Shown here: positions 1 to 64,000 of the stretch, in pieces | Position numbering within the stretch: position 1 is the first letter of the stretch | How the letters are laid out: each line of letters starts with the position of its first letter | Origin: Dictyostelium discoideum | Lineage: Eukaryota | Assembly: GCA_000004695.1 (NCBI GenBank) | Contig: CM000152.2 | Span: 576,001-640,000 of the forward strand | DNA: 64,000 nucleotides | Direction of reading: 5' to 3' | Made by a program: the position numbers and the translations under genes | Notes under the pieces: generated by a model | What the model was told of the DNA's origin: nothing | Database searches by the model: none | What the model saw: only the letters and a program-made list of their open reading frames with translations

Positions 1-993
1 ATTTATAATAATAATTGTTCACAATCTTATTTAATTTATAATGATACAACTTCATTTAATCCATTTGAAACTGATAATGATAATAATAACAATTCAAGAT
101 TAATTAAAAATGATCAATATTTTGAAATTGATAATATTGTTGCATCAGGATGGGATAAAGAGATATCAATGAAATTTACAACAAATATTAATAATCAAAA
201 TATATTTTATACAAATAATGGTTTAGAAATTATGAAAAGACAATGGGAAATTCATTGGAATGATACTTTTATTTGGAGTGAAATCACTAGTAACTTTTAT
301 CCAATGATTAACACTGGTTATATAGTTGATCAACAAGTTAGTGATTATCAACAGCAATTAACCATTTTATCAAAACAAACATTTGGTGCAAGTTCTCAAA
401 CAAATGGTGAATTTGAAGTATTGTTAATTCGTCGTTCAAATTATACTCAATGGTCAGTACATGAACCAATGAATGATACAAGTAATCCTTCGTTAAGAGT
501 GTTGTGTATATTTGGTGATCCAAATTTTAGTAATGAAATTCGAACTCCTCATTCAATATTATTTGAAAATCCATTACAACCAGTTTATTCATTAATTCCA
601 AACTCAATACCAATTGAAAAATATATTGATACTTATAATACACTATTTAAACCATTACAAACTTCATTACCATACAATTTACATCTATTAACTTTTACAA
701 AACAATGGATTGATTCACCTTCAATTATAATGAGATTAATTAATATTTATGAAATTGGTCAAAGTATTAATTTTTCAAAATCAATTAATTTTAATATTGG
801 TAGTGGTGATAATAACAATAACAATAATAATAATAATAATAATGGTTTTTTAACTCATTATAATATTTCTCAAATTATTGAAACTACATTATCTGCAAAT
901 TCTGAATTATCAAATCCAACAAATAATTTAGTAATTACTCTCGAACCTTTAGAAATTAAAACATTTTTATTAACATTATCACCAAAACAATAA
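1..993 (+). CDS. 3' end of a glycosyl hydrolase family 38 (lysosomal alpha-mannosidase-like) gene; the 5' part lies outside the window
   Basis: Frame 1 is open from nt 1 to the TAA at 991-993 (track ORF 169..993 is the same frame). The segment ...GEFEVLLIRRSNYTQWSVHEPMNDTS... matches the conserved C-terminal L(M/H)RRL..DD.RGV region of GH38 alpha-mannosidases. An Asn-rich insert is typical of Dictyostelium. Confidence 0.5.
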   Translation: MYNNNCSQSYLIYNDTTSFNPFETDNDNNNNSRLIKNDQYFEIDNIVASGWDKEISMKFTTNINNQNIFYTNNGLEIMKRQWEIHWNDTFIWSEITSNFYPMINTGYIVDQQVSDYQQQLTILSKQTFGASSQTNGEFEVLLIRRSNYTQWSVHEPMNDTSNPSLRVLCIFGDPNFSNEIRTPHSILFENPLQPVYSLIPNSIPIEKYIDTYNTLFKPLQTSLPYNLHLLTFTKQWIDSPSIIMRLINIYEIGQSINFSKSINFNIGSGDNNNNNNNNNNNGFLTHYNISQIIETTLSANSELSNPTNNLVITLEPLEIKTFLLTLSPKQ

Positions 994-1193
994 AAATTTT
1001 AATAATTATATCTTAAATGTCAAAGAAAAAAAATAATAATTAAATATTAAAATAAATTTACGAAAAAAAAAAAAATTAAAAATATAAATATAAATATAAA
1101 TATTAATAAAAAAAATAAAAAAAACAAGTGGTTCTTGTGTGTATGTGTGTGTGTCTTTACTGTTTTTATCATTTTTTATTTAAATTTTCTTCA

Positions 1194-1197
<4 letters not shown>

Positions 1198-1244
<47 letters not shown>

Positions 1245-1246
1245 CT
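1198..1246. repeat. T49 homopolymer
   Basis: Uninterrupted run of about 49 T, counted directly. It lies upstream of an A-rich start context. Confidence 0.95.
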
Positions 1247-1307
1247 CCATTTTTTCTATTTTAATATTAATCACCAATAAAAAATTCTAAAAAAAAAAAA
1301 AAAAAAA

Positions 1308-1604
1308 ATGGAAATTATTGAAATTAGAATTGGAAATAATAATAATGATATTATAATATCAATTATTAAAAAATGGATAAAAGAAAATGAAATTTTTATT
1401 GAAATTAAAAATTTATTATTATCATCATCAATTATATTAAAGAAAATTGATTACTTTAATGAAATTAAAAGATTTTCGTACATTGAGTACCAAATTTATT
1501 TTAATGAAAATAAAATTAAAAACGATAAAAATTGGACATGCAAAGAATTAATACCAAACCACACAAATAATAGAATGATTTTATTTTTTGGTAATGGAAG
1601 GTAA
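1308..1604 (+). CDS. Hypothetical small Ile/Asn/Lys-rich protein (98 aa), uncertain
   Basis: Track ORF with the typical Dictyostelium arrangement of a long T-run followed by AAAAAAATGG start context. There is no recognisable domain and the composition is close to the noncoding background. Confidence 0.2.
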   Translation: MEIIEIRIGNNNNDIIISIIKKWIKENEIFIEIKNLLLSSSIILKKIDYFNEIKRFSYIEYQIYFNENKIKNDKNWTCKELIPNHTNNRMILFFGNGR

Positions 1605-1937
1605 TAAGATATTTTTATGATTCTTCTGAAAAAAATAAAATTCTTTGGAAAATGTCATAAAAAAAAAAAATAAATAAAAAAAAAAATAAAAAAATAAAAA
1701 AATCTAAAAAAATAAAAAAACACTTGAAATAAAAAAAAAAAATTAACTGACACTTTTATATATAAATCTAAAATAATCAAAAAATAAAATAATATAAACC
1801 ATATATTTATATATATATATATTTAAATCTATATTAGTAAAAATAAATTAAAAGAAGAATCTTCAACTATTAAATTTATTAATAATAAAAATTATTTAAA
1901 TTCAAATAATTTTAAAAAAGTTAATATAGTTTCAATT

Positions 1938-3437
1938 ATGATTGAAAATGAAAAAATAGTTGGAGAAAATGAACCATTATTATTAAATGAAAATATAAAT
2001 ATATCAACAACAACAATAACAACTAGGAATAATAATGAAAATTTAAATAATAATAATAATTCAAAATTATCATTTTTTTTAATATTTAATGTTTCATTTT
2101 CAGTATTAAGTACATTACAATTTGGATATAATACAGGTGTTATATCACCAACTATTTTAGATATACAAACTATATTTGGATTAAATGTTAATGAAAAATC
2201 AATGTTAGTTAGTAGTGTATTATTTGGAGCAATGTTGGGATCATTTTTATCAGGATTCTTTGTTGATATTTTTGGTAGAAAAAAGACACTACTTGGAAAT
2301 AATTTATTTTATTTACTTGGACCATTGTTATGCTCAGTTGGAAAAAACTATGCAACTCTATTGATTGGTAGATTAATAACGGGTGTTGGCGTTGGTATTG
2401 CGTCATCGGTTGTGCCATTATATATTACAGAGATATCACCACCATCATTTAGAGGTTCATTAGGATTACTTAGACAAAGTACAGTGACATTGGGTATTAT
2501 GTTATCGTCATTGTTTGCCTATGGTTTATTAGTTTATTCAAATGGTTGGAGATACACATTCGCAATTGCGTCGATTCCATCACTATTTCAATTCATACTT
2601 GGTTATTGGTTTGTTGAGTCACCAAGATGGCTAGTTTCAAAGAATAGAGAGGATGAAGCTAAACAAATAATGAAAAAGATTGAACCACACGTTAGTGAAG
2701 ATTTAATAGATTTACAAATCACTAGAATTCGGTCAAGTGTTTTAGAACAAAAAGGAAATGACAACTGGTTACAGTTATTCCAATATCAGTATTTAAAAAT
2801 CTATATCATTGGTTTCGGGTTAAATATGCTTCAACAATTTGTTGGTATCAATTGTGTTATCTACTATAGTGGTATAATATTGGAGGATGCAGGGTTCGCC
2901 AAGAATGCTGCCGTGTTAATTGGTGCATTGGTTGGTATACCACAATTGGTGATGTTGTTGATATCAGTTTGGTTAATTGATAGATTCGGTAGAAAACCAT
3001 TACTACTTGTTGGTTGCATTGGTATGATCATTGGTTTGGCCGTATTGGGTTACCCATTCTATGATAACTCAAATCCAACTGGTAAAATTGATAATACTAA
3101 AAAAGGTTGGATCGCTGTTGCTGGTATGATTTTCTTTAAACTTATGTTTTCAATGGGTCTTGGTCCAATACCTGCTTTAATCGGGTCAGAGATTTTCCCT
3201 TCAAAAATTCGTGGTAAAGCAATGGCAATCTCTCAACTCTTAAATTGGGCTGCAAATTGTATTGTCAATTCAATGTATTTACATATGGTAAATTCAAAAC
3301 TTGGTCAAGCTGGTACTTTCTGGTTCTTTGGTGGTATTTCTATCATTACATTTTTCTTTGTTTTAATATTAGTACCTGAAACTAAAAATGTGCAAATTGA
3401 AGAACTTTCAAAAAGATTACTTTTAAAAAATAAATAA
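1938..3437 (+). CDS. MFS sugar porter (GLUT-like hexose transporter), single exon
   Basis: 499-aa ORF with 12 predicted TM segments. It carries sugar-porter signatures: GRKKTL after TM2, PESPRWL after TM6 and PETKN near the C-terminus. Confidence 0.85.
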   Translation: MIENEKIVGENEPLLLNENINISTTTITTRNNNENLNNNNNSKLSFFLIFNVSFSVLSTLQFGYNTGVISPTILDIQTIFGLNVNEKSMLVSSVLFGAMLGSFLSGFFVDIFGRKKTLLGNNLFYLLGPLLCSVGKNYATLLIGRLITGVGVGIASSVVPLYITEISPPSFRGSLGLLRQSTVTLGIMLSSLFAYGLLVYSNGWRYTFAIASIPSLFQFILGYWFVESPRWLVSKNREDEAKQIMKKIEPHVSEDLIDLQITRIRSSVLEQKGNDNWLQLFQYQYLKIYIIGFGLNMLQQFVGINCVIYYSGIILEDAGFAKNAAVLIGALVGIPQLVMLLISVWLIDRFGRKPLLLVGCIGMIIGLAVLGYPFYDNSNPTGKIDNTKKGWIAVAGMIFFKLMFSMGLGPIPALIGSEIFPSKIRGKAMAISQLLNWAANCIVNSMYLHMVNSKLGQAGTFWFFGGISIITFFFVLILVPETKNVQIEELSKRLLLKNK

Positions 3438-3705
3438 AATTTTATTTAGAAATAAAATAAAATAATATAAAATAAAAGATATAAAATATTTGTGTAATTA
3501 AAAAAAAAAAAAAAAAATAATTATGGAAATGATTAGAAAAAAAAATTTTTAGTCACAGTAATTAATTTTAAAAAAAATACAAATAATAATAATAAAAAAA
3601 AAAAGATTTATATAAATAGAATAAAAGTTTTTTTTTTTATTATTATTTTTTTTTTTTTTATTTATTTTTATTTTTGGATTTTAAAAAAAATTATTAATAA
3701 AATCT

Positions 3706-4766
3706 TTAAGAATTTGTTGAAAATTTGAATGAACATTTAACACAATCATAAAAAATTGTTTGACCTTCATCTGCTGATCTAGTTTGTGCTGTTTTGAAAT
3801 ACATTTTACCATGACCACATTCTGGGCATTTTTCATCAATCTTTAAAATATTATTATTTTTATTATTATTAGTATTAAATTAATAGAAAAAAATTTATTA
3901 AGAAAATTTATTTTTAAAAAACTTACAATTGCACCACGATCTTCTTCATTATCTTCTTCTTTATTTTTAATTGATTTATTAAAGAGAGAACTTTTAGTAA
4001 CAATTTTTTTATTGAGTAAATCAGCTTTACTCTTTGAGAAAGTACATAATGAACAAGTGATATGTTGTGAAAAATTCTTTGGATAATTTAAAAATGCATT
4101 GCATTGTGGACAAAAATCAGCTTTGATATTTGAAACGTATAATGATGACCATGGTGATTTTGAATCATCTGGTGATGGTTCTTTTTTAAATTTAGATTCC
4201 ATCTTTTGACTTTTTAATAATTGTTGGTGTTGTTGTTTTTGAATTGGTGTCATAATAGTTTTACTTGATTTAATTGGTGTTTTTGAATCTTCCTCTTCTT
4301 CTTCATTATCTGATTCCTCTTGTTCTTGTTTTTTTGATTTCTTTTTACTATCACCACTATCTTTATCTTTATTTTTTCTTTTTTTATCTTTTTTATTACT
4401 ATTATCCTCTTCTTCTTCTTCTTCTTGTTTTATTTCTTGTTCTTCTTCTTGTTCTTCTTCTTCATCATCAGAATCTTTTGATTTTTTAGATTTTTTAGAT
4501 TTCTTTTTTTCTTTCTTTTCTTTCTTTTTTTTCTTTTTATCTGATTCTTCATCTTGTTCATCTTCTACATTTTCTTCATCTTCTTCTTGGTCATCATTAT
4601 CATTATCTTTTTTACTCTTTTTAGATTTCTTTTCTTTTTTATCTTTCTTTTTTTTATCTTTTTTTGAATGGTTTGTTTCTTCTTCACTTTCAATTTTATC
4701 CTCTTTCAATTCAAAATCTTCTTTCTCTTCTTTTTTCTCTTTTTTAACTTTAATTTCTTTTGCCAT
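3706..4766 (-). CDS. DNA-directed RNA polymerase I subunit RPA12 (A12.2/ZNRD1 homolog) with a long Lys/Glu/Asp-rich N-terminal extension
   Basis: Two exons on the minus strand, 3927..4766 and 3706..3840, separated by an 86-nt AT-rich intron (GTAAGT...TTTAAAG). The spliced C-terminus ...DFCPQCNAFLNYPKNFSQHITCSLCTF...RGAI|IDEKCPECGHGKMYFKTAQTRSADEGQTIFYDCVKCSFKFSTNS* contains an N-terminal Zn ribbon and a TFIIS-type C-terminal Zn ribbon with the QTRSADE motif. The human RPA12 equivalent is ...IKEKCPQCG...LQLRSADEGATVFYTC. The tail of track ORF 3843..4766 is intron read-through. Confidence 0.8.
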
Positions 4767-5544
4767 TTTTAAAATTTAATAAAATTTCGATTTTGCCCAT
4801 CCATAACCAAAATATTAAAAAAAAAAAATTATTAAATTTGGCCGAATGAAAAAAAAAAATTTTTTTCGTTTTTTCATTTTTTTTTTTTTTTAATTTTTTT
4901 TTTTTTATTTTTATTTTTTTTTTTATTTTTATTTTTGTATTCATTTATTTATTTTTTTTTTTTTTTTGTTGGGCTATATTTAAAATGGAAATTAAATGAA
5001 AAAAATAAAATAAAATGATTTCTTAAAAAGATTTCATTTTTTTCGGATTTTAAATTAAAAAATTAATATAGTGTAAAAACTATGATTATGGAAAAGTTTA
5101 ATTAATTTTTATTTTATTTTTTTTAAATCTATTTTTATTTTTAATTTTATTTTTAATTTTATATTTCAATACTTTCTGATCTATATGGATTATCATAAAC
5201 ATATAAAAAACAAGTAAATAATAAACGTTTTATTAAAAAATATATTTATTAATAAATTAAATTTATTTTAAAATAAATCTTTTTTTTTGTGTGTGTTTAA
5301 ATTTTATTTCTTTATTATAAAATTTACCACAAAACACATATTTATTTTAAAAAAAAAAAAAAAAAATTAAAATTTTAAAAAATTGACACCCTTTTCAATT
5401 ATTTATCAATCTCTTTACATTGCCCATACATTATTTATTATTATTTTTTTTTTTTGTTTTTTTTTGTTTTTTTTTTTTTTTTCCCAACCCCCATTACGAT
5501 AATCGCCCACGAATTTAATTTAAGTTTCGGTTCCATCCATTTTT

Positions 5545-5582
<38 letters not shown>

Positions 5583-5626
5583 CTTTATTCCTTAATTTCT
5601 ATCAACCACATTAAATAATAATATTA

Positions 5627-7695
5627 ATGGCATTAAACAGTAATATAAATATCCAAGATAGTAATAATAATGATAATAATATTAATAATAATAATGAATA
5701 TAATGATTGTAATGTAGCATATTTCACCAATTCTTCAAACCAAAAAAATTATGCAGGAGGTAGTGGTAATTTTGGAGGAGCGGCTGATGAAGGGGGCGAA
5801 TCTGAATTTTCACCATCTGCAATTATAATTAATAGTAGCAACAGAGATAATAACATTAATGGTGCTGACGGCGAATATTCCCCAATAATTATAATTAACG
5901 AGAGAGATGGTGGTAATATTGATAACGATAATGAAGAACAACAACCAATAATATTACATATAAAAAGTGAAAATAAAAATAAAAATAAAAATGTATCATC
6001 AACTACTAATACTACTACTACTACCATTGGTGGTGAAATTTATAATGAAATCGATATTTATAATGAAAATTCAACCACAACCACAACAAAATCAAAAAAA
6101 AAAAAAATAACCACATTCCAAAGTGGTAATTATTTTGTAAAATTAATTTCAATTTTTAAAACACTTTTTAAAAATAAAAGAAGAATATTAGTGGGTTTTC
6201 TAGCAATAAATATTGGTTTCCCATTATATTTAGCATATAATACACCAAGTTCAATGGTTAAAATATTTGGTATGTAAAAAATTAAAATAAAAAAAAAAAA
6301 AAAAATAAAATAAAACTATTATTTGTATTAATAAATAAAAAAAATAAAAAAAAAGATGAGCATTATGATATGAATGCATCACAGTATAGTAGATTGTATT
6401 CAGTTTATGCAATACCAAATATAGTATTAGTATTTTTAGGAGGAATATTAGTAGATTTAATTGGGGTTAATAAATGTTCAATTATATGTTCAACTTTATT
6501 AACAATATCAGTTGTATTATGTGCAATATCATCTACACCAGCAAATTATGAATTACTATTATTTAGTAGAATTTTATTAGGAGTTGGTGGTGAAACTATG
6601 ATTGTTTGTATAGCAAGTTATATAACTCAATTTTTTGAAACTTCAAATCAAAGTTTATTATTTGGTCTTGAAGGTATGTGGCTTCAAATTGGATCATTAT
6701 TAGCATTCTCTGTATTACCAACACTTTACGAATCAACAAGTTTGGCTTTTTCACTTTGGTCAATTGCAATTCTAGCTATGTTTTGTACATTTTTAAATAT
6801 AATTTTTATAATTTTTCAAGAAAGACTTAAATTTAATAAAAATGAAAATGAAAATGAAAATGAAAATGAAAATGAAAATGAAAATGAAAATGAAAATGAA
6901 AATATTGAATTAATAACTACAAATGGTGCAGATTTACCAAATTCAGAAATAAATACAACAAAAGTTGAAAAAAAAGAAAAAGAAGAGGAAGAGAATGGTG
7001 ATAAATCAAAATTAATAATATTAAAAAATAAAATTAAACAAGCAATATTATTAGTGAAAACAATGCCATCAAGAGTTTGGTTACTTTGTTTAGTTTCATT
7101 TTTTGGATATTCAGGATTCTTTGGAATGGATATAATTTTCACAGATATGGCAATTGAAAAGTATGGTTACTCTGATAGGGGTGCAGCGATTATTATGGCA
7201 TTTGAAACTTTATGTACAGGTATTTCAAGTCCGTTATTTGGTTACTTTGTTAGAAAATTAGAGAGAAATATATTATCGATGGGTATTGGATTGATGATGA
7301 TGTTGCTTGGTATGCTATTAATCGTTTCAACTTCAAATAATGTTAATCCAATTGCATTTGTTGTTATGTGTGGTATGGGTTACATTTTTATGACAAATGC
7401 AATATATTCCTCAATTCCATTATTAGTCGATTCAAATAGTCAAGGTACTGCATTTGGATTAATTGGAACTTCCTATAATATTGGTATTGTAATTTTCCCT
7501 TATATCTTATCCTCAATTCGTTTATCAAGTGGTTCATATACAATCTCATTTTGGTTATTAGTATTAAGTACTTTTATTGCTTTAATTGGTTTATTATTTT
7601 TAAAATATTTTGATTCAAAAAATAATATAAATATTTCAAATCGTTTAGATAGAGGTCATTATAATTTTAATAAAATTTTAAAAATAAATAAATAA
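5627..7695 (+). CDS. Major facilitator superfamily transporter with an Asn-rich N-terminal region and an internal (Asn-Glu)n loop
   Basis: Two exons, 5627..6269 and 6356..7695, joined in phase 1 across an 86-nt intron (GTATGT...AAAAG): ...SSMVKIF|DEHYDMNASQYSRLYSVYAIPNIVLVFLGGILVDLIG.... TM1 (RRILVGFLAINIGFPLYLAY) lies in exon 1, so both track ORFs belong to one MFS protein. There are about 12 TM helices. Confidence 0.7.
6841..6903 (+). repeat. (GAAAAT)n hexamer repeat encoding (Asn-Glu)n inside the MFS transporter loop
   Basis: About 10 tandem copies of gaaaat. They are in frame and translate to NENENENE... Confidence 0.9.
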
Positions 7696-7778
7696 AAACT
7701 AAAAATAAGTTTGAAAAAAAAAAAAAAAAAAAAAAAAGAAATTAAAGGATTTTCTTTGGAACCTAAAAAAAAAAAAAA

Positions 7779-7918
7779 CATATGGTCTTTTCTTTTATTT
7801 TTAAATTTTATTTTTAAATTTTTTAATTTGATGATGAATTTAATCGGATTTAGATTTGAATTAGATTTGAATTAGATTTGAATTAGATTTGAATTAGATT
7901 TGAATTTCGATTTGTACA
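7779..7918 (+). repeat. Copy A of a dispersed element of about 140 bp with an internal (AGATTTGAATT)5 tandem array
   Basis: The sequence catatggtcttttcttttatttttaaattttatttttaaattttttaatttgatgatgaatttaatcggatttagatttgaatt(agatttgaatt)x4 tcgatttgtacatg matches the reverse complement of 51962..52103 at roughly 85% identity. That copy carries 3 tandem units. Confidence 0.8.
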
Positions 7919-8770
7919 TGTTGGTTTTTTTTTTTAGAGAATCGAAAAAAAAAAAAAAGAAAAAAAAATATATTAATTCATTGAAAAAACGTATTGGTTA
8001 TCTTCCTTTTGTAAGAAATAGGTGGGAAATTTTTTTTAATTTTTTTTTTTTCCAACCTATTTCTTTTACAGCAACAAATACATTTTTTTATTTATTTTTT
8101 ATTTATTTTTATTAAATTATTAAAATTTGAACCATTTATTTAATTATTCGTAACATTTGGGAAATTACTTGAAAAATTGGATGACGACAAACCACCCAAT
8201 AAAAAAAAAAAATAAAAATAAAAAAAAAAAAAATTGTTTTTTTGAGAAATAAAAAATAAAAAAAAATTGTTTTTTTTTATTTCATCGCGATTGGTACAAC
8301 ACCCACTCCTACCCAATCAGAGTCAAAAAAAAAAAAAAAAATAATTCACTCGTTTTTACAGTAGTATCGTTTTTTTGTGAAAATAAAATTTTATTTCAAA
8401 AGCATGTATTTTTAGGTGTTTTGTACCCGTTGTTGGAATTTCAACAGTTTGATTTTGTTAAAAAACGACAAATGAAAAAAATGATTGGTTCATTATTTTA
8501 GTGTTATTGTGATTTTTTTCAGATTGAGATTTCGGCTTTTTTTGAAATACACATCAGTTTTTAAAAACAGTTTGTGCTCAATCAAATTAAAGGATTGTGT
8601 GTTTTCATTTCCTAATATGTTGTTTTTTTTTTTTTTATCATAAGACATTATTGTAAAAGAACAAAAAACATTTACTTTTTTTTTTTATTTTATTTTTTTT
8701 TTTTATTCAAATTTTAATTTAATTTTTTTTTTTTTTTTTTTTTTTCTAATCACTTTTCACTTTTCATTTC

Positions 8771-8806
<36 letters not shown>

Positions 8807-8883
8807 CCAATAATATAATTTTAATAATCCCTTTTCATAATTTTAATTTTTTTTTTTATTTTTTTTTTTTTTTTAAATTATTA

Positions 8884-8921
<38 letters not shown>

Positions 8922-9875
8922 TTATAATTTTTCATATAACATCATAAAATACTTCTTTTTTATCATTCCCAACTAAATAAGATTTTGTCCAATAAAAAAA
9001 AAAAAAAAAAATTTACACACAATCAATAAAAGGAAGCAAAGATTTATCACAAGATTTTATTGGTTCAGAGGTTTTTTTTTTCATAAGCAATTAGATTGTA
9101 TAAAAAATTACGATTGGAAATTTTTTAAAAAAAAAAAAAAAAAAAAAAAATTATTTTTTAAAAAAAAAAAAAAAGCCATTTTTTTTTAAGAATCTTACGG
9201 ACAACCCATTATCAATATTTGGTGTTCGATAAATTAATATTGTCTCAAAAAATAATTTTCGTATTTTTTAAAAAAAAGACAGTCAGTTGATTAAGATAAT
9301 TTAAAACGCGGGTCGTCCAATCAAAAACATTTTTTCCACTTTCCAACCTTTTCTATTTTTTTTTTTTTTTTTTTTTTATAATTAAAATATTATTAAAATC
9401 AATTCAATTTATTAAAAAAAAAAAATTTTTTGGTTTTTTTTTTTTTATCCACTTTTTTTTTTTCTTTCTTTTATTATTATTATTATTTATTTTTTTATTT
9501 ATTTTTTTTCATTTTTTTTTTTTTTTATAATAAATAATTTACAACAATATTAAAAATAATTTACATTTTAAAAATTTTATTTTATTTTATTTTATTTTTT
9601 TTTTTATTTAGAAAATAATTACATAAAAATAATTGTACGCATCACCACTTTGCTCATAGTAAAAATAATAATAGTAAAATTAAAATTAATCACATCAACA
9701 AAACACCTATAATTTGAAATTAAATTGCTAAATTTATCCCCCACCCCAAATTCAAATAACAAAATTTAATTTAAATATTTTTTTATTTTTTTATTTTTTT
9801 TTTCAACAAAAATAATCACGTAATCATCCATTTCTCGTTTTTTCGCTTTTGAAAAGGACCAAAATAATAATTTTT

Positions 9876-9910
<35 letters not shown>

Positions 9911-10247
9911 TAAACAATTCATACACGACAAGGCCAGGGTTATATTTTTTATTTTTTCAAAAAAAAAATAAAAATAAAAATAAAAATAAAGGAATTAATC
10001 AACTCGTTTTGAATATTTTTTTAATTAATCAACTCGTTTTGAAATTTTTTTTTTTAAATTTTTTTTTTTTTTGTCCAAATTTAAAATTTAATCATTTCAA
10101 ATAATAACCCAATCCCCATCACTGTTCAATTTTTCAAAACCACCATATAAAAAAAAATAAAATAAAATAAAATAAATAAAAAAAAGTAACACCAATCATA
10201 ATTTATTTTGGAAAATAATACATATTTTATTTTTATTTTTATTTTCC

Positions 10248-10283
<36 letters not shown>

Positions 10284-10380
10284 TCCTATAAATTAAAAAA
10301 AAAAAAAAAAAAATTAACCATATTTATTTATTTATATATAAAATAAAATAAAATAAATAAAAAAAAAATAAAAAAAAAAA

Positions 10381-11653
10381 ATGGTAGAATCACCAAAAGT
10401 TAGAAGAACATCATCAAGTCAAAGATTATATAATAATAATATTAAATGGGTTACTGTTAGACCATCAACAGATAATAATAATAATAATAGTAGTCAAAAA
10501 AGAAGTAGTAATATAAATATTTTTACAGGTGAAAGCCACCAACCTGAAGAATTTGAAATTGAAAGCCATGGAAGTAGTAGTAGTATTGGTACAAGTTTAG
10601 ATGAATATAATCAACATTATTTACAAGCACAACAACACCAACACCAACACCAACAACATAAACATATATTTGGGTCATCATTTGTTGATTTATCCGGTTT
10701 CACACCAAATAGTTTTGAATTCAAATATCCATCAGTTGGAAATTCTCCAAGTGTAACTGTTTCATCATCATTATCACTATCATCGTCAATCATGGGTACA
10801 AGTTCTGGTAAAAGTAAATTATCATTGGACACTTGGAAACTTGCCAATCCAGATTCCACAATTACAATTAAAAAAATAAAAACAAGTCCACGTGGAAGTA
10901 AAGAAGATATTTTTAATGCTGATTCCGAACAACAACCACAATCATCACCACAATTACAATTGCCATTACATCCACAACCACAACCACAATCACAATCACA
11001 TATAACTAGTAATGCTAATGCACCACAATCTTCATTTAATAAAGTACAACCACAAGGACAAGAACCACAATCAGTTGTAAATAGAACTAGATCAAGACAA
11101 TTATCTAAACCACCAGTTTTCATTCAACAATTTCAAAATCATCATCATCAACAACAACAACAACAACAACAACATCAATTATCAACATCTCAATCATCTG
11201 CATCATCATTAATTTCACATACTCAAAGAAGATTATCAAGAGCAAAACAACATCAAGTTGAATTTAATAATAATGGTAATGGAAATAGTAATAATGGTAA
11301 TGGTGAAAAAGTACATTTACAACATGCATTGGTTTTATATAGTTTTGATGCTGATCTTGAAGAAGAATTAAATTTAATTAAAGATACTACAATCATTGTT
11401 GTTGAACAATGTGCTGACGGTTGGTGGAAAGGTAGACATTTAGATTCCACCAAAGTTGCTACTTTCCCTGCAAATTATGTTAAATTAATACCATCATTAT
11501 TACCACAAAATAATAATAATACTACTACCACATTACCATCATCGTCATCATCAACTAATACTACTACTACCACCACTAATAATAATAATACACCAACATC
11601 AATTGATCAACAAATTCAATTATTAAATAAAAAAAGATCAGAATCACTTTCAA

Positions 11654-11713
<60 letters not shown>

Positions 11714-12832
11714 GTTGTTTTAAAGATGATCCAAATATATTTTTTCCAACATTTAATAATAATTTAAGTAGTAGTAATAGTAGTAGAGTAAATACTGATA
11801 ATGGGTCAATGTCATTTAGTAAATCATCAAGATCAATTAGAAAGAATAGTTTATCATCGTCATTTAGTAGTAGTAGTAATGCATCAGCATCGATTTTATT
11901 CCAAATTAAAGTTTATGTACCACCATTTCATGAACATACAATTATATTAATAGCTGGTGGTGATACATTAAAAGATTTATTAGAGAAACTTGGTAGAAAA
12001 AAGAAAATGTTATTCAATGAATTTAAATGTAAATTAAGATATTACGATTCAAATATTGATTTACCATTGGATACTTTAATTTCATCTTTAAAAGATTCCG
12101 ATAGAAATCCATTAAAATTATTCATGTTATCATTTGACTATATTAATAAATTTAATAATATAACTACAAATATCCAACTTTCAAATTATTTTATAATTTC
12201 ATATAATAATATTAAAAATAATAATAATAATAATAATCATAATAATAATAGTATTTTACAAAAACAATGGGTTATATTTGATAATCAGTCAATTCAAATT
12301 TTTAATAGTCATACAGATCAACAACCAATTAGAATTATTGGATTGAAATATAGTAGTGTGAAACACTCAAATTCTTCTCCAAATTGTTTTATTGTTAAAA
12401 CTCCATTTAGTTTATTTAAATTCACTCATGACTATTTTAATATCGTTAATCAATGGATTGATACAATTGAGCAATCTAGGGAATACCAAGATGGTAATCC
12501 AAATTTAAAAAGAAAACAAAAGAAATTAATTATTAAATCATCAGATTCTTTATCGAATACAACTTCTTCATTATCTTTCTCTGGTCATTTCCCACCACCA
12601 ATTGATAGAAAACAACAAATTCTTGAAATTAGAAATAAAGAAATTAATAGAGTTTGTGTTGACTGTTGTTCAAAAGATCCTGAATGGGCTTCAATCTCAT
12701 TAGGTTGTTTCTTATGTGATACTTGTTGTGGTATTCATCAAAAAGTACTTCCAAATTATTCTGAAGTTTTATCAGTAATTTTAGATGATCAATGGGAAGA
12801 TATTCATATTAATGTAAGTTGAAAATAATTAA

Positions 12833-12864
<32 letters not shown>

Positions 12865-13126
12865 TGTTTAATTAAAAATTAATATTAATAAAATAAAAAA
12901 AAAAAATATATACATATTTAAAAAATAGATTTTTGATAAAATTGGTAATAATATTTCAAATCAATATTGGGAATATAATTTATTATCAAAAATTGTAAAA
13001 CCAAATAGTTTGGCATATGAAAAAGAAAATTTTATAGTTTCAAAATATAAGAAAAAAGAATTTACTCCATCAGTAAATATACCATGTCCAATTTCAATTT
13101 TTAATAATGAATTCTCTAAACAGTAA
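10381..13126 (+). CDS. Multidomain ArfGAP protein: Asn/Gln-rich N-terminus, SH3 domain, RA/ubiquitin-like segment, PH-like domain and a C-terminal ArfGAP zinc finger
   Basis: Two exons, 10381..12813 and 12929..13126 (intron GTAAGT...AAAAATAG, phase 0). SH3: ALVLYSFDADLEEELNLIKDTTIIVVEQCADGWWKGRHLDSTKVATFPANYVKLI. ArfGAP: CVDCCSKDPEWASISLGCFLCDTCCGIHQKV...WEDIHIN|IFDKIGNNISNQYWEYN...KPNSLAYEKENFIVSKYKKKEF; the second exon completes the ArfGAP fold. A PH-like C-terminal helix (...FNIVNQWIDTIEQ) is also present. Confidence 0.75.
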
Positions 13127-13783
13127 TTCATTTATTTTAATTTATTTATTTATTTATTTAATTTTTTATTATTTTTTATTTTTTTTTTTTTCTGGAAAAA
13201 AAAAAAAAAAAAAAAAAAATATATTTTTTTTTTTCCAGCCCTATATATATCCACAAAAAAAAAAAAAAAACAAAAAAAAAAAAACAAAATATATAACAAT
13301 TAATTTTTTTAAAAAAAAAAAAAAGCTTCAAATTATTAAATTTAATATAGAATTTAATTTTTAAAGATTTTAAATAAATAAATTGTTTTATGCCAATTTA
13401 TTTATTCATTTTAAAATTTTTATAGAATTTTCAAAAAAAAAAAAAAAAAATAGGATCCTCTTTTTTAATTTTTTTTACCAGTTTTTTACTTTCACCAACA
13501 ACAAAAAAAGATTCTTTTCTTCTTTTTTTTTATTTTATTTTTTTGTTTTTTTTTTTTTTTTTTTCAATTTTTTTTTTTTTTTTTTTGTTTTTTTTTTTTT
13601 TTAATTGTTTTATTTTTTAATTTTTTTTTTTTTTTTTTTTTTCATTCAAAATAATACCACCACCATAACTCATTACAACAAACTTATTAATAATCATTAA
13701 AAAAATCATTTAAATTTATAAATTTTAAAATATAAAAATCAATAGTATAATATATATATAATATAACATAAAAAAAAAAAATC

Positions 13784-16434
<2,651 letters not shown>

Positions 16435-17094
16435 ATATATCTATTCCTTTGCTTGTAAATAATTAAATAAAATTTTAAAAAAGAAATAAAATTATCAAAT
16501 CAAAAAAAAAAAAAAAAAAAAAAAAAAGTTTTAATTTTATTTATTTTTAATATGGATTTAGATAAATAGAACACTAAAAAATACACAAAATGATTTTGTA
16601 ATTATTTTGTTTTTTTTTAATGAATTAAATCATTTTTTTTTTTATTTATTTATTTATTTATTTATATGAAACATTCATATTTGACATTTTTTGGAATTAT
16701 TTAAAATAAATATATTTATAAAAAAAAAAACAATTACAAAAAATGAATGATAAATAAATTAAAAAAATAAAAAATTTGGATTGAAAAAAAAAAAATAAAA
16801 AAATAGAATGATCATATTTATTTTTTTTATTTTTTTATATCAGTTTGTGTATTTTTGAGTGCTCTTTTTATCAATACTTAATTCATATTAAAAATAAATA
16901 TAATTAAATGGTTGTTAAAAAAAAAATAAAAAAAAAAATAAATTAAAATAATTATTTTTTTTTTTTTTTAAAGAAAAATTTGAATGTTTTATCAATTGTC
17001 CAAATTCTTCGTTTTTTCATTTTTTATTTTTAATTTTTTTATTTTTATTTTTTTTTATTTTTTATTTTATTGAAAACAAATTATAAACGAAGAA

Positions 17095-18230
17095 ATGTCC
17101 AAAAAAAATAATAAGAATGACACAGTAAATTCAAAAGTTGTTAAAAAATCACAACCACCACAACAACAACAACAACAACAACAAAAAAAACAACAACAAC
17201 CAGCAAAACAACAACCAACTAAACAACAACAACCAACAAAACAACAACCAACTAAACAACAACAACAACAACCAGCAAAACAACAACCAACTAAACAACA
17301 AGCACAACAAACAACTAAATTAACAACAAAAGAAAAAACAATTAAAAAAGTAGAAGAAAAAGAAGAAAATGTTGAAACAACAAATAACCCAATGGGTATT
17401 GAAAAAGAATTATTTGAAGAGATCTCAACACTTCAAGTTGAGATTGAGAATATTGGTAACAAAGAAATGAAACAAAAATTAAAATTAGATCTTGAAAGAG
17501 ATACTCAATTATCTCCATTATATGCAGAGAGAGAAGCAATCTTAAAGAATATTCCCGAATTTTGGAGTACTTGTATTTTTAAACATCCAATCCTTTCAGC
17601 ATTAATTACTGATTCAAAAGATATATCATTTTTGAAACATTTAAATGGATTCAATGTTGAAATGAAAGAAAATGGAAATGTTAAATTCACTTTTGTAAGT
17701 TTTTTTTTAATTAAATTTTTATTTATTTTATTTGTTAATGTATTTTTTTTTTTTTTCTTTTTCTTTATAAAATTTAATATTACACCTATGCTATACAATC
17801 ATATTCTAATTCTAATTCTAATTCTAATTCTAATTCTAATTCTAATTCTAATTCTAATTCTATTTCTTACTACCAAAGACATTCACAAATAATTCATTTA
17901 TTAAAAATAAACAAATTTGGAAGGAATATGTTTTTGATACAGATGGAGTTTCAACAAGTTGTTCACCAATTCAATGGAAGAATGGAAATGTAATTATTAT
18001 TTACTATTTATTATTGTTTATTTATTTATTTACCATAAAATCCAATAAACTAATTATTTATTTATTTTAAATTAATAAAGGATATTACAAAAAAGAAAGA
18101 AGGTGAAGATCCATCTTTCTTTAGTTGGTTTTCAGATCAAGATGACCTTGAAATATTTGATATTTTCAAACATGAAATTTGGATGTTCCCAATGGATTTT
18201 TATTCTAAAAAAGTTGAAGATGACGAATAA
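17095..18230 (+). CDS. Nucleosome assembly protein (NAP/SET/TAF-I family) with a Gln/Pro/Thr-rich (PTKQQ)n N-terminus
   Basis: Three exons: 17095..17694, 17879..17989 and 18081..18230. The NAP core EREAILKNIPEFWSTCIFKHPILSALITDSKDISFLKHL...NVKFTF|TFTNNSFIKNKQIWKEYVF...IQWKNGN|DITKKKEGEDPSFFSWFSDQDD...EIWMFPMDFY aligns with human SET (QEAILKIPNFW...IKWKSGKDLT...SFFTWFTDH...DIWPNPLQYY). Intron 1 contains a (TAATTC)10 minisatellite. Confidence 0.8.
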
Positions 18231-18340
18231 AATAATAGTTTTTTTTTTTTTTTTTTTTTGTTTGGAAAAAAAAAAAAAAAAAAAAAAAAAGAAATGTTTT
18301 ATTTTTATTTTTATTTTTTTTATTATTCATTATTATTATT

Positions 18341-18778
18341 TTAAAATTTAGAGATTAATGTTAAAGTACCTAAAAATAATGTTGATATTATTATAATTTC
18401 TTTATTTTTTGAAATCTGAGAATGAGATGAAGAGGAAGAAAAAGTTGGAGGGAATTGAGAAGTTTGATTTTTTTTTATTTCTTCAACCAATTCTAAACAC
18501 TTTTTATCTTTGATTGAACAAAATGGAATATTTATACAATTTTCACCAATACAATCTTTTGGATTATTTTGAGAATTATTAGATGAGGTATTAATAGTAC
18601 CTATTATTATTGTTATTATTTATTATATATTTTTTTTTTTTTTTTTTTTTTTAAATTATTATCATTAAATGGAAATATATATACGTTTTTTTTTTTTTTT
18701 TTTTTTTTAAAAATTAATAAAAATATTCTAATTCTACCATGTCCTATATAAAGCCATTTCCAAACAGGAATGAACACC

Positions 18779-18809
<31 letters not shown>

Positions 18810-20136
18810 ATAAATTATTTAGATATTGTTTTTTTGATTTTTATGATTTTGTTTTTGTTTTTTTTTATTTTTTTTAAAACAATCAATCCAATTTATTTAT
18901 ACAAAAAAAAAAAAAAAAAAAAAAAAAAAATAACTTGATAAAAATTCCAATTATAAAAAAAAATATAAAAAAAAAGTTTTATAAAAAATAAAATAAAATG
19001 AATAAATTAAACTTACAATCAGGAATTTGATCATGTATACAACCAATTGAAATATCACAACTATCAGTTGTACAATCATTGTTATCATCACAGGAAATTG
19101 GAGTGTGAGTTATACCTTCTTCATGGGAACATTGGTCAAATGTACAATTATTAAAATCATCAACGGGCAATTCTTTATGAATACAGCCAAGTTTACAATC
19201 ACAATTATCAATGGTACAATCATTATTGTCGTCACATGATATTGGAGTGTGAATACAACCAGTTGAATTTTTACAAGTATCAATTGTACAAACACATCTA
19301 TCATCACAAGTTCTATTAAAAAATTGACAACCCTTGTATTCATTACAAACATCAATTGTACAACTATTATAATCTTCACAAACTAAAACCGGTTGATAAA
19401 CACATTCTCCTGTCAATTGATTACACCAGTCCATTGTGCAATCATTATTATCAGTACATATTCTTCTTCTAAATGAGCATGTTCCAGTCTCAGGATTACA
19501 TATATTATCAGTACATTTATCATTATCATCACATACCACCCTCTTATGAAAGCATCCAGTCAATGGATCACAAAAATCTTTTGTACATCCATTATCATCA
19601 TCACATGAAATATTTTCATAAATACATCCAATAACTGGATCACACATTTCATTTGTACACAAATTTTCATCATTGCATGATTCGTCATTATTACAATATC
19701 TTGTTGTTGTTGTTGTTGTTGCATTTGTTTTATTTTCTAGTTGGCCTATTTTTTTTTTTTAAAAAATTTTTAATTTTGTTTATAAAAAAAAAAAAAAAAA
19801 AAAAAAAATATTTATAATAAATTAAAATATATATAAATATAATAATTTTAAAAAATAATTAGAAAATAAAAGAAGAAATTTAATTTTTAATAAAAAAAAA
19901 AAAATTAATTAATAATTACTGTAAATTTTTAATCATTATTTAATAAATATTTTTTAAAAAATAAAAATAAATAAATAAATAAATAAAAAAATAATGATTA
20001 CAAAAAAAAAATTAAAAAATAAAAAAACAAATACAAATAATTTTTATCTTTAAAGTAAAAAGAAAAAAAAATTACAAAGTTACAACATACAATTTCCCAA
20101 TTGAATAAAAATAATGAATAAAAGTATAATCATCAT
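18341..20136 (-). CDS. Secreted/type-I membrane glycoprotein built of Dictyostelium CTDC cysteine-rich repeats, with a C-terminal TM anchor
   Basis: Model: exon 1 20091..20136 (signal peptide MMIILLFIIFIQLGN, donor GTATGT, phase 1); exon 2 19017..19745 (acceptor ATAG; this includes track ORF 18979..19662 and an upstream in-frame extension); exon 3 18341..18600 (...C|TINTSSNN...EIIIISTLFLGTLTLISKF*). Exon 2 carries about 9 repeats of the C-T-x-D-x-C...G-C form typical of the Dicty CTDC repeat (Pfam Dicty_CTDC-like). The exon-1 assignment is tentative. Confidence 0.55.
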
Positions 20137-20285
20137 TTTTATTTGACACAGTTTAATTTTCATTTTTAGAATAATATATTCTTTTTGATCAGTTCTTAAT
20201 ACTATTATTTGTAGATATATTTATACATATTAAACAAAAAAAATTAAATTTATAGAAAGGGGAAAAAAATTATTAATTGCAATAG

Positions 20286-20321
<36 letters not shown>

Positions 20322-20989
20322 TTTTTTTTTTTAATTATTTAATTATAATAAAAATTTATTGTTGATTATTATTATTATTATTATTATATTGTTATTATTA
20401 TAAATGGGTATTTAAAGATGTATTTTGTTAAAAGTTTTTTGATTGGTTAATGTAATTAGAAGCAGTTGTTTGTAATGCAATTATTTTTAAATAAGTTGTT
20501 TTTTTTAGGATTGGTAAAAAATTTGGTTTTTTTTTTTTTTTTTTGTGTATGGATAACTATTTAAAATGGAATAACTCTAATTGAAAGAAAAAACAAATTT
20601 TAAAATAATAACCAACAAACAAATTTGTTATTTATTACCAAAAACAAACAACAAACATAAAAACGACATAAAAAAAAAAAAAAAAAAATAAAATTAAACA
20701 AAAAAAAAAAAAATAAATTAATAAAATAAAATAAAAACAAACATTTTTAAATTAATTAAATCATATGTAATTTTAACTCATGTCAACATAGAATATAATT
20801 TACTCTTTAAAAAGCCGTTCATATTATTCTATTTACCCTTCAAAGTAAAATTTTAATTAAACCAAAAAATTAATAATTAAATAAAATAAAATAAAATAAA
20901 ATAAAATAAAAAAACAAAAAAAAAAAAAAAAAACAAATAATAAAAAGAAATAAAAATAATAATAAAAATAATAATAATAAAAACATTAT

Positions 20990-21022
<33 letters not shown>

Positions 21023-21565
21023 CTCAATAAAACCACACATGAACAAAAAAACACACAAAAACCACATCACCCCAACATCACCCACCTTTACGTATATATT
21101 TAGTAATAAATTTTATTTAATAGTTTTTATTATTAATATTAGTATTATTTTTATTATTATACCAAATTTAATACATCAACCCTCTCTTTTCAAGATAACT
21201 CACCAAAATTTAAAAAAAAATAAAATAATAAAAAATAGTAATATGACCTCTTTCTCACACTCTTTTTCTATTTATTTTTTTCTATTTTTTTTATTATTAA
21301 TAAAATCGGAGAGGTATATGTTGTTTTTATTTAAATCATAAAACAAGATTAAAGACGTTATTTTTACATATATGTATATCTGTGTGTGTATGTGTATGTG
21401 TGTGTTCCCTATTGATAAATCAATACTATAAAATTAAAATTAATAAAATCCACCAATATTATGAAGGAGTGTTGGTATCTTAACAGTTTATTTTTATTTT
21501 TATTTTTATTTTTATTGATTTTTTGATGATTAAATTTTTTTTTTTTTTTATCCTTTTTTTTATCC

Positions 21566-21718
21566 TTTTTTTTAGTCTTGATCATTAATTTTTTTTTTTT
21601 ATTTAATACTTTTTGGATTTTAATTTTCTTTTATCACCATCTTCTATCTAATATTTTATGTTTTATGATGCAAAGATCAATCAAAAAAAAAAAAAGTTAA
21701 TGATCAAGACTAAAAAAA
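21566..21718. repeat. Near-perfect inverted repeat (arms about 35 bp, spacer about 85 bp) able to form a long hairpin
   Basis: The left arm tttttttt-agtcttgatcattaa-ttttttttttt (21566..21601) is the reverse complement of the right arm aaaaaaaaaaaaa-gttaatgatcaagact-aaaaaaa (21683..21718). The core is a 22-bp perfect match. Confidence 0.8.
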
Positions 21719-22251
21719 CTTAATTAATAGCTAACGACCCAAGTAAAATAACAGTTCTTTGCATTTCATTTTACTTGCTCTGTTTTAGTACTGTTTCAAA
21801 TGTCAGAAAAAAAAAAAAAAAAAAAAAAAAAACTAACAAATGGAAATAAATTTCCAAAAATGTTTTTGGTTTTTGGTTGATTAATTTTAAGATATTATCT
21901 TTATTATAATTTATTTTAATTTTTATTATAATCTTGGTTTTTAAAGAATTTTTTTTATGCGTGTGGGTTATTATTATTATTATTATTATTATTTATTAGA
22001 TTATATCTTTATAAAAATTTATTATTATTTATTTTTTATTTTTTTATTATTTATTATTTTTATTTTTATTAATAATACTATTATTATTATTATTATTAAA
22101 TAAATTAAATTGGTTTTATATTTTAGTGTACCCTTACATTTCTATCAGGGTTATAATATTATAATTATTGTAATAAAGGGTATAAATCTATAATCTGTCG
22201 TGTTTGTTGTATTTATCAGGTTTGGTGAATATGGTGATAAATGACGCAACA

Positions 22252-22316
<65 letters not shown>

Positions 22317-22655
22317 AATATATTACTAGTATTCACTGGTGTGATTATTTATTAAAAAATAATAATTAAAATAATTAAAATAATTAAAATAAATGACTAA
22401 AAAAAAAAAAAAATAAAAAAAAAAATAAAAAAAAAACAAAAACAAAAACAAAAACAAAAACAAAATAACAAGTAAAAAAAAAGAGAAAGGAAAAAAAAAA
22501 AAGAAACAAGGGAAATAAAAAATAAATAAAAAAAAAATAAAAAAAACTATAACAACAACAACTTTGTTTCAATTTAAACTATTAAATATTACTATAATAC
22601 TAAATCCACCCATTATTCCATCATAATGCCTTCATTATTATTATTATTGTTGTTG

Positions 22656-22705
<50 letters not shown>

Positions 22706-22965
22706 TGAGAAGGGAGACTTCTTTGATATTGAAAATCTATCAGGATTTGATAATGGTAATAACCATGGTGAAACTTTAATAATTTCCAAAATACATGGGT
22801 GTGTTTCATAAACATAAAATAAACTAACTGCTGCCCATATTGAAGATAGTGACCTATATTTTATTATATGATTAATTTGATTGATTAGATTAATACCGAG
22901 AGGGTGATTTTTAGATATATGTATACATTTTATTATTATTATTATTTTAATTTTATTGTGTTATT

Positions 22966-23004
<39 letters not shown>

Positions 23005-23510
23005 AAACATCTTAAAATAAATGTTGAATCTTTAAAATTATATGAAAGGATCTTTGTATCTGATGCTACAATACCAGTTTGACCGTAACATTTGGTTATC
23101 ATTTCTCTTACAATCAATTCCAATTTTTCTTTTGTAATTGATTGATAATTTCTTAATTAATAAATAAATGGAAATTTAGTGTTAGTATTGCTTGTTGTAA
23201 AATAAAAAAAAATAAAAAATAAAAAACCGAAAATATTACACTTTAATTAAAAGATAAAAATAATTTGAATGAATTGTTTGTTTTTCCATTATTATATATA
23301 TATATACTAATATATTTCAGTTGATTTTTTATATAAATCTATTATTGGTTGTTTTTTAATAAAAATAAAAATAATAAAAATAATAAAAATTTTTATCTAT
23401 ATTTAGAAGAAGTTCGAACGTTTTTGGGTTTTTTTTTTTTTTTTTTATTATTTTTGAAACTTTTAAAAAAAAAAAAATAAAAAAAAAAATAAAAAAAAAT
23501 TTTAAAAAAG

Positions 23511-23553
<43 letters not shown>

Positions 23554-23595
23554 TTTGGATTCTACTACAAAACTCATCAAAAAAAAAAGATACAA

Positions 23596-25031
23596 ATGGC
23601 TGGTATGATATTTCTTTGAAACTAATTGATACATCTATCACTATTATACCTTCTCCCCTTCTTAATGTGTTTTATATTACGATATATATGATGATATTAA
23701 CAAATAATTATTAAAATTTAAAATATATAATTCACTCAAATAAATTATAAAAAAAATAAAAATAATAATAATTATAATTGGATTGTATCATTAAAAATAA
23801 TATATATATATATATATATAATTAAATAACCATATTATAAATAGATGATAAAAAAAGAGAATTAGAGGAAACTTCTACCACCACTGAAGAAACCTCAACA
23901 GAAGATAATCATACAAAAAAGAAATTAAAAGTTGATCCAACTCCTTCAGTAGAAGACAATAATAACAAAACTACAGAAAATAAAGAAACAGAAGAAAATA
24001 AAGAACCAACAACTACTACCACCACTACTGAAGAAAAGAAAGAAGAGAAAAAAGAAGAAGAAAATAAAGAAACAACAACAACTACTACTGATGAAAAAAA
24101 AGATGATAAAAAAGAAGGTGTAGAAGAAGAAAAGAAAGAAGAAGAAAAAAAACCAACTTCAATTTTTGGTTCAGGTTCATCAATTTTTGGTTCAGGTTTC
24201 CCATCAACTGGATTTGGATCAGCATCAAATACATTTTCATTCAATTTAAATAGCACATCCTCATTTTCATTTGGATTTAATAAATCATCAACTGATTCAT
24301 CTTCCAATACTACAGGAACTAGCTTATTTGGAAATAATAACAATAATAATAATAATAATAATAATAATACTAAAAACGATGATAGCGAAAAATCTGAAAG
24401 TTCAGTTTCAAATAATGGTTGTGATGAATCTGATAATACCACATTCGAACCAATCATTCAAGCTCAAGAAGTTGAGTTAAAAACTGGTGAAGAAGATGAA
24501 ACTACTTTATGTTCTGTAATTATCTTTTTTTTTTTTTTTAGTAATTTAAATCATTTAAAATTATTAATTCCATTAATTTATTATTATTATATTAGACTAA
24601 AGGTAAATTATATATTTTACAAGATAAACAATATAAAGAAAGAGGTGTTGGTACAATTAGAGTTAATAAAGATTTAGAAGAAAAGTCTAGAATAAGTATG
24701 TATATAAATAATAATAGTAATCCACAAAATTTTAATTGAAAGAATATCGAGTATTTTTACTAACAAAATAATAATAATAAATAATAAATAAATAAATAAT
24801 AATAAATAATAACAATAAATAGTTATGAATGCTGATGGTTCAAAGAAAAATATTTTAAATGTAAACATTTTCCCAAAAATGAAAGTAACCTCACCAAATG
24901 AAAAAACTTTAACATTCATTGCATTTGAAGATGATAAAATTTGCACTTTTGTTTTAATTGCAAAACCAGAAGAAATTAAAAACTTTTCAACTGTTATAAA
25001 TAAACAAATCAGTAGCCTCGAAGTAGCTTAA
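23596..25031 (+). CDS. Nup50/Nup2-like nucleoporin: acidic N-terminus, FG repeats and a C-terminal Ran-binding domain
   Basis: Four exons: 23596..23602 (ATGGCTG then GTATGA), 23845..24515, 24596..24695 and 24823..25031. Spliced protein: MA|DDKKRELEE...(FG repeats SIFGSGSSIFGSGFPSTGFGSASNTFSF...)...QEVELKTGEEDETTLCS|TKGKLYILQDKQYKERGVGTIRVNKDLEEKSRI|IMNADGSKKNILNVNIFPKMKVTSP...TFVLIAKPEEIKNF. The last three exons form a RanBD (RanBP1 fold). Intron 3 has a TACTAAC branch-point motif. The 7-nt first exon is the least certain element. Confidence 0.65.
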
Positions 25032-25036
25032 AATTT

Positions 25037-25067
<31 letters not shown>

Positions 25068-25283
25068 GATTTATATTTTAAATCTGTTTTGGTTTAAAAA
25101 TTCTGGAAAAAATAATTATAACTACAAAGTGTAATAATAAGAAATTATTATTATTATGATTATTATTATTATTATTATTATTAAATGTATGGAAATTAAA
25201 AATAAATAAATAAAAAATTGATACAATAAGATTTATTACTTTTTTTCACCAAAAAAAAAAAAAAAAGTTTTGTTTATTCTATT

Positions 25284-26879
25284 TTAATCTTCTTTTTTAA
25301 TAATATGAAAATAATCAACACAATATTTCTTATATAAATCAGTACGTGATAATTTAAAAGAGATTGCTTCCAAGATTGAATAAGTTTCACTTGATGGTTG
25401 TAAATTGAATTTTGGAATTAAAGTATTGAATAGATCGTATGCCATGTCAATGTTATTACATTGACAACAGGAATCTATTAAAACATTGATTGTATTTATA
25501 TTTGGTGTGAAGTCAGTTGTAACTAAACCATCACCAATCTCTGATAACTTGTCGAAATCTGTTTCAATTGGTAACGATTCAACGATTGGTTTACCAGCTT
25601 TCATCATTAAACATTCAAAGAGATCTATCATTTCATTTAATCTATTTTGTTTACCTAATTTTATGAAAATTTGGTGAAATGTTTGTGTGGTAATTGGAGT
25701 ACCAACACCGGTCATCATTAATTGATTATCTTTTTCAATTAAAATTTCAATTGCTTTATTAACATTCTCAACTTTTAAATAACCTTCAACTAAATATTGA
25801 ATTGTATTATAATCACATAATTTGATATCCTTTGATTGAGACGACGACGACGATGATGATGATGAAATCATTAAATCATTATAAACCATTTCCATTTTAT
25901 CAATTTTATATTGTCTTGAAAAACAATTTAAAATTGAATTTAAAATTACTAAATTTTCACTATCATCATTATTTGAGCTAGTATTATAATATTCTAATGC
26001 TTTTTCAGGTTGATTGGAATTTGAATAACCAATACAAATTAATCTATTCACTCTATTTTCATCGATTTTCATTTGTTTTATTTCCATTTCTTTAATTAAT
26101 TCTAAACATTTTGAAATATCTCCATTTGATGATAATGATTCAATAAATATATAATAAGTTTCACTATTATTATTATTATTATTATCAACATCATCATTAT
26201 CAACATCAAAACGATCTAAATTTGAATTTATAAATTTAAAAACTTGTTCAACCATAATTGAATTACTACGAAGTAAATAATCACGCATAATTAAATGTGC
26301 TTGTGATAATTTGAATTTAATATTTAATGGTGAATCATGTTCATTATTATTATTATTGATTTTATTTAAATTTATACCATTTAATGATAATAATCTTTTA
26401 ATAATTTCTTTTATTCTTGATTCTTCATTTGATAATTTACCACATACTCTAACTAATGTTGTAAATGATAAATTTGATCTATCAATTGGTGAATTATTTT
26501 GAATTTCTTCACTTGCATTCTTTAATTCCTCCTTTAAAAAATCATCATTTACTAAATTTAAATAATATTCAAATTTCTTTTCAAATGTTTTACCATCATT
26601 TGGTTGTTCTTTTAAACTTGATGATACTGTTGATATTGATTCCTCTTTAACATAAGTTGTAACTTTTTTATCTATTTTACTTTTAAACCAATTAAATGTT
26701 TGTGTTTCTGGTTTTTCTGCATCATAAAAATCTTCAACTTTATTATTATTATTACTACTATTATTATTGGATGTACAAAAGCTTCTATATTTGACAATAC
26801 TTTTATTACAACCTGTTGTTGATTTTGTTGTTGTAATAACTTTAATTGTTTTTTTATTATTTAATAAATATCTTATCAT
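25284..26879 (-). CDS. Pentatricopeptide (PPR)-like helical-repeat protein, probably organellar (mitochondrial)
   Basis: Single 531-aa ORF with a basic N-terminus resembling a mitochondrial targeting peptide. Several degenerate 35-aa PPR-like repeats are present: ETYYIFIESLSSNGDISKCLELIKEME, LVILNSILNCFSRQYKIDKMEMVYNDL and INTINVLIDSCCQCNNIDMAYDLFNTL. Confidence 0.5.
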   Translation of the reverse strand: MIRYLLNNKKTIKVITTTKSTTGCNKSIVKYRSFCTSNNNSSNNNNKVEDFYDAEKPETQTFNWFKSKIDKKVTTYVKEESISTVSSSLKEQPNDGKTFEKKFEYYLNLVNDDFLKEELKNASEEIQNNSPIDRSNLSFTTLVRVCGKLSNEESRIKEIIKRLLSLNGINLNKINNNNNEHDSPLNIKFKLSQAHLIMRDYLLRSNSIMVEQVFKFINSNLDRFDVDNDDVDNNNNNNSETYYIFIESLSSNGDISKCLELIKEMEIKQMKIDENRVNRLICIGYSNSNQPEKALEYYNTSSNNDDSENLVILNSILNCFSRQYKIDKMEMVYNDLMISSSSSSSSSQSKDIKLCDYNTIQYLVEGYLKVENVNKAIEILIEKDNQLMMTGVGTPITTQTFHQIFIKLGKQNRLNEMIDLFECLMMKAGKPIVESLPIETDFDKLSEIGDGLVTTDFTPNINTINVLIDSCCQCNNIDMAYDLFNTLIPKFNLQPSSETYSILEAISFKLSRTDLYKKYCVDYFHIIKKED

Positions 26880-27033
26880 GTTGTGTGTCGATTTTTTATT
26901 TTTTGAAATTTAAAAAACGAAATTTGTTTTTTGTTTTTTTTTTTTTTTTTTTAAATTTCTCTCTCTGGTTATAGTTTTTTAATTTTATTTTTTATTTTTT
27001 TATTTTTTATTTTATTTTTTTTTTATTTTTTGA

Positions 27034-27814
27034 TCAATTCGAACTATGTTTATTAATTGAATCTTTAAAAAGTTTAATAGTTTCTTTTGGATCTTGATTT
27101 GGTTTGAAAAGAGCAGAACCTGCTACAATAACGTTTGCCCCAGCTTCAGCTGCCATATCAATTGTTGATGGATCGAGACCACCATCAACTTGAATATTTA
27201 AATTTGGATATTTGGAACGGAGTGTTTTAACTTTTGGCATCATATCTTTCATGAATGATTGACCACCGAAACCAGGTTCCACTGTCATAATTAAAACGAA
27301 ATCCAATTGATCAACGTATGGGAAAACTTCTTCGATTGGAGTTTTTGGTTTAACACATAAGGCAACTTTCATACCTGCTTCTTTGATTTGTGTAATCACC
27401 TTTTGTGTAATACCTCTTGGTTCGGTTGCTTCAATATGAAATGTAATTGAGTTTGCACCTGCATTCTTAAAATCTTCAATCATTGTCTCTGGATTTGTTA
27501 CCATTAAATGACAATCAAAATAACCTTTTGTATGTTTTCTTAAACTCTTTACAATTGGTGCTCCTAATGTTAAATTTGGTACAAAATGATTATCCTTTTA
27601 TTTTTCGTTACCCAAAAAAAAAAAAAAAAAAAAAAAAATTGTTAGAAATTAATAATAATAATAAATTATAAAAAATAAAATAAAAAATAGAACTTACCAT
27701 AACATCAATATGAAGCCAATCAGCTCCACATTCTAACATATAGTTTGAATCTCTTGCTAAAAATGCAAAGTCTGATGATAATAAAGATGGACAGATAATT
27801 GGTTTTAATGACAT
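27034..27814 (-). CDS. rpe: Ribulose-phosphate 3-epimerase
   Basis: Two exons, 27698..27814 and 27034..27594, joined across a 103-nt intron (GTAAGT...TAAAAG). The 225-aa product MSLKPIICPSLLSSDFAFLARDSNYMLECGADWLHIDVM|DNHFVPNLTLGAPIVKSLRKH...DCHLMVTNPE...GMKVALCVKPKTP...VLIMTVEPGFGGQSFM...QVDGGL...GANVIVAGSALF has the canonical RPE motifs throughout. Confidence 0.9.
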
Positions 27815-28344
27815 TTTTTTTTTTTTTTTTTTTTATATTATTTATTATTAAAATAAATAGTATTAGTACTATGTATTGAAATTTAGTATTTTTTTTTTTT
27901 TTTTTTTTAAATTAAAATAAAAATTAAAAAAAAAAATAAAAATAAAAAAAAAATTCAAAAAAAAAAAAAAAAATAAAAAAAAGCAGTATTACCGAAAAGA
28001 TTAACTGTTCCTTATTTTAAAAATCCATGATTCCCGTTATTAAAATGATTGGGAACGCATATCTTTTTTTTTTTCTTATTATTCTTTTTTTTTTTTTTTT
28101 TTCTTTTCTTTTCTTTTTTTTTCTTCTTTTGGGATGCATTATAAAAAAAAAAATTTTAAAAAAAAAAAAAATTAAATTGAATTTTTTTCGGTGAATGTAC
28201 AAAATTTCCTTTTTTTGTTTTTTGTTGTCAAATTTTAATTTAATTTAATTTTTATATTTATTATTTTTTTATTTTTTTTATTTTTTTTTTTATAATATTT
28301 AATTTTTTGGAATATGACTCTATTGCCATCGTTTTTTTAATTTA

Positions 28345-28377
<33 letters not shown>

Positions 28378-28572
28378 GTCATACATAACATTATAATAAT
28401 AATAAAAAAATAGTATAATATTTATTTATTTATTTAGTTAAAAAAAAATAAAAAAATAAAAAATTATAATAAAAAAATAAAAAATAATAAAAAATAATAA
28501 AAAACCCAATATCAATCTCTTAAAACTCCCGAAACATACAATTAATAATTTATTAAAGATAAAATAAATAAA

Positions 28573-29887
28573 ATGCAAAACACAAAAACATTTACTCCAG
28601 AGGAAGTATGTTAATTATTTTTCTTTATTATATTTTTTTTAATATACTTTTATTTTTTTTTATTTTTTTTTTTTTTTTAATTATTTTCTTTTATTCTTTT
28701 TAATTTTTTTTATGTGTAATAAAATTATAAATTATAAATTTAATAAAAAAAAAGAAAAGAAAAGAAATGAGGAAATCATTTGTAAATTATTTTATTTTTA
28801 TTTTTTTAATTAAAATAATTAATTAATAAAATTAGCTAATTTTTTATAATTTTATTTATATTAGGAACAAGAAATCTCTGAAAGAGTTCAAGAATATGAA
28901 GATAAATATGGTAGTTTAGATAGAACCTCAAGAATGTTGGAACAATTAAGAGATTCACATGCTACAGGTGTTGATAATTTAATGAAATTAGGACAACAAA
29001 GTGAACAAATGAATAGAGTTGAAAAGTTAACCACTGAACAAGAGCAAATGGTAAAGGGATTGGGTAAATATAAAAAGTTTAATAAATATATGAAAAGATT
29101 CTCAAAGAAGGATAAAGAAGAGAAACCAAAACCAAACAAAAACCAAGAGATTCACAACGAGGTAAAGAGATTAAAAGTTAAGAATGAAGTAGATGTTAAA
29201 ATTTTTAATAAAAGACAAAACGATGAAAAAGAAAAAAGAGAAAAAAGATTAGATGAATATAACCAAAAGTTGAGAGAAGATCAAGCTGCAGGTAACCCAT
29301 TTTCAGAGAATGCTGATAATACAACCACCACCACCACCACTACCACTACTTCCACTACTTCCTCTACTTCTATTAGAAAAACAAGTCCAAAACAAACCAA
29401 TGGTATGACAGAGGATGAAATGTTTGAAAAGAAAGGTTTATCAAAACTTTGGAATAAAGATAATGATCCATTAAGTAAGAATGATAAGATTCAAATTAAT
29501 GATGCCATTGAAACTCAAGCATTACCAATGAATCGTTTATCAGATGAATGTATGAAAGATAATGTGATCATTCAACGTTCAACTTGGATAAAGAAACAAG
29601 ATGCTCAGTTGGATGAAATGCAAGATATCCTCTCGGATCTAAAGAATATAAGTTTGGCAACTCAAACAGAGGTACAAACTCAATCACTCAAATTGGATGA
29701 CATTGGTGCCTCAATGGATAGAGGTTCCGATTTTTCACTCAAAAAGAAATCAAAACGTTCCATTGAAAAAGAACAAAAGAAAAAAGAAAAAGAAGAAAAA
29801 GAAAAAATTAAAAAAGAAGAAAAAACTAAACAAGACATTGATAAACAAGTTAAAAAAGATTTTGGTGTTGGTGTTAGTTCAAAATAA
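28573..29887 (+). CDS. SNAP-25/Sec9-like Qbc t-SNARE (two SNARE motifs)
   Basis: Exons 28573..28605 (MQNTKTFTPEE, donor GTATGT) and 28865..29887. The Qb motif ...SLDRTSRMLEQLRDSHATGVDNLMKLGQQSEQMNRVEKLTTEQEQMVKG aligns with the SNAP-25 N-terminal helix ([49 protein letters not shown]). The Qc motif is ...QDAQLDEMQDILSDLKNISLATQTEVQTQSLKLDDIGASMDRG. The first-exon assignment has moderate support. Confidence 0.6.
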
Positions 29888-30212
29888 TAATAATTTTTTA
29901 ATTTTAAAATAATGTACATAATATAATATAATATAAAATATATACATTAATTTGTAATATATCTCTTTTTTTTTTTTTAGAATAATCTTTTTTTTTTTTT
30001 TTCAATAATAAAATAAAAATAAATAAATAAAAGTGGCACAATATTATTATTTAATTTTAATTTTAGAATTTTTTATTTTATTTTTTTTTTTTAATATTCT
30101 TATTTTGGGAAATCGAACAAACTATTACACAATAGATTATTATTTTGTTTTTTTTTTTTTTTTCATTTTTTTTTTCTTTTTCATTTTTTTTTTTTTTTCT
30201 TTTTTTTTTTAA

Positions 30213-31085
<873 letters not shown>

Positions 31086-31300
31086 GGAAAAAAAAATTCC
31101 TAAAATTATTTTCCTAAAAATAATATTTATTTATTTATTTGTTTGTTTGGAAGTTGTTTTTTTTTTATTTTTTTATTTCTTTTATAAATATTATAAAAAA
31201 AAAAAAAAAAACTATTTTATTTCGTAACTGATTTTGAAAAAATTTTAATAAAACTTTGGACCCAATTTTTTTGATTTTTTTTTTTAATTTTTTTTTAATT

Positions 31301-31331
<31 letters not shown>

Positions 31332-31476
31332 TTTATTTTGAACTAAATTTCATTTTATTTTAAAACTAATATCATATAATCAAAAAAAAAAAAAAAAAAA
31401 TAAAATAAAATAAAATAAAATAAAACAAAAAAATTAAAATAAAATAAAATATTTAGATAATATAGAAAAATAAAAA

Positions 31477-32249
31477 ATGGTAAACTATTATTTCTTTTTT
31501 TTTTTTTTTTTCTTTTTTTTATTTTTTATGTTTGGAAGTTTCCAACTTGTCAAAAAAAAAAATAAAAAATAAAAATAAAAATAAAAAAAACAATTGAAAA
31601 AATAAAAAAAATCAGATTATTTATAAATATTTTCAAATAATTTTTTTTTTATTTTTTTATTTTTATTTATATATAGGCGTCAAAATTAAATGAAGAAGCA
31701 CAATCAGAATTTAAAGAAGGTTTTGCATTATATGATGGAAATAAAGATGGTAAATTAGAAGCAGCTGAATTAGCTAATACACTCAGATGGTTAGGTCAAA
31801 ATCCATCACAATCAGAAATTAATGAAATTTTAAGAGAATTTGGAAGTATGTGTTTATATTTATTTGGAAAAATGTCTCTCTCTCTCTCTCTCTTCCTGTC
31901 TCTTTTTTTTATCTCGAGAAAAACAAACTAAAATAAGATTTACTAATAATTCTATAATTTATAAATTTTCATTATAGGTAATAACCAAATGGGAGTGGAT
32001 GGATTATTTAATTATTTAGGTAGAAAAGTTGTTGATGATTTTGATGAAAAAGAAATTATTGAAGCTTTCCAAGTATTTGATAAAGATGGTAAAGGTATGA
32101 TCGGTGCTTCTGATCTTAGACATATTTTAACAAATTTAGGTGAAAGATTACCAGAAGAACAAGTAGAAGAAATGTTAAGACAGGCAGTCGGTAGTGGTGA
32201 TGGTGCAATCAACTATGAACCATTTGTAAGAAATATGTTAAAGAAATAA
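31477..32249 (+). CDS. EF-hand protein of the myosin essential light chain / calmodulin-like type (147 aa)
   Basis: Three exons: 31477..31479 (ATG only, donor GTAAAC), 31677..31845 and 31978..32249. Product: M|[57 protein letters not shown]|[10 protein letters not shown]...[62 protein letters not shown]. The C-terminal half aligns with vertebrate MYL6 (ELRHVLVTLGEKMTEEEVE...NGCINYEELLRMVL). Exon 2 has a stop immediately upstream and no internal ATG, so an ATG-only first exon is required. The same architecture occurs in the neighbouring cofilin gene. Confidence 0.7.
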
Positions 32250-32265
32250 AAGAATCCAAAAAAAA

Positions 32266-32297
<32 letters not shown>

Positions 32298-32499
32298 TTG
32301 TATAATATAAATAAAATCTTGTCTTTATTTGAAAAATTTTTTGATGGTTTTTTTTTTTTTTTTATTTGAAACAAAACTTTTTTTTTTTTTTGAAAAAAAA
32401 ATAACCAACCAACTTTTCAAACAATTTATGATAAGAGATAATTTCAAAAAAAGAAAAAAAAAAATAAAATAAATAACAATAAAACAAAAATAGATTACC

Positions 32500-32535
<36 letters not shown>

Positions 32536-32613
32536 AATACAGATTATTTTATTAAATTATATGTATGAGGAGATTTATTACTATTTATAAATATTGAATT
32601 CGTTCCTCGGGAG

Positions 32614-32645
<32 letters not shown>

Positions 32646-32652
32646 AAATTAT

Positions 32653-33121
32653 TTAGATTTTGGTACATTTTTCATAGAAACATGAATCTTTGACTTCAGA
32701 GGCATCGGTACCTTGGATTTCAACTTGGATACCAACACAGGCTTTACGTAAAGAGTCTTTTGATGAGGTGGCCATCATTTTCTTTTTAATGTTGGCGGTA
32801 TCTGGGCACCAGGCAACAAAACAGATTTTGCTCTTTTGGGCACCTTCTTCTTTGTATTGATAGTCGAGGACAACGTATCTACATTCGTTTTCTGGGAGAC
32901 ATTTGGTGAATTCATCGAATGAACAACCAGCTGGTAAGGTGGAGTCAACAATGATTTCTTTTGAATCGTCAGAGATTCTGTAGATGATACCACCATATTT
33001 ACGACCTAACTTTAAATCGTTGAAGGTTGAAACGCAGTTTGGAGCTAAAGCAATACCTGAAGACTATAAATAGTTTTTTTTAAAAATATAATAATAAAAA
33101 AAAAATTTATTATTAATATTA

Positions 33122-33182
<61 letters not shown>

Positions 33183-33434
33183 CCAATTATTTGTATAAAC
33201 CAAAATAGATTTTTTATTTTATTTTTCGTTTTTTTATTATTGTTATCCATGACTGTGGTATTATAAAAATAAAAAATATTATAAAGTGTTTGATCAAAAA
33301 TTTATATTATTTTTTATATTGGTACCACACAATTAAATTAAAATTTTAATTTATTATTATTATTAATTATTATTATTATTTTTATTATTATTTTTATTAT
33401 TTATTATTTATTTTTAAATAATTCTCATTACCAT
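32653..33434 (-). CDS. cofA: Cofilin (actin-depolymerising factor), 137 aa
   Basis: Exon 1 is the ATG alone (33432..33434, donor GTAATG). A roughly 368-nt intron containing (AAT)n separates it from exon 2 (32653..33063, acceptor TTTATAG). Product: M|SSGIALAPNCVSTFNDLKLGRKYGGIIYRISDDSKEIIVDSTLPAGCSFDEFTKCLPENECRYVVLDYQYKEEGAQKSKICFVAWCPDTANIKKKMMATSSKDSLRKACVGIQVEIQGTDASEVKDSCFYEKCTKI*. This matches Dictyostelium cofilin-1 as I recall it, including the intron directly after the start codon. Local GC content is higher than the surroundings. Confidence 0.9.
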
Positions 33435-33519
33435 TTTTTATATATAGTTTTTTATTTAGTTGAGTAAGTTGAATAGAATAAAAAAAAAAAAATGAAAAAT
33501 AAATATCACAAAAAAATTT

Positions 33520-33550
<31 letters not shown>

Positions 33551-34479
33551 TTAAAAAAAATTAAAATTTTTTTTTTTTTTTGGCTCACCCATATCGAGTT
33601 TGTGTGCATTTTTATCATAATAAACCCACTTTTTTTTTTTTCGCCATTTTTTTTTTTTTTAAATTTTTATTTTTTTTTATTTTTTATTTTTTTTTTTTGT
33701 GGTTCTGTTGTGTATTTAAAAAATAAAAAAAGTAAAAACAACCAAATTTTAAAAAATGAGTTTGAGTTTGGTTTTGTTTAATTTGGGTTTTGGTTAAATA
33801 TGGGTGTAATTTTTCCAAATCTTCGATAATGAGATTAACCATTCAATTGTTTAGATTTCTAATTTTTTTACATTAAAATTATAATAATTTTATATTTTTT
33901 TTCGTTTTTTTAAATTTTTTAATTTTTTTTTTATTTTAATTATTTAAATATTAAAAGAAAATATAAATAAATAGATAGATAGATAATTTTCATTGAATTT
34001 TGTAGTAATTTAAAAAATTACAATAAAAAAAAAAAAAAGAAACGGGAAATTGTGAATATTATTATTATTATTAATATTATTCTTTTATAATAATATTTTA
34101 AATTTAATTTTTAATTGTTTTAAAGATAATAAATAATAATATTATAAATTAAATTATTTTAAAATATTTCGTATTTTTAAAATATAATAAAGAAATTAAA
34201 AAAACAAAAAAATAGGTAATAATAAAAAAATATATTTTTTTTTTTTTTTTTATTAATTTTTTTTTTTTATTTTATTTTTTTTTCTAATCGTAACAATTTA
34301 AAGTGTGACAAAAGAAAGAGATTTAAACTGAAATTTTATCAATCTTAAAAAATTAAAATCACACACACACACACATATATATCAAACATTTAGATATATG
34401 AATATATTTTTTTTTTAATAATAATAATGTTTATTTAAGAAATTTTAAAATAATTATTTTTATAAATATTATAAAGTTA

Positions 34480-35449
34480 TTATTTTAATAAAATTTTATC
34501 AACAATTTTTTCATAAGCAATTACATTTGGATCATTTGATCTTTGTTCAATGAATGGTGAATTAATATCAACATATCTTGAACATTGTAATGACCATAAA
34601 TAATTACCACCCAATATTAATTTCATTGATCTTGTTAATAATTTTAAATCATCTCTTTGTTCAATTGGACATTCTAAAAGTAAAATTCTTTCATCTTCAC
34701 AAATTTGATTCATAATTTCATCATTAAATTTTAAAATTACTTTATAAACATTATCAAATGAACCAACTTGATTTTGTAAAAAATGTAAAGGGTTAGTTAA
34801 ATGATTATTATTTCTAATTTCTTTTGCATAGGAAGCACAATCATTCATTGTAGCCATTTGGTATCCACCATTAGTTGCAAATCTATCAAATCTTGGATTA
34901 ATCCAAATTTTTGGATCAATCTTTGAATTTGGATATAAAAGCATTGCAACTGAAAGTGAAACATATGTACCAGAATTAGTTCTTTTAAAAAAATTATAAC
35001 TATCATAATTATTTAAATTCTTTTTTTTTTTTTATTTATATTAATATTATTTAAAAATTAAAAATCAAATAAGTTTAAAAAAAAAAAAGAAAAAGAAAGA
35101 ATTAAAAATACATTACATCAGCTCTATTAAATGGATTAATTGAATTAATCCAATCAATAATAAATTTTAAAAATTGATTAAAGAATTCAATTTTTTCACC
35201 AACAAATTGTTTGGTTGTTTCTCTAAAATATAAAACATATTTTTCAATGTTTGAAATATTATTAGAATCATAAAAATTTCCATCCATAAAAATATGTTCC
35301 AATTTTTTAATTAATTCTCTAGAGTCATCTGGATTTGTTAATTTACTCTCTAAAAAATCATCAACTACAAAACAAACTGTAAGATATCTTGATGCAACCA
35401 AAAGTTGTTCATAGTTACATAAAGGATATAAATAAATTGTACTGGAAAC

Positions 35450-35509
<60 letters not shown>

Positions 35510-35752
35510 TAATTATAATTTTAAAAAATAAATAAATAAAATAATAATAATAATAATAGTAATATTAATATTAATAATAATAATATAGTTTTAAATTTAT
35601 TTACTTGTTCCATAATAATATTCAAGTGTTTTTTTATTTTCTTCAAATAATTTAAAATCAACAACTTCTTTATAACAAGTGTATATACACTTATCATTTG
35701 CAGGTGGTTCAATCCAATCTTCTGGGAATTTGAAATCATGAAGAGAATACAT
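34480..35752 (-). CDS. Microbial-type terpene synthase (class I, DDxxD/E + NSE/DTE motifs), paralog A
   Basis: Three exons: 35605..35752, 35117..35448 and 34480..35019. Introns are GTAAAT...TTTAG (156 nt) and GTAATG...AAAG (97 nt). The Asp-rich motif is ...LVASRYLTVCFVVDDFLESKL and the NSE/DTE motif is ...ATMNDCASYAKEIR. The gene is co-linear with paralog B in exon sizes (148, 332 and 540 nt). Confidence 0.75.
35457..35502. repeat. A46 homopolymer within intron 1 of terpene synthase A
   Basis: 46 consecutive A, counted directly. Confidence 0.95.
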
Positions 35753-35821
35753 TTTTTATTTATTTATATTATAGAATGGGAAATATTTTTTGAAGTTTTG
35801 TTTATTAAATATGAAAATTAT

Positions 35822-35858
<37 letters not shown>

Positions 35859-36466
35859 TAATAAAAGAAGTAAAATAAAAAATAATAATAATAATAATAA
35901 TAATTAAAATAATAATAATAAAATAATAATAATACAATAAAATCAAATAAAAGTAAAAAAGGTTTTAATGATAAATGTATATACAAAAGATTGCAGATAA
36001 ACCACTTTAAAAACATTTGGTCCAGTTTAGACTTTTAAAATTTTTTATTAATTTAAATTAAATATAAGGTCGACCTTTTTTTATTTTATTTTAAATTTAT
36101 TTTTTGTTTATTTTTTTCATTTTTGTAACACCCCATTTATAGTTTTTTATAATTAATTAACCTTTAAAAATAAAATACAATATTAAATGATAATAAATTA
36201 TTGAAGAATAATAATAATAATAATTTTTTTTCTTGTTGGAGTTATTTTATTGGATTTTATCCATATATATTATTTTAAACTTTTCAATAATTATTCATTA
36301 ATAATAAATACTAATTCTCTGCGCTGTAAATTTTTTAAAAAAAAAAGGATTATGACAACACTTTTATATTTTTTTATTTTTTTTTTTTATTTTTTTTATT
36401 ATTTTTTTTAATCTCAAAATAAAAATTAAAAATTATTTTTTTTATCTAAAAATAAAATATAAATTT

Positions 36467-37676
36467 TTATAATTTAATAATTTTATCAACAATATTTTCA
36501 TAAGCAATTACATCAGGATTAATTGATCTTTGTTCAATAAATGGTGAATCAATATCATTAAATCTAGTACATTTCAATGACCAAGAATAATTACCACCCA
36601 ATATTAATTTCATTGATCTTGTTAAATATTTTAAATCATCTTTCTGATCATCTGGACACTCTTTTAAAAGTAATTCTTCATCTTTACAAATTTCATTAAC
36701 AATTTTGTTATTAAAATTTAAAATTAATTTATAAACTTGATCAAATGAACCAATTTCTTTTTGTAAAAAATATAATGGATTTGTTAAATGACAATTACTT
36801 CTAACTTCTTTTGCATAAGATGCACAATCATTAAATGCTGACATTTGATACGCACCATTACAAACAAATCTTTCAAATCTTGGATTCATCCAAATATTAG
36901 TATCAACTTTTGTATTTGGATTTAAAAGCATAGCCATTGAAAGAGTTACATATGTTCCAGAATTAACCTTTTTAAAAAAATTATAACTATCATAATTATT
37001 TAAATTCTTTATTTTTAATATAAAAAAAATAATGTTAATAATAATAAGTAATAATAAATAAGAATAAAAATAATAATAATAAAAATTTTATAAATTTATA
37101 ATTACAATTGCCTTATTAAATGGATTAATTGAATTTATCCATTCAACAAAAAATTTAATAAATTGATTAAAAATGTTAATTTTATCACCAACAAATTGTC
37201 TTGCTTTACCTCTAAAAAACATTGTATATTTTTCAATATTTGAAATATTAGATTGGTCAAGATATTCACCATCAATTAAAATATTTTCAATCTTTTTTGA
37301 CATTAAATTTGAAGTTTCTGAATCAACTAAATTACTTTCCAAAAAGTCATCAATAAGATATCCAACTGTAAGAAATCTACATGCAATTACAAGTTGTTCA
37401 TAATTACATAATGGATAGAAGTTTATGGTACTTGAAACTATTGTAAAATAAATAAAATATTAATTTATATATATAAAATTTATATATCAATTAAATATTA
37501 AATTTATTTTAAAAAAATAAATAATTACGTGTTCCATAATAATATTGAAAAGTTTGTTTATTTTCGTCTAATAATTTATAATTGATAACTTCTTTATAAC
37601 AATCATAAATACATTTATCATCTGCTGTTGGTTCAATCCAATCGCTTGGGTATTTAAAATCATAAATTGAATACAT
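36467..37676 (-). CDS. Microbial-type terpene synthase, paralog B (tandem duplicate of paralog A)
   Basis: Exons 37529..37676, 37106..37437 and 36467..37006, the same sizes and phases as paralog A. Product: MYSIYDFKYPSDWIEPTADDKCIYDCYKEVINYKLLDENKQTFQYYYGT|LSSTINFYPLCNYEQLVIACRFLTVGYLIDDFLESNLVDSE...NKAI|NLNNYDSYNFFKKVNSGTYVTLSMAMLLNPNTK...SAFNDCASYAKEVR.... It is about 60-65% identical to A at protein level. The junction-flanking nucleotides are conserved. Confidence 0.75.
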
Positions 37677-38553
37677 TCCTAATAAAATATTTTATTTTCC
37701 ATTAATTATTATAAATTATATAATTCTTTTTTTTTTTTTTTTTGTATAAACAATCCCTATAAAAATAATAGGAAAAAAAAATTAGATATTGAAAGTTCAC
37801 CATGTATATAAATAGTTTTTTTTTAAAAAAAAAATTATTTATTTTTAAAATTATTAATAATTTTTTAATTACAATATTGGAGGAAAATTTGATTGGATTT
37901 TAAAATTATTTTTTAATATTCTCAAAATTAATGTTGAAAAGTAGTTGGAGAAACTATGGATGGTTGAAAGCCTATGATAATTCTTTTTTTTTTTTGATAA
38001 AAAATAAAAATTGGTTTGCTAATTTTTTATTTTTTTATCTTTTTTTTTATTTTTTTTTTTTTATTTTTTGCATATAAAATTATAAAATAAATATTAATTT
38101 AAAAAATATTAATTAAAAATTTTTAATGCAAATGAACTATTTAAAAATGAAAAGAAAAAATAATTACCTTTTTATATGATTATTTGGTTATCAAGTAAAA
38201 ATTTAAATATTAAAAGATTTTTTTTTTTTTTTTTTATTAATAGATAGAAGGTGGGAAAAAATAAAGAAAAAAAAAACTTAACCTATTAAGAATCTGTCTT
38301 AATTTTAATTATAAAACCTTTTTTATAATTTTAATTAAAAAATAAATAAATGGGAATTAATTTTATCCCGAAAAAAAAAAAAAAAAAATATTATTATTAC
38401 CAGATTCTTTAGATCTTTTTTTTTATTAATTATTTACTTGGAAAAAAAAAGAGTTGTAATTCCTTTTAAAATTACCTATTGTTATTTTATTTTTATTTTT
38501 ATTTTTATTTTTATTTACAAGAATATTTATTTTATATATATATATATATATCT

Positions 38554-39842
38554 CTAATTTGACATTACAATACATAATGAGATTGCATTTACAATTGATT
38601 GAGAAGCATGTAATGGAACGAAATGGTCAGTTGAATTATTAACTATTTGAACACTATTTGAAGAGTAATGAGTCATATCGAATTGAATATCAATCCAATC
38701 AGGTGCACAATCTTGAGAAGCTGTTAAAACCACCAATGATTTATTACCCAAATATTGACTATTTCCAAAGAGATTATTTTGATTTATTAGTATATCATTC
38801 AATTGATTAATTGAATCAAATATAATTGATAATTCATTCTTTGATGCATCAATACTATTAAAAGATTGATAAATTAAATCTGTTGAATACTTTAAAGTAT
38901 CACTTAATTCAATTGTTGATGATCCTAAATACCCACTTGATAATGGAAAAAATGGTGTTAAAATTCTAGTAATACCACTTGGTAAAATATATTTTAAAAC
39001 TTTAAAACTCTTTTTTTATAAAAAAAAAAAAAAAAAATTAGAAAAAATTATAAATAAATATAAAATTATAAATAGATATATAAATTTATATAAATAGTGC
39101 ATACATTAATACCTTGATTAATAAGGTTAATTAAAAAATTATCAGTTAAATCAGTTAAACCCATTGAATCAATTAATAAGACACCATCAACCATTGATGG
39201 GAATTGTGATGCGAATAATTGTGACAATATACCACCATAACTCCAACCAACTAAAATTAAATGATCATTTATACCAATTAATTCTAAATATTGTTTTAAA
39301 TCATTAGCAGCTTCAATAGCATCAACACCTTTATTTCTATTACTTTTATATTTTAAATCACTCCAACCATATCCATATCTATCATATACACAATATTGTT
39401 TAATTTTATTCATTGGACTATTACTACTATTATTTATTTGTTGTTGTTGTAAATTTTCTAAAACGTTACCCCAAATAGTTGAATAAAATGGTGTACCAGC
39501 TTCAAATAGTATTGTTTTTTCAGCATCACCACCACCACCACTACCAGCATATTCAAAACATCTAATATGTAATGATGTTTCATTTATAGTTGGTCTAAAA
39601 CTTTTACCACCAAATTCACCAGAAAAAGTTTTATTTGGGTCTAAAAATATATCTGATTGTTGAATTAATAAAATTATATCTATTATTGATATTAATGATA
39701 ATGTAAAGAATAAATATGAAAAGTATCTCTTTTTATTAGTTTTACCAATAAAATAAAAAAATAATGATACTACCACTAAACAATATAATGTTGATGGTAA
39801 ATATCTATATTCTATTTTAATAAAATCACTTAAACAATTCAT
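38554..39842 (-). CDS. Membrane-anchored alpha/beta-hydrolase (esterase/lipase-like, GxSxG nucleophile elbow)
   Basis: Exons 39105..39842 and 38554..39009, joined across a 95-nt intron with an unusual GTATGC donor and an AAAG acceptor. There are N-terminal TM helices. The nucleophile motif is LILVGWSYGGILSQLFASQF. Exon 2 supplies the likely catalytic Asp and His (..SQDCAPDWIDI.. and ..NNSTDHFVPLHAS..). The track ORFs 39066..39842 and 38554..38802 are the two halves. Confidence 0.55.
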
Positions 39843-39957
39843 TTTTTTTTTTTTTTTTTTAAAAAAATCTAATTTATTATTAATGCTTAAAAAGAAAAAA
39901 AAAGAAAGGAGAAAAAAAAGAGAGGAGAAAAAAAAGAGAGGATAAAAAAAGGTGTGG

Positions 39958-39991
<34 letters not shown>

Positions 39992-40132
39992 CATTTTTTT
40001 TTATTTTTATTTTTATTTTTAATTTAAGAACATTTAATTTTATTTTTATTAATTTTTATTTATTTTTAACACAGATATATATATATGGATCTTTTTTTAA
40101 AATTAAATTAAATTAAATGTTTGTTTATTTAA

Positions 40133-40614
40133 TTATTTTTGAATTTGATAACGACGTTGTGGTTTATTAACTGAATCAGAAATTAACATTGCATCTCTAA
40201 TTTCAGGAATATCATGAATTCTAATTATATTTGCACCCCACATTGAACCAATACAACAACAAGCTATTGTACCCCATAATCTTCTTTCACTCTTTGGAGA
40301 TGGTGGTGGTAAGGATTTATCCTTTTCAGCATTTGCAATTGTATTTGCGATAAAACCTTTTCTTGAAGGACCAATTAATACTGGAAATCCTAAACCCATC
40401 AATTCTTTACCTCTTTGTAAAATTTCAATTGATTGTTCATAAGTTTTATAAAATCCTAAACCTGGATCCAAAATAATTTGCCATCTAAATAAACCTAACT
40501 TTGTACAAGTTTCAATTCTTTCTTTAAAAAATGAATTTAATGTTGTAATAACACTTTGGACTTGATAAATCAATTTTTTGTTTAATTTTTGATCTATTAT
40601 CGTTATCATTATCA

Positions 40615-40693
<79 letters not shown>

Positions 40694-42179
40694 CTTCACC
40701 ATTTGTATTTATACTACTATTACTATTACTATCATTACTATTATTTAAATATTGTTCATTTTGTTTTTGTTGTAAATATTGAGTTGTTGGTTGTGAATGA
40801 TTTAATATAATTGGTACTCTAAATTCTTTTGCAATTAAAAGTATTTGTGGATCAGTCATACCACCACTAACATCATTGATGATATTACAACCTGCTAATA
40901 TTGCTTCCTTTGCAACTTGATGATGAAGTGTATCAATTGAAAGTGGAATATCATTACCCAATACTTCTCTAATCTTTTTAATGGTTGGCACAACACGATT
41001 GATCTCTTCTTCTATTGAAATTTGTTGAGCACCTGGATAAGTTGATTGACCACCAATATCGATGATATCAGCACCTTGTTCAATTAAGGCAGTAGCTTGT
41101 TGAATTGATTTCTCAAGAGTATTAAATTTACCACCATCAACAAAACTATCTGGAGTAACATTTAAAATACCCATTATAAATGTTTTATCATTCCAATTAT
41201 AATTTAAATTTCCAATTCTAATAACTTTTTCAATTATATTATTACATGTTGTTGTTGCAGTTGGTGGTGGTGGTATGTTATGAATGTTACCACCATTTGG
41301 TAAATTTAATTTCATTCTGTTTGTTGTTATATGTAATGTTGGATGAATGAAATTTGGAGCAATGTCAGAGAGTGGAAGTAATACGAAATCTCTTTCCCAC
41401 ATTAATGGATGTGGTATTTCTAAATCATCGGTTTTGATGATTAAACCATTATAATAGATGATATCGATATCGATTACACGTGGACCATTTCTAAATGTTT
41501 CAACTCTACCCATATCATTTTCAATTTGTTTAATGAATTTCAATAGATCGTGTGGTTTTAAATCTGTACTAACTTTACAAGCACAATTATAGAATGAATC
41601 TTGTTCTCTATAATATTGTGGTGAACTTTCATACATGAATGAAGTTGATTGTATAAAACATTGTTTTTCTAATCTTTTAAAACTATTTAAAATATTTTGA
41701 AATTTATCACCTAGATTTGAACCAAATGCTAAATAAACTATATTATTACCAGCATTACTATTATTACTATTCTTATTATTATTAATTAATTTTGAAGGTA
41801 TTTCAACAAATGAATTTGATTTAAAATAATCTAAAGTTCTTTCAATTTGAACACCTGGCCATTTAGCTAATTTAATTGCACCTGGTTTTTGTACCAAAAC
41901 TTTAACACGTTCAATACCAAATCCTAAACAACAAATTTTTGCCACACCAGTTGCTAATGCTTCTAATGTATAATGATGTGATGATTCTGAATAGGAACAA
42001 ATTGATTTCGATAAGGAACTATAAGAAACTGTATCAATTACATTATCTGATGATCCACATTTTGATAAATCTTTATATGCTGTAACTGAAATTATAATAT
42101 TTTGTTTAATTATTCTTTCACCTGGATTAACACCAATAACTGCTTGAATTAAAAGATCTTTTATTATAATTTTATCCAT
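40133..42179 (-). CDS. Trifunctional folate-biosynthesis protein: dihydroneopterin aldolase, 6-hydroxymethyl-dihydropterin pyrophosphokinase (HPPK) and dihydropteroate synthase (DHPS), FOL1/Fas-like
   Basis: Track ORFs 40524..42179 and 40133..40702 are the two parts, in different frames. The N-terminus MDKIIIKDLLIQAVIGVNPGER... is the aldolase. The HPPK segment is ...IVYLAFGSNLGD...PRVIDIDIIYYNGLIIKTDDLEIPHPLMWERDFVLLPLSDI. The DHPS segment is ...IMGILNVTPDSFVDGG...DIIDIGGQST...NDVSGG...VPIILNHSQ...//...ILDPGLGFYKT...GFPVLIGPSRKGFI...GANIIRIHDIPE. The two frames can be joined either by a 106-nt (AAT)n intron 40594..40699 with a GTGAAG donor and AATAG acceptor (exons 40700..42179 and 40133..40593), or by assuming a 1-nt indel. 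See findings. Confidence 0.75.
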
Positions 42180-42890
42180 TTTTTTTATTTTTTATTTTTT
42201 ATTTTTTATTTTTTATTTTTTTTTATTTTTTATTTTTTATTTTTCTTAGTTTTATTCAAAATTAAAAAAAAATCAATGGCAAATATCAAATATTTTTTAT
42301 TTATTTAATTATTTAATTATTTATTTGTTTAATTTTTTATTAGTTTAGTTATTTATTTGTTTTAATTTTTTATTTATTTATTTATTTTTGAAATTCTGTT
42401 AGTGTGGTGTGAGTTTGTGAATTCGAATTTAGTGTATTTTTTTTTTTTTTTAATTATTAAAAAGTTTTTTTTTTTTTATTTTATTTTTTATTTTTTTTAA
42501 TTTTTTTAATTTTTTTTGACTCATTGAAATTAAAAAAAAATCCATATATAGAACGATGGGGTTACACAATTTTGTGAAGGTCTTTTTTTTATAAAATAAT
42601 TGAAAAATCCCAATAAAAATAAAAATATATTTTCATATGAAAAATGTCTAAAAAAAAAAAAAGAATGGCAGAACATTCGTTTTGTTTTTTTTTTTTTTTT
42701 TATTTCTATTTATATATTATTTCAACAAATCTTTTTTTTTTTTATTTTTATTTTTATTTTTTTTTTTTTTTGGGAAGATATTTTTTTTTTTTTATATATA
42801 TTATTATTTTTATTATTATTATTATTATTGTTTATATTTTTTTATTTTACCATGAGTGAAATTATTGACCATAATAAAATTTTTTTTTTT

Positions 42891-45800
42891 TTAAAATTCA
42901 TCCTCTTCATCATGATCGACTGGTATATTATCTAAAAATGAGAGATCGGCAGTTGGAGAAGTTTTAGTTGGTGATACAGTATTAATAATTGGAGTTGGTT
43001 CTAAAACTAAATCATGATCAACTGGACTTGGATCAATGAGTGGTGGTGCAGTTATATTAATATCTTGTTGTTGTTGTTGTTGTTTTTGTGGAGAAGCAAT
43101 TGAATCATTCTTTCTAATTGGTGATGGTGATGAAAGTGGTGATGCAACTTTTTGAGTAGTATTTGTATTTGTAGTGGTTGTAGTAGTGGTGGTGGTTGAA
43201 GTAAAATCTAGATCATCTAAAAGTGATGCTGTATTATTATTATTTGTATTATTTGTATTATTATTTGTATTGGTTGTTGTTGTTGTTATATCAGAAATAC
43301 CAGAATGTAAACTAAAATGTTGTAATTGTGATAAAACTTTATCATAATCTTGTTGAGAAACAGATTCAATCTCTTCTAAAAGGTTTCTTTGTTTCTTTGA
43401 TAATGATTGTGCAGTAGCATTTTTTAAATAATCAAAAGATGATTTTGGTTGAGATCTTAATGATTCGAAATATTTCTCTGCTTTAATTGATAAATCATAT
43501 TGTGGGAATAAATTTGGGAAATCGATTGGATTTGAAAGTGCATCGGATGCTTTTGAGCTTGTACTCTTTAAACTCTCTTTCCATTTCTCAACCATATCAG
43601 GTACCATCGATGGTAAATAGGTACGTGCCATAAAGGCTGCCTCTGAGTAATCACCACTTGCACATAATGTATTCAAACAATTCAATAATGAATTTGGTAA
43701 TAAAAGATTACAAATAAAACTAATATTAGTTTGACCTTTTTCTTCTGACAATTTTGCCAACATTTTCATACCCTCAATATCACCTGTAGAAGTATATAAT
43801 AACAATAATCCTGGTAAATCTTCTGCTTTCTTTAAACAATTTTCTGCTAATTTAATCTATTTTTTTAAAAAAAAAAAAAAATACAAATAAAATTAATATT
43901 ATTATTTATAAAAAAACACCATATTATATATATATATATGTATTTTTATATATATATTTACTTCACCAATTGATAAAGCTAAGTCACCTAAATGTTTAAA
44001 TTTAGTTTCAGAATCAGATTTTAAGGCGATTTCATGAGCAACATCAAGATTTTCTAATTGAATTGCTAATTCGAATCTATGATCAAGATCAGTTGAAACC
44101 TCTAATGCTTTCTCTTTATAACCTTGAGATTCCAAAAAGTGTGCAATACTATTTCTTTGATCTTGTGGTATCTTTGGTAAAATTCTTTCTGCACCTTCTA
44201 AATCACCTCTTAAAATTGATGTTTGATAGCTAATAACTGAAATATGTAATTTATATGAAACAATATTTAAATTCTATTTTAAATGATAAGAAGAAAGAAA
44301 AAAAAAAAAGTATTAGTGATGGTATTTTTTTTTTTTTTTTTCAATAAATTTCCATTCTTTTTTTTTTTTTTTTTAAACTTTACCTTATCAGATAAATATA
44401 AACGACCACTTTGTGGTAAATATTTAAGTAAATACATATGTTTCTCTAAATGTGAAATTGTAACAACTTCAGTACCAACACAATAGTTTAATTTACTACT
44501 TCTATTTATATAGATGAAACAATCACCAACCCAAAGACCAGTACCAATGGTATCTTCAATTTCATGTACAACATCAAAAGCATTCTCAATACCTAATTCA
44601 CCAATTGGTTGACCACTTTCAATATATTTTTGAACTGTATCTTTATAATATCTAAGAATGAATGTTGATTTATCTGTGACAATTGCTAAATAATCACCAT
44701 TTTCTGACCAAAAGATCTTTAATCATTAAAATTAAAATTAATGTTAGTAATAATAATAAAAAATAAATAAATAAATATAATAAATAATACAAACATTTTT
44801 TGGTGAAGTTTTTTCAATTCTACGAATAATATCAGCAGAATCCCAACTATAGAAACAAAGTGTATCATTTGATTTTACACCAAGTAAAGAACCACCAAAG
44901 ATACCTTCAGCAGAGAAAGATGGTTTAAAACTATGAGTTTCTTTAAAGTTTTTAAAGATTTTAATACGAGATGTAGATTCACGTACAGCGTATTGACCTG
45001 AATCTTCTGCCCAAACAAATTCCAATGCATTACCAAATGATTTATTTCTCCAAGCTAGCGCGGTGTAAATGATGAATTCACCATCACCACAGACACTAAC
45101 GAATCTACCATTGGAGTTGTGTTGTAAACTTTGAGGGAACACTTCGCAATTGCCAAGATCTTTGGATTGGAGTGACAACTTTTCACCATCTTGTACCTCT
45201 TGCTCCAATGTGGAGGAGATGTTTGAGATTCTAATCTCATTGTGTTTTGCGTAGATTACCTTACCACCTTGGTCCATTGAAACGGGTGGTTTGTTCTTAC
45301 CAATCTTCAACACCACTGTACCGTCATCGTAGCCCAACCCAATGAAGTTGGAGCCACGTAAAAAGTTCATTGACCAAACGAAACCCATGCCATAGTTGAG
45401 TGTCCTCTCCAAACGGTAGGTGCTGGAGTGCCAGAGCTTCACGGTGCCATCTTCACTGCCGCTGAGGATCAAGGGGAGCTCGGGGTGGTAGCACACCACC
45501 GAGACGTTGTTTGAGTGGCCCTCCAATGTCTGGACGCAAGTCTTTGATTGGTAATCCCAAATTTTCACTAGCTTATCGTCGGCACCGCTTATCAAGTATG
45601 GCTTTTCACCGCCAGAGAAATACTCGACACTGTTGATACCCTTTTCGTGTCCCTCCAATGTAAAGTGAGGATGTGGTGAGTTTATACTCCACACTTTCAC
45701 AGTTTTATCCAATGATGCGGTTGCAAATTGATTGGTATCCTTTGGATTCCATGCAATCGACATGACGTAATGTGAATGTCCTTCAAAGACTTGAGTGTTA

Positions 45801-46611
45801 CTCCATCCCTTTTCATAATCCCATAACTTTATAAACATATCATCCGATGATGATAATATATATGGTAATGTTGGATGAACTATAATACATCTAATATAAT
45901 CGGCATGTGCTTCAAATGATTTTATCTTTTCCATTGTATTATAATTATAAACTCTAATATATGTATCATCACTACCTGTAACTATCCATTGTTTCTTTGC
46001 AATGAATCTTGCTGTTCTAACTGGATTATTTGGTGAAACTTCAAATGATTTTACCATATTCTTTAATATTTTACATAATCAATCATCATCATCATCATCA
46101 TCATCATCATTTTTTTCAAAAAAAAAAAAAAAAAAAAAAAAAAAGAGTTTTGTGTGACATTATTATGATAATATTAGTATAAATAATTTATTTAAAACAT
46201 TATTGTTATTGTTATTATTGATTATACTATATGTAAATACATACTTGAGTTTCATAATTCCAAATATAAACATTACCATCATATAAACTTGCTAAAATCC
46301 ATGGTTCTGTTGGGTGAATATCAACAGATTTAACTCTATCTGATCTTGTTGATAATTTTTTCTATATATTAATTATTATTATTATTGTTATTGTTTTTTT
46401 ATAATTGTTATTTTATAGTTTAGAATTATTTTTATATTGATAAGAGAATATTAAATACAGTAAAAAATTAAAAAAAGAGTTAGGAGTGTGAGTTAAATTT
46501 TTATTTTTTATATTTTTTATTATTTTTTTTTTTTCAATTATTAATATCTTAAAGAATATAATAATAAAAATAATAATTAAATAATACCTTAATATCTAAA
46601 CGTAAAGGCAT
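42891..46611 (-). CDS. Coatomer subunit beta-prime (COPI beta'-COP)
   Basis: Six exons: 46588..46611 (MPLRLDIK), 46245..46361, 44795..46060, 44384..44716, 43962..44273 and 42891..43856. The protein is co-linear with human COPB2 throughout: MPLRLDIK|[39 protein letters not shown]|NMVKSFEV...(WD40)...[12 protein letters not shown]|[13 protein letters not shown]...LYLSDK|[73 protein letters not shown]...LSIGE|[30 protein letters not shown].... Donors are GTATTA, GTATGT, the non-canonical GTTTGT, GTAAAG and GTAAAT. Confidence 0.9.
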
Positions 46612-46908
46612 TTTTTTATTTTTTTATATATTTTAAATATATATTGATAAAAAATATATATTAATAATTGAAAAAAAAAAAAAAAAATGATTTTTTTATA
46701 AAAAAAAAAAAAAAAATAAAAAATAAAAAAAAAAAAAATTTTGAAAATTTAAAAAAATGATGTTGAAGTTTCATTTTTGGCCACGTATAAAAAAAAAAAT
46801 AAACAAATTACACCTTAATTTTTATTTTTTAATAAAAAAATTGGTTATGTCTTTTGTGTAAAATAAATAAATATATACATACTAGGTGTTCAATGCATTG
46901 TTGTTAAA

Positions 46909-46949
<41 letters not shown>

Positions 46950-47185
46950 ACTCAATATTGAGGGAAAAAAAAAAAGAAATTAAAAAAATAAAAAGTAAAA
47001 ATAACAAAAAAAAAAAATTATTTTTTAGATATATTTATATATACAGATTTTTTTATTTAATTAATAATTTACAAATGTGTTTTTTTTTTTTTTTTTTTTT
47101 TTTTTTTTCTTTGGAAATCTTGGCAATGACTTTTTAACTTTTTGGGTTGGCACTTGTTTTAAAAATTGTTTTTTTGGTTTTTTTT

Positions 47186-47368
47186 TTATTTGGAAATCTT
47201 TGTGGAAGTCTTGGTGGAATATTTGCCCTTGGAGAGGATTCTTTTGGATTTTGAAAACATTGGTAATGACTTTTTAACTTTTTGGGTTAGTACTTGTTTT
47301 AAATCAAACATTTGAACTCTAGTTCTTTTTGATAATTGGATTGCTCTTCTTGTTACAATTTTAACCAT
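47186..47368 (-). CDS. Small basic ORF (60 aa), paralog 1 of a divergent pair; function unknown
   Basis: MVKIVTRRAIQLSKRTRVQMFDLKQVLTQKVKKSLPMFSKSKRILSKGKYSTKTSTKISK with an A-rich start context. The 3' half overlaps a 45-bp tandem duplication (..cattaccaatg/cattgccaag..actttttaactttttgggtt..). Confidence 0.3.
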   Translation of the reverse strand: MVKIVTRRAIQLSKRTRVQMFDLKQVLTQKVKKSLPMFSKSKRILSKGKYSTKTSTKISK

Positions 47369-47865
47369 TTTTTTTTTATTTTTTAAAACCTTTTTATTTA
47401 TTTATTTTGATTTATTTGCTTTTATTTAATTATTTTTTGATTTGTTTAAAAAATTACAAAATTTTGGTTGGTATTTATTTTAGAAAAAAAATAAATGAAA
47501 AAAAAAAAATTATAAAAAAAAAAATAAAAAAAATTATTTGTGGATTGACTTTTACAAGAAATCTTTTTTTTTTTGTTAAAAAATTTTTTTATTTTTTGCT
47601 TAAATTAAAAAAAAAAAAACAAGAGAAAAAAAAAAGATAAGAATGATCAAGAGTTCTTTTTTTTATTTTAAGCAAAAAATATTATTTTCTTGTAAAAATA
47701 AAAATAAAAATAAAAATAAAATTTTGTCATCCTCAATTTAAACCTTTTTTTTTTTTTTTTATTTTTTTTATTTTTTTTTTTTAAGATTTTTATGAATAAA
47801 TTTATAAATTAGTTTTTAATAAAGAAATACATTAAAGAAAAAAAAATAATAATAAAGAAAATAAA

Positions 47866-48015
47866 ATGGTTAAAATAACAACTAGAAGATCAATCAAATT
47901 ATCAAAAAGAAATAGAGTTCAATTATTTGATTTAAAGCAAATTCTTGTACAAAGAGTCAAAAAATCTCCTCAATTATCCATAAAAAAAAAAATTACAAAA
48001 ATCAAACATAAATAA
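47866..48015 (+). CDS. Small basic ORF (49 aa), paralog 2, transcribed divergently from 47186..47368
   Basis: MVKITTRRSIKLSKRNRVQLFDLKQILVQRVKKSPQLSIKKKITKIKHK*. The first 34 codons are about 75% identical in protein (about 80% in nucleotides) to the minus-strand copy. It is below the 60-aa cut-off of the ORF track. Confidence 0.3.
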   Translation: MVKITTRRSIKLSKRNRVQLFDLKQILVQRVKKSPQLSIKKKITKIKHK

Positions 48016-48576
48016 AAGTACCTGAAAGTTGTGAAAATAAAAAAAAAAAAAATTGGCTGTTTATGAAACTACTCAAAATGGACCAAAAGGAGTATTGATC
48101 AACAAAAAAAAAAACTTTATGATAGATAACCTTGCGGGTAGTTTAACGTCACCCCCACCACTGCATCGAAAACTAATAAATTTTTAATTAATTATATTCA
48201 AATTTTATTCTACAAATCCAAATTTTTTTTTCTTTTTTTTTTTTTCTTTTTTTTATTTTTTTTTATTTAAACAATTTTTTTTATTTTTAAAGAATATTTT
48301 TTTTTTTTTTTTTTATTGTTTGCACTTTTTCAGATTTTTTTTACTTTTTTTTTATTTTTTGTATGCTTTTTATAGATTTTTTTTTTTAGATATTTTTATT
48401 TAATTTTTGAATGATTTTTTTACTTTTTTTTTACTTTTTTTTTTATTTTTTTTTTTTAAAAAAAAAAAAGGTTACCTTTAATGTCCACCATACACCTCAA
48501 AATAAGTAAAATAAATTTTTAATGCCTAAAAAAAGCCACCACAACCCATAATAAATAAAAATATAATTTTTTATTA

Positions 48577-48578
<2 letters not shown>

Positions 48579-48627
<49 letters not shown>
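48579..48627. repeat. A49 homopolymer
   Basis: Counted directly. Confidence 0.95.
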
Positions 48628-48629
<2 letters not shown>

Positions 48630-49079
48630 TATTTAAAAAGAATTTGATTACTTTTTTTTTTATTATTCTCCAAAAACAGATTTTTTTAATTTTTTTTTTT
48701 TTTGAGATTTTCACTCCGATTTCAAAGCATTATTTGAATTGAACTGTTAGGGTGATGAATTTTTCCCAGCACACACAGAAAAATTATTTTCTAATGGAAT
48801 AGTATTACGGCAAGCCGACAGACACTATATTGTTCCACAATGATTAATCAAAAAATCGAAAAAATTTTATTTTTAAATTAACATAATTTTTTTTTTTTTT
48901 CTTTTTTTTTTATTTTCTTTTTTTTTTTTTTTTTAATGTATAATATTATTTTAATTTTTTAAAATTTTTTTTTTTTTTTTTGGAAATTTGTTCTATAAAT
49001 AATTTGTATTTTTATTTGTCATTATAAAAATTAAGAGTTTTACTTTACTCTTAAATAAATAAATTTGGTTAATTCTCTA

Positions 49080-49081
<2 letters not shown>

Positions 49082-49126
<45 letters not shown>
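49082..49126. repeat. T45 homopolymer upstream of the frizzled-like gene
   Basis: Counted directly. Confidence 0.95.
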
Positions 49127-49127
<1 letters not shown>

Positions 49128-49260
49128 TTTAATATAAAAGATAAATAATAATAATAATAAAAAATAATTTAAAATTAATTTTTATAAAATATAAAATAGT
49201 AATTAATAATAAAAAAAAAAAAAAAAAAAAGTAAAATAGTTTTAAAAAAAAAAAAAAAAA

Positions 49261-51925
<2,665 letters not shown>

Positions 51926-51961
51926 TTTTAAAATTTTTTATTTTATTTTTTATTATTCGAT

Positions 51962-52103
51962 TAATAAATAAATCGATACAACATCAAATCGAAATTCAAA
52001 TCTAATTCAAATCTAATTCAAATCTAAATCCGATTCAATTTATTATTAAATTAAAAAATTAAAATAAAATTTAAAATAAAAGAATAGAAAAAAAAACATA
52101 TGG
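51962..52103 (-). repeat. Copy B of the dispersed element of about 140 bp with an internal (AGATTTGAATT)3 tandem array, inverted relative to copy A
   Basis: The reverse complement aligns to 7779..7918: ..catatgg..ttttaatttaataataaattgaatcggatttagatttgaattagatttgaattagatttgaatttcgatttg.. Both copies sit 25-85 nt downstream of the stop codon of a + strand gene. Confidence 0.8.
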
Positions 52104-52600
52104 TTTTTTTTTCTTTTTTTTTTTTTGTTAGAAAGTAAATTTTGGTTTTTTTTTTTTGTTTTTTTTTATTTATTTACAAGTTTTTGTTATTAATTTATTT
52201 ATTTTATTTTTATTTTTATTTTATTTTTATTTTTAAAATTTAATATTATAATGACTTCATATTTATTATAATATTTATCTTTTTTATAAAAATTAATAAC
52301 GGTTTTTTTATTTATTTTATTTCCATTAATCAAAAACAATAATCGATTAGTAAAATTTTGAGGTTGAAAATTTAGCCAATTTTTTTTTTTTTTTTTAAAC
52401 AAAAAAATGAATTTTAAATCCTCTTTTTGTGAAGGGTTACAATACCAAAATTAAAAATAATTTTAATTTTATTTTTAATTTTTTTTTTTTAACGACAAAA
52501 AAAATTTTTTTTTTTTTTTTTTAAATTAAAAAAAAAAAAAAAATAAAAATTTGCTAAGTTAATTTATTTTTTAAATTGTAAATAAAACTAAAATAATAAA

Positions 52601-56830
<4,230 letters not shown>

Positions 56831-56970
56831 GAAAAAAAAAAAAAAAAAATAAAAATTATTATTATTATATGTATAAAGAAAAAATAATTTATTTGTTTTG
56901 TTTTGTTTTGTTTTTTTTTTTTAAAAAATTTATTTATTTATATATCTAGATAATTAACTTTTTTTTTGAA

Positions 56971-59900
56971 TTAATTTTTAAGGAAATAAATTTCAGCATC
57001 ATTATCTTTAACAATTGAGACAATTTCAGTTGCAAATGAATTTGATGGTGAAGTAGTTTCAGAGAATTGAAGATTGAATAAAATGGTTTCTTTAATGTAA
57101 TCGTTATTATTTTCAATGGCAGTTTTTAATTCAGCTTCTTTAGTATGATAAAACATTGATACTGGATCATCAAAGGTGAGACCACTCTTCTTTCTAAGTC
57201 TTTGAACACGATTGATTAATTCACGAGCCAAACCTTTTTCATAGAGTGCACTATCGACAGTAAGATCTAAAACTGTTAAGATTTCTTCATTACCTGAAGG
57301 TTCAGAGTTTGTAGTTTCACCATTATATTTACGGATGATTTTAAGATCTTCAGAGGTGAGTTCATGACCAAGAATATCGATGGTTTGAGTTTTTTGGAAT
57401 TCACGAAGTTGTTCATTGGTGAGTTTAGAGATTAATGGTGAGATCTTCTTAAAGTCATTCTTTAAACGGGCACCTAAACGTTTGTTATCGGCTTCAGCAG
57501 TGACAACAACGAATGAACCTTCATCACTTGTGAGAACGATATTTTGGATATTTAATTCCTCGAGGATATAAGATTTGAGTGATTCTAAATCGGCGAGATA
57601 TTGTTGATTCTCAGTGATGACCATAAATTCTTTGAGTGGGAATTTAATTGGTTTGGTACGACGATCTCTAGCGGCACGACCCAATTCGATGACAACTTGC
57701 ATACGTGAAATGGCTTCTTCAATTCTAGTGTTGAAAGCTTCTTGAATTGGTTCAGGGAACATAACATAGTGAACTGAATCCATTTGTTTCTCCTTTGGTA
57801 ATGCTTTCTTAAGATTTTGGTACATGTACTCTGTAAAGAATGGAGTGAATGGACCCATAGCAATACAAATGGTCATTAAAACCTCATAGAGGATATTGAG
57901 AGCGGCAAGACAATCGGCATCACCATTTGAACCCTTTAAACGCTTACGATTTAAACGAACGAACCAATTGGTAAGATCTTCAATGAAACGAACCAATTTT
58001 GGTACGACAGTGTATAAACGATAGGCGGCCATTTCTGCACGTACAAATGCAATGAGTGATTGGCAAGAGGCAAGAATCCATTTGTCCATAACATTTTCAG
58101 AGGCAAGAGCAACCTTAATATCTGGTTGGAAAGTGGTGTTGGTAGCTTTTTCAAAACGAAGACAATTTTGAACAAAGAAACGATAGGCGTTAAACCATGG
58201 TAAGAAAACATCTTTGATCATATCTTGAACACCTTTCTCTTGGAATTTCAAAGTTTCAGCTCTAACAACTGGTGAATTGATAAGGTAGAGACGAAGAGAA
58301 TCAGCACCAACCTTTGATACGACTTCCATTGGATCTGGATAATTCTTTAATCTCTTTGACATTTTCTTACCATCAGCAGCTAAAACCAAACCATTAACAA
58401 TGAGATTTTGGAAAGGTGGTTTATCAAAGAGAGCAGTTGATAAAACCAATAGTGTATAGAACCAACCTCTAGTTTGATCAAGACCTTCGGCGATAAAGTG
58501 AGCTGGGAAGATCTTTTCAAATTTATCCTTATTTTCAAATGGATAATGTTGTTGAGCGTATGGCATAGAACCAGATTCAAACCAACAATCGAAAACATCT
58601 TCAATACGACGGAGTGTACCTTTACCTTTTTGTGATGGAATTGTAATATGATCGATTGATTCACGATGAAGATCAGTTACACGAACACCAGAGAGACGTT
58701 CTAATTCGTCGATACTGCCAATGACAACAACTTCTTCACCATCTTCACTAATCCATAATGGGATTGGGGTACCCCAATAACGATTTCTACTGACAGCCCA
58801 ATCTGTTGCATTCTTTAACCAATTTGCAAATCTTTTCTCTTTGACAAAATCTGGTACCCAATAGGTTTTATCATTGTTTGCTAATAATTTATCACGAATT
58901 GATTCGACTCTAACGAACCAACTACCGACTGCTTTGTAGATCAATGGTGTATCTGAACGCCAACAATATGGATAACTATGGACAAGATTTGCACTATTTA
59001 CCATACGACCTTTATTTTTGAGATAAATGCTAATTTGTTTGGTGGTTTCAGCGTCTTTTACCATCATACCAGCGAAATCGGTTACATCACTTGTGAAACA
59101 ACCATTGGCATCGACAGAGTTAAGAATTGGACGTTTGAATTGATCTCTAGAGATGACACCATTGGCAATACAAACATTGAAATCGTCCTCACCATAGGCT
59201 GGTGCAGTATGAACGATACCGGTACCAGAATCATCGGTAACGAAATCACCACCAATAACAACGAAACCACCCATATTGGCATCACTTGCAAAGTATGGGA
59301 ACATTGGTACATACTTTTTACCAATTAAATCTGTGCCTTTCATTGTTTCTAAAACTGTATATTCCTTATCTGATTTGTAGAGGATTGAAGTACGATTTTT
59401 ACCAAGGATAAAGATTTGATTACGTTTGATATCATTGATCTTTATGTATTCCATCTTTGGATTCACAGTCAATGCTAAATTGGATGGAAGGGTCCATGGG
59501 GTGGTGGTCCATGCCAAGATTGAAACTTTCTCATCATCAAGAGTTTGGAATGAAACAACACATGCTGGATCACTTACATCCTTGTAGTTTGATGATGCTT
59601 CAAAGTTTGATAATGGTGTTGTGCAGCCAATTGAGTATGGCATAACTTTGAAACCTTGGTACACCAAATCCTTCTTAAAGAGTTCTTGGAAAACCCACCA
59701 AACACTCTCCATAAATGGTGTGTCCATAGTTTTGTAATTGTTTTTCATATCGATCCAACGACCCATACGATTGACTACGATCTCCCACTCATGTGAATAT
59801 TTCATAACGATTGAACGACAATGTTGATTATATGTTGGAATACCCATCTTTAATACATCCTCCTTGGTTCTAACGCCATGAAGTTTATCAATTTCAAACT

Positions 59901-60359
59901 CAATTGGTAAACCATGACAATCCCATCCAAAACGTCTTTCAACATGATGTCCAGTTTGATGAGCATAACGTGTGATTGTATCTTTAATTGTACCTGCTAA
60001 AATATGTCCATAATGTGGTAAACCTGTTGCAAATGGTGGTCCATCATAAAATGAATACTCTGGTTTACCTTCACTCATTTTTACTGAGGTTTCAAATGCT
60101 TTAATATCATCCCAATATTTTAAAATTTTTGATTCTTCTCCTGCAAAATCAATTTTTTGTGGAACTAAAATTTATTTAAAAAAAAAAAATTATTAATATG
60201 AATTTCTATTTTTATATTTTTTTTTTTTATTATTTTTTTTTTTTTTAATTTTTTTTTTTTTTTTTTTTTTAATAAGGGGGTATTTAAATTCAGATTTTAG
60301 AAAAAAAAAAAAAAAAGAAAAAAATCTTTTAGGATATTTTTTTTCTTACCTTCTTCCAT
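56971..60359 (-). CDS. ileS: Isoleucyl-tRNA synthetase, cytoplasmic (class I aaRS)
   Basis: Exons 60350..60359 (ATGGAAGAAG, donor GTAAGA, phase 1) and 56971..60164 (acceptor TTTTAG). The N-terminus MEE|[89 protein letters not shown] is co-linear with human IARS1 (..[51 protein letters not shown]). The HIGH-type motif and the KMSKR motif (GKKMSKRLKNYPDP) are present, followed by the anticodon-binding domain. Confidence 0.9.
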
Positions 60360-60656
60360 TTTATATAATTATATTTATTGTTTCTTAACAACAATTAAAC
60401 GTTTTTTTTAACGATTGTTGCTTTTTAAGAAAATTAAAATTGTAAAAAAAAAAAAAAAAAATTAAAAATAAAAAAAAATAAAAAAAAAAATGAAAAAAAA
60501 AAAAAAATGAAAAAATAAAAAAAAAAATAAAAAAAAAAAATGAAAATTTTATGAAATTCATTTCTTATACTTTTAACAAAAAGAAATAATAGAGAAAAAG
60601 GGAAAAACTTTTTTTTAATAAAAAAATAAAATAAAAATAAAAATTTAATCCCTGTT

Positions 60657-61763
60657 ATGATTAAAAGCGTTAAGTTATTAAAAACCATCTCAAAAACAAG
60701 TTTTATTTGTAATAATAATAAATTTATAGGAAATTATAATAATAATAATTTTATAAGAAAAATGAGTACCACAAATACAAATACTGCAAATAGTAGTAAT
60801 AATAATAATAATAATAATAATAATCAAAAACAAAAACAACAACAAAAACCAAAAAATAATGATAAAGGATGTTGTGATCCAAGTGTTAATCAACCAAAAT
60901 CTAAACAAAAACCAATTGATAATAGTAAAGCAAAATTGAATACACCAAAAGTTGTTGATATGGCGGAGGATGCAAAATATGTTGATTCACATGTACATGT
61001 TGACCAACTTTTAATAAGATTAAATAAATCATTAACAGATTTCCCACAATTTAAACAAGACAACTTTCCAAAACAATTTGAAAAATTAATTCAAGTTTGT
61101 TGTGATCCAGTATCGATAGAATATGCAGATTTCTTAATTGAAAACAATGAGTGTATCTATGGTGCCTATGGCGTCCACCCTCACAATGCCAAGGAATATA
61201 ATGACCAAATTGAGCAAAAACTAATAGACAGGATGAAATCAAATCCAAAAGTTGTGGCATGGGGCGAGATGGGGTTAGACTATTTTTACAATAAATCTTC
61301 AAATGACGAGCAAATCAATGCCTTCTCACGTCAATTGAAGCAGGCTGTCAAGTTGGGTAAACCATTGGTAATCCATAGTCGTGAGGCTGAGGAGGACACA
61401 TTGCGTCTCTTGAAGGAGTTGGTACCTGTTGATTATAAAATTCATATCCATTGTTTCACGTCCAATAGTGATTTCGCAAAACAATTACTTGACCATTTCC
61501 CAAATCTTTGTATTGGGTTCACTGGTTGCATCACTTTTAGAAACTCTCAATCAATCAGAGATAGCGTTGAAGCCGTGCCAATCGAACGTATCCTTTTGGA
61601 AACTGATGGTCCATATATGACACCTGAACCATTCCGTGGTCAAATTGCTCATTCTGGGCACATTCCAATGGTTGCAAATGCAATCTCTCAAATTAAAAAT
61701 ATACCCCTAGATCAAGTTTTAAAACAATGTAGAGAAAATACTACTAAAATTTATGGAATTTAA
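60657..61763 (+). CDS. TatD-family metal-dependent deoxyribonuclease (TATDN-like) with an N-terminal extension, possibly organellar
   Basis: Single 368-aa ORF with TatD motifs: DSHVHVD, GEMGLDYFY, PLVIHSREAEEDTL, HIHCFTS and LLETDGPYMTPEPFRG. Confidence 0.85.
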   Translation: MIKSVKLLKTISKTSFICNNNKFIGNYNNNNFIRKMSTTNTNTANSSNNNNNNNNNQKQKQQQKPKNNDKGCCDPSVNQPKSKQKPIDNSKAKLNTPKVVDMAEDAKYVDSHVHVDQLLIRLNKSLTDFPQFKQDNFPKQFEKLIQVCCDPVSIEYADFLIENNECIYGAYGVHPHNAKEYNDQIEQKLIDRMKSNPKVVAWGEMGLDYFYNKSSNDEQINAFSRQLKQAVKLGKPLVIHSREAEEDTLRLLKELVPVDYKIHIHCFTSNSDFAKQLLDHFPNLCIGFTGCITFRNSQSIRDSVEAVPIERILLETDGPYMTPEPFRGQIAHSGHIPMVANAISQIKNIPLDQVLKQCRENTTKIYGI

Positions 61764-62456
61764 AAATAAAATAAAATCAAATAAATAAAAAAAAAAAAAA
61801 AAATAAAAAAAAAAAATAAATCAAACTAAACACAACAAATTCAAATGTTGTAAAAATGTTTATTATTTTTTGGGTTTTGCTACCAAAATAAAATTTTTAG
61901 TTTTTTAATCATTTTTACCACATTTGGGTTTGTTGTGTTCAATTTGGAATATTCAAAGAAAGATTTTTTTTTTTTTTTTTTTTTGGAATTTGAGGGTGTG
62001 GTGGGAAAAAAGATATTTTAAAACCGAGGAAGAAAAAAAAAAAAAAAAAAAAAAAATCTTTTTTGATTTTCCAATGCAAGATTTAAAAATAAAATTAAAT
62101 TATTTTTTTATTTATTTATTTTTTTTATAATCATTTTAAAAATAAATTTTTTAAAATAAAAAAAAAAATAAAAATTTATAAAGTGGTAATGAAAATTCTA
62201 TTGATAAATCGGATATTTTTTTAAAAATTTTATTTATTTTAATATTTGTGAAAGCCTCTTTAAATTTATTTAGTTTTTTTTATTTTTTTTTTATTTTTTT
62301 ATTTTTTTTTTTTTTGTCAGTTGGGATTTTTATTTAAATAATGAATATTGTTTAGAAAATTCAAAATATCATATTTTAAGATTCGGACAAAAAAAAAAAA
62401 AAAATTAAAAAAATAAAAAAAAATAAAAAAAATAAAATAAAATAAAATAAAAATTA

Positions 62457-62495
<39 letters not shown>

Positions 62496-62584
62496 GGGCA
62501 ATAAATCCTTTTTTTTTTTTTTTAATTTTTTTTTTTTATTTTTCATTATTTTTTTAATCATACAAATACAATATATCAAATAAA

Positions 62585-62917
62585 ATGAGATTATTATTAG
62601 CCCTCTTTTTCGTTCTTGCTTTAGTTTCCCCATCTTTCACCCAAGTTTGGTCAAATTGTGGTACTGCTGCCGATAAAGTATGTAAAATTAATATTTTTTT
62701 CACTCCCTCAATTTTTACACACCCATCTCTAAAATTCGAGTGGTCTAAAAAAATAAAAAAAATTAAAAATAAACAATTCAAAATAAATTAGCTAACTTGA
62801 TTTTTTGGACAAATTATTAACTTCTTTTTTTATTTTTTATTTTTTATTTACTAGTTCCAAATTACCAATGTAGTATTAGACCCACCAACACCAGTTAAAG
62901 GACAAGATATCACAGTA

Positions 62918-62973
<56 letters not shown>

Positions 62974-63322
62974 CATTCGTTTGTAAATTTCTTTTTTTAA
63001 AACCCTTTTTTTCTAATTTTTATTTTTATTTATTTTTTATTTTTTATAGATCAGTGCATCAGGTATTCTCGATGAAACCGTCACTGGTGGAAATGTTGCC
63101 GTTAAAGTCAAATATGGTTTCATTACACTTATCAATGAAAATGTTTCTATTTGCAGTTCTCAAGACCCATTAGCATGCCCAATTGCTGCTGGTGATTACC
63201 AAAAGAATATGACCGAAATGATTCCATCTGATGCTCCATCAGGTAAATACACTGGTAACGTTGTTATCACCGATCAAAACAATGCTGAAATCGCCTGTAT
63301 TGATGTTGATATTAACTTGTAA
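62585..63322 (+). CDS. Secreted ML-domain (MD-2-related lipid-recognition, Npc2/Der p 2-like) protein, 141 aa
   Basis: Three exons: 62585..62677 (signal peptide MRLLLALFFVLALVSPSFTQVWSNCGTAADK, donor GTATGT), 62855..62914 (FQITNVVLDPPTPVKGQDIT, donor GTAAGT) and 63050..63322 (ISASGILDETVTGGNVAVKVKYGFITLINENVSICSSQDPLACPIAAGDYQKNMTEMIPSDAPSGKYTGNVVITDQNNAEIACIDVDINL*). The cysteine spacing and beta-sandwich pattern fit the ML domain. Confidence 0.75.
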
Positions 63323-63450
63323 ACGAATAAAATAAAATAAAATAAAATAAAAACACACCATCGATAAATTATTTATAAATTAAACACACCATTATACACA
63401 CACACACATATGTGTGTGTATATATTTTTTTATTTATTTCCAAAAATTAA

Positions 63451-64000
63451 TTAATCAGTACATTTAGTTTGTGGTATTTGGGTTGAATTTGGGAAATGAC
63501 GTGGTTGATTGAATAGTTGTTGACCAGTTTCAAATGTAATATATGTAATTGAGGTGACTTTATTCTTAATTGGATTATGAGTTAACTCGATTACTCTTGC
63601 ACCTCTTTCCCAAGTTCCATAACCACCATAACCACTATGTCTACCATAACACATTTTAATATTATCAAATATTGAACAGAAATCGTTTCCATGATTATGA
63701 CCCACCGATATCATTCTAATTCTACCAATTTCAACAAACTTTTTAAAAAGTCCCTCATTAGTTTTTTGACATGCGATTGAGTCATTATTAAATCCAAAGC
63801 AAACTCCGTAATTCCATACTAGCATATATTCTTGTAATGGTATATGAAAGAAGGCACCTTCCCATAATGGTAGTTTATCATTTTCATATTTTAATGTTTC
63901 ATTTTCGTACCATTGAATTTGCTCCTTTGTAATGAATGTATTGCATTGATAGCCATTTCCAAATTCTCTGTTTCTTTGGTTTTTACAATCATTTTCACCA
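63451..64000 (-). CDS. 3' part of a calcineurin-like metallophosphoesterase (Dcr2/purple-acid-phosphatase-like); the 5' part is beyond the window end
   Basis: The minus-strand frame is open from the window end down to the stop at 63451. ...GENDCKNQRNREFGNGYQCNTF...LPLWEGAFFHIPLQEY...RMISVGHNHGNDFCSIFDNIKMCYGRHSGYGGYG... contains the GH(N/D)H metal-binding signature of metallophosphatases. Track ORF 63451..63825 is its terminal part. Confidence 0.55.
   Translation of the reverse strand, partial: GENDCKNQRNREFGNGYQCNTFITKEQIQWYENETLKYENDKLPLWEGAFFHIPLQEYMLVWNYGVCFGFNNDSIACQKTNEGLFKKFVEIGRIRMISVGHNHGNDFCSIFDNIKMCYGRHSGYGGYGTWERGARVIELTHNPIKNKVTSITYITFETGQQLFNQPRHFPNSTQIPQTKCTD

Follow-up and report, generated by a model that had tools for sequence, protein, structure and literature searches.

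Two terpene synthase genes and a gene for a membrane alpha/beta-hydrolase lie side by side on Dictyostelium discoideum AX4 chromosome 3, all on the minus strand, and the question raised by the locus is whether the three form a small, recently diversified terpenoid cluster, as the original prediction from the DNA had proposed, or a duplicated enzyme pair beside an unrelated gene. The sequence of a 64-kb stretch (the window) served to rebuild the gene models (coordinates in Table 1). Both synthase genes have a 1020 nt coding sequence in exons of 148, 332 and 540 nt, with GT..AG introns whose phase is shared between the two; the distance between their start codons is 1,924 bp, and 714 bp separate the TPS7 stop codon from the TPS9 ATG. 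The predicted exon sizes, the common orientation and spacing of about 1.9 kb, and the motifs DDFLE and NDCASYAKE in both genes were thus correct in every detail, and the suggested comparison with the DdTPS1–9 set returned exact identity: by exact-sequence look-up, gene A is TPS9_DICDI and gene B is TPS7_DICDI, residue for residue (AX4 entries, named Terpene synthase 9 and Terpene synthase 7 in UniProt), whilst the 397-aa splice variant of the hydrolase equals the AX4 entry Q54YE0. The whole is, with high confidence, best explained as a pair of tandem paralogs, DdTPS9 and DdTPS7, from a family of social-amoeba class I terpene synthases that are of the microbial type and consist of a single alpha domain, with the hydrolase as a most likely unrelated neighbour.

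Table 1 Features of the terpene synthase locus (positions within the window).
Feature	Position	Strand	Details
DdTPS9 (gene A)	34480..35752	(-)	DDB_G0278279, UniProt Q54YE2, 339 aa
DdTPS9 exons	35752-35605, 35448-35117, 35019-34480	(-)	rebuilt gene model
DdTPS9 DDFLE, residues 79-83	35348..35362	(-)	first metal-binding motif; reverse complement GATGATTTTTTAGAG
DdTPS9 NDCASYAKE (NSE triad), residues 219-227	34819..34845	(-)	second metal-binding motif; read from sequence
DdTPS7 (gene B)	36467..37676	(-)	DDB_G0278647, UniProt Q54YE1, 339 aa
DdTPS7 exons	37676-37529, 37437-37106, 37006-36467	(-)	rebuilt gene model
DdTPS7 DDFLE, residues 79-83	37337..37351	(-)	Asp-rich motif; reverse complement GATGACTTTTTGGAA
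DdTPS7 NDCASYAKE (NSE triad), residues 219-227	36806..36832	(-)	reverse complement AATGATTGTGCATCTTATGCAAAAGAA
Membrane alpha/beta-hydrolase	38554..39842	(-)	DDB_G0278281; exons 39842-39105, 39009-38554; 397 aa

The gene pair is already known, its proteins, family and activities having been in the literature since 2016: DdTPS1–9 were published and characterised by Chen et al. (PNAS 2016, as cited in PMC6524965 and PMC6156593), and PMC6524965, a later paper citing that work, states that activity was reported for all nine. A full-text literature search found none of the three DDB_G identifiers in main texts, and a search for TPS7 together with Dictyostelium returned nothing.

Both metal-binding motifs were verified codon by codon against the DNA in both genes. 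DdTPS9 and DdTPS7 each carry the Asp-rich DDxx(D/E) motif of microbial-type class I synthases and the (N,D)Dxx(S,T)xxxE (NSE/DTE) motif, and in an alignment of 31 family members D79, N219, D220, S223 and E227 are invariant and D80 is kept in at least 90%. Two further positions depart from the family: the C-terminal RY pair is R308-Y309 in DdTPS9 but R308-F309 in DdTPS7, at a near-invariant Tyr, and the upstream Arg sensor column holds K172 in both paralogs as against Arg in at least 90% of relatives (R173 adjoins K172 in DdTPS9). The RY pair and the Arg sensor are auxiliary diphosphate-binding residues and not defining ones.

The Pfam family PF19086 matched DdTPS9 with 32.7 bits (cut-off 23.7) and DdTPS7 with 20.8 bits, just under the gathering threshold of 23.7; each of the 31 aligned family members matches PF19086 at E ≤ 0.001. 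As a single sequence DdTPS9 gave only marginal matches in the PDB (E 0.08 or weaker); a profile of the 31 relatives matched solved sesquiterpene cyclases almost end to end at 1e-36 to 7e-45, the last value for AcCop4, with T-muurolol synthase and pentalenene synthase also among the matches. The AlphaFold model of DdTPS9, built on the deeper alignment (pLDDT 91.9, pTM 0.91), predicts a single all-helical alpha-domain terpenoid cyclase fold; the top Foldseek matches to it were all class I cyclases (TM 0.70–0.79), and Cop4, linalool synthase, pentalenene synthase and others superpose on it (TM 0.7–0.8). The DdTPS7 model, with eight close relatives in its alignment, reached a pLDDT of 43, and the same fold is predicted for this paralog from its 67% identity to DdTPS9. 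The predicted assignment of both genes to the microbial-type class I synthases rests on the PF19086 hits (that of DdTPS7 below threshold), the profile matches, the invariant motif residues and the DdTPS9 fold match. The helical fold of the DdTPS9 model is common to the single-domain class I sesquiterpene cyclases of fungi and bacteria (Antrodia Cop4, Agrocybe linalool synthase, Streptomyces pentalenene synthase, Roseiflexus T-muurolol synthase), as are the DDxx(D/E) and NSE motifs and the C-terminal WSxxxxRY region of the amoeba enzymes in general, yet structure-based alignments give only 11–18% identity. Unlike these cyclases, the amoeba genes have two introns and a first motif ending in Glu, TPS7 has RF for RY, and both paralogs have the Lys noted above.

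By analogy with the family, DDFLE and the NDCASYAKE triad would hold a trinuclear Mg2+ cluster. Farnesyl diphosphate, bound there by its diphosphate group, would be ionised by the cluster, and the resulting carbocation would be cyclised within the helical pocket. DdTPS9 (Q54YE2) is listed with beta-barbatene as its product (PMC10088877), linalool is given as an in vitro product of DdTPS9, and the sesquiterpene products of both DdTPS7 and DdTPS9 are described as detected in the amoeba volatile bouquet (both PMC6524965). DdTPS9 would accordingly convert farnesyl diphosphate to the reported beta-barbatene and GPP to the reported linalool, DdTPS7 would form another sesquiterpene, and the products would be released as volatiles in multicellular development. 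The developmental gene lists of Rosengarten 2015 (supplementary file 7), which are thresholded and not quantitative profiles, place TPS7 in the filter-development list UP_Hr14_gradual and TPS9 in UP_Hr18_rapid and UP_Hr22_gradual.

The predicted tandem duplication, here in a social amoeba, is evident in the neighbouring proteins, which share 67% amino-acid identity over 337 residues with zero gaps. It had also been taken as a sign of recent diversification, and this does not hold. Synonymous divergence between the paralogs is ~0.5–1.1 (dS), and separate orthologs of TPS7 and of TPS9 occur both in D. citrinum and in D. dimigraforme, so that the duplication predates the speciations of these two and D. 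discoideum. It is lineage-restricted, not recent. Nucleotide likeness between the two genes is restricted to the exons (73–82% identity in a direct-repeat analysis, with intergenic matches of low complexity only). Three relatives keep the gene order: in D. citrinum, Fol1, hydrolase, TPS7, TPS9 and cofilin follow one another, and the corresponding position holds three TPS genes in D. dimigraforme and a single TPS9-like gene in D. firmibasis; three TPS copies are found at the locus in two genomes. A rooted neighbour-joining tree recovered the TPS7 clade with 100% bootstrap; its internal support is low, and it fits both a duplication that came after D. firmibasis had split off and an earlier one whose second copy D. 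firmibasis then lost. dN/dS was 0.09–0.14 among TPS9 orthologs and 0.15–0.19 among the TPS7 orthologs of three species, which indicates purifying selection on both, with TPS7 evolving faster. The probable history is that a single TPS9-like gene first sat between the hydrolase gene and cofilin-1A and was already duplicated in the common ancestor of D. discoideum, D. citrinum and D. dimigraforme, after which TPS9 stayed conservative, TPS7 diverged faster and extra copies arose in some genomes. Gene conversion between the two was also considered; paralog identity in the 3' half within D. discoideum exceeds cross-species paralog comparisons by just 3–6 points, an excess too weak to claim it.

Could DdTPS7 be a decaying or catalytically impaired duplicate, leaving DdTPS9 as the sole working enzyme? 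Its Pfam score below the gathering threshold, the replacement of Tyr309 by Phe in the RY pair and its faster evolution relative to TPS9 all point that way, but the reading is extremely unlikely, as the DdTPS7 reading frame is intact, its splice sites are canonical and every metal-binding residue is present, its orthologs are under purifying selection, it is up-regulated in development (thresholded lists) and PMC6524965 describes the enzyme as active with a product detected in vivo. The original prediction would have fallen had the loci proved pseudogenes or lost their motifs on splicing, and the gene models give no sign of either: both spliced models retain intact reading frames, splice sites and motifs. 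There is next to no chance that the genes instead come from a contaminating bacterium or fungus, or from a horizontal transfer of very recent date, a reading that the microbial type of fold and motifs might invite and that is effectively refuted by introns and synteny. Two spliceosomal introns interrupt each TPS gene at conserved positions, and syntenic TPS orthologs occur in four related genomes; moreover, the GC content of the genes (~17–18%) matches the rest of the window, and the nearest relatives that were looked up, drawn from 1.8 billion representative proteins, are all other dictyostelid TPSs at ~30% identity.

As predicted, the next co-oriented gene encodes an alpha/beta-hydrolase, probably of the membrane; it is a two-exon gene whose protein matches Pfam Abhydrolase_1 with 37.2 bits (cut-off 25.8) and has two hydrophobic N-terminal segments, seen by eye in the sequence. 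The nucleophile elbow is GWSYGG; its serine, S201, and H375 are invariant in ten dictyostelid homologs, and D350, kept in at least 90% of them, is the probable triad acid judging by its position. The closest solved relatives are generic esterases and depolymerases, at E 1e-4 or weaker. The hydrolase is single-copy and present throughout Dictyostelia, with orthologs in D. purpureum, P. violaceum, H. album, C. fasciculata and A. subglobosum. Neighbourhood inspection and tblastn found no TPS within 10 kb of the ortholog in the first four of these species, so the hydrolase predates its association with the synthases; it is an ancient dictyostelid gene that came to have a TPS neighbour only in the D. 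discoideum lineage.

These observations bear on whether the two synthases and the hydrolase work as a three-gene cluster, in which the hydrolase would modify or release a terpenoid product. Physically, a synthase and a candidate tailoring gene are indeed adjacent: the three genes are co-oriented, 880 bp separate the hydrolase stop codon from the TPS7 ATG downstream of it, the Ser-Asp-His triad of the hydrolase is intact (Asp assigned by position), the adjacency is maintained in D. citrinum, D. dimigraforme and D. firmibasis, and TPS-P450 clusters are described in D. discoideum (PMC6524965). These species are close relatives, however, in which the flanking coatomer-type WD40, Fol1, cofilin, EF-hand and Mdm12 genes are collinear too, and because these housekeeping genes have stayed in place as well, the shared adjacency carries no extra information; linkage is seen in close relatives only and does not extend beyond background synteny. 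The four more distant species, with the hydrolase but no TPS beside it, argue further against its membership of a cluster. Nor do the thresholded lists group the hydrolase with either synthase: its class differs from those of both, as it appears in no filter-development up or down list and only in a suspension-starvation list (suspension_UP). A test for co-regulation of the three genes had been suggested, with independent regulation of the hydrolase named in advance as evidence against a functional cluster, and the lists from the published time course agree with the latter. The chemistry is also unfavourable, since the reported product beta-barbatene is a hydrocarbon with no bond that a serine hydrolase could cleave, and the closest solved relatives of the hydrolase, being generic esterases and depolymerases, speak against a cluster as well. 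The survey of D. discoideum TPS clusters reported in PMC6524965 names only TPS8, TPS2 and TPS3, each with P450s.

The DdTPS8-CYP521A1 cluster described there is likewise a TPS beside the gene of a possible tailoring enzyme, but its two genes stand head to head, 685 bp apart, are strongly co-expressed (r = 0.994) and act sequentially, as demonstrated biochemically; the TPS7/TPS9 locus differs in its generic hydrolase neighbour, the other expression class of this gene and a linkage limited to the D. discoideum complex. Ten of the 28 window ORFs of at least 130 aa were scanned and include no P450, methyltransferase or prenyltransferase; they encode sugar transporters, an ArfGAP, a PPR protein, coatomer beta-prime, Ile-tRNA synthetase and TatD. 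No synthase remnants were found elsewhere in the window by tblastn (E up to 10), nor were any tRNA genes found in it. A functional three-gene cluster is therefore very unlikely, and the hydrolase is most likely functionally unrelated to the TPS pair and outside the terpenoid pathway. It is similarly improbable that the ancient membrane serine hydrolase was recruited within the D. discoideum complex into a young, lineage-specific cluster, where its substrate would be a product of DdTPS7 or DdTPS9 that had been oxygenated or esterified.

With the hydrolase set aside as an unrelated neighbour of the tandem pair, the locus has little importance beyond confirmation, and its comparative series adds only modest value. 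The comparative picture (one to three copies, a faster TPS7, a hydrolase unlinked outside the complex) may not yet have been described. Copy number varies from one to three across D. firmibasis, D. discoideum, D. citrinum, D. dimigraforme and D. cf. discoideum, and together with the fast divergence of TPS7 this could give rise to species- or strain-specific volatile signatures, a weaker reading but a more likely novelty than a cluster with a recruited hydrolase. In the D. discoideum complex the locus expands from a single synthase gene to three, one copy being conservative and another diverging fast, a tidy natural series for the evolution of terpene product spectra after duplication.

Exact-sequence look-up matched every residue of gene A to DDB_G0278279 (Terpene synthase 9, TPS9_DICDI, Q54YE2), of gene B to DDB_G0278647 (Terpene synthase 7, TPS7_DICDI, Q54YE1) and of the adjoining hydrolase to DDB_G0278281 (Q54YE0), all three entries coming from a 6,357,299-bp contig of Dictyostelium discoideum AX4. 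The two synthase genes are DdTPS9 and DdTPS7 themselves, not mere lookalikes, and the pair is already known. The original prediction had rightly called these social-amoeba genes microbial-type terpene synthases from raw sequence, and the comparison with DdTPS1-9 which it had called for ends in identity to two members of that set. Its gene structures, two three-exon paralogs with identical exon sizes (148, 332 and 540 nt) beside a hydrolase gene, were fully confirmed by models rebuilt from the sequence, with canonical GT..AG introns and one unbroken 339-codon reading frame in each synthase. The two proteins share 67% identity and 85% similarity over 337 residues without a single gap, and a codon-by-codon check placed the DDFLE and NDCASYAKE motifs claimed for each at residues 79-83 and 219-227 in both. 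The start codons lie 1,924 bp apart (ATG to ATG); direct-repeat analysis limits nucleotide similarity to the exons (73-82% identity), the intergenic matches being low-complexity A/T runs. The minus strand carries, in order, coatomer beta-prime, the trifunctional folate enzyme Fol1, hydrolase, TPS7, TPS9 and cofilin-1A, and G+C content is ~20% throughout the window, typical for a dictyostelid.

Coordinates of genes and sequence features in the window and in orthologous loci of related species
Feature	Location	Coordinates	Strand	Remarks
DdTPS9 (gene A), exons	Window	35752-35605, 35448-35117, 35019-34480	-	Model rebuilt from sequence
DdTPS7 (gene B), exons	Window	37676-37529, 37437-37106, 37006-36467	-	Model rebuilt from sequence
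Hydrolase DDB_G0278281, exons	Window	39842-39105, 39009-38554	-	397-aa product
Identical stretch opening exon 3	Window	34983-35019 (DdTPS9), 36970-37006 (DdTPS7)	-	37 nt
Poly(A) run	Window	35456-35503		DdTPS9 intron 1, ~50 nt
(CA)n microsatellite	Window	34360-34376		Short, ~100 bp downstream of DdTPS9 stop codon
Cofilin-1A (cofA, DDB_G0277833), main exon	Window	32656-33063	-	~1.4 kb downstream of DdTPS9
Fol1 gene	Window	40133-42179	-	
(AAT)n run	Window	~40600-40700		Long, within Fol1
Ile-tRNA synthetase and TatD pair	Window	56971-61763		
Ile-tRNA synthetase and TatD pair near hydrolase	D. purpureum locus (L003)	14117-19060		
Synthase-like fragment	D. citrinum locus (L002)	9328-9505		
Synthase-like fragment	D. 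dimigraforme locus (L001)	14040-14253		
Synthase-like fragment	D. cf. discoideum locus (L008)	8021-8116		
Insertion between TPS7-like copies	D. cf. discoideum locus (L008)	150-10000		~10 kb; GCA_054859235.1

DdTPS9 scored above the threshold of Pfam PF19086 and DdTPS7 slightly under it. Only 37 relatives (E <= 0.001) turned up among 1.8 billion representative proteins, the nearest beyond the TPS7/9 clade at ~30% identity. All nine relatives looked up are dictyostelid terpene synthases, including DdTPS1, DdTPS3, DpTPS2, DpTPS10 and TlTPS1. Across a 31-sequence alignment D79, N219, D220, S223 and E227 are invariant and D80, R308 and Y309 nearly so, and solved sesquiterpene cyclases of fungi and bacteria match the derived profile over almost their full length (best E = 7e-45). 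From the same alignment AlphaFold gave a confident DdTPS9 model (pLDDT 91.9), whose fold can be superposed on those of Cop4, linalool synthase, pentalenene synthase, T-muurolol synthase and others at TM scores of 0.7-0.8. DdTPS7 differs from the usual family pattern in two minor respects: it carries Phe instead of Tyr in the C-terminal RY pair, and, like DdTPS9, it has Lys at a column where at least 90% of relatives carry Arg. Within the TPS7 lineage, Phe takes the place of the near-invariant Tyr at residue 309 in D. discoideum, D. citrinum and D. dimigraforme; an additional TPS7-like copy of D. cf. discoideum keeps the Tyr.

In class I terpenoid cyclases the Asp-rich motif and the NSE triad hold three Mg2+ ions. 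By analogy, the ions in DdTPS7 and DdTPS9 would bind the diphosphate of the substrate and set off its ionisation, and the carbocation so formed would be cyclised within the hydrophobic pocket. Published passages on these enzymes describe in vitro activity for all of DdTPS1-9, linalool as a further in vitro product of DdTPS9, and sesquiterpene products of both DdTPS7 and DdTPS9 in the volatile bouquet of multicellular development (PMC6524965); an entry elsewhere gives DdTPS9 as beta-barbatene synthase (PMC10088877).

Related loci were taken from newer genomes and the spliced coding sequence was rebuilt for each copy, all of which keep the three-exon structure. The D. citrinum locus holds two TPS genes (in the order hydrolase, TPS7, TPS9, cofilin), those of D. 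dimigraforme and D. cf. discoideum three each, in the latter case with ~10 kb of inserted DNA separating two TPS7-like copies, and that of D. firmibasis a single, TPS9-like gene. A neighbour-joining tree with other dictyostelid synthases as outgroup unites the TPS7 orthologs in one clade (bootstrap 100%) and places the D. firmibasis gene with the TPS9 orthologs; it fits either of two histories, and this species may never have had TPS7 or may have lost it. Synonymous divergence is 0.46-1.1 between paralogs versus ~0.4-0.5 for between-species orthologs. Taken together, copy counts, tree and divergence confine the duplication to one subgroup within group 4; D. purpureum yielded no ortholog of either gene in a survey of 2018 (PMC6156593). 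The duplication is nevertheless older than the separation of D. discoideum, D. citrinum and D. dimigraforme and does not count as recent. Recent duplications occur elsewhere, for example between two D. dimigraforme TPS9-like copies (94% identity, dS 0.09).

Both genes are under purifying selection: dN/dS is 0.09-0.14 for TPS9 orthologs, 0.15-0.19 for TPS7 orthologs and 0.2-0.5 for paralog pairs, TPS9 being the conservative and TPS7 the fast-evolving copy. What the locus adds, incrementally, is a set of related genomes with one to three unevenly diverging copies, in which product evolution could be studied. The stretch opening exon 3, which encodes NLNNYDSYNFFK, is identical between the paralogs, and in the 3' half the nucleotide identity of the D. 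discoideum paralogs exceeds that of cross-species paralog pairs by 3-6 points, together a weak hint of gene conversion or of strong constraint. Short fragments resembling the terpene synthase C-terminal end (~residues 260-339) lie in intergenic DNA of three orthologous loci and look like relics of further, decayed duplications; no such relic was found in the AX4 window. The D. cf. discoideum insertion contains two paralogous, uncharacterised 165-aa ORFs and a low-complexity ORF of EKEKA repeats.

The hydrolase has an Abhydrolase_1 domain with a GWSYGG nucleophile elbow, and two hydrophobic segments were seen by eye at its N-terminus. Each dictyostelid genome sampled (D. purpureum, P. violaceum, A. 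subglobosum, H. album and C. fasciculata) has one clear ortholog, at 52% to 38% identity, with Ser and His invariant and the putative Asp nearly so. The proposal that this gene forms a terpenoid cluster with its co-oriented synthase neighbours now appears very improbable. In four of these species the 10 kb to each side of the ortholog contain no terpene synthase in precomputed Pfam annotation, and tblastn of the same neighbourhoods with DdTPS7 and DdTPS9 (E up to 10) found none. Adjacency is retained only where the flanking housekeeping genes stay in order as well, and is thus background synteny. About 3 kb separates the hydrolase of D. purpureum from the Ile-tRNA synthetase and TatD pair; in the window the distance is ~17 kb, and the pair is found on the opposite side of the hydrolase. 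This shift points to a local inversion or rearrangement close to the present site of the TPS genes, a change that joined the hydrolase to the TPS ancestor.

Expression, chemistry and gene content point the same way. A published time course of development (PMC4403905, supplementary file 7) supplies lists of differentially expressed genes, which are thresholded and whose columns were assigned by position. In these, TPS7 appears under filter development as UP_Hr14_gradual and TPS9 as UP_Hr18_rapid and UP_Hr22_gradual, whilst the hydrolase is in none of the filter-development lists and appears in one list for suspension starvation (UP_Hr05_gradual). These lists are moderate, not decisive, evidence against co-regulation of the three genes and against a hydrolase-synthase cluster. 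Beta-barbatene is a hydrocarbon and, judging from its chemistry, would offer nothing for a serine hydrolase to cleave. No P450, methyltransferase or prenyltransferase was present in the 10 of 28 window ORFs (at least 130 aa) scanned with Pfam, and a survey of D. discoideum TPS clusters lists only TPS8, TPS2 and TPS3, all with P450s (PMC6524965).

The flanking genes carry features of their own. Annotations of several other D. discoideum strains fuse TPS9 and cofilin into chimeric 461-aa gene models (P0004, P0007, P0010), an annotation artefact which places cofilins in the 90% cluster of TPS9. Fol1, judged by its D. citrinum ortholog, comprises FolB, HPPK and dihydropteroate synthase domains; its (AAT)n run is translated as poly-Asn in one ORF and also overlaps another, a pattern suggestive of either an intron or a linker rich in repeats.

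Follow-up and report, generated by a model that had tools for sequence, protein, structure and literature searches.

Organization of the fol1 locus

The window analyzed here is a 64,000-nucleotide stretch of the Dictyostelium discoideum genome with a G+C content of 21.5%. Among its open reading frames (ORFs), exact matches were found to the AX4 proteins DDB_G0278273 (Q54YE8) and DDB_G0278281 (an abhydrolase, Q54YE0), and the isoleucyl-tRNA synthetase (IleRS) of AX4 also matches an ORF of the window exactly, minus its first exon. Because these neighboring ORFs match AX4 proteins exactly, we take the window to be the AX4 reference sequence.

The gene fol1 occupies positions 40133..42179 of the minus strand. 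According to the Pfam matches and to its counterpart in an independent assembly (described below), it is a single-exon FolB-HPPK-DHPS gene that encodes 681 aa after the removal of one A. The order of the domains on the polypeptide is FolB (PF02152), HPPK (PF01288), and Pterin_bind (PF00809), each of them above its gathering score, and the three domains of a trifunctional FolB-HPPK-DHPS protein are found on one polypeptide. The product shows 56-89% identity with the dictyostelid orthologues and about 35-40% with the fungal FOL1 proteins. In the literature searched we found no mention of DDB_G0278283, Q54YD9, or FOL1_DICDI, and for DHPS or folate biosynthesis in Dictyostelium the search turned up a gene-fusion survey alone, in which D. 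purpureum served as the query (PMC4224340, Genome Biol Evol 2014). The window gene has the same FolB-FolK-FolP order as the FOL1 of Amoebozoa and fungi described in that survey, with a single FolB, as in other Amoebozoa. It departs from this family in a loop insertion of approximately 64 residues, including 25 Asn, located between positions 139 and 142 of the Pterin_bind model, and in that its ORF is broken as written.

In the window as written, the DHPS barrel is distributed between two overlapping ORFs of the minus strand. ORF A (42179..40524, 551 aa) contains FolB, HPPK, and positions 1-139 of the Pterin_bind model, and ORF B (40702..40133, 189 aa) contains positions 142-244. The two ORFs overlap at 40524..40702, exactly where a previous sequence-only reading of this DNA had described a DHPS domain split between two frames. 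The pure (AAT)25 repeat that it had reported inside the overlap was also confirmed by a regular-expression count, which places it at 40617..40691 (minus strand), where it provides 25 Asn codons in frame A. TRF delimited a larger, imperfect triplet array around this tract, at 40595..40693 of the same strand.

Position of the frameshift

The same reading had located the change of frame inside the repeat. We found instead that the frame changes at the sequence CCAAAG, in a run of three A with one extra A (40555..40557, minus strand), 60 nt to the 3' side of the pure repeat and 37 nt to the 3' side of the intron acceptor proposed in that reading, where CCA-AAG-TGT is present instead of CCA-AGT-GTT. 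The coding part of frame A extends over 40558..42179 (minus strand), from Met1 to ...IDLSSP, and includes the translated poly-Asn loop insertion; positions 1-139 of the Pterin_bind model correspond to aa 336-477 of this part. The Pfam match restarts at model position 142 in frame B, at the Ser that follows the CCAAAG site or at the second residue past it. The coding part of frame B (40133..40555, minus strand) reads SVITTLNSFFKERIE...QIQK and comprises 140 aa followed by the stop codon; it corresponds to the C-terminal part of the DHPS barrel and is collinear with the orthologues. The effect of the extra A is to convert ...IDLSSP-SVITTLNSFF... into ...IDLSSP-KCYYNIKFIF*, so that frame A ends as ...SSPKCYYNIKFIF at a premature TAA stop codon (40524..40526, minus strand). 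An (AAT)n repeat is open in two consecutive frames, which encode poly-Asn and poly-Ile (ATA), and ORF B extends back over the repeat because (ATA)n encodes poly-Ile without a stop codon and an incidental ATG is present at 40702. The case of fol1 illustrates that a tract of this kind can mislead on the location of a frameshift.

This position was defined by comparison with seven other Dictyostelium genomes: three wild isolates of the D. discoideum group (L001-L003), the independent assembly (L004), D. firmibasis (L005), D. purpureum (L006), and D. citrinum (L007). With small variations, these orthologues read ...NRSKIKQKIDLSSP|SVITTLNSFF... as a continuous ORF, and the arrangement ...NRSKIKQKIDLSSP-SVITTLNSFFKERIE... 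is present in the three isolates, D. citrinum, D. firmibasis, and D. purpureum. The protein pattern at the site is (R)S.K.(Q)KIDLS(S/N)P-SVITTLN, the D. purpureum variant being QKIDLSNP-SVITTLNNFF, and the Pro-Ser-[Ile/Val] junction is kept in more distant dictyostelids. At the nucleotide level, the codons at the site are cca/ccg agt gtt in the seven genomes, and just upstream of it D. firmibasis shows the synonymous changes agt>agc and cca>ccg in frame A. In the alignment with the three isolates, the window has CCAAAGTG where they have CCAAGTG, and all the indels in fol1 relative to them are multiples of 3 except the extra A. The path followed by the orthologues thus shows that the coding sequence remains in frame A across the poly-Asn tract and the 13 conserved codons behind it, and that the switch to frame B coincides with Ser-Val-Ile-Thr.

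The independent assembly, GCA_054883475.1, was reached through the neighboring abhydrolase protein, and the locus lies on CM142509.1, a chromosome of 6.43 Mb. Its proteins are identical to those of AX4, and its fol1 gene (3668..5713 of L004) consists of one exon of 2,046 nt that encodes 681 aa. Over the 2,047-nt gene, the sole difference between the window and this assembly is one A (CCAAAG in the window, CCAAG in the assembly), which is also absent from the other six Dictyostelium genomes. When one A is deleted from the window, a 681-aa protein is obtained in which Pterin_bind positions 1-139 and 142-244 lie in a single frame, as they do in the independent assembly, and which is collinear with the seven orthologues. 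The strain list of a study that reported ten Nanopore-plus-Illumina assemblies, with AX2-214 (79x) as the only laboratory strain (Holland et al., PNAS 2025; PMC12745789), together with the identity to AX4 proteins, indicates that GCA_054883475.1 is probably AX2-214. Regarding the sequence-only reading, one of its two proposals, a 1-nt indel or assembly error, agrees in kind with the single A that distinguishes both assemblies, but the position it gave was the microsatellite or the adjacent A-runs, and the change lies further downstream, in the three-A run of CCAAAG, still within the overlap of the two ORFs. We conclude that fol1 is an ordinary single-exon gene, that its poly-Asn loop is translated, and that its correct product is 681 aa long.

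In the interval between the IleRS and abhydrolase genes, the UniProt/EAL numbering leaves room for five accessions, and four genes were called in the AX2-like assembly. Because of this difference, the AX4 annotation may contain fol1 as two models, or an extra small gene may be present.

The poly-Asn tract

It is common in D. discoideum for AAT repeats to be translated into poly-Asn tracts. The tract of fol1 resembles these in that its AAT codons are in frame and lie in a non-conserved loop, and in that its length differs among strains by multiples of 3; in this comparison it shows nothing unusual. The length of (AAT)25 is identical in the AX2-like assembly. The alignments suggest that the expansion to (AAT)25 is specific to the NC4-derived laboratory lineage or its close kin, and the tract appears to be a lineage-specific coding microsatellite in a variable loop of DHPS.

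The wild isolates of the D. discoideum group (L001-L003) have 63 nt fewer at the tract, and short DN or SN repeats are found there.

Splicing and recoding as explanations for the broken frame

The other, main proposal of the sequence-only reading was that a spliceosomal (AAT)n intron of 106 nt (40699..40594, minus strand), with a GTGAAG donor and an AATAG acceptor, removes the poly-Asn tract, so that ...SSINTN is followed directly by DQKLNKKLIYQVQSVITT.... Part of this description was borne out: the stretch begins with GT and ends with AG, has a length of 1 mod 3, and leaves upon excision an open ORF of 646 aa that retains the three Pfam domains. The candidate also resembles the short AT-rich GT-AG introns of Dictyostelium in its ends, its size, and its very high A+T content. 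The junction peptide had been given as ...SSINTNG|DQKL...; the split codon G|AT yields ...SSINTN-D-QKLNKK... instead. A full enumeration gave 29 GT..AG pairs that restore the frame, the proposed intron and 28 others with equally suitable ends and length, and the existence of such a pair carries little weight because there are 29 of them in this AT-rich stretch. What the description did not fit is the nature of the sequence itself (40594..40699), which is coding sequence. Past the proposed acceptor, frame A encodes RSKIKQKIDLSSP, which is conserved at the protein level in the seven other genomes with synonymous substitutions; splicing would lose this segment and put in its place DQKLNKKLIYQVQ, a frame-B peptide to which nothing in the orthologues corresponds, and the resulting junction does not match the orthologous proteins. 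Moreover, the same sequence, (AAT)25 included, forms an uninterrupted ORF of 681 aa in the AX2-like assembly, and the G at position +3 of the donor departs from the A-rich consensus of Dictyostelium donors. The gene is single-exon in L001-L003, L004, D. firmibasis, and D. citrinum, and no intron was found at the proposed place in any of the orthologues examined (L001-L007). Unlike Dictyostelium introns, the candidate would destroy conserved coding sequence upon removal, and the ORF is continuous in the orthologues and in the same-lineage assembly. The intron was rejected because it would delete RSKIKQKIDLSSP, conserved in seven genomes, and create DQKLNKKLIYQVQ, which lacks an orthologue; we regard splicing at this place as extremely improbable. 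An equally negligible likelihood was assigned to recoding, that is, to a real extra A that is bypassed at CCA-AAG by programmed +1 ribosomal frameshifting or transcriptional slippage so that full-length Fol1 is made. The sole point for it is that Fol1 could be made in full only by skipping a single base precisely at the CCA-AAG codon; the site lacks the slippery codon, hungry codon, stop codon, and stimulator of known +1 sites, and the extra base is missing in seven relatives, so that there is nothing conserved to recode. To our knowledge, a run of three A is also too short for transcriptional slippage. Both forms of recoding were rejected from these sequence features and the lack of conservation of the base.

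D. purpureum has a 78-nt intron in fol1 (1175..1252 of L006) at codon 58, within the FolB domain; it is absent from the genes of D. discoideum, D. citrinum, and D. firmibasis.

Exact look-ups in the protein collection found neither the products of the intron models (646, 641, 636, and 659 aa) nor the 551-aa ORF, the 189-aa ORF, or the corrected 681-aa protein. The absence of these products is uninformative, because the 681-aa product of the AX2-like assembly is not in the collection either, although its neighbors are.

Origin of the extra A

To polarize the differences between the window and the AX2-like assembly, wild isolates (L001-L003, L010, and L011) were used as outgroups. Over the approximately 50 kb compared (L004, L008, and L009), the differences are mostly in the length of long homopolymers and microsatellites, accompanied by about 15 substitutions, and no single-base indel in a short run was seen other than the A in fol1. 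The density of non-repeat discrepancies is about 1 per 3-8 kb, which is far above what we would expect for two sublines of one clone, NC4. Since this density is too high for NC4 sublines, most of the differences should be errors in one or the other assembly, and the A in fol1 has no special claim to be real. At the six informative non-repeat differences (40557, 38530, 38014, 52501, 50567, and 47075), the outgroups agree with the newer assembly in every case, a result that has a chance of 1 in 64 under symmetric real divergence. That the window is the odd one out in six of six suggests scattered errors in the 2005 reference rather than real divergence.

At 38014, 38530, 47075, 50567, and 52501 the window carries substitutions, including one dinucleotide change, that are candidates for base errors of the reference; all five are presumed to be non-coding.

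We propose that the frame of an ordinary single-exon fol1 is broken in the window by a supernumerary A in CCAAAG (40555..40557), and that (AAT)25 is translated as a run of 25 Asn in a variable loop between Pterin_bind positions 139 and 142. The extra A would have entered the 2005 Sanger reference of AX4 through wrong base calling or assembly, with neither splicing nor recoding involved. On the evidence of the genome comparisons, it is highly probable that the break in the frame is such an error and not a real mutation. The case is like that of other single-base insertion errors in draft or Sanger references, which cause a spurious split of an ORF: the window is one base off an independent assembly of the same lineage, removal of this base restores a conserved full-length ORF and its DHPS domain, and the neighboring discrepancies are also derived in the old reference. 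It differs from the typical single-base error in that the A lies in a run of three, with no long homopolymer, and such a run is not a classic site of sequencing errors. The other origin to be considered is a true mutation, in which the AX3/AX4 laboratory lineage alone would have acquired the frameshift; we judge it unlikely from the same comparisons. A genuine insertion of this kind would look identical when the assemblies are compared, since the window has the A and the independent same-lineage assembly and all the wild isolates are without it; likewise, six derived states out of six would also be expected if the AX3/AX4 lineage had accumulated more real mutations. In addition, the truncated ORF covers only Pterin_bind positions 1-139, and the loss of folate synthesis could be tolerated: folate is present in both the axenic and the defined media used for Dictyostelium, and amoebae eat folate-producing bacteria. 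Against a mutation stand the derived state of the window at the six polarizable positions nearby, the density of differences, too high for real divergence of two NC4 sublines, and the fact that a weak search of public assemblies found no frameshifted product (551, 189, or 161 aa). The 161-aa product of frame B, which starts with MMIMIT, was not on record in a similarly weak look-up.

If the mutation were real, the AX4 product would be 551 aa long and would comprise FolB, HPPK, and the first approximately 139 of the 244 positions of the DHPS model, without the C-terminal strands of the barrel that bear the motifs DPGxGF, GPSRK, and RIHD. We take these motifs to carry the pterin- and pABA-binding residues, as in the solved DHPS structures, and because they would be lost, the truncated enzyme would be expected to be dead. 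AX4 would then need an external supply of folate, either the medium or bacteria. That the extra A is genuine in AX4 (and perhaps in AX3), and that this strain has a DHPS-dead Fol1 and is a folate auxotroph, unlike AX2 and the wild isolates, seems to us slightly less likely still than the mutation itself. It would mean that the two main laboratory lineages differ in their metabolism in a way that has gone unnoticed, and would have a bearing on work with folate chemotaxis, antifolates, and defined media. The two origins predict different sequences for the site in AX4, TCCAAGTG for a reference error and TCCAAAGTG for a real mutation. If the A is an error of the reference, as we favor, AX4 models that bridge the frames by an intron, or that split or truncate fol1, would be wrong, and the practical consequence would be small.

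Other features of the window

Two tandem paralogous genes with 79% nucleotide identity are located at approximately 34462..35468 and 36452..37457; their ORFs start with MLLYPNSKIDPKIW... and MAMLLNPNTKVDTNIW..., respectively. In the AX2-like assembly, the genes called at the places of these two paralogues lie at 8166..9375 (339 aa) and 10084..13171 (461 aa) of L004, and the 339-aa product gave no Pfam hit. For an ORF of 1409 aa (52601..56830; 1410 aa in the AX2-like assembly) and for its upstream neighbor gene, the two assemblies differ only in the lengths of triplet repeats, at 53119..53198 and 51797..51853; this represents either variation of a coding microsatellite or assembly noise. A neighboring ORF of 156 aa was not on record in the protein collection. 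Finally, in the comparison of 15261..64000 with the corresponding loci of the AX2-like assembly (L004, L008, and L009), long A/T homopolymers had consistently greater lengths in the window, the excess reaching 26 nt near 62973; this may be caused by collapse of these runs in Nanopore sequencing or by over-calling in the Sanger reads.

Follow-up and report, generated by a model that had tools for sequence, protein, structure and literature searches.

A mirror-image pair of small basic open reading frames on Dictyostelium discoideum chromosome 3 and the N-terminal module that it shares with larger proteins

Two divergent frames in one intergenic gap

Two short open reading frames (ORFs) that resemble one another and diverge from a common intergenic gap on chromosome 3 of Dictyostelium discoideum AX4 raise the question of whether they are genes in their own right, relics of a longer gene, or by-products of a hairpin RNA, a mobile element or the leaders of their neighbours. 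The locus was analysed within a window of 64,000 nucleotides—the whole stretch of DNA under study, whose numbering is used throughout. The gap containing the pair extends over 2,649 bp from the ATG of the beta'-COP gene on the minus strand (46611) to the ATG of the next gene (49261), so that the 2.6-kb size given in the first-pass annotation stands. Its description as otherwise empty is not fully accurate, since three unexplained GC-richer islands lie in the same gap at 48053-48190, 48470-48560 and 48705-48860.

The minus-strand ORF (47186-47368, 60 aa, MVKIVTRRAIQLSKRTRVQMFDLKQVLTQKVKKSLPMFSKSKRILSKGKYSTKTSTKISK) was taken from the ORF list and identified by exact-sequence look-up, with an exact match over 60 aa, as the annotated hypothetical gene DDB_G0278287 (Q54YD7, XP_642265.1). 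Its plus-strand twin (47866-48015, 49 aa, MVKITTRRSIKLSKRNRVQLFDLKQILVQRVKKSPQLSIKKKITKIKHK), likewise present in the ORF list, is apparently unannotated: the exact protein has no match in a collection of 15 billion proteins, nor among called genes. The called-gene records contain neither small-ORF product and also lack the 1,409-aa neighbour, and as the caller overlooks the ORF even in AX4-derived data, the absence of the small ORFs from these records is uninformative. The AX4 reference gains, with this twin, a probable unannotated gene. The database entry for DDB_G0278287 is itself a bare prediction, giving no family, no paralog and no mention of a mirror-image twin 497 bp away. The identifier was absent from the literature searched, including those supplements of transcriptome, comparative and life-cycle proteome papers that are available as text, and no papers on Dictyostelium small ORFs were found. 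Logan contigs recovered by way of the neighbouring IleRS gene reach 3.3 kb and end short of the locus.

Much of the original description of the pair was confirmed. The two ORFs, of 49-60 aa, lie head to head about 500 bp apart, with exactly 497 bp between the start codons; they begin in A-rich contexts (A10-ATGG and AAAATAAAATGG) and encode Lys/Arg-rich products, with K+R amounting to 30% and 35% and a pI of about 12. Candidate poly(A) signals, recognised from sequence only, follow both frames, the first AATAAA 3' of the minus ORF being found at 47052-47057 (minus strand) and the first 3' of the plus ORF at 48036-48041 (plus strand).

The inverted duplication and the constraint on its arms

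Counted from the ATG, the ORFs agree at 82 of 102 nucleotides (80.4%), in line with the identity of about 80% over the first 100 nt reported initially, and upstream of the ATG identity drops to about 50-60%. The shared stretch, codons 1-34, corresponds to 47267-47368 on the minus strand and 47866-47967 on the plus strand. The arms reach a local-alignment score of 107, compared with 20.1 +/- 3.2 (maximum 34) in dinucleotide shuffles; read directly, the alignments are free of gaps over codons 1-34 and contain, beyond codon 34, one 3-nt in-frame indel. Between the start codons lies a spacer of 497 bp (47369-47865) with 10.7% GC, a putative shared divergent promoter region, the halves of which are still recognisable mirror images around a centre at about 47617-47654 (local alignment 94 versus 48.4 +/- 8.0 in shuffles, with 0/300 shuffles reaching 94). 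Aligning these halves takes 13 gaps over about 220 nt, against none for the 34 codons. The segment 47268-47966, which takes in the promoter halves, arose long ago when a complete small gene was duplicated in inverted orientation. The early suggestion of a decayed inverted duplication is thus right as to the duplication, which extends to the promoter, and wrong as to decay, which has not affected the coding arms.

Within the spacer, a GC-containing motif, GTCAATCCACAA (47538-47549, minus strand), about -183 from the minus ATG, is the mirror partner of GTCATCCTCAA (47726-47736, plus strand), about -140 from the plus ATG; that the two motifs act as cis-elements can only be inferred. The 147-aa genes of D. 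purpureum discussed below have a similar (A/T)C(C/T)TCAAT about -127 upstream. The DUSE promoter motif of ncRNA genes, [AT]CCCA[CT]AA, is found upstream of neither ORF, and its one match in intergenic sequence, at 48544, is no more than the window would give by chance.

The differences accumulated between the two copies favour synonymous sites. With a pS of 0.44 and a pN of 0.13 (Nei-Gojobori), dN/dS is 0.21 (Fisher P = 0.0015), a value resting on 20 differences in a conserved stretch of only 34-45 codons. When 20 random substitutions were simulated under nine mutation models, with the frames required to stay open, the observed synonymous excess was reached in 0.03-4% of runs (P = 0.0003-0.04). 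By codon position the differences are distributed 6/4/10, which is not significant alone (chi-square estimate, P about 0.25), and the codon-usage log-odds per codon are 0.16 and -0.03 for the two ORFs, where true coding chunks score 0.49 +/- 0.22 and small intergenic ORFs -0.27 +/- 0.43. By dN/dS, by the simulations and by the lack of frame-breaking indels, these 34-45 codons evolve in the manner of coding sequence, with constraint acting at the level of the protein.

The same values bear on the reading that the ORFs lack function and are 5' pieces of what was once a longer gene, either of the lectin type or resembling the D. purpureum 147-aa gene, which were duplicated in inverted orientation and have been drifting since, remaining open by chance and through T-poor composition. 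This reading can draw on the ambiguity of the codon-usage scores, on C-terminal tails that are unrelated between the two ORFs, and on the fact that the ORFs match only residues 1 to about 50 of the lectin-domain protein P0003 described below, ending where its low-complexity linker starts. Furthermore, each of the three frames of the minus strand at 47061-47270 is open for 50-70 codons because the strand is T-poor, which makes open frames cheap there. Drift is nonetheless difficult to reconcile with a dN/dS of 0.21 and a significant synonymous excess since duplication, or with 34 indel-free codons followed by one in-frame indel in the face of 13 gaps in the equally old promoter halves; the ATG, the A-rich start context and a nearby AATAAA have, moreover, been kept in both copies. 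That the pair consists of relics is rather unlikely.

The C-terminal tails are not only unrelated but unconserved, and are made of short repeats. For the minus copy, the first-pass annotation had described two tandem 45-bp units, which is incorrect. What is present is a direct repeat (family D10) of 65 nt at 83% identity, or 54 nt at 89% by blastn, the copies of which (47239-47303 and 47099-47163, minus strand) are non-adjacent, with starts 140 nt apart (score 78 versus 20.7 +/- 3.5 in shuffles). The copy at 47239-47303 lies in the ORF and encodes LKQVLTQKVKKSLPMFSK. The second lies outside it, beginning 23 nt past the stop codon; it has no ATG, is out of frame with the minus ORF, reads LKQVPTQKVKKSLPRFPK(10) in its own frame and is probably part of the 3' UTR. 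Tandem Repeats Finder gives only a 12-nt unit, CCAAGATTTCCA-like and repeated 2.4 times at 47191-47219 (minus strand); it makes up the minus ORF's C-terminal tail, which evolves fast and looks as if it had been remodelled by partial duplication. Longer versions of the ORFs were considered and rejected. A frame-2 extension, in which a 1-nt insertion would let the minus ORF run on into the second copy of the repeat, deserves little weight where all three frames are open. An intron joining the direct-repeat copies (GTACTAAC...AG splice) would use sites that are not conserved between the copies, and a 140-nt 'intron' shifts the frame. Splicing of the plus ORF to the island at 48053-48190 would find no AG ahead of the island, and its candidate sites are unconserved between the copies.

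An inverted duplication might also function as RNA. In a hairpin-RNA locus, the palindrome would be transcribed as a single RNA whose long imperfect hairpin feeds a small-RNA pathway, and the ORFs would be incidental. Transcribed as a single strand, 47260-47975 would indeed fold at -165 kcal/mol compared with -112 +/- 5 for shuffles (z = -10.6), the 5' parts of the ORFs forming the stem, and the locus is similar to inverted-repeat hairpin-RNA loci in that its arms measure about 100-150 nt, show 74-80% complementarity and lie about 400-500 nt apart. Such a fold energy is, however, automatic for any inverted duplication, and the locus departs from hairpin-RNA loci in that its differences track codons, not base pairs, and its ORFs point outward with their own promoter halves. 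Wobble-compatible differences between the arms number just 4/20 in plus-strand RNA and 6/20 in minus-strand RNA, thus giving no sign that a stem has been maintained, while the enrichment of differences at synonymous positions is not predicted by a stem. Two species, in addition, carry the sequence at unpaired loci, where it is conserved as the start of a protein. A scan of 46000-49400 against Rfam (E <= 1) returned no relevant match, the only two matches, at chance level (E about 0.5), being to poly-T/A hairpins elsewhere in that interval, and a tRNA scan found none in the window. A hairpin-RNA function for the pair is highly improbable.

Relatives of the N-terminal module

The conserved part of the two products comprises residues 1 to about 45 and can be written as MV(K/R)I.TR.S..L.KR.RVQ.F(D/N)L..(V/I)L ... 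(K/R)VKK. When the two ORFs were used in a full HMMER scan of 1.84 billion protein representatives, two further proteins were recovered, both anchored at Met1: P0003 (E = 1.7e-5; profile 1-49 against protein 1-56) and P0004 (E = 6.8e-4; profile 1-46 against protein 1-48). The family amounts to only three 50%-identity clusters among these representatives. Neither the two ORFs nor P0004 matches a Pfam family at E <= 10, and PDB sequences gave no match at that threshold. The proposal of a small undescribed family of basic proteins is upheld by these two Met1-matching relatives, the lack of a Pfam family and the dN/dS of about 0.21; as this ratio is not close to 1 and relatives do exist beyond the window, the coding reading put forward in the first-pass annotation survives on both counts.

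P0003 (KAM9957567.1), the product of a single-exon gene, is a protein of 320 aa with a Q-rich linker and an L-type lectin domain (Pfam PF18483), with orthologs in D. cf. discoideum, D. citrinum and D. dimigraforme, members of the D. discoideum species complex. Its residues 1 to about 50 (MVKIATRSSTKLSKRNRVQLFDLHELL...KKVKKTTSQKSKSKSK) align from Met1 with the whole of the small ORFs, whereas the Q-rich linker and the PF18483 domain are missing from the window ORFs; in tblastn, the lectin-protein N-terminus matches the module-coding part of the plus gene with E = 7e-11. Across the four lectin-protein orthologs, identity is 86% in the module (residues 1-45), 83% in the lectin domain and 61% in the gapped Q-rich linker.

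P0004 is a D. purpureum protein of 147 aa that occurs in four copies of at least 90% protein identity on four scaffolds (DICPUDRAFT_146515, 78011, 83078 and 155415), all uncharacterized. It has the same Met1 module (59-67% identity over 27 residues) and is basic and rich in Ser, Thr and Lys, but it is longer, and its genes are four dispersed, near-identical copies instead of a head-to-head pair. The protein appears to contain two more degenerate internal copies of the motif, the C-terminal one matching with E = 0.036 and the middle one recognised by eye only.

Other searches added no members. Word-index homology searches with the ORF pair and with the 4-sequence module alignment returned the query gene alone; these are unreliable for so short a module, because P0003 was missed though its N-terminus was in the query. 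In metagenome DNA, a pattern specifying 30 bases had 0 matches and one specifying 20 bases had 3, all of them chance matches in unrelated frames. Among short linear motifs, none of the D-box, RxL, RVxF, PKA-site and calmodulin-binding patterns is conserved, by eye, across the four family members. In the sequences searched, the module, predicted to be a basic helix, is N-terminal and restricted to Dictyostelium.

The dispersal of the D. purpureum relative invites another explanation, namely that a DNA transposon or some other repeat left the inverted repeat as its remnant and encoded the ORF. Each of the four near-identical copies sits in a block of about 0.8 kb on a scaffold of its own, and one of them adjoins a gene model with a DDE_Tnp_4 match. 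That match falls outside the shared block, however, which consists of the gene and short flanks (about 230 bp on the 5' side, about 130 bp on the 3' side), and the three aligned copies, out of the four loci, have neither terminal repeats nor a transposase. On the D. discoideum side, there are no more copies within the 64-kb window and, by Pfam, no TE domain in its ORFs; mirror similarity begins at promoter and ATG, not at the ends of an element, and the family as a whole has no more than the three clusters given above. A mobile origin is very unlikely.

The relatives are equally pertinent to the earlier idea of a duplicated promoter-proximal uORF, according to which the ORFs would be uORFs or leader peptides regulating their two neighbours, the beta'-COP gene and the membrane-protein gene downstream. 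Each ORF does face a flanking gene on the same strand, but the next ATG is 574 or 1,245 bp away, across the AATAAA that follows each ORF and homopolymer runs of 29-49 nt, and the same sequence heads independent 147-aa and 320-aa proteins elsewhere. The idea is not supported, a regulatory leader being extremely improbable at either gene.

A predicted stand-alone basic helix and its counterparts

AlphaFold2, supplied with the family alignment, predicts a single helix over residues 7-34 (pLDDT about 73) followed by a disordered tail; the first half of the predicted helix is rich in Lys and Arg and is followed by a short hydrophobic stripe. The model of the lectin-domain protein, built from 4 sequences, has a pLDDT of 30 and is uninformative on docking of the helix to the lectin domain.

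The analysis documents that the gene was duplicated, that it belongs to a family, that its protein is constrained and that the module sits at the N-terminus. On this basis the preferred reading, to which a probability of roughly 60% is assigned, is that both ORFs are functional paralogous microprotein genes whose product is a basic helical module, standing alone and serving interaction or targeting. The inverted duplication, an old one, took in a complete small gene, promoter and coding region alike, and left two divergent paralogs on chromosome 3, DDB_G0278287 and its unannotated twin, each of which would encode a very basic protein of 49-60 residues. Both genes may be expressed from the shared mirror-image promoter. 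The composition of the products and the medium-confidence helix suggest that the free helices could bind nucleic acid or target the nucleus. Alternatively, they may bind the same partner as the module does in larger proteins, in which case the products would be stand-alone 'module-only' microproteins, though this idea may not hold in AX4, as a search with P0003 as query found no AX4 protein among its matches, all of which came from non-AX4 D. discoideum and sister species. A further-reaching version, distinctly unlikely, regards the helix as an unrecognised Dictyostelium-specific targeting or interaction module for which the co-regulated 'module-only' pair competes with the larger proteins at one site; the pair would then tune the localisation or partner binding of module-bearing proteins, for example the cytosolic L-type-lectin-domain protein.

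Seen as a product of genome evolution, the ORF pair is an ordinary lineage-specific gene duplicate. An orphan 'hypothetical protein' is now tied to a small dictyostelid family sharing an undescribed, predicted N-terminal basic helix, and the family provides a compact case of how a taxonomically restricted microprotein may originate through duplication of a gene, whole or in part, its members being two copies that stand alone, one fused to a lectin domain and a relative with several copies. Apart from the annotation and this evolutionary example, current understanding is left unchallenged.

The comparison that suggests itself is with the microProteins, or small interfering peptides, such as LITTLE ZIPPER in plants and the Id proteins in animals. 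It is one of analogy, not membership, and differs in that the larger relative is not seen in AX4. As in those systems, each of the window ORFs would consist of one module only, with a homologous segment in a larger multi-domain protein—here, the protein in which the module precedes an L-type lectin domain.

The mirror-image locus and its surroundings

Within a window of 21.5% GC, the two ORFs occupy a 2,649-bp gap between the start codons of two genes. To the left is the minus-strand beta'-COP gene (Pfam match: COPA/B beta-propeller), with a first exon, MPLRLDIK, beginning at 46611; to the right, a multi-exon gene begins at 49261 with a signal-peptide-like N-terminus, its fragments being unclassified by Pfam. 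The core observation of the first-pass annotation, a pair of related small basic ORFs, is real: the ORF list contains both at the places claimed, 47186-47368 on the minus strand (60 aa) and 47866-48015 on the plus strand (49 aa), arranged head-to-head with an ATG-to-ATG spacing of 497 bp, and the claimed nucleotide identity of about 80% is recovered as 82/102 nt (80.4%) counted from the ATG. Their local alignment score of 107 is far above chance (20.1 +/- 3.2 in dinucleotide shuffles), while upstream of the ATG identity drops to 50-60% and then to 40%, the background in such AT-rich DNA. Both proteins are Lys/Arg-rich as described (30-35%), with a pI of about 12 and a single acidic residue each. 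Sequence look-up identifies the minus ORF, without mismatch, as DDB_G0278287 (Q54YD7, XP_642265.1), a D. discoideum AX4 'hypothetical protein' whose DDB identifier was not found in searchable literature or supplements; it is already annotated, the plus twin apparently not. A look-up among called genes yielded neither ORF product. The 64-kb window holds no further copies of the module, the conserved N-terminal basic segment of the two proteins.

The 497-bp spacer (10.7% GC) extends the symmetry, its halves aligning in reverse complement with a score of 94 (48.4 +/- 8.0 in shuffles, reached by 0 of 300) and 13 gaps across about 220 nt. Since the halves are still alignable, the duplication took in promoter and coding sequence, leaving the complete gene unit in two mirror-image copies about a symmetry centre near 47617-47654. 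In this alignment the GC-containing promoter motif GTCAATCCACAA (47538-47549, minus orientation) matches GTCATCCTCAA (47726-47736). A similar (A/T)C(C/T)TCAAT occurs upstream of D. purpureum genes for a 147-aa protein, at about -127 (locus L002) and -129 (locus L004) from the ATG, and the common motif may be a candidate conserved cis-element.

The supposed two tandem 45-bp units of the minus copy turned out to be a direct repeat of 65 nt (83% identity; 54 nt at 89%), with copies at 47239-47303 and 47099-47163 whose starts are 140 nt apart; the sole Tandem Repeats Finder report at the minus ORF is a 12-nt unit x 2.4 at 47191-47219. The second copy lies past the minus-ORF stop codon in a different frame, reads LKQVPTQKVKKSLPRFPK(10) in its own frame, and is closer to the plus-ORF tail SPQLSIKKKITK than the present tail of the minus ORF is. 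We infer that the minus-gene C-terminus was probably remodelled by partial duplication and expansion of the 12-nt unit, with the older end left behind in the 3' UTR. With 1 nt inserted, the second copy would rejoin the minus ORF in frame (frame 2), as if the AX4 gene might be a frameshifted form of a longer protein with two repeats; however, the low T content of the strand keeps all three minus-strand frames at 47061-47270 open for 50-70 codons, and this fusion is therefore given no weight.

The intergenic region, described earlier as otherwise empty, contains three GC-richer islands (48053-48190, 48470-48560 and 48705-48860; 27-39% GC against 4-15% in the rest). The first is overlapped only by a 44-aa TTG-start ORF lacking a Pfam match, the other two hold no ORFs of at least 30 aa, and all three lack Rfam and tRNA matches as well as paralogs within the window. 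For 48705-48850, the plus-strand fold is slightly more favourable than in shuffles (z = -2.0), and a DUSE-like ACCCATAA lies at 48544-48551, a motif no more frequent in the window than expected by chance. The islands may represent ncRNA genes that escaped annotation, or regulatory blocks. The same region carries very long homopolymers (T38 at 46911-46948, T29 at 47080-47108, A49 at 48579-48627, T45 at 49082-49126), and a (CAT)n run lies at about 46083-46110 in the beta'-COP intron before the 46057 exon. Elsewhere in the window, two tandem paralogous gene copies at 35102-35752 and 37088-37676 contain small ORFs with clearly related peptides (35102-35287 / 37088-37303 and 35597-35752 / 37509-37676; e.g. 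MYSLHDFKFPEDWIEPPANDKCIY... and MYSIYDFKYPSDWIEPTADDKCIY...).

Coding signal and selection between the twins

Several lines of sequence evidence indicate that the protein has been under constraint since the locus was duplicated. Across 34 aligned codons, the twins differ by Nei-Gojobori counts at 9.5 of 21.5 synonymous and 10.5 of 80.5 non-synonymous sites, giving pS 0.44, pN 0.13 and dN/dS 0.21 (Fisher P = 0.0015), a ratio not near the value of 1 that the first-pass annotation associated with a neutral duplicated segment. Because the genome is extremely AT-biased, 20 random substitutions were also simulated under nine combinations of base frequency and transition bias, counting only stop-free runs, and the observed synonymous excess was matched in 0.03-4% of them. 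No indels occur in the 34 codons, whereas the equally old promoter halves are rich in them, a contrast weakened because the promoter is homopolymer-rich and hence likelier to acquire them. Over roughly ten further codons the copies align with a single 3-nt in-frame indel (SLPMFSKSKRI vs S-PQLSIKKKI). Stops abound in the remaining two frames of the conserved part in both copies. Two observations weigh against this reading: codon-usage log-odds per codon are ambiguous at 0.16 and -0.03 (real coding chunks 0.49 +/- 0.22, small intergenic ORFs -0.27 +/- 0.43), and differences at codon positions 1/2/3 number 6/4/10, which alone is not significant.

A single transcript across the palindrome, acting as a hairpin RNA, would fold very well (z = -10.6), but a good fold is automatic for any inverted duplicate, of the 20 arm differences no more than 4-6 allow wobble pairing, and the substitutions follow codons.

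Relatives and predicted structure of the module

Other copies do exist outside the window. When both ORFs were run in a full HMMER scan against 1.84 billion representative proteins, four matches came back: DDB_G0278287 itself, a D. discoideum lectin-domain protein (P0003; E = 1.7e-5), an uncharacterized 147-aa D. purpureum protein (P0004; E = 6.8e-4), and P0002, a repetitive 978-aa metagenomic translation that matches in 11 weak stretches and is regarded as spurious. Two metagenome pattern scans gave no real match, and the neighbouring IleRS gene as query recovered only short, transcript-like contigs. The module had no match among PDB sequences or Pfam families; together with the two relatives and the dN/dS of 0.21, the latter result favours the earlier suggestion of a small undescribed basic-protein family.

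P0003 is encoded by a single-exon gene in two non-AX4 D. discoideum assemblies, and its 320 aa run from the module through a Q-rich linker to an L-type lectin domain (PF18483); orthologs occur in D. cf. discoideum, D. citrinum and D. dimigraforme. Among these four proteins the module (residues 1-45; 86% identity) equals the lectin domain (83%) in conservation and far exceeds the gapped linker (61%). All matches to the gene (L001 6001-6963, GCA_054859385.1) come from non-AX4 D. discoideum or from sister species; AX4 contributed no protein, so the reference strain may lack the gene or leave it unannotated. Its neighbours are a discoidin-type gene (F5_F8_type_C + H_lectin) and, in a row, five small paralogous genes (112-138 aa).

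P0004 is one of four proteins of at least 90% identity, each encoded on a different scaffold, and appears to contain two extra internal degenerate copies of the motif, the C-terminal one aligning with E = 0.036 and the middle one seen by eye only. A block of about 0.8 kb (88-95% identical), the gene plus some 230 bp upstream, is common to all three D. purpureum loci compared, two of which lie within a segmental duplication of about 5.5 kb (L002 1038-6542 vs L003 347-5532; GL870941, GL871030; 80-95% identity). The duplication holds the 147-aa gene, a 130-aa gene and an internal tandem-repeat block whose minus strand gives His/Ser/Ile-rich ORFs; no transposon-type ORF was found in the L002 segment. 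Against a transposon remnant, the ORFs have no TE domains, the 64-kb window holds no extra copies, and the D. purpureum common block is just a gene with short flanks.

The alignments of both relatives to the ORF pair begin at residue 1, nucleotide similarity among all four genes begins exactly at the ATG, and pS >= pN in every pairwise comparison (27 codons). The earlier option of a uORF is hard to reconcile with a module that heads independent proteins, with the distances to the flanking genes, and with the intervening AATAAA and 29-49-nt homopolymers.

AlphaFold2, run on a 7-sequence family alignment, predicts a single helix at residues 7-34 (pLDDT ~73) and a disordered tail. The first half of the module, KI.TRRS.KLSKRNR, is strongly basic; the second, VQLFDLKQ(V/I)L.Q.V, bears hydrophobic residues and is followed by a (K/R)VKK cluster. 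The model fits a candidate basic amphipathic binding or targeting helix, with nucleic acid, importin or protein as possible partners; of several linear-motif patterns checked by eye, none is conserved across the family.

A restricted family of small basic proteins

Because only the module is conserved, drifting gene fragments are the strongest rival, yet drift leaves both the dN/dS of 0.21 and the indel pattern unexplained. The preferred reading, to which we assign a probability of roughly 60%, is that inverted duplication of a small gene produced two functional, divergently arranged paralogous microprotein genes, both encoding a Dictyostelium-restricted N-terminal basic helix that also occurs fused to a lectin domain and in the multi-copy D. 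purpureum protein. That the ORFs are coding and constrained is held with more confidence than this statement as a whole, the proposed role with less. That the pair belongs to a taxonomically restricted small-protein family is not surprising; its use lies in annotation and in illustrating how microproteins evolve.
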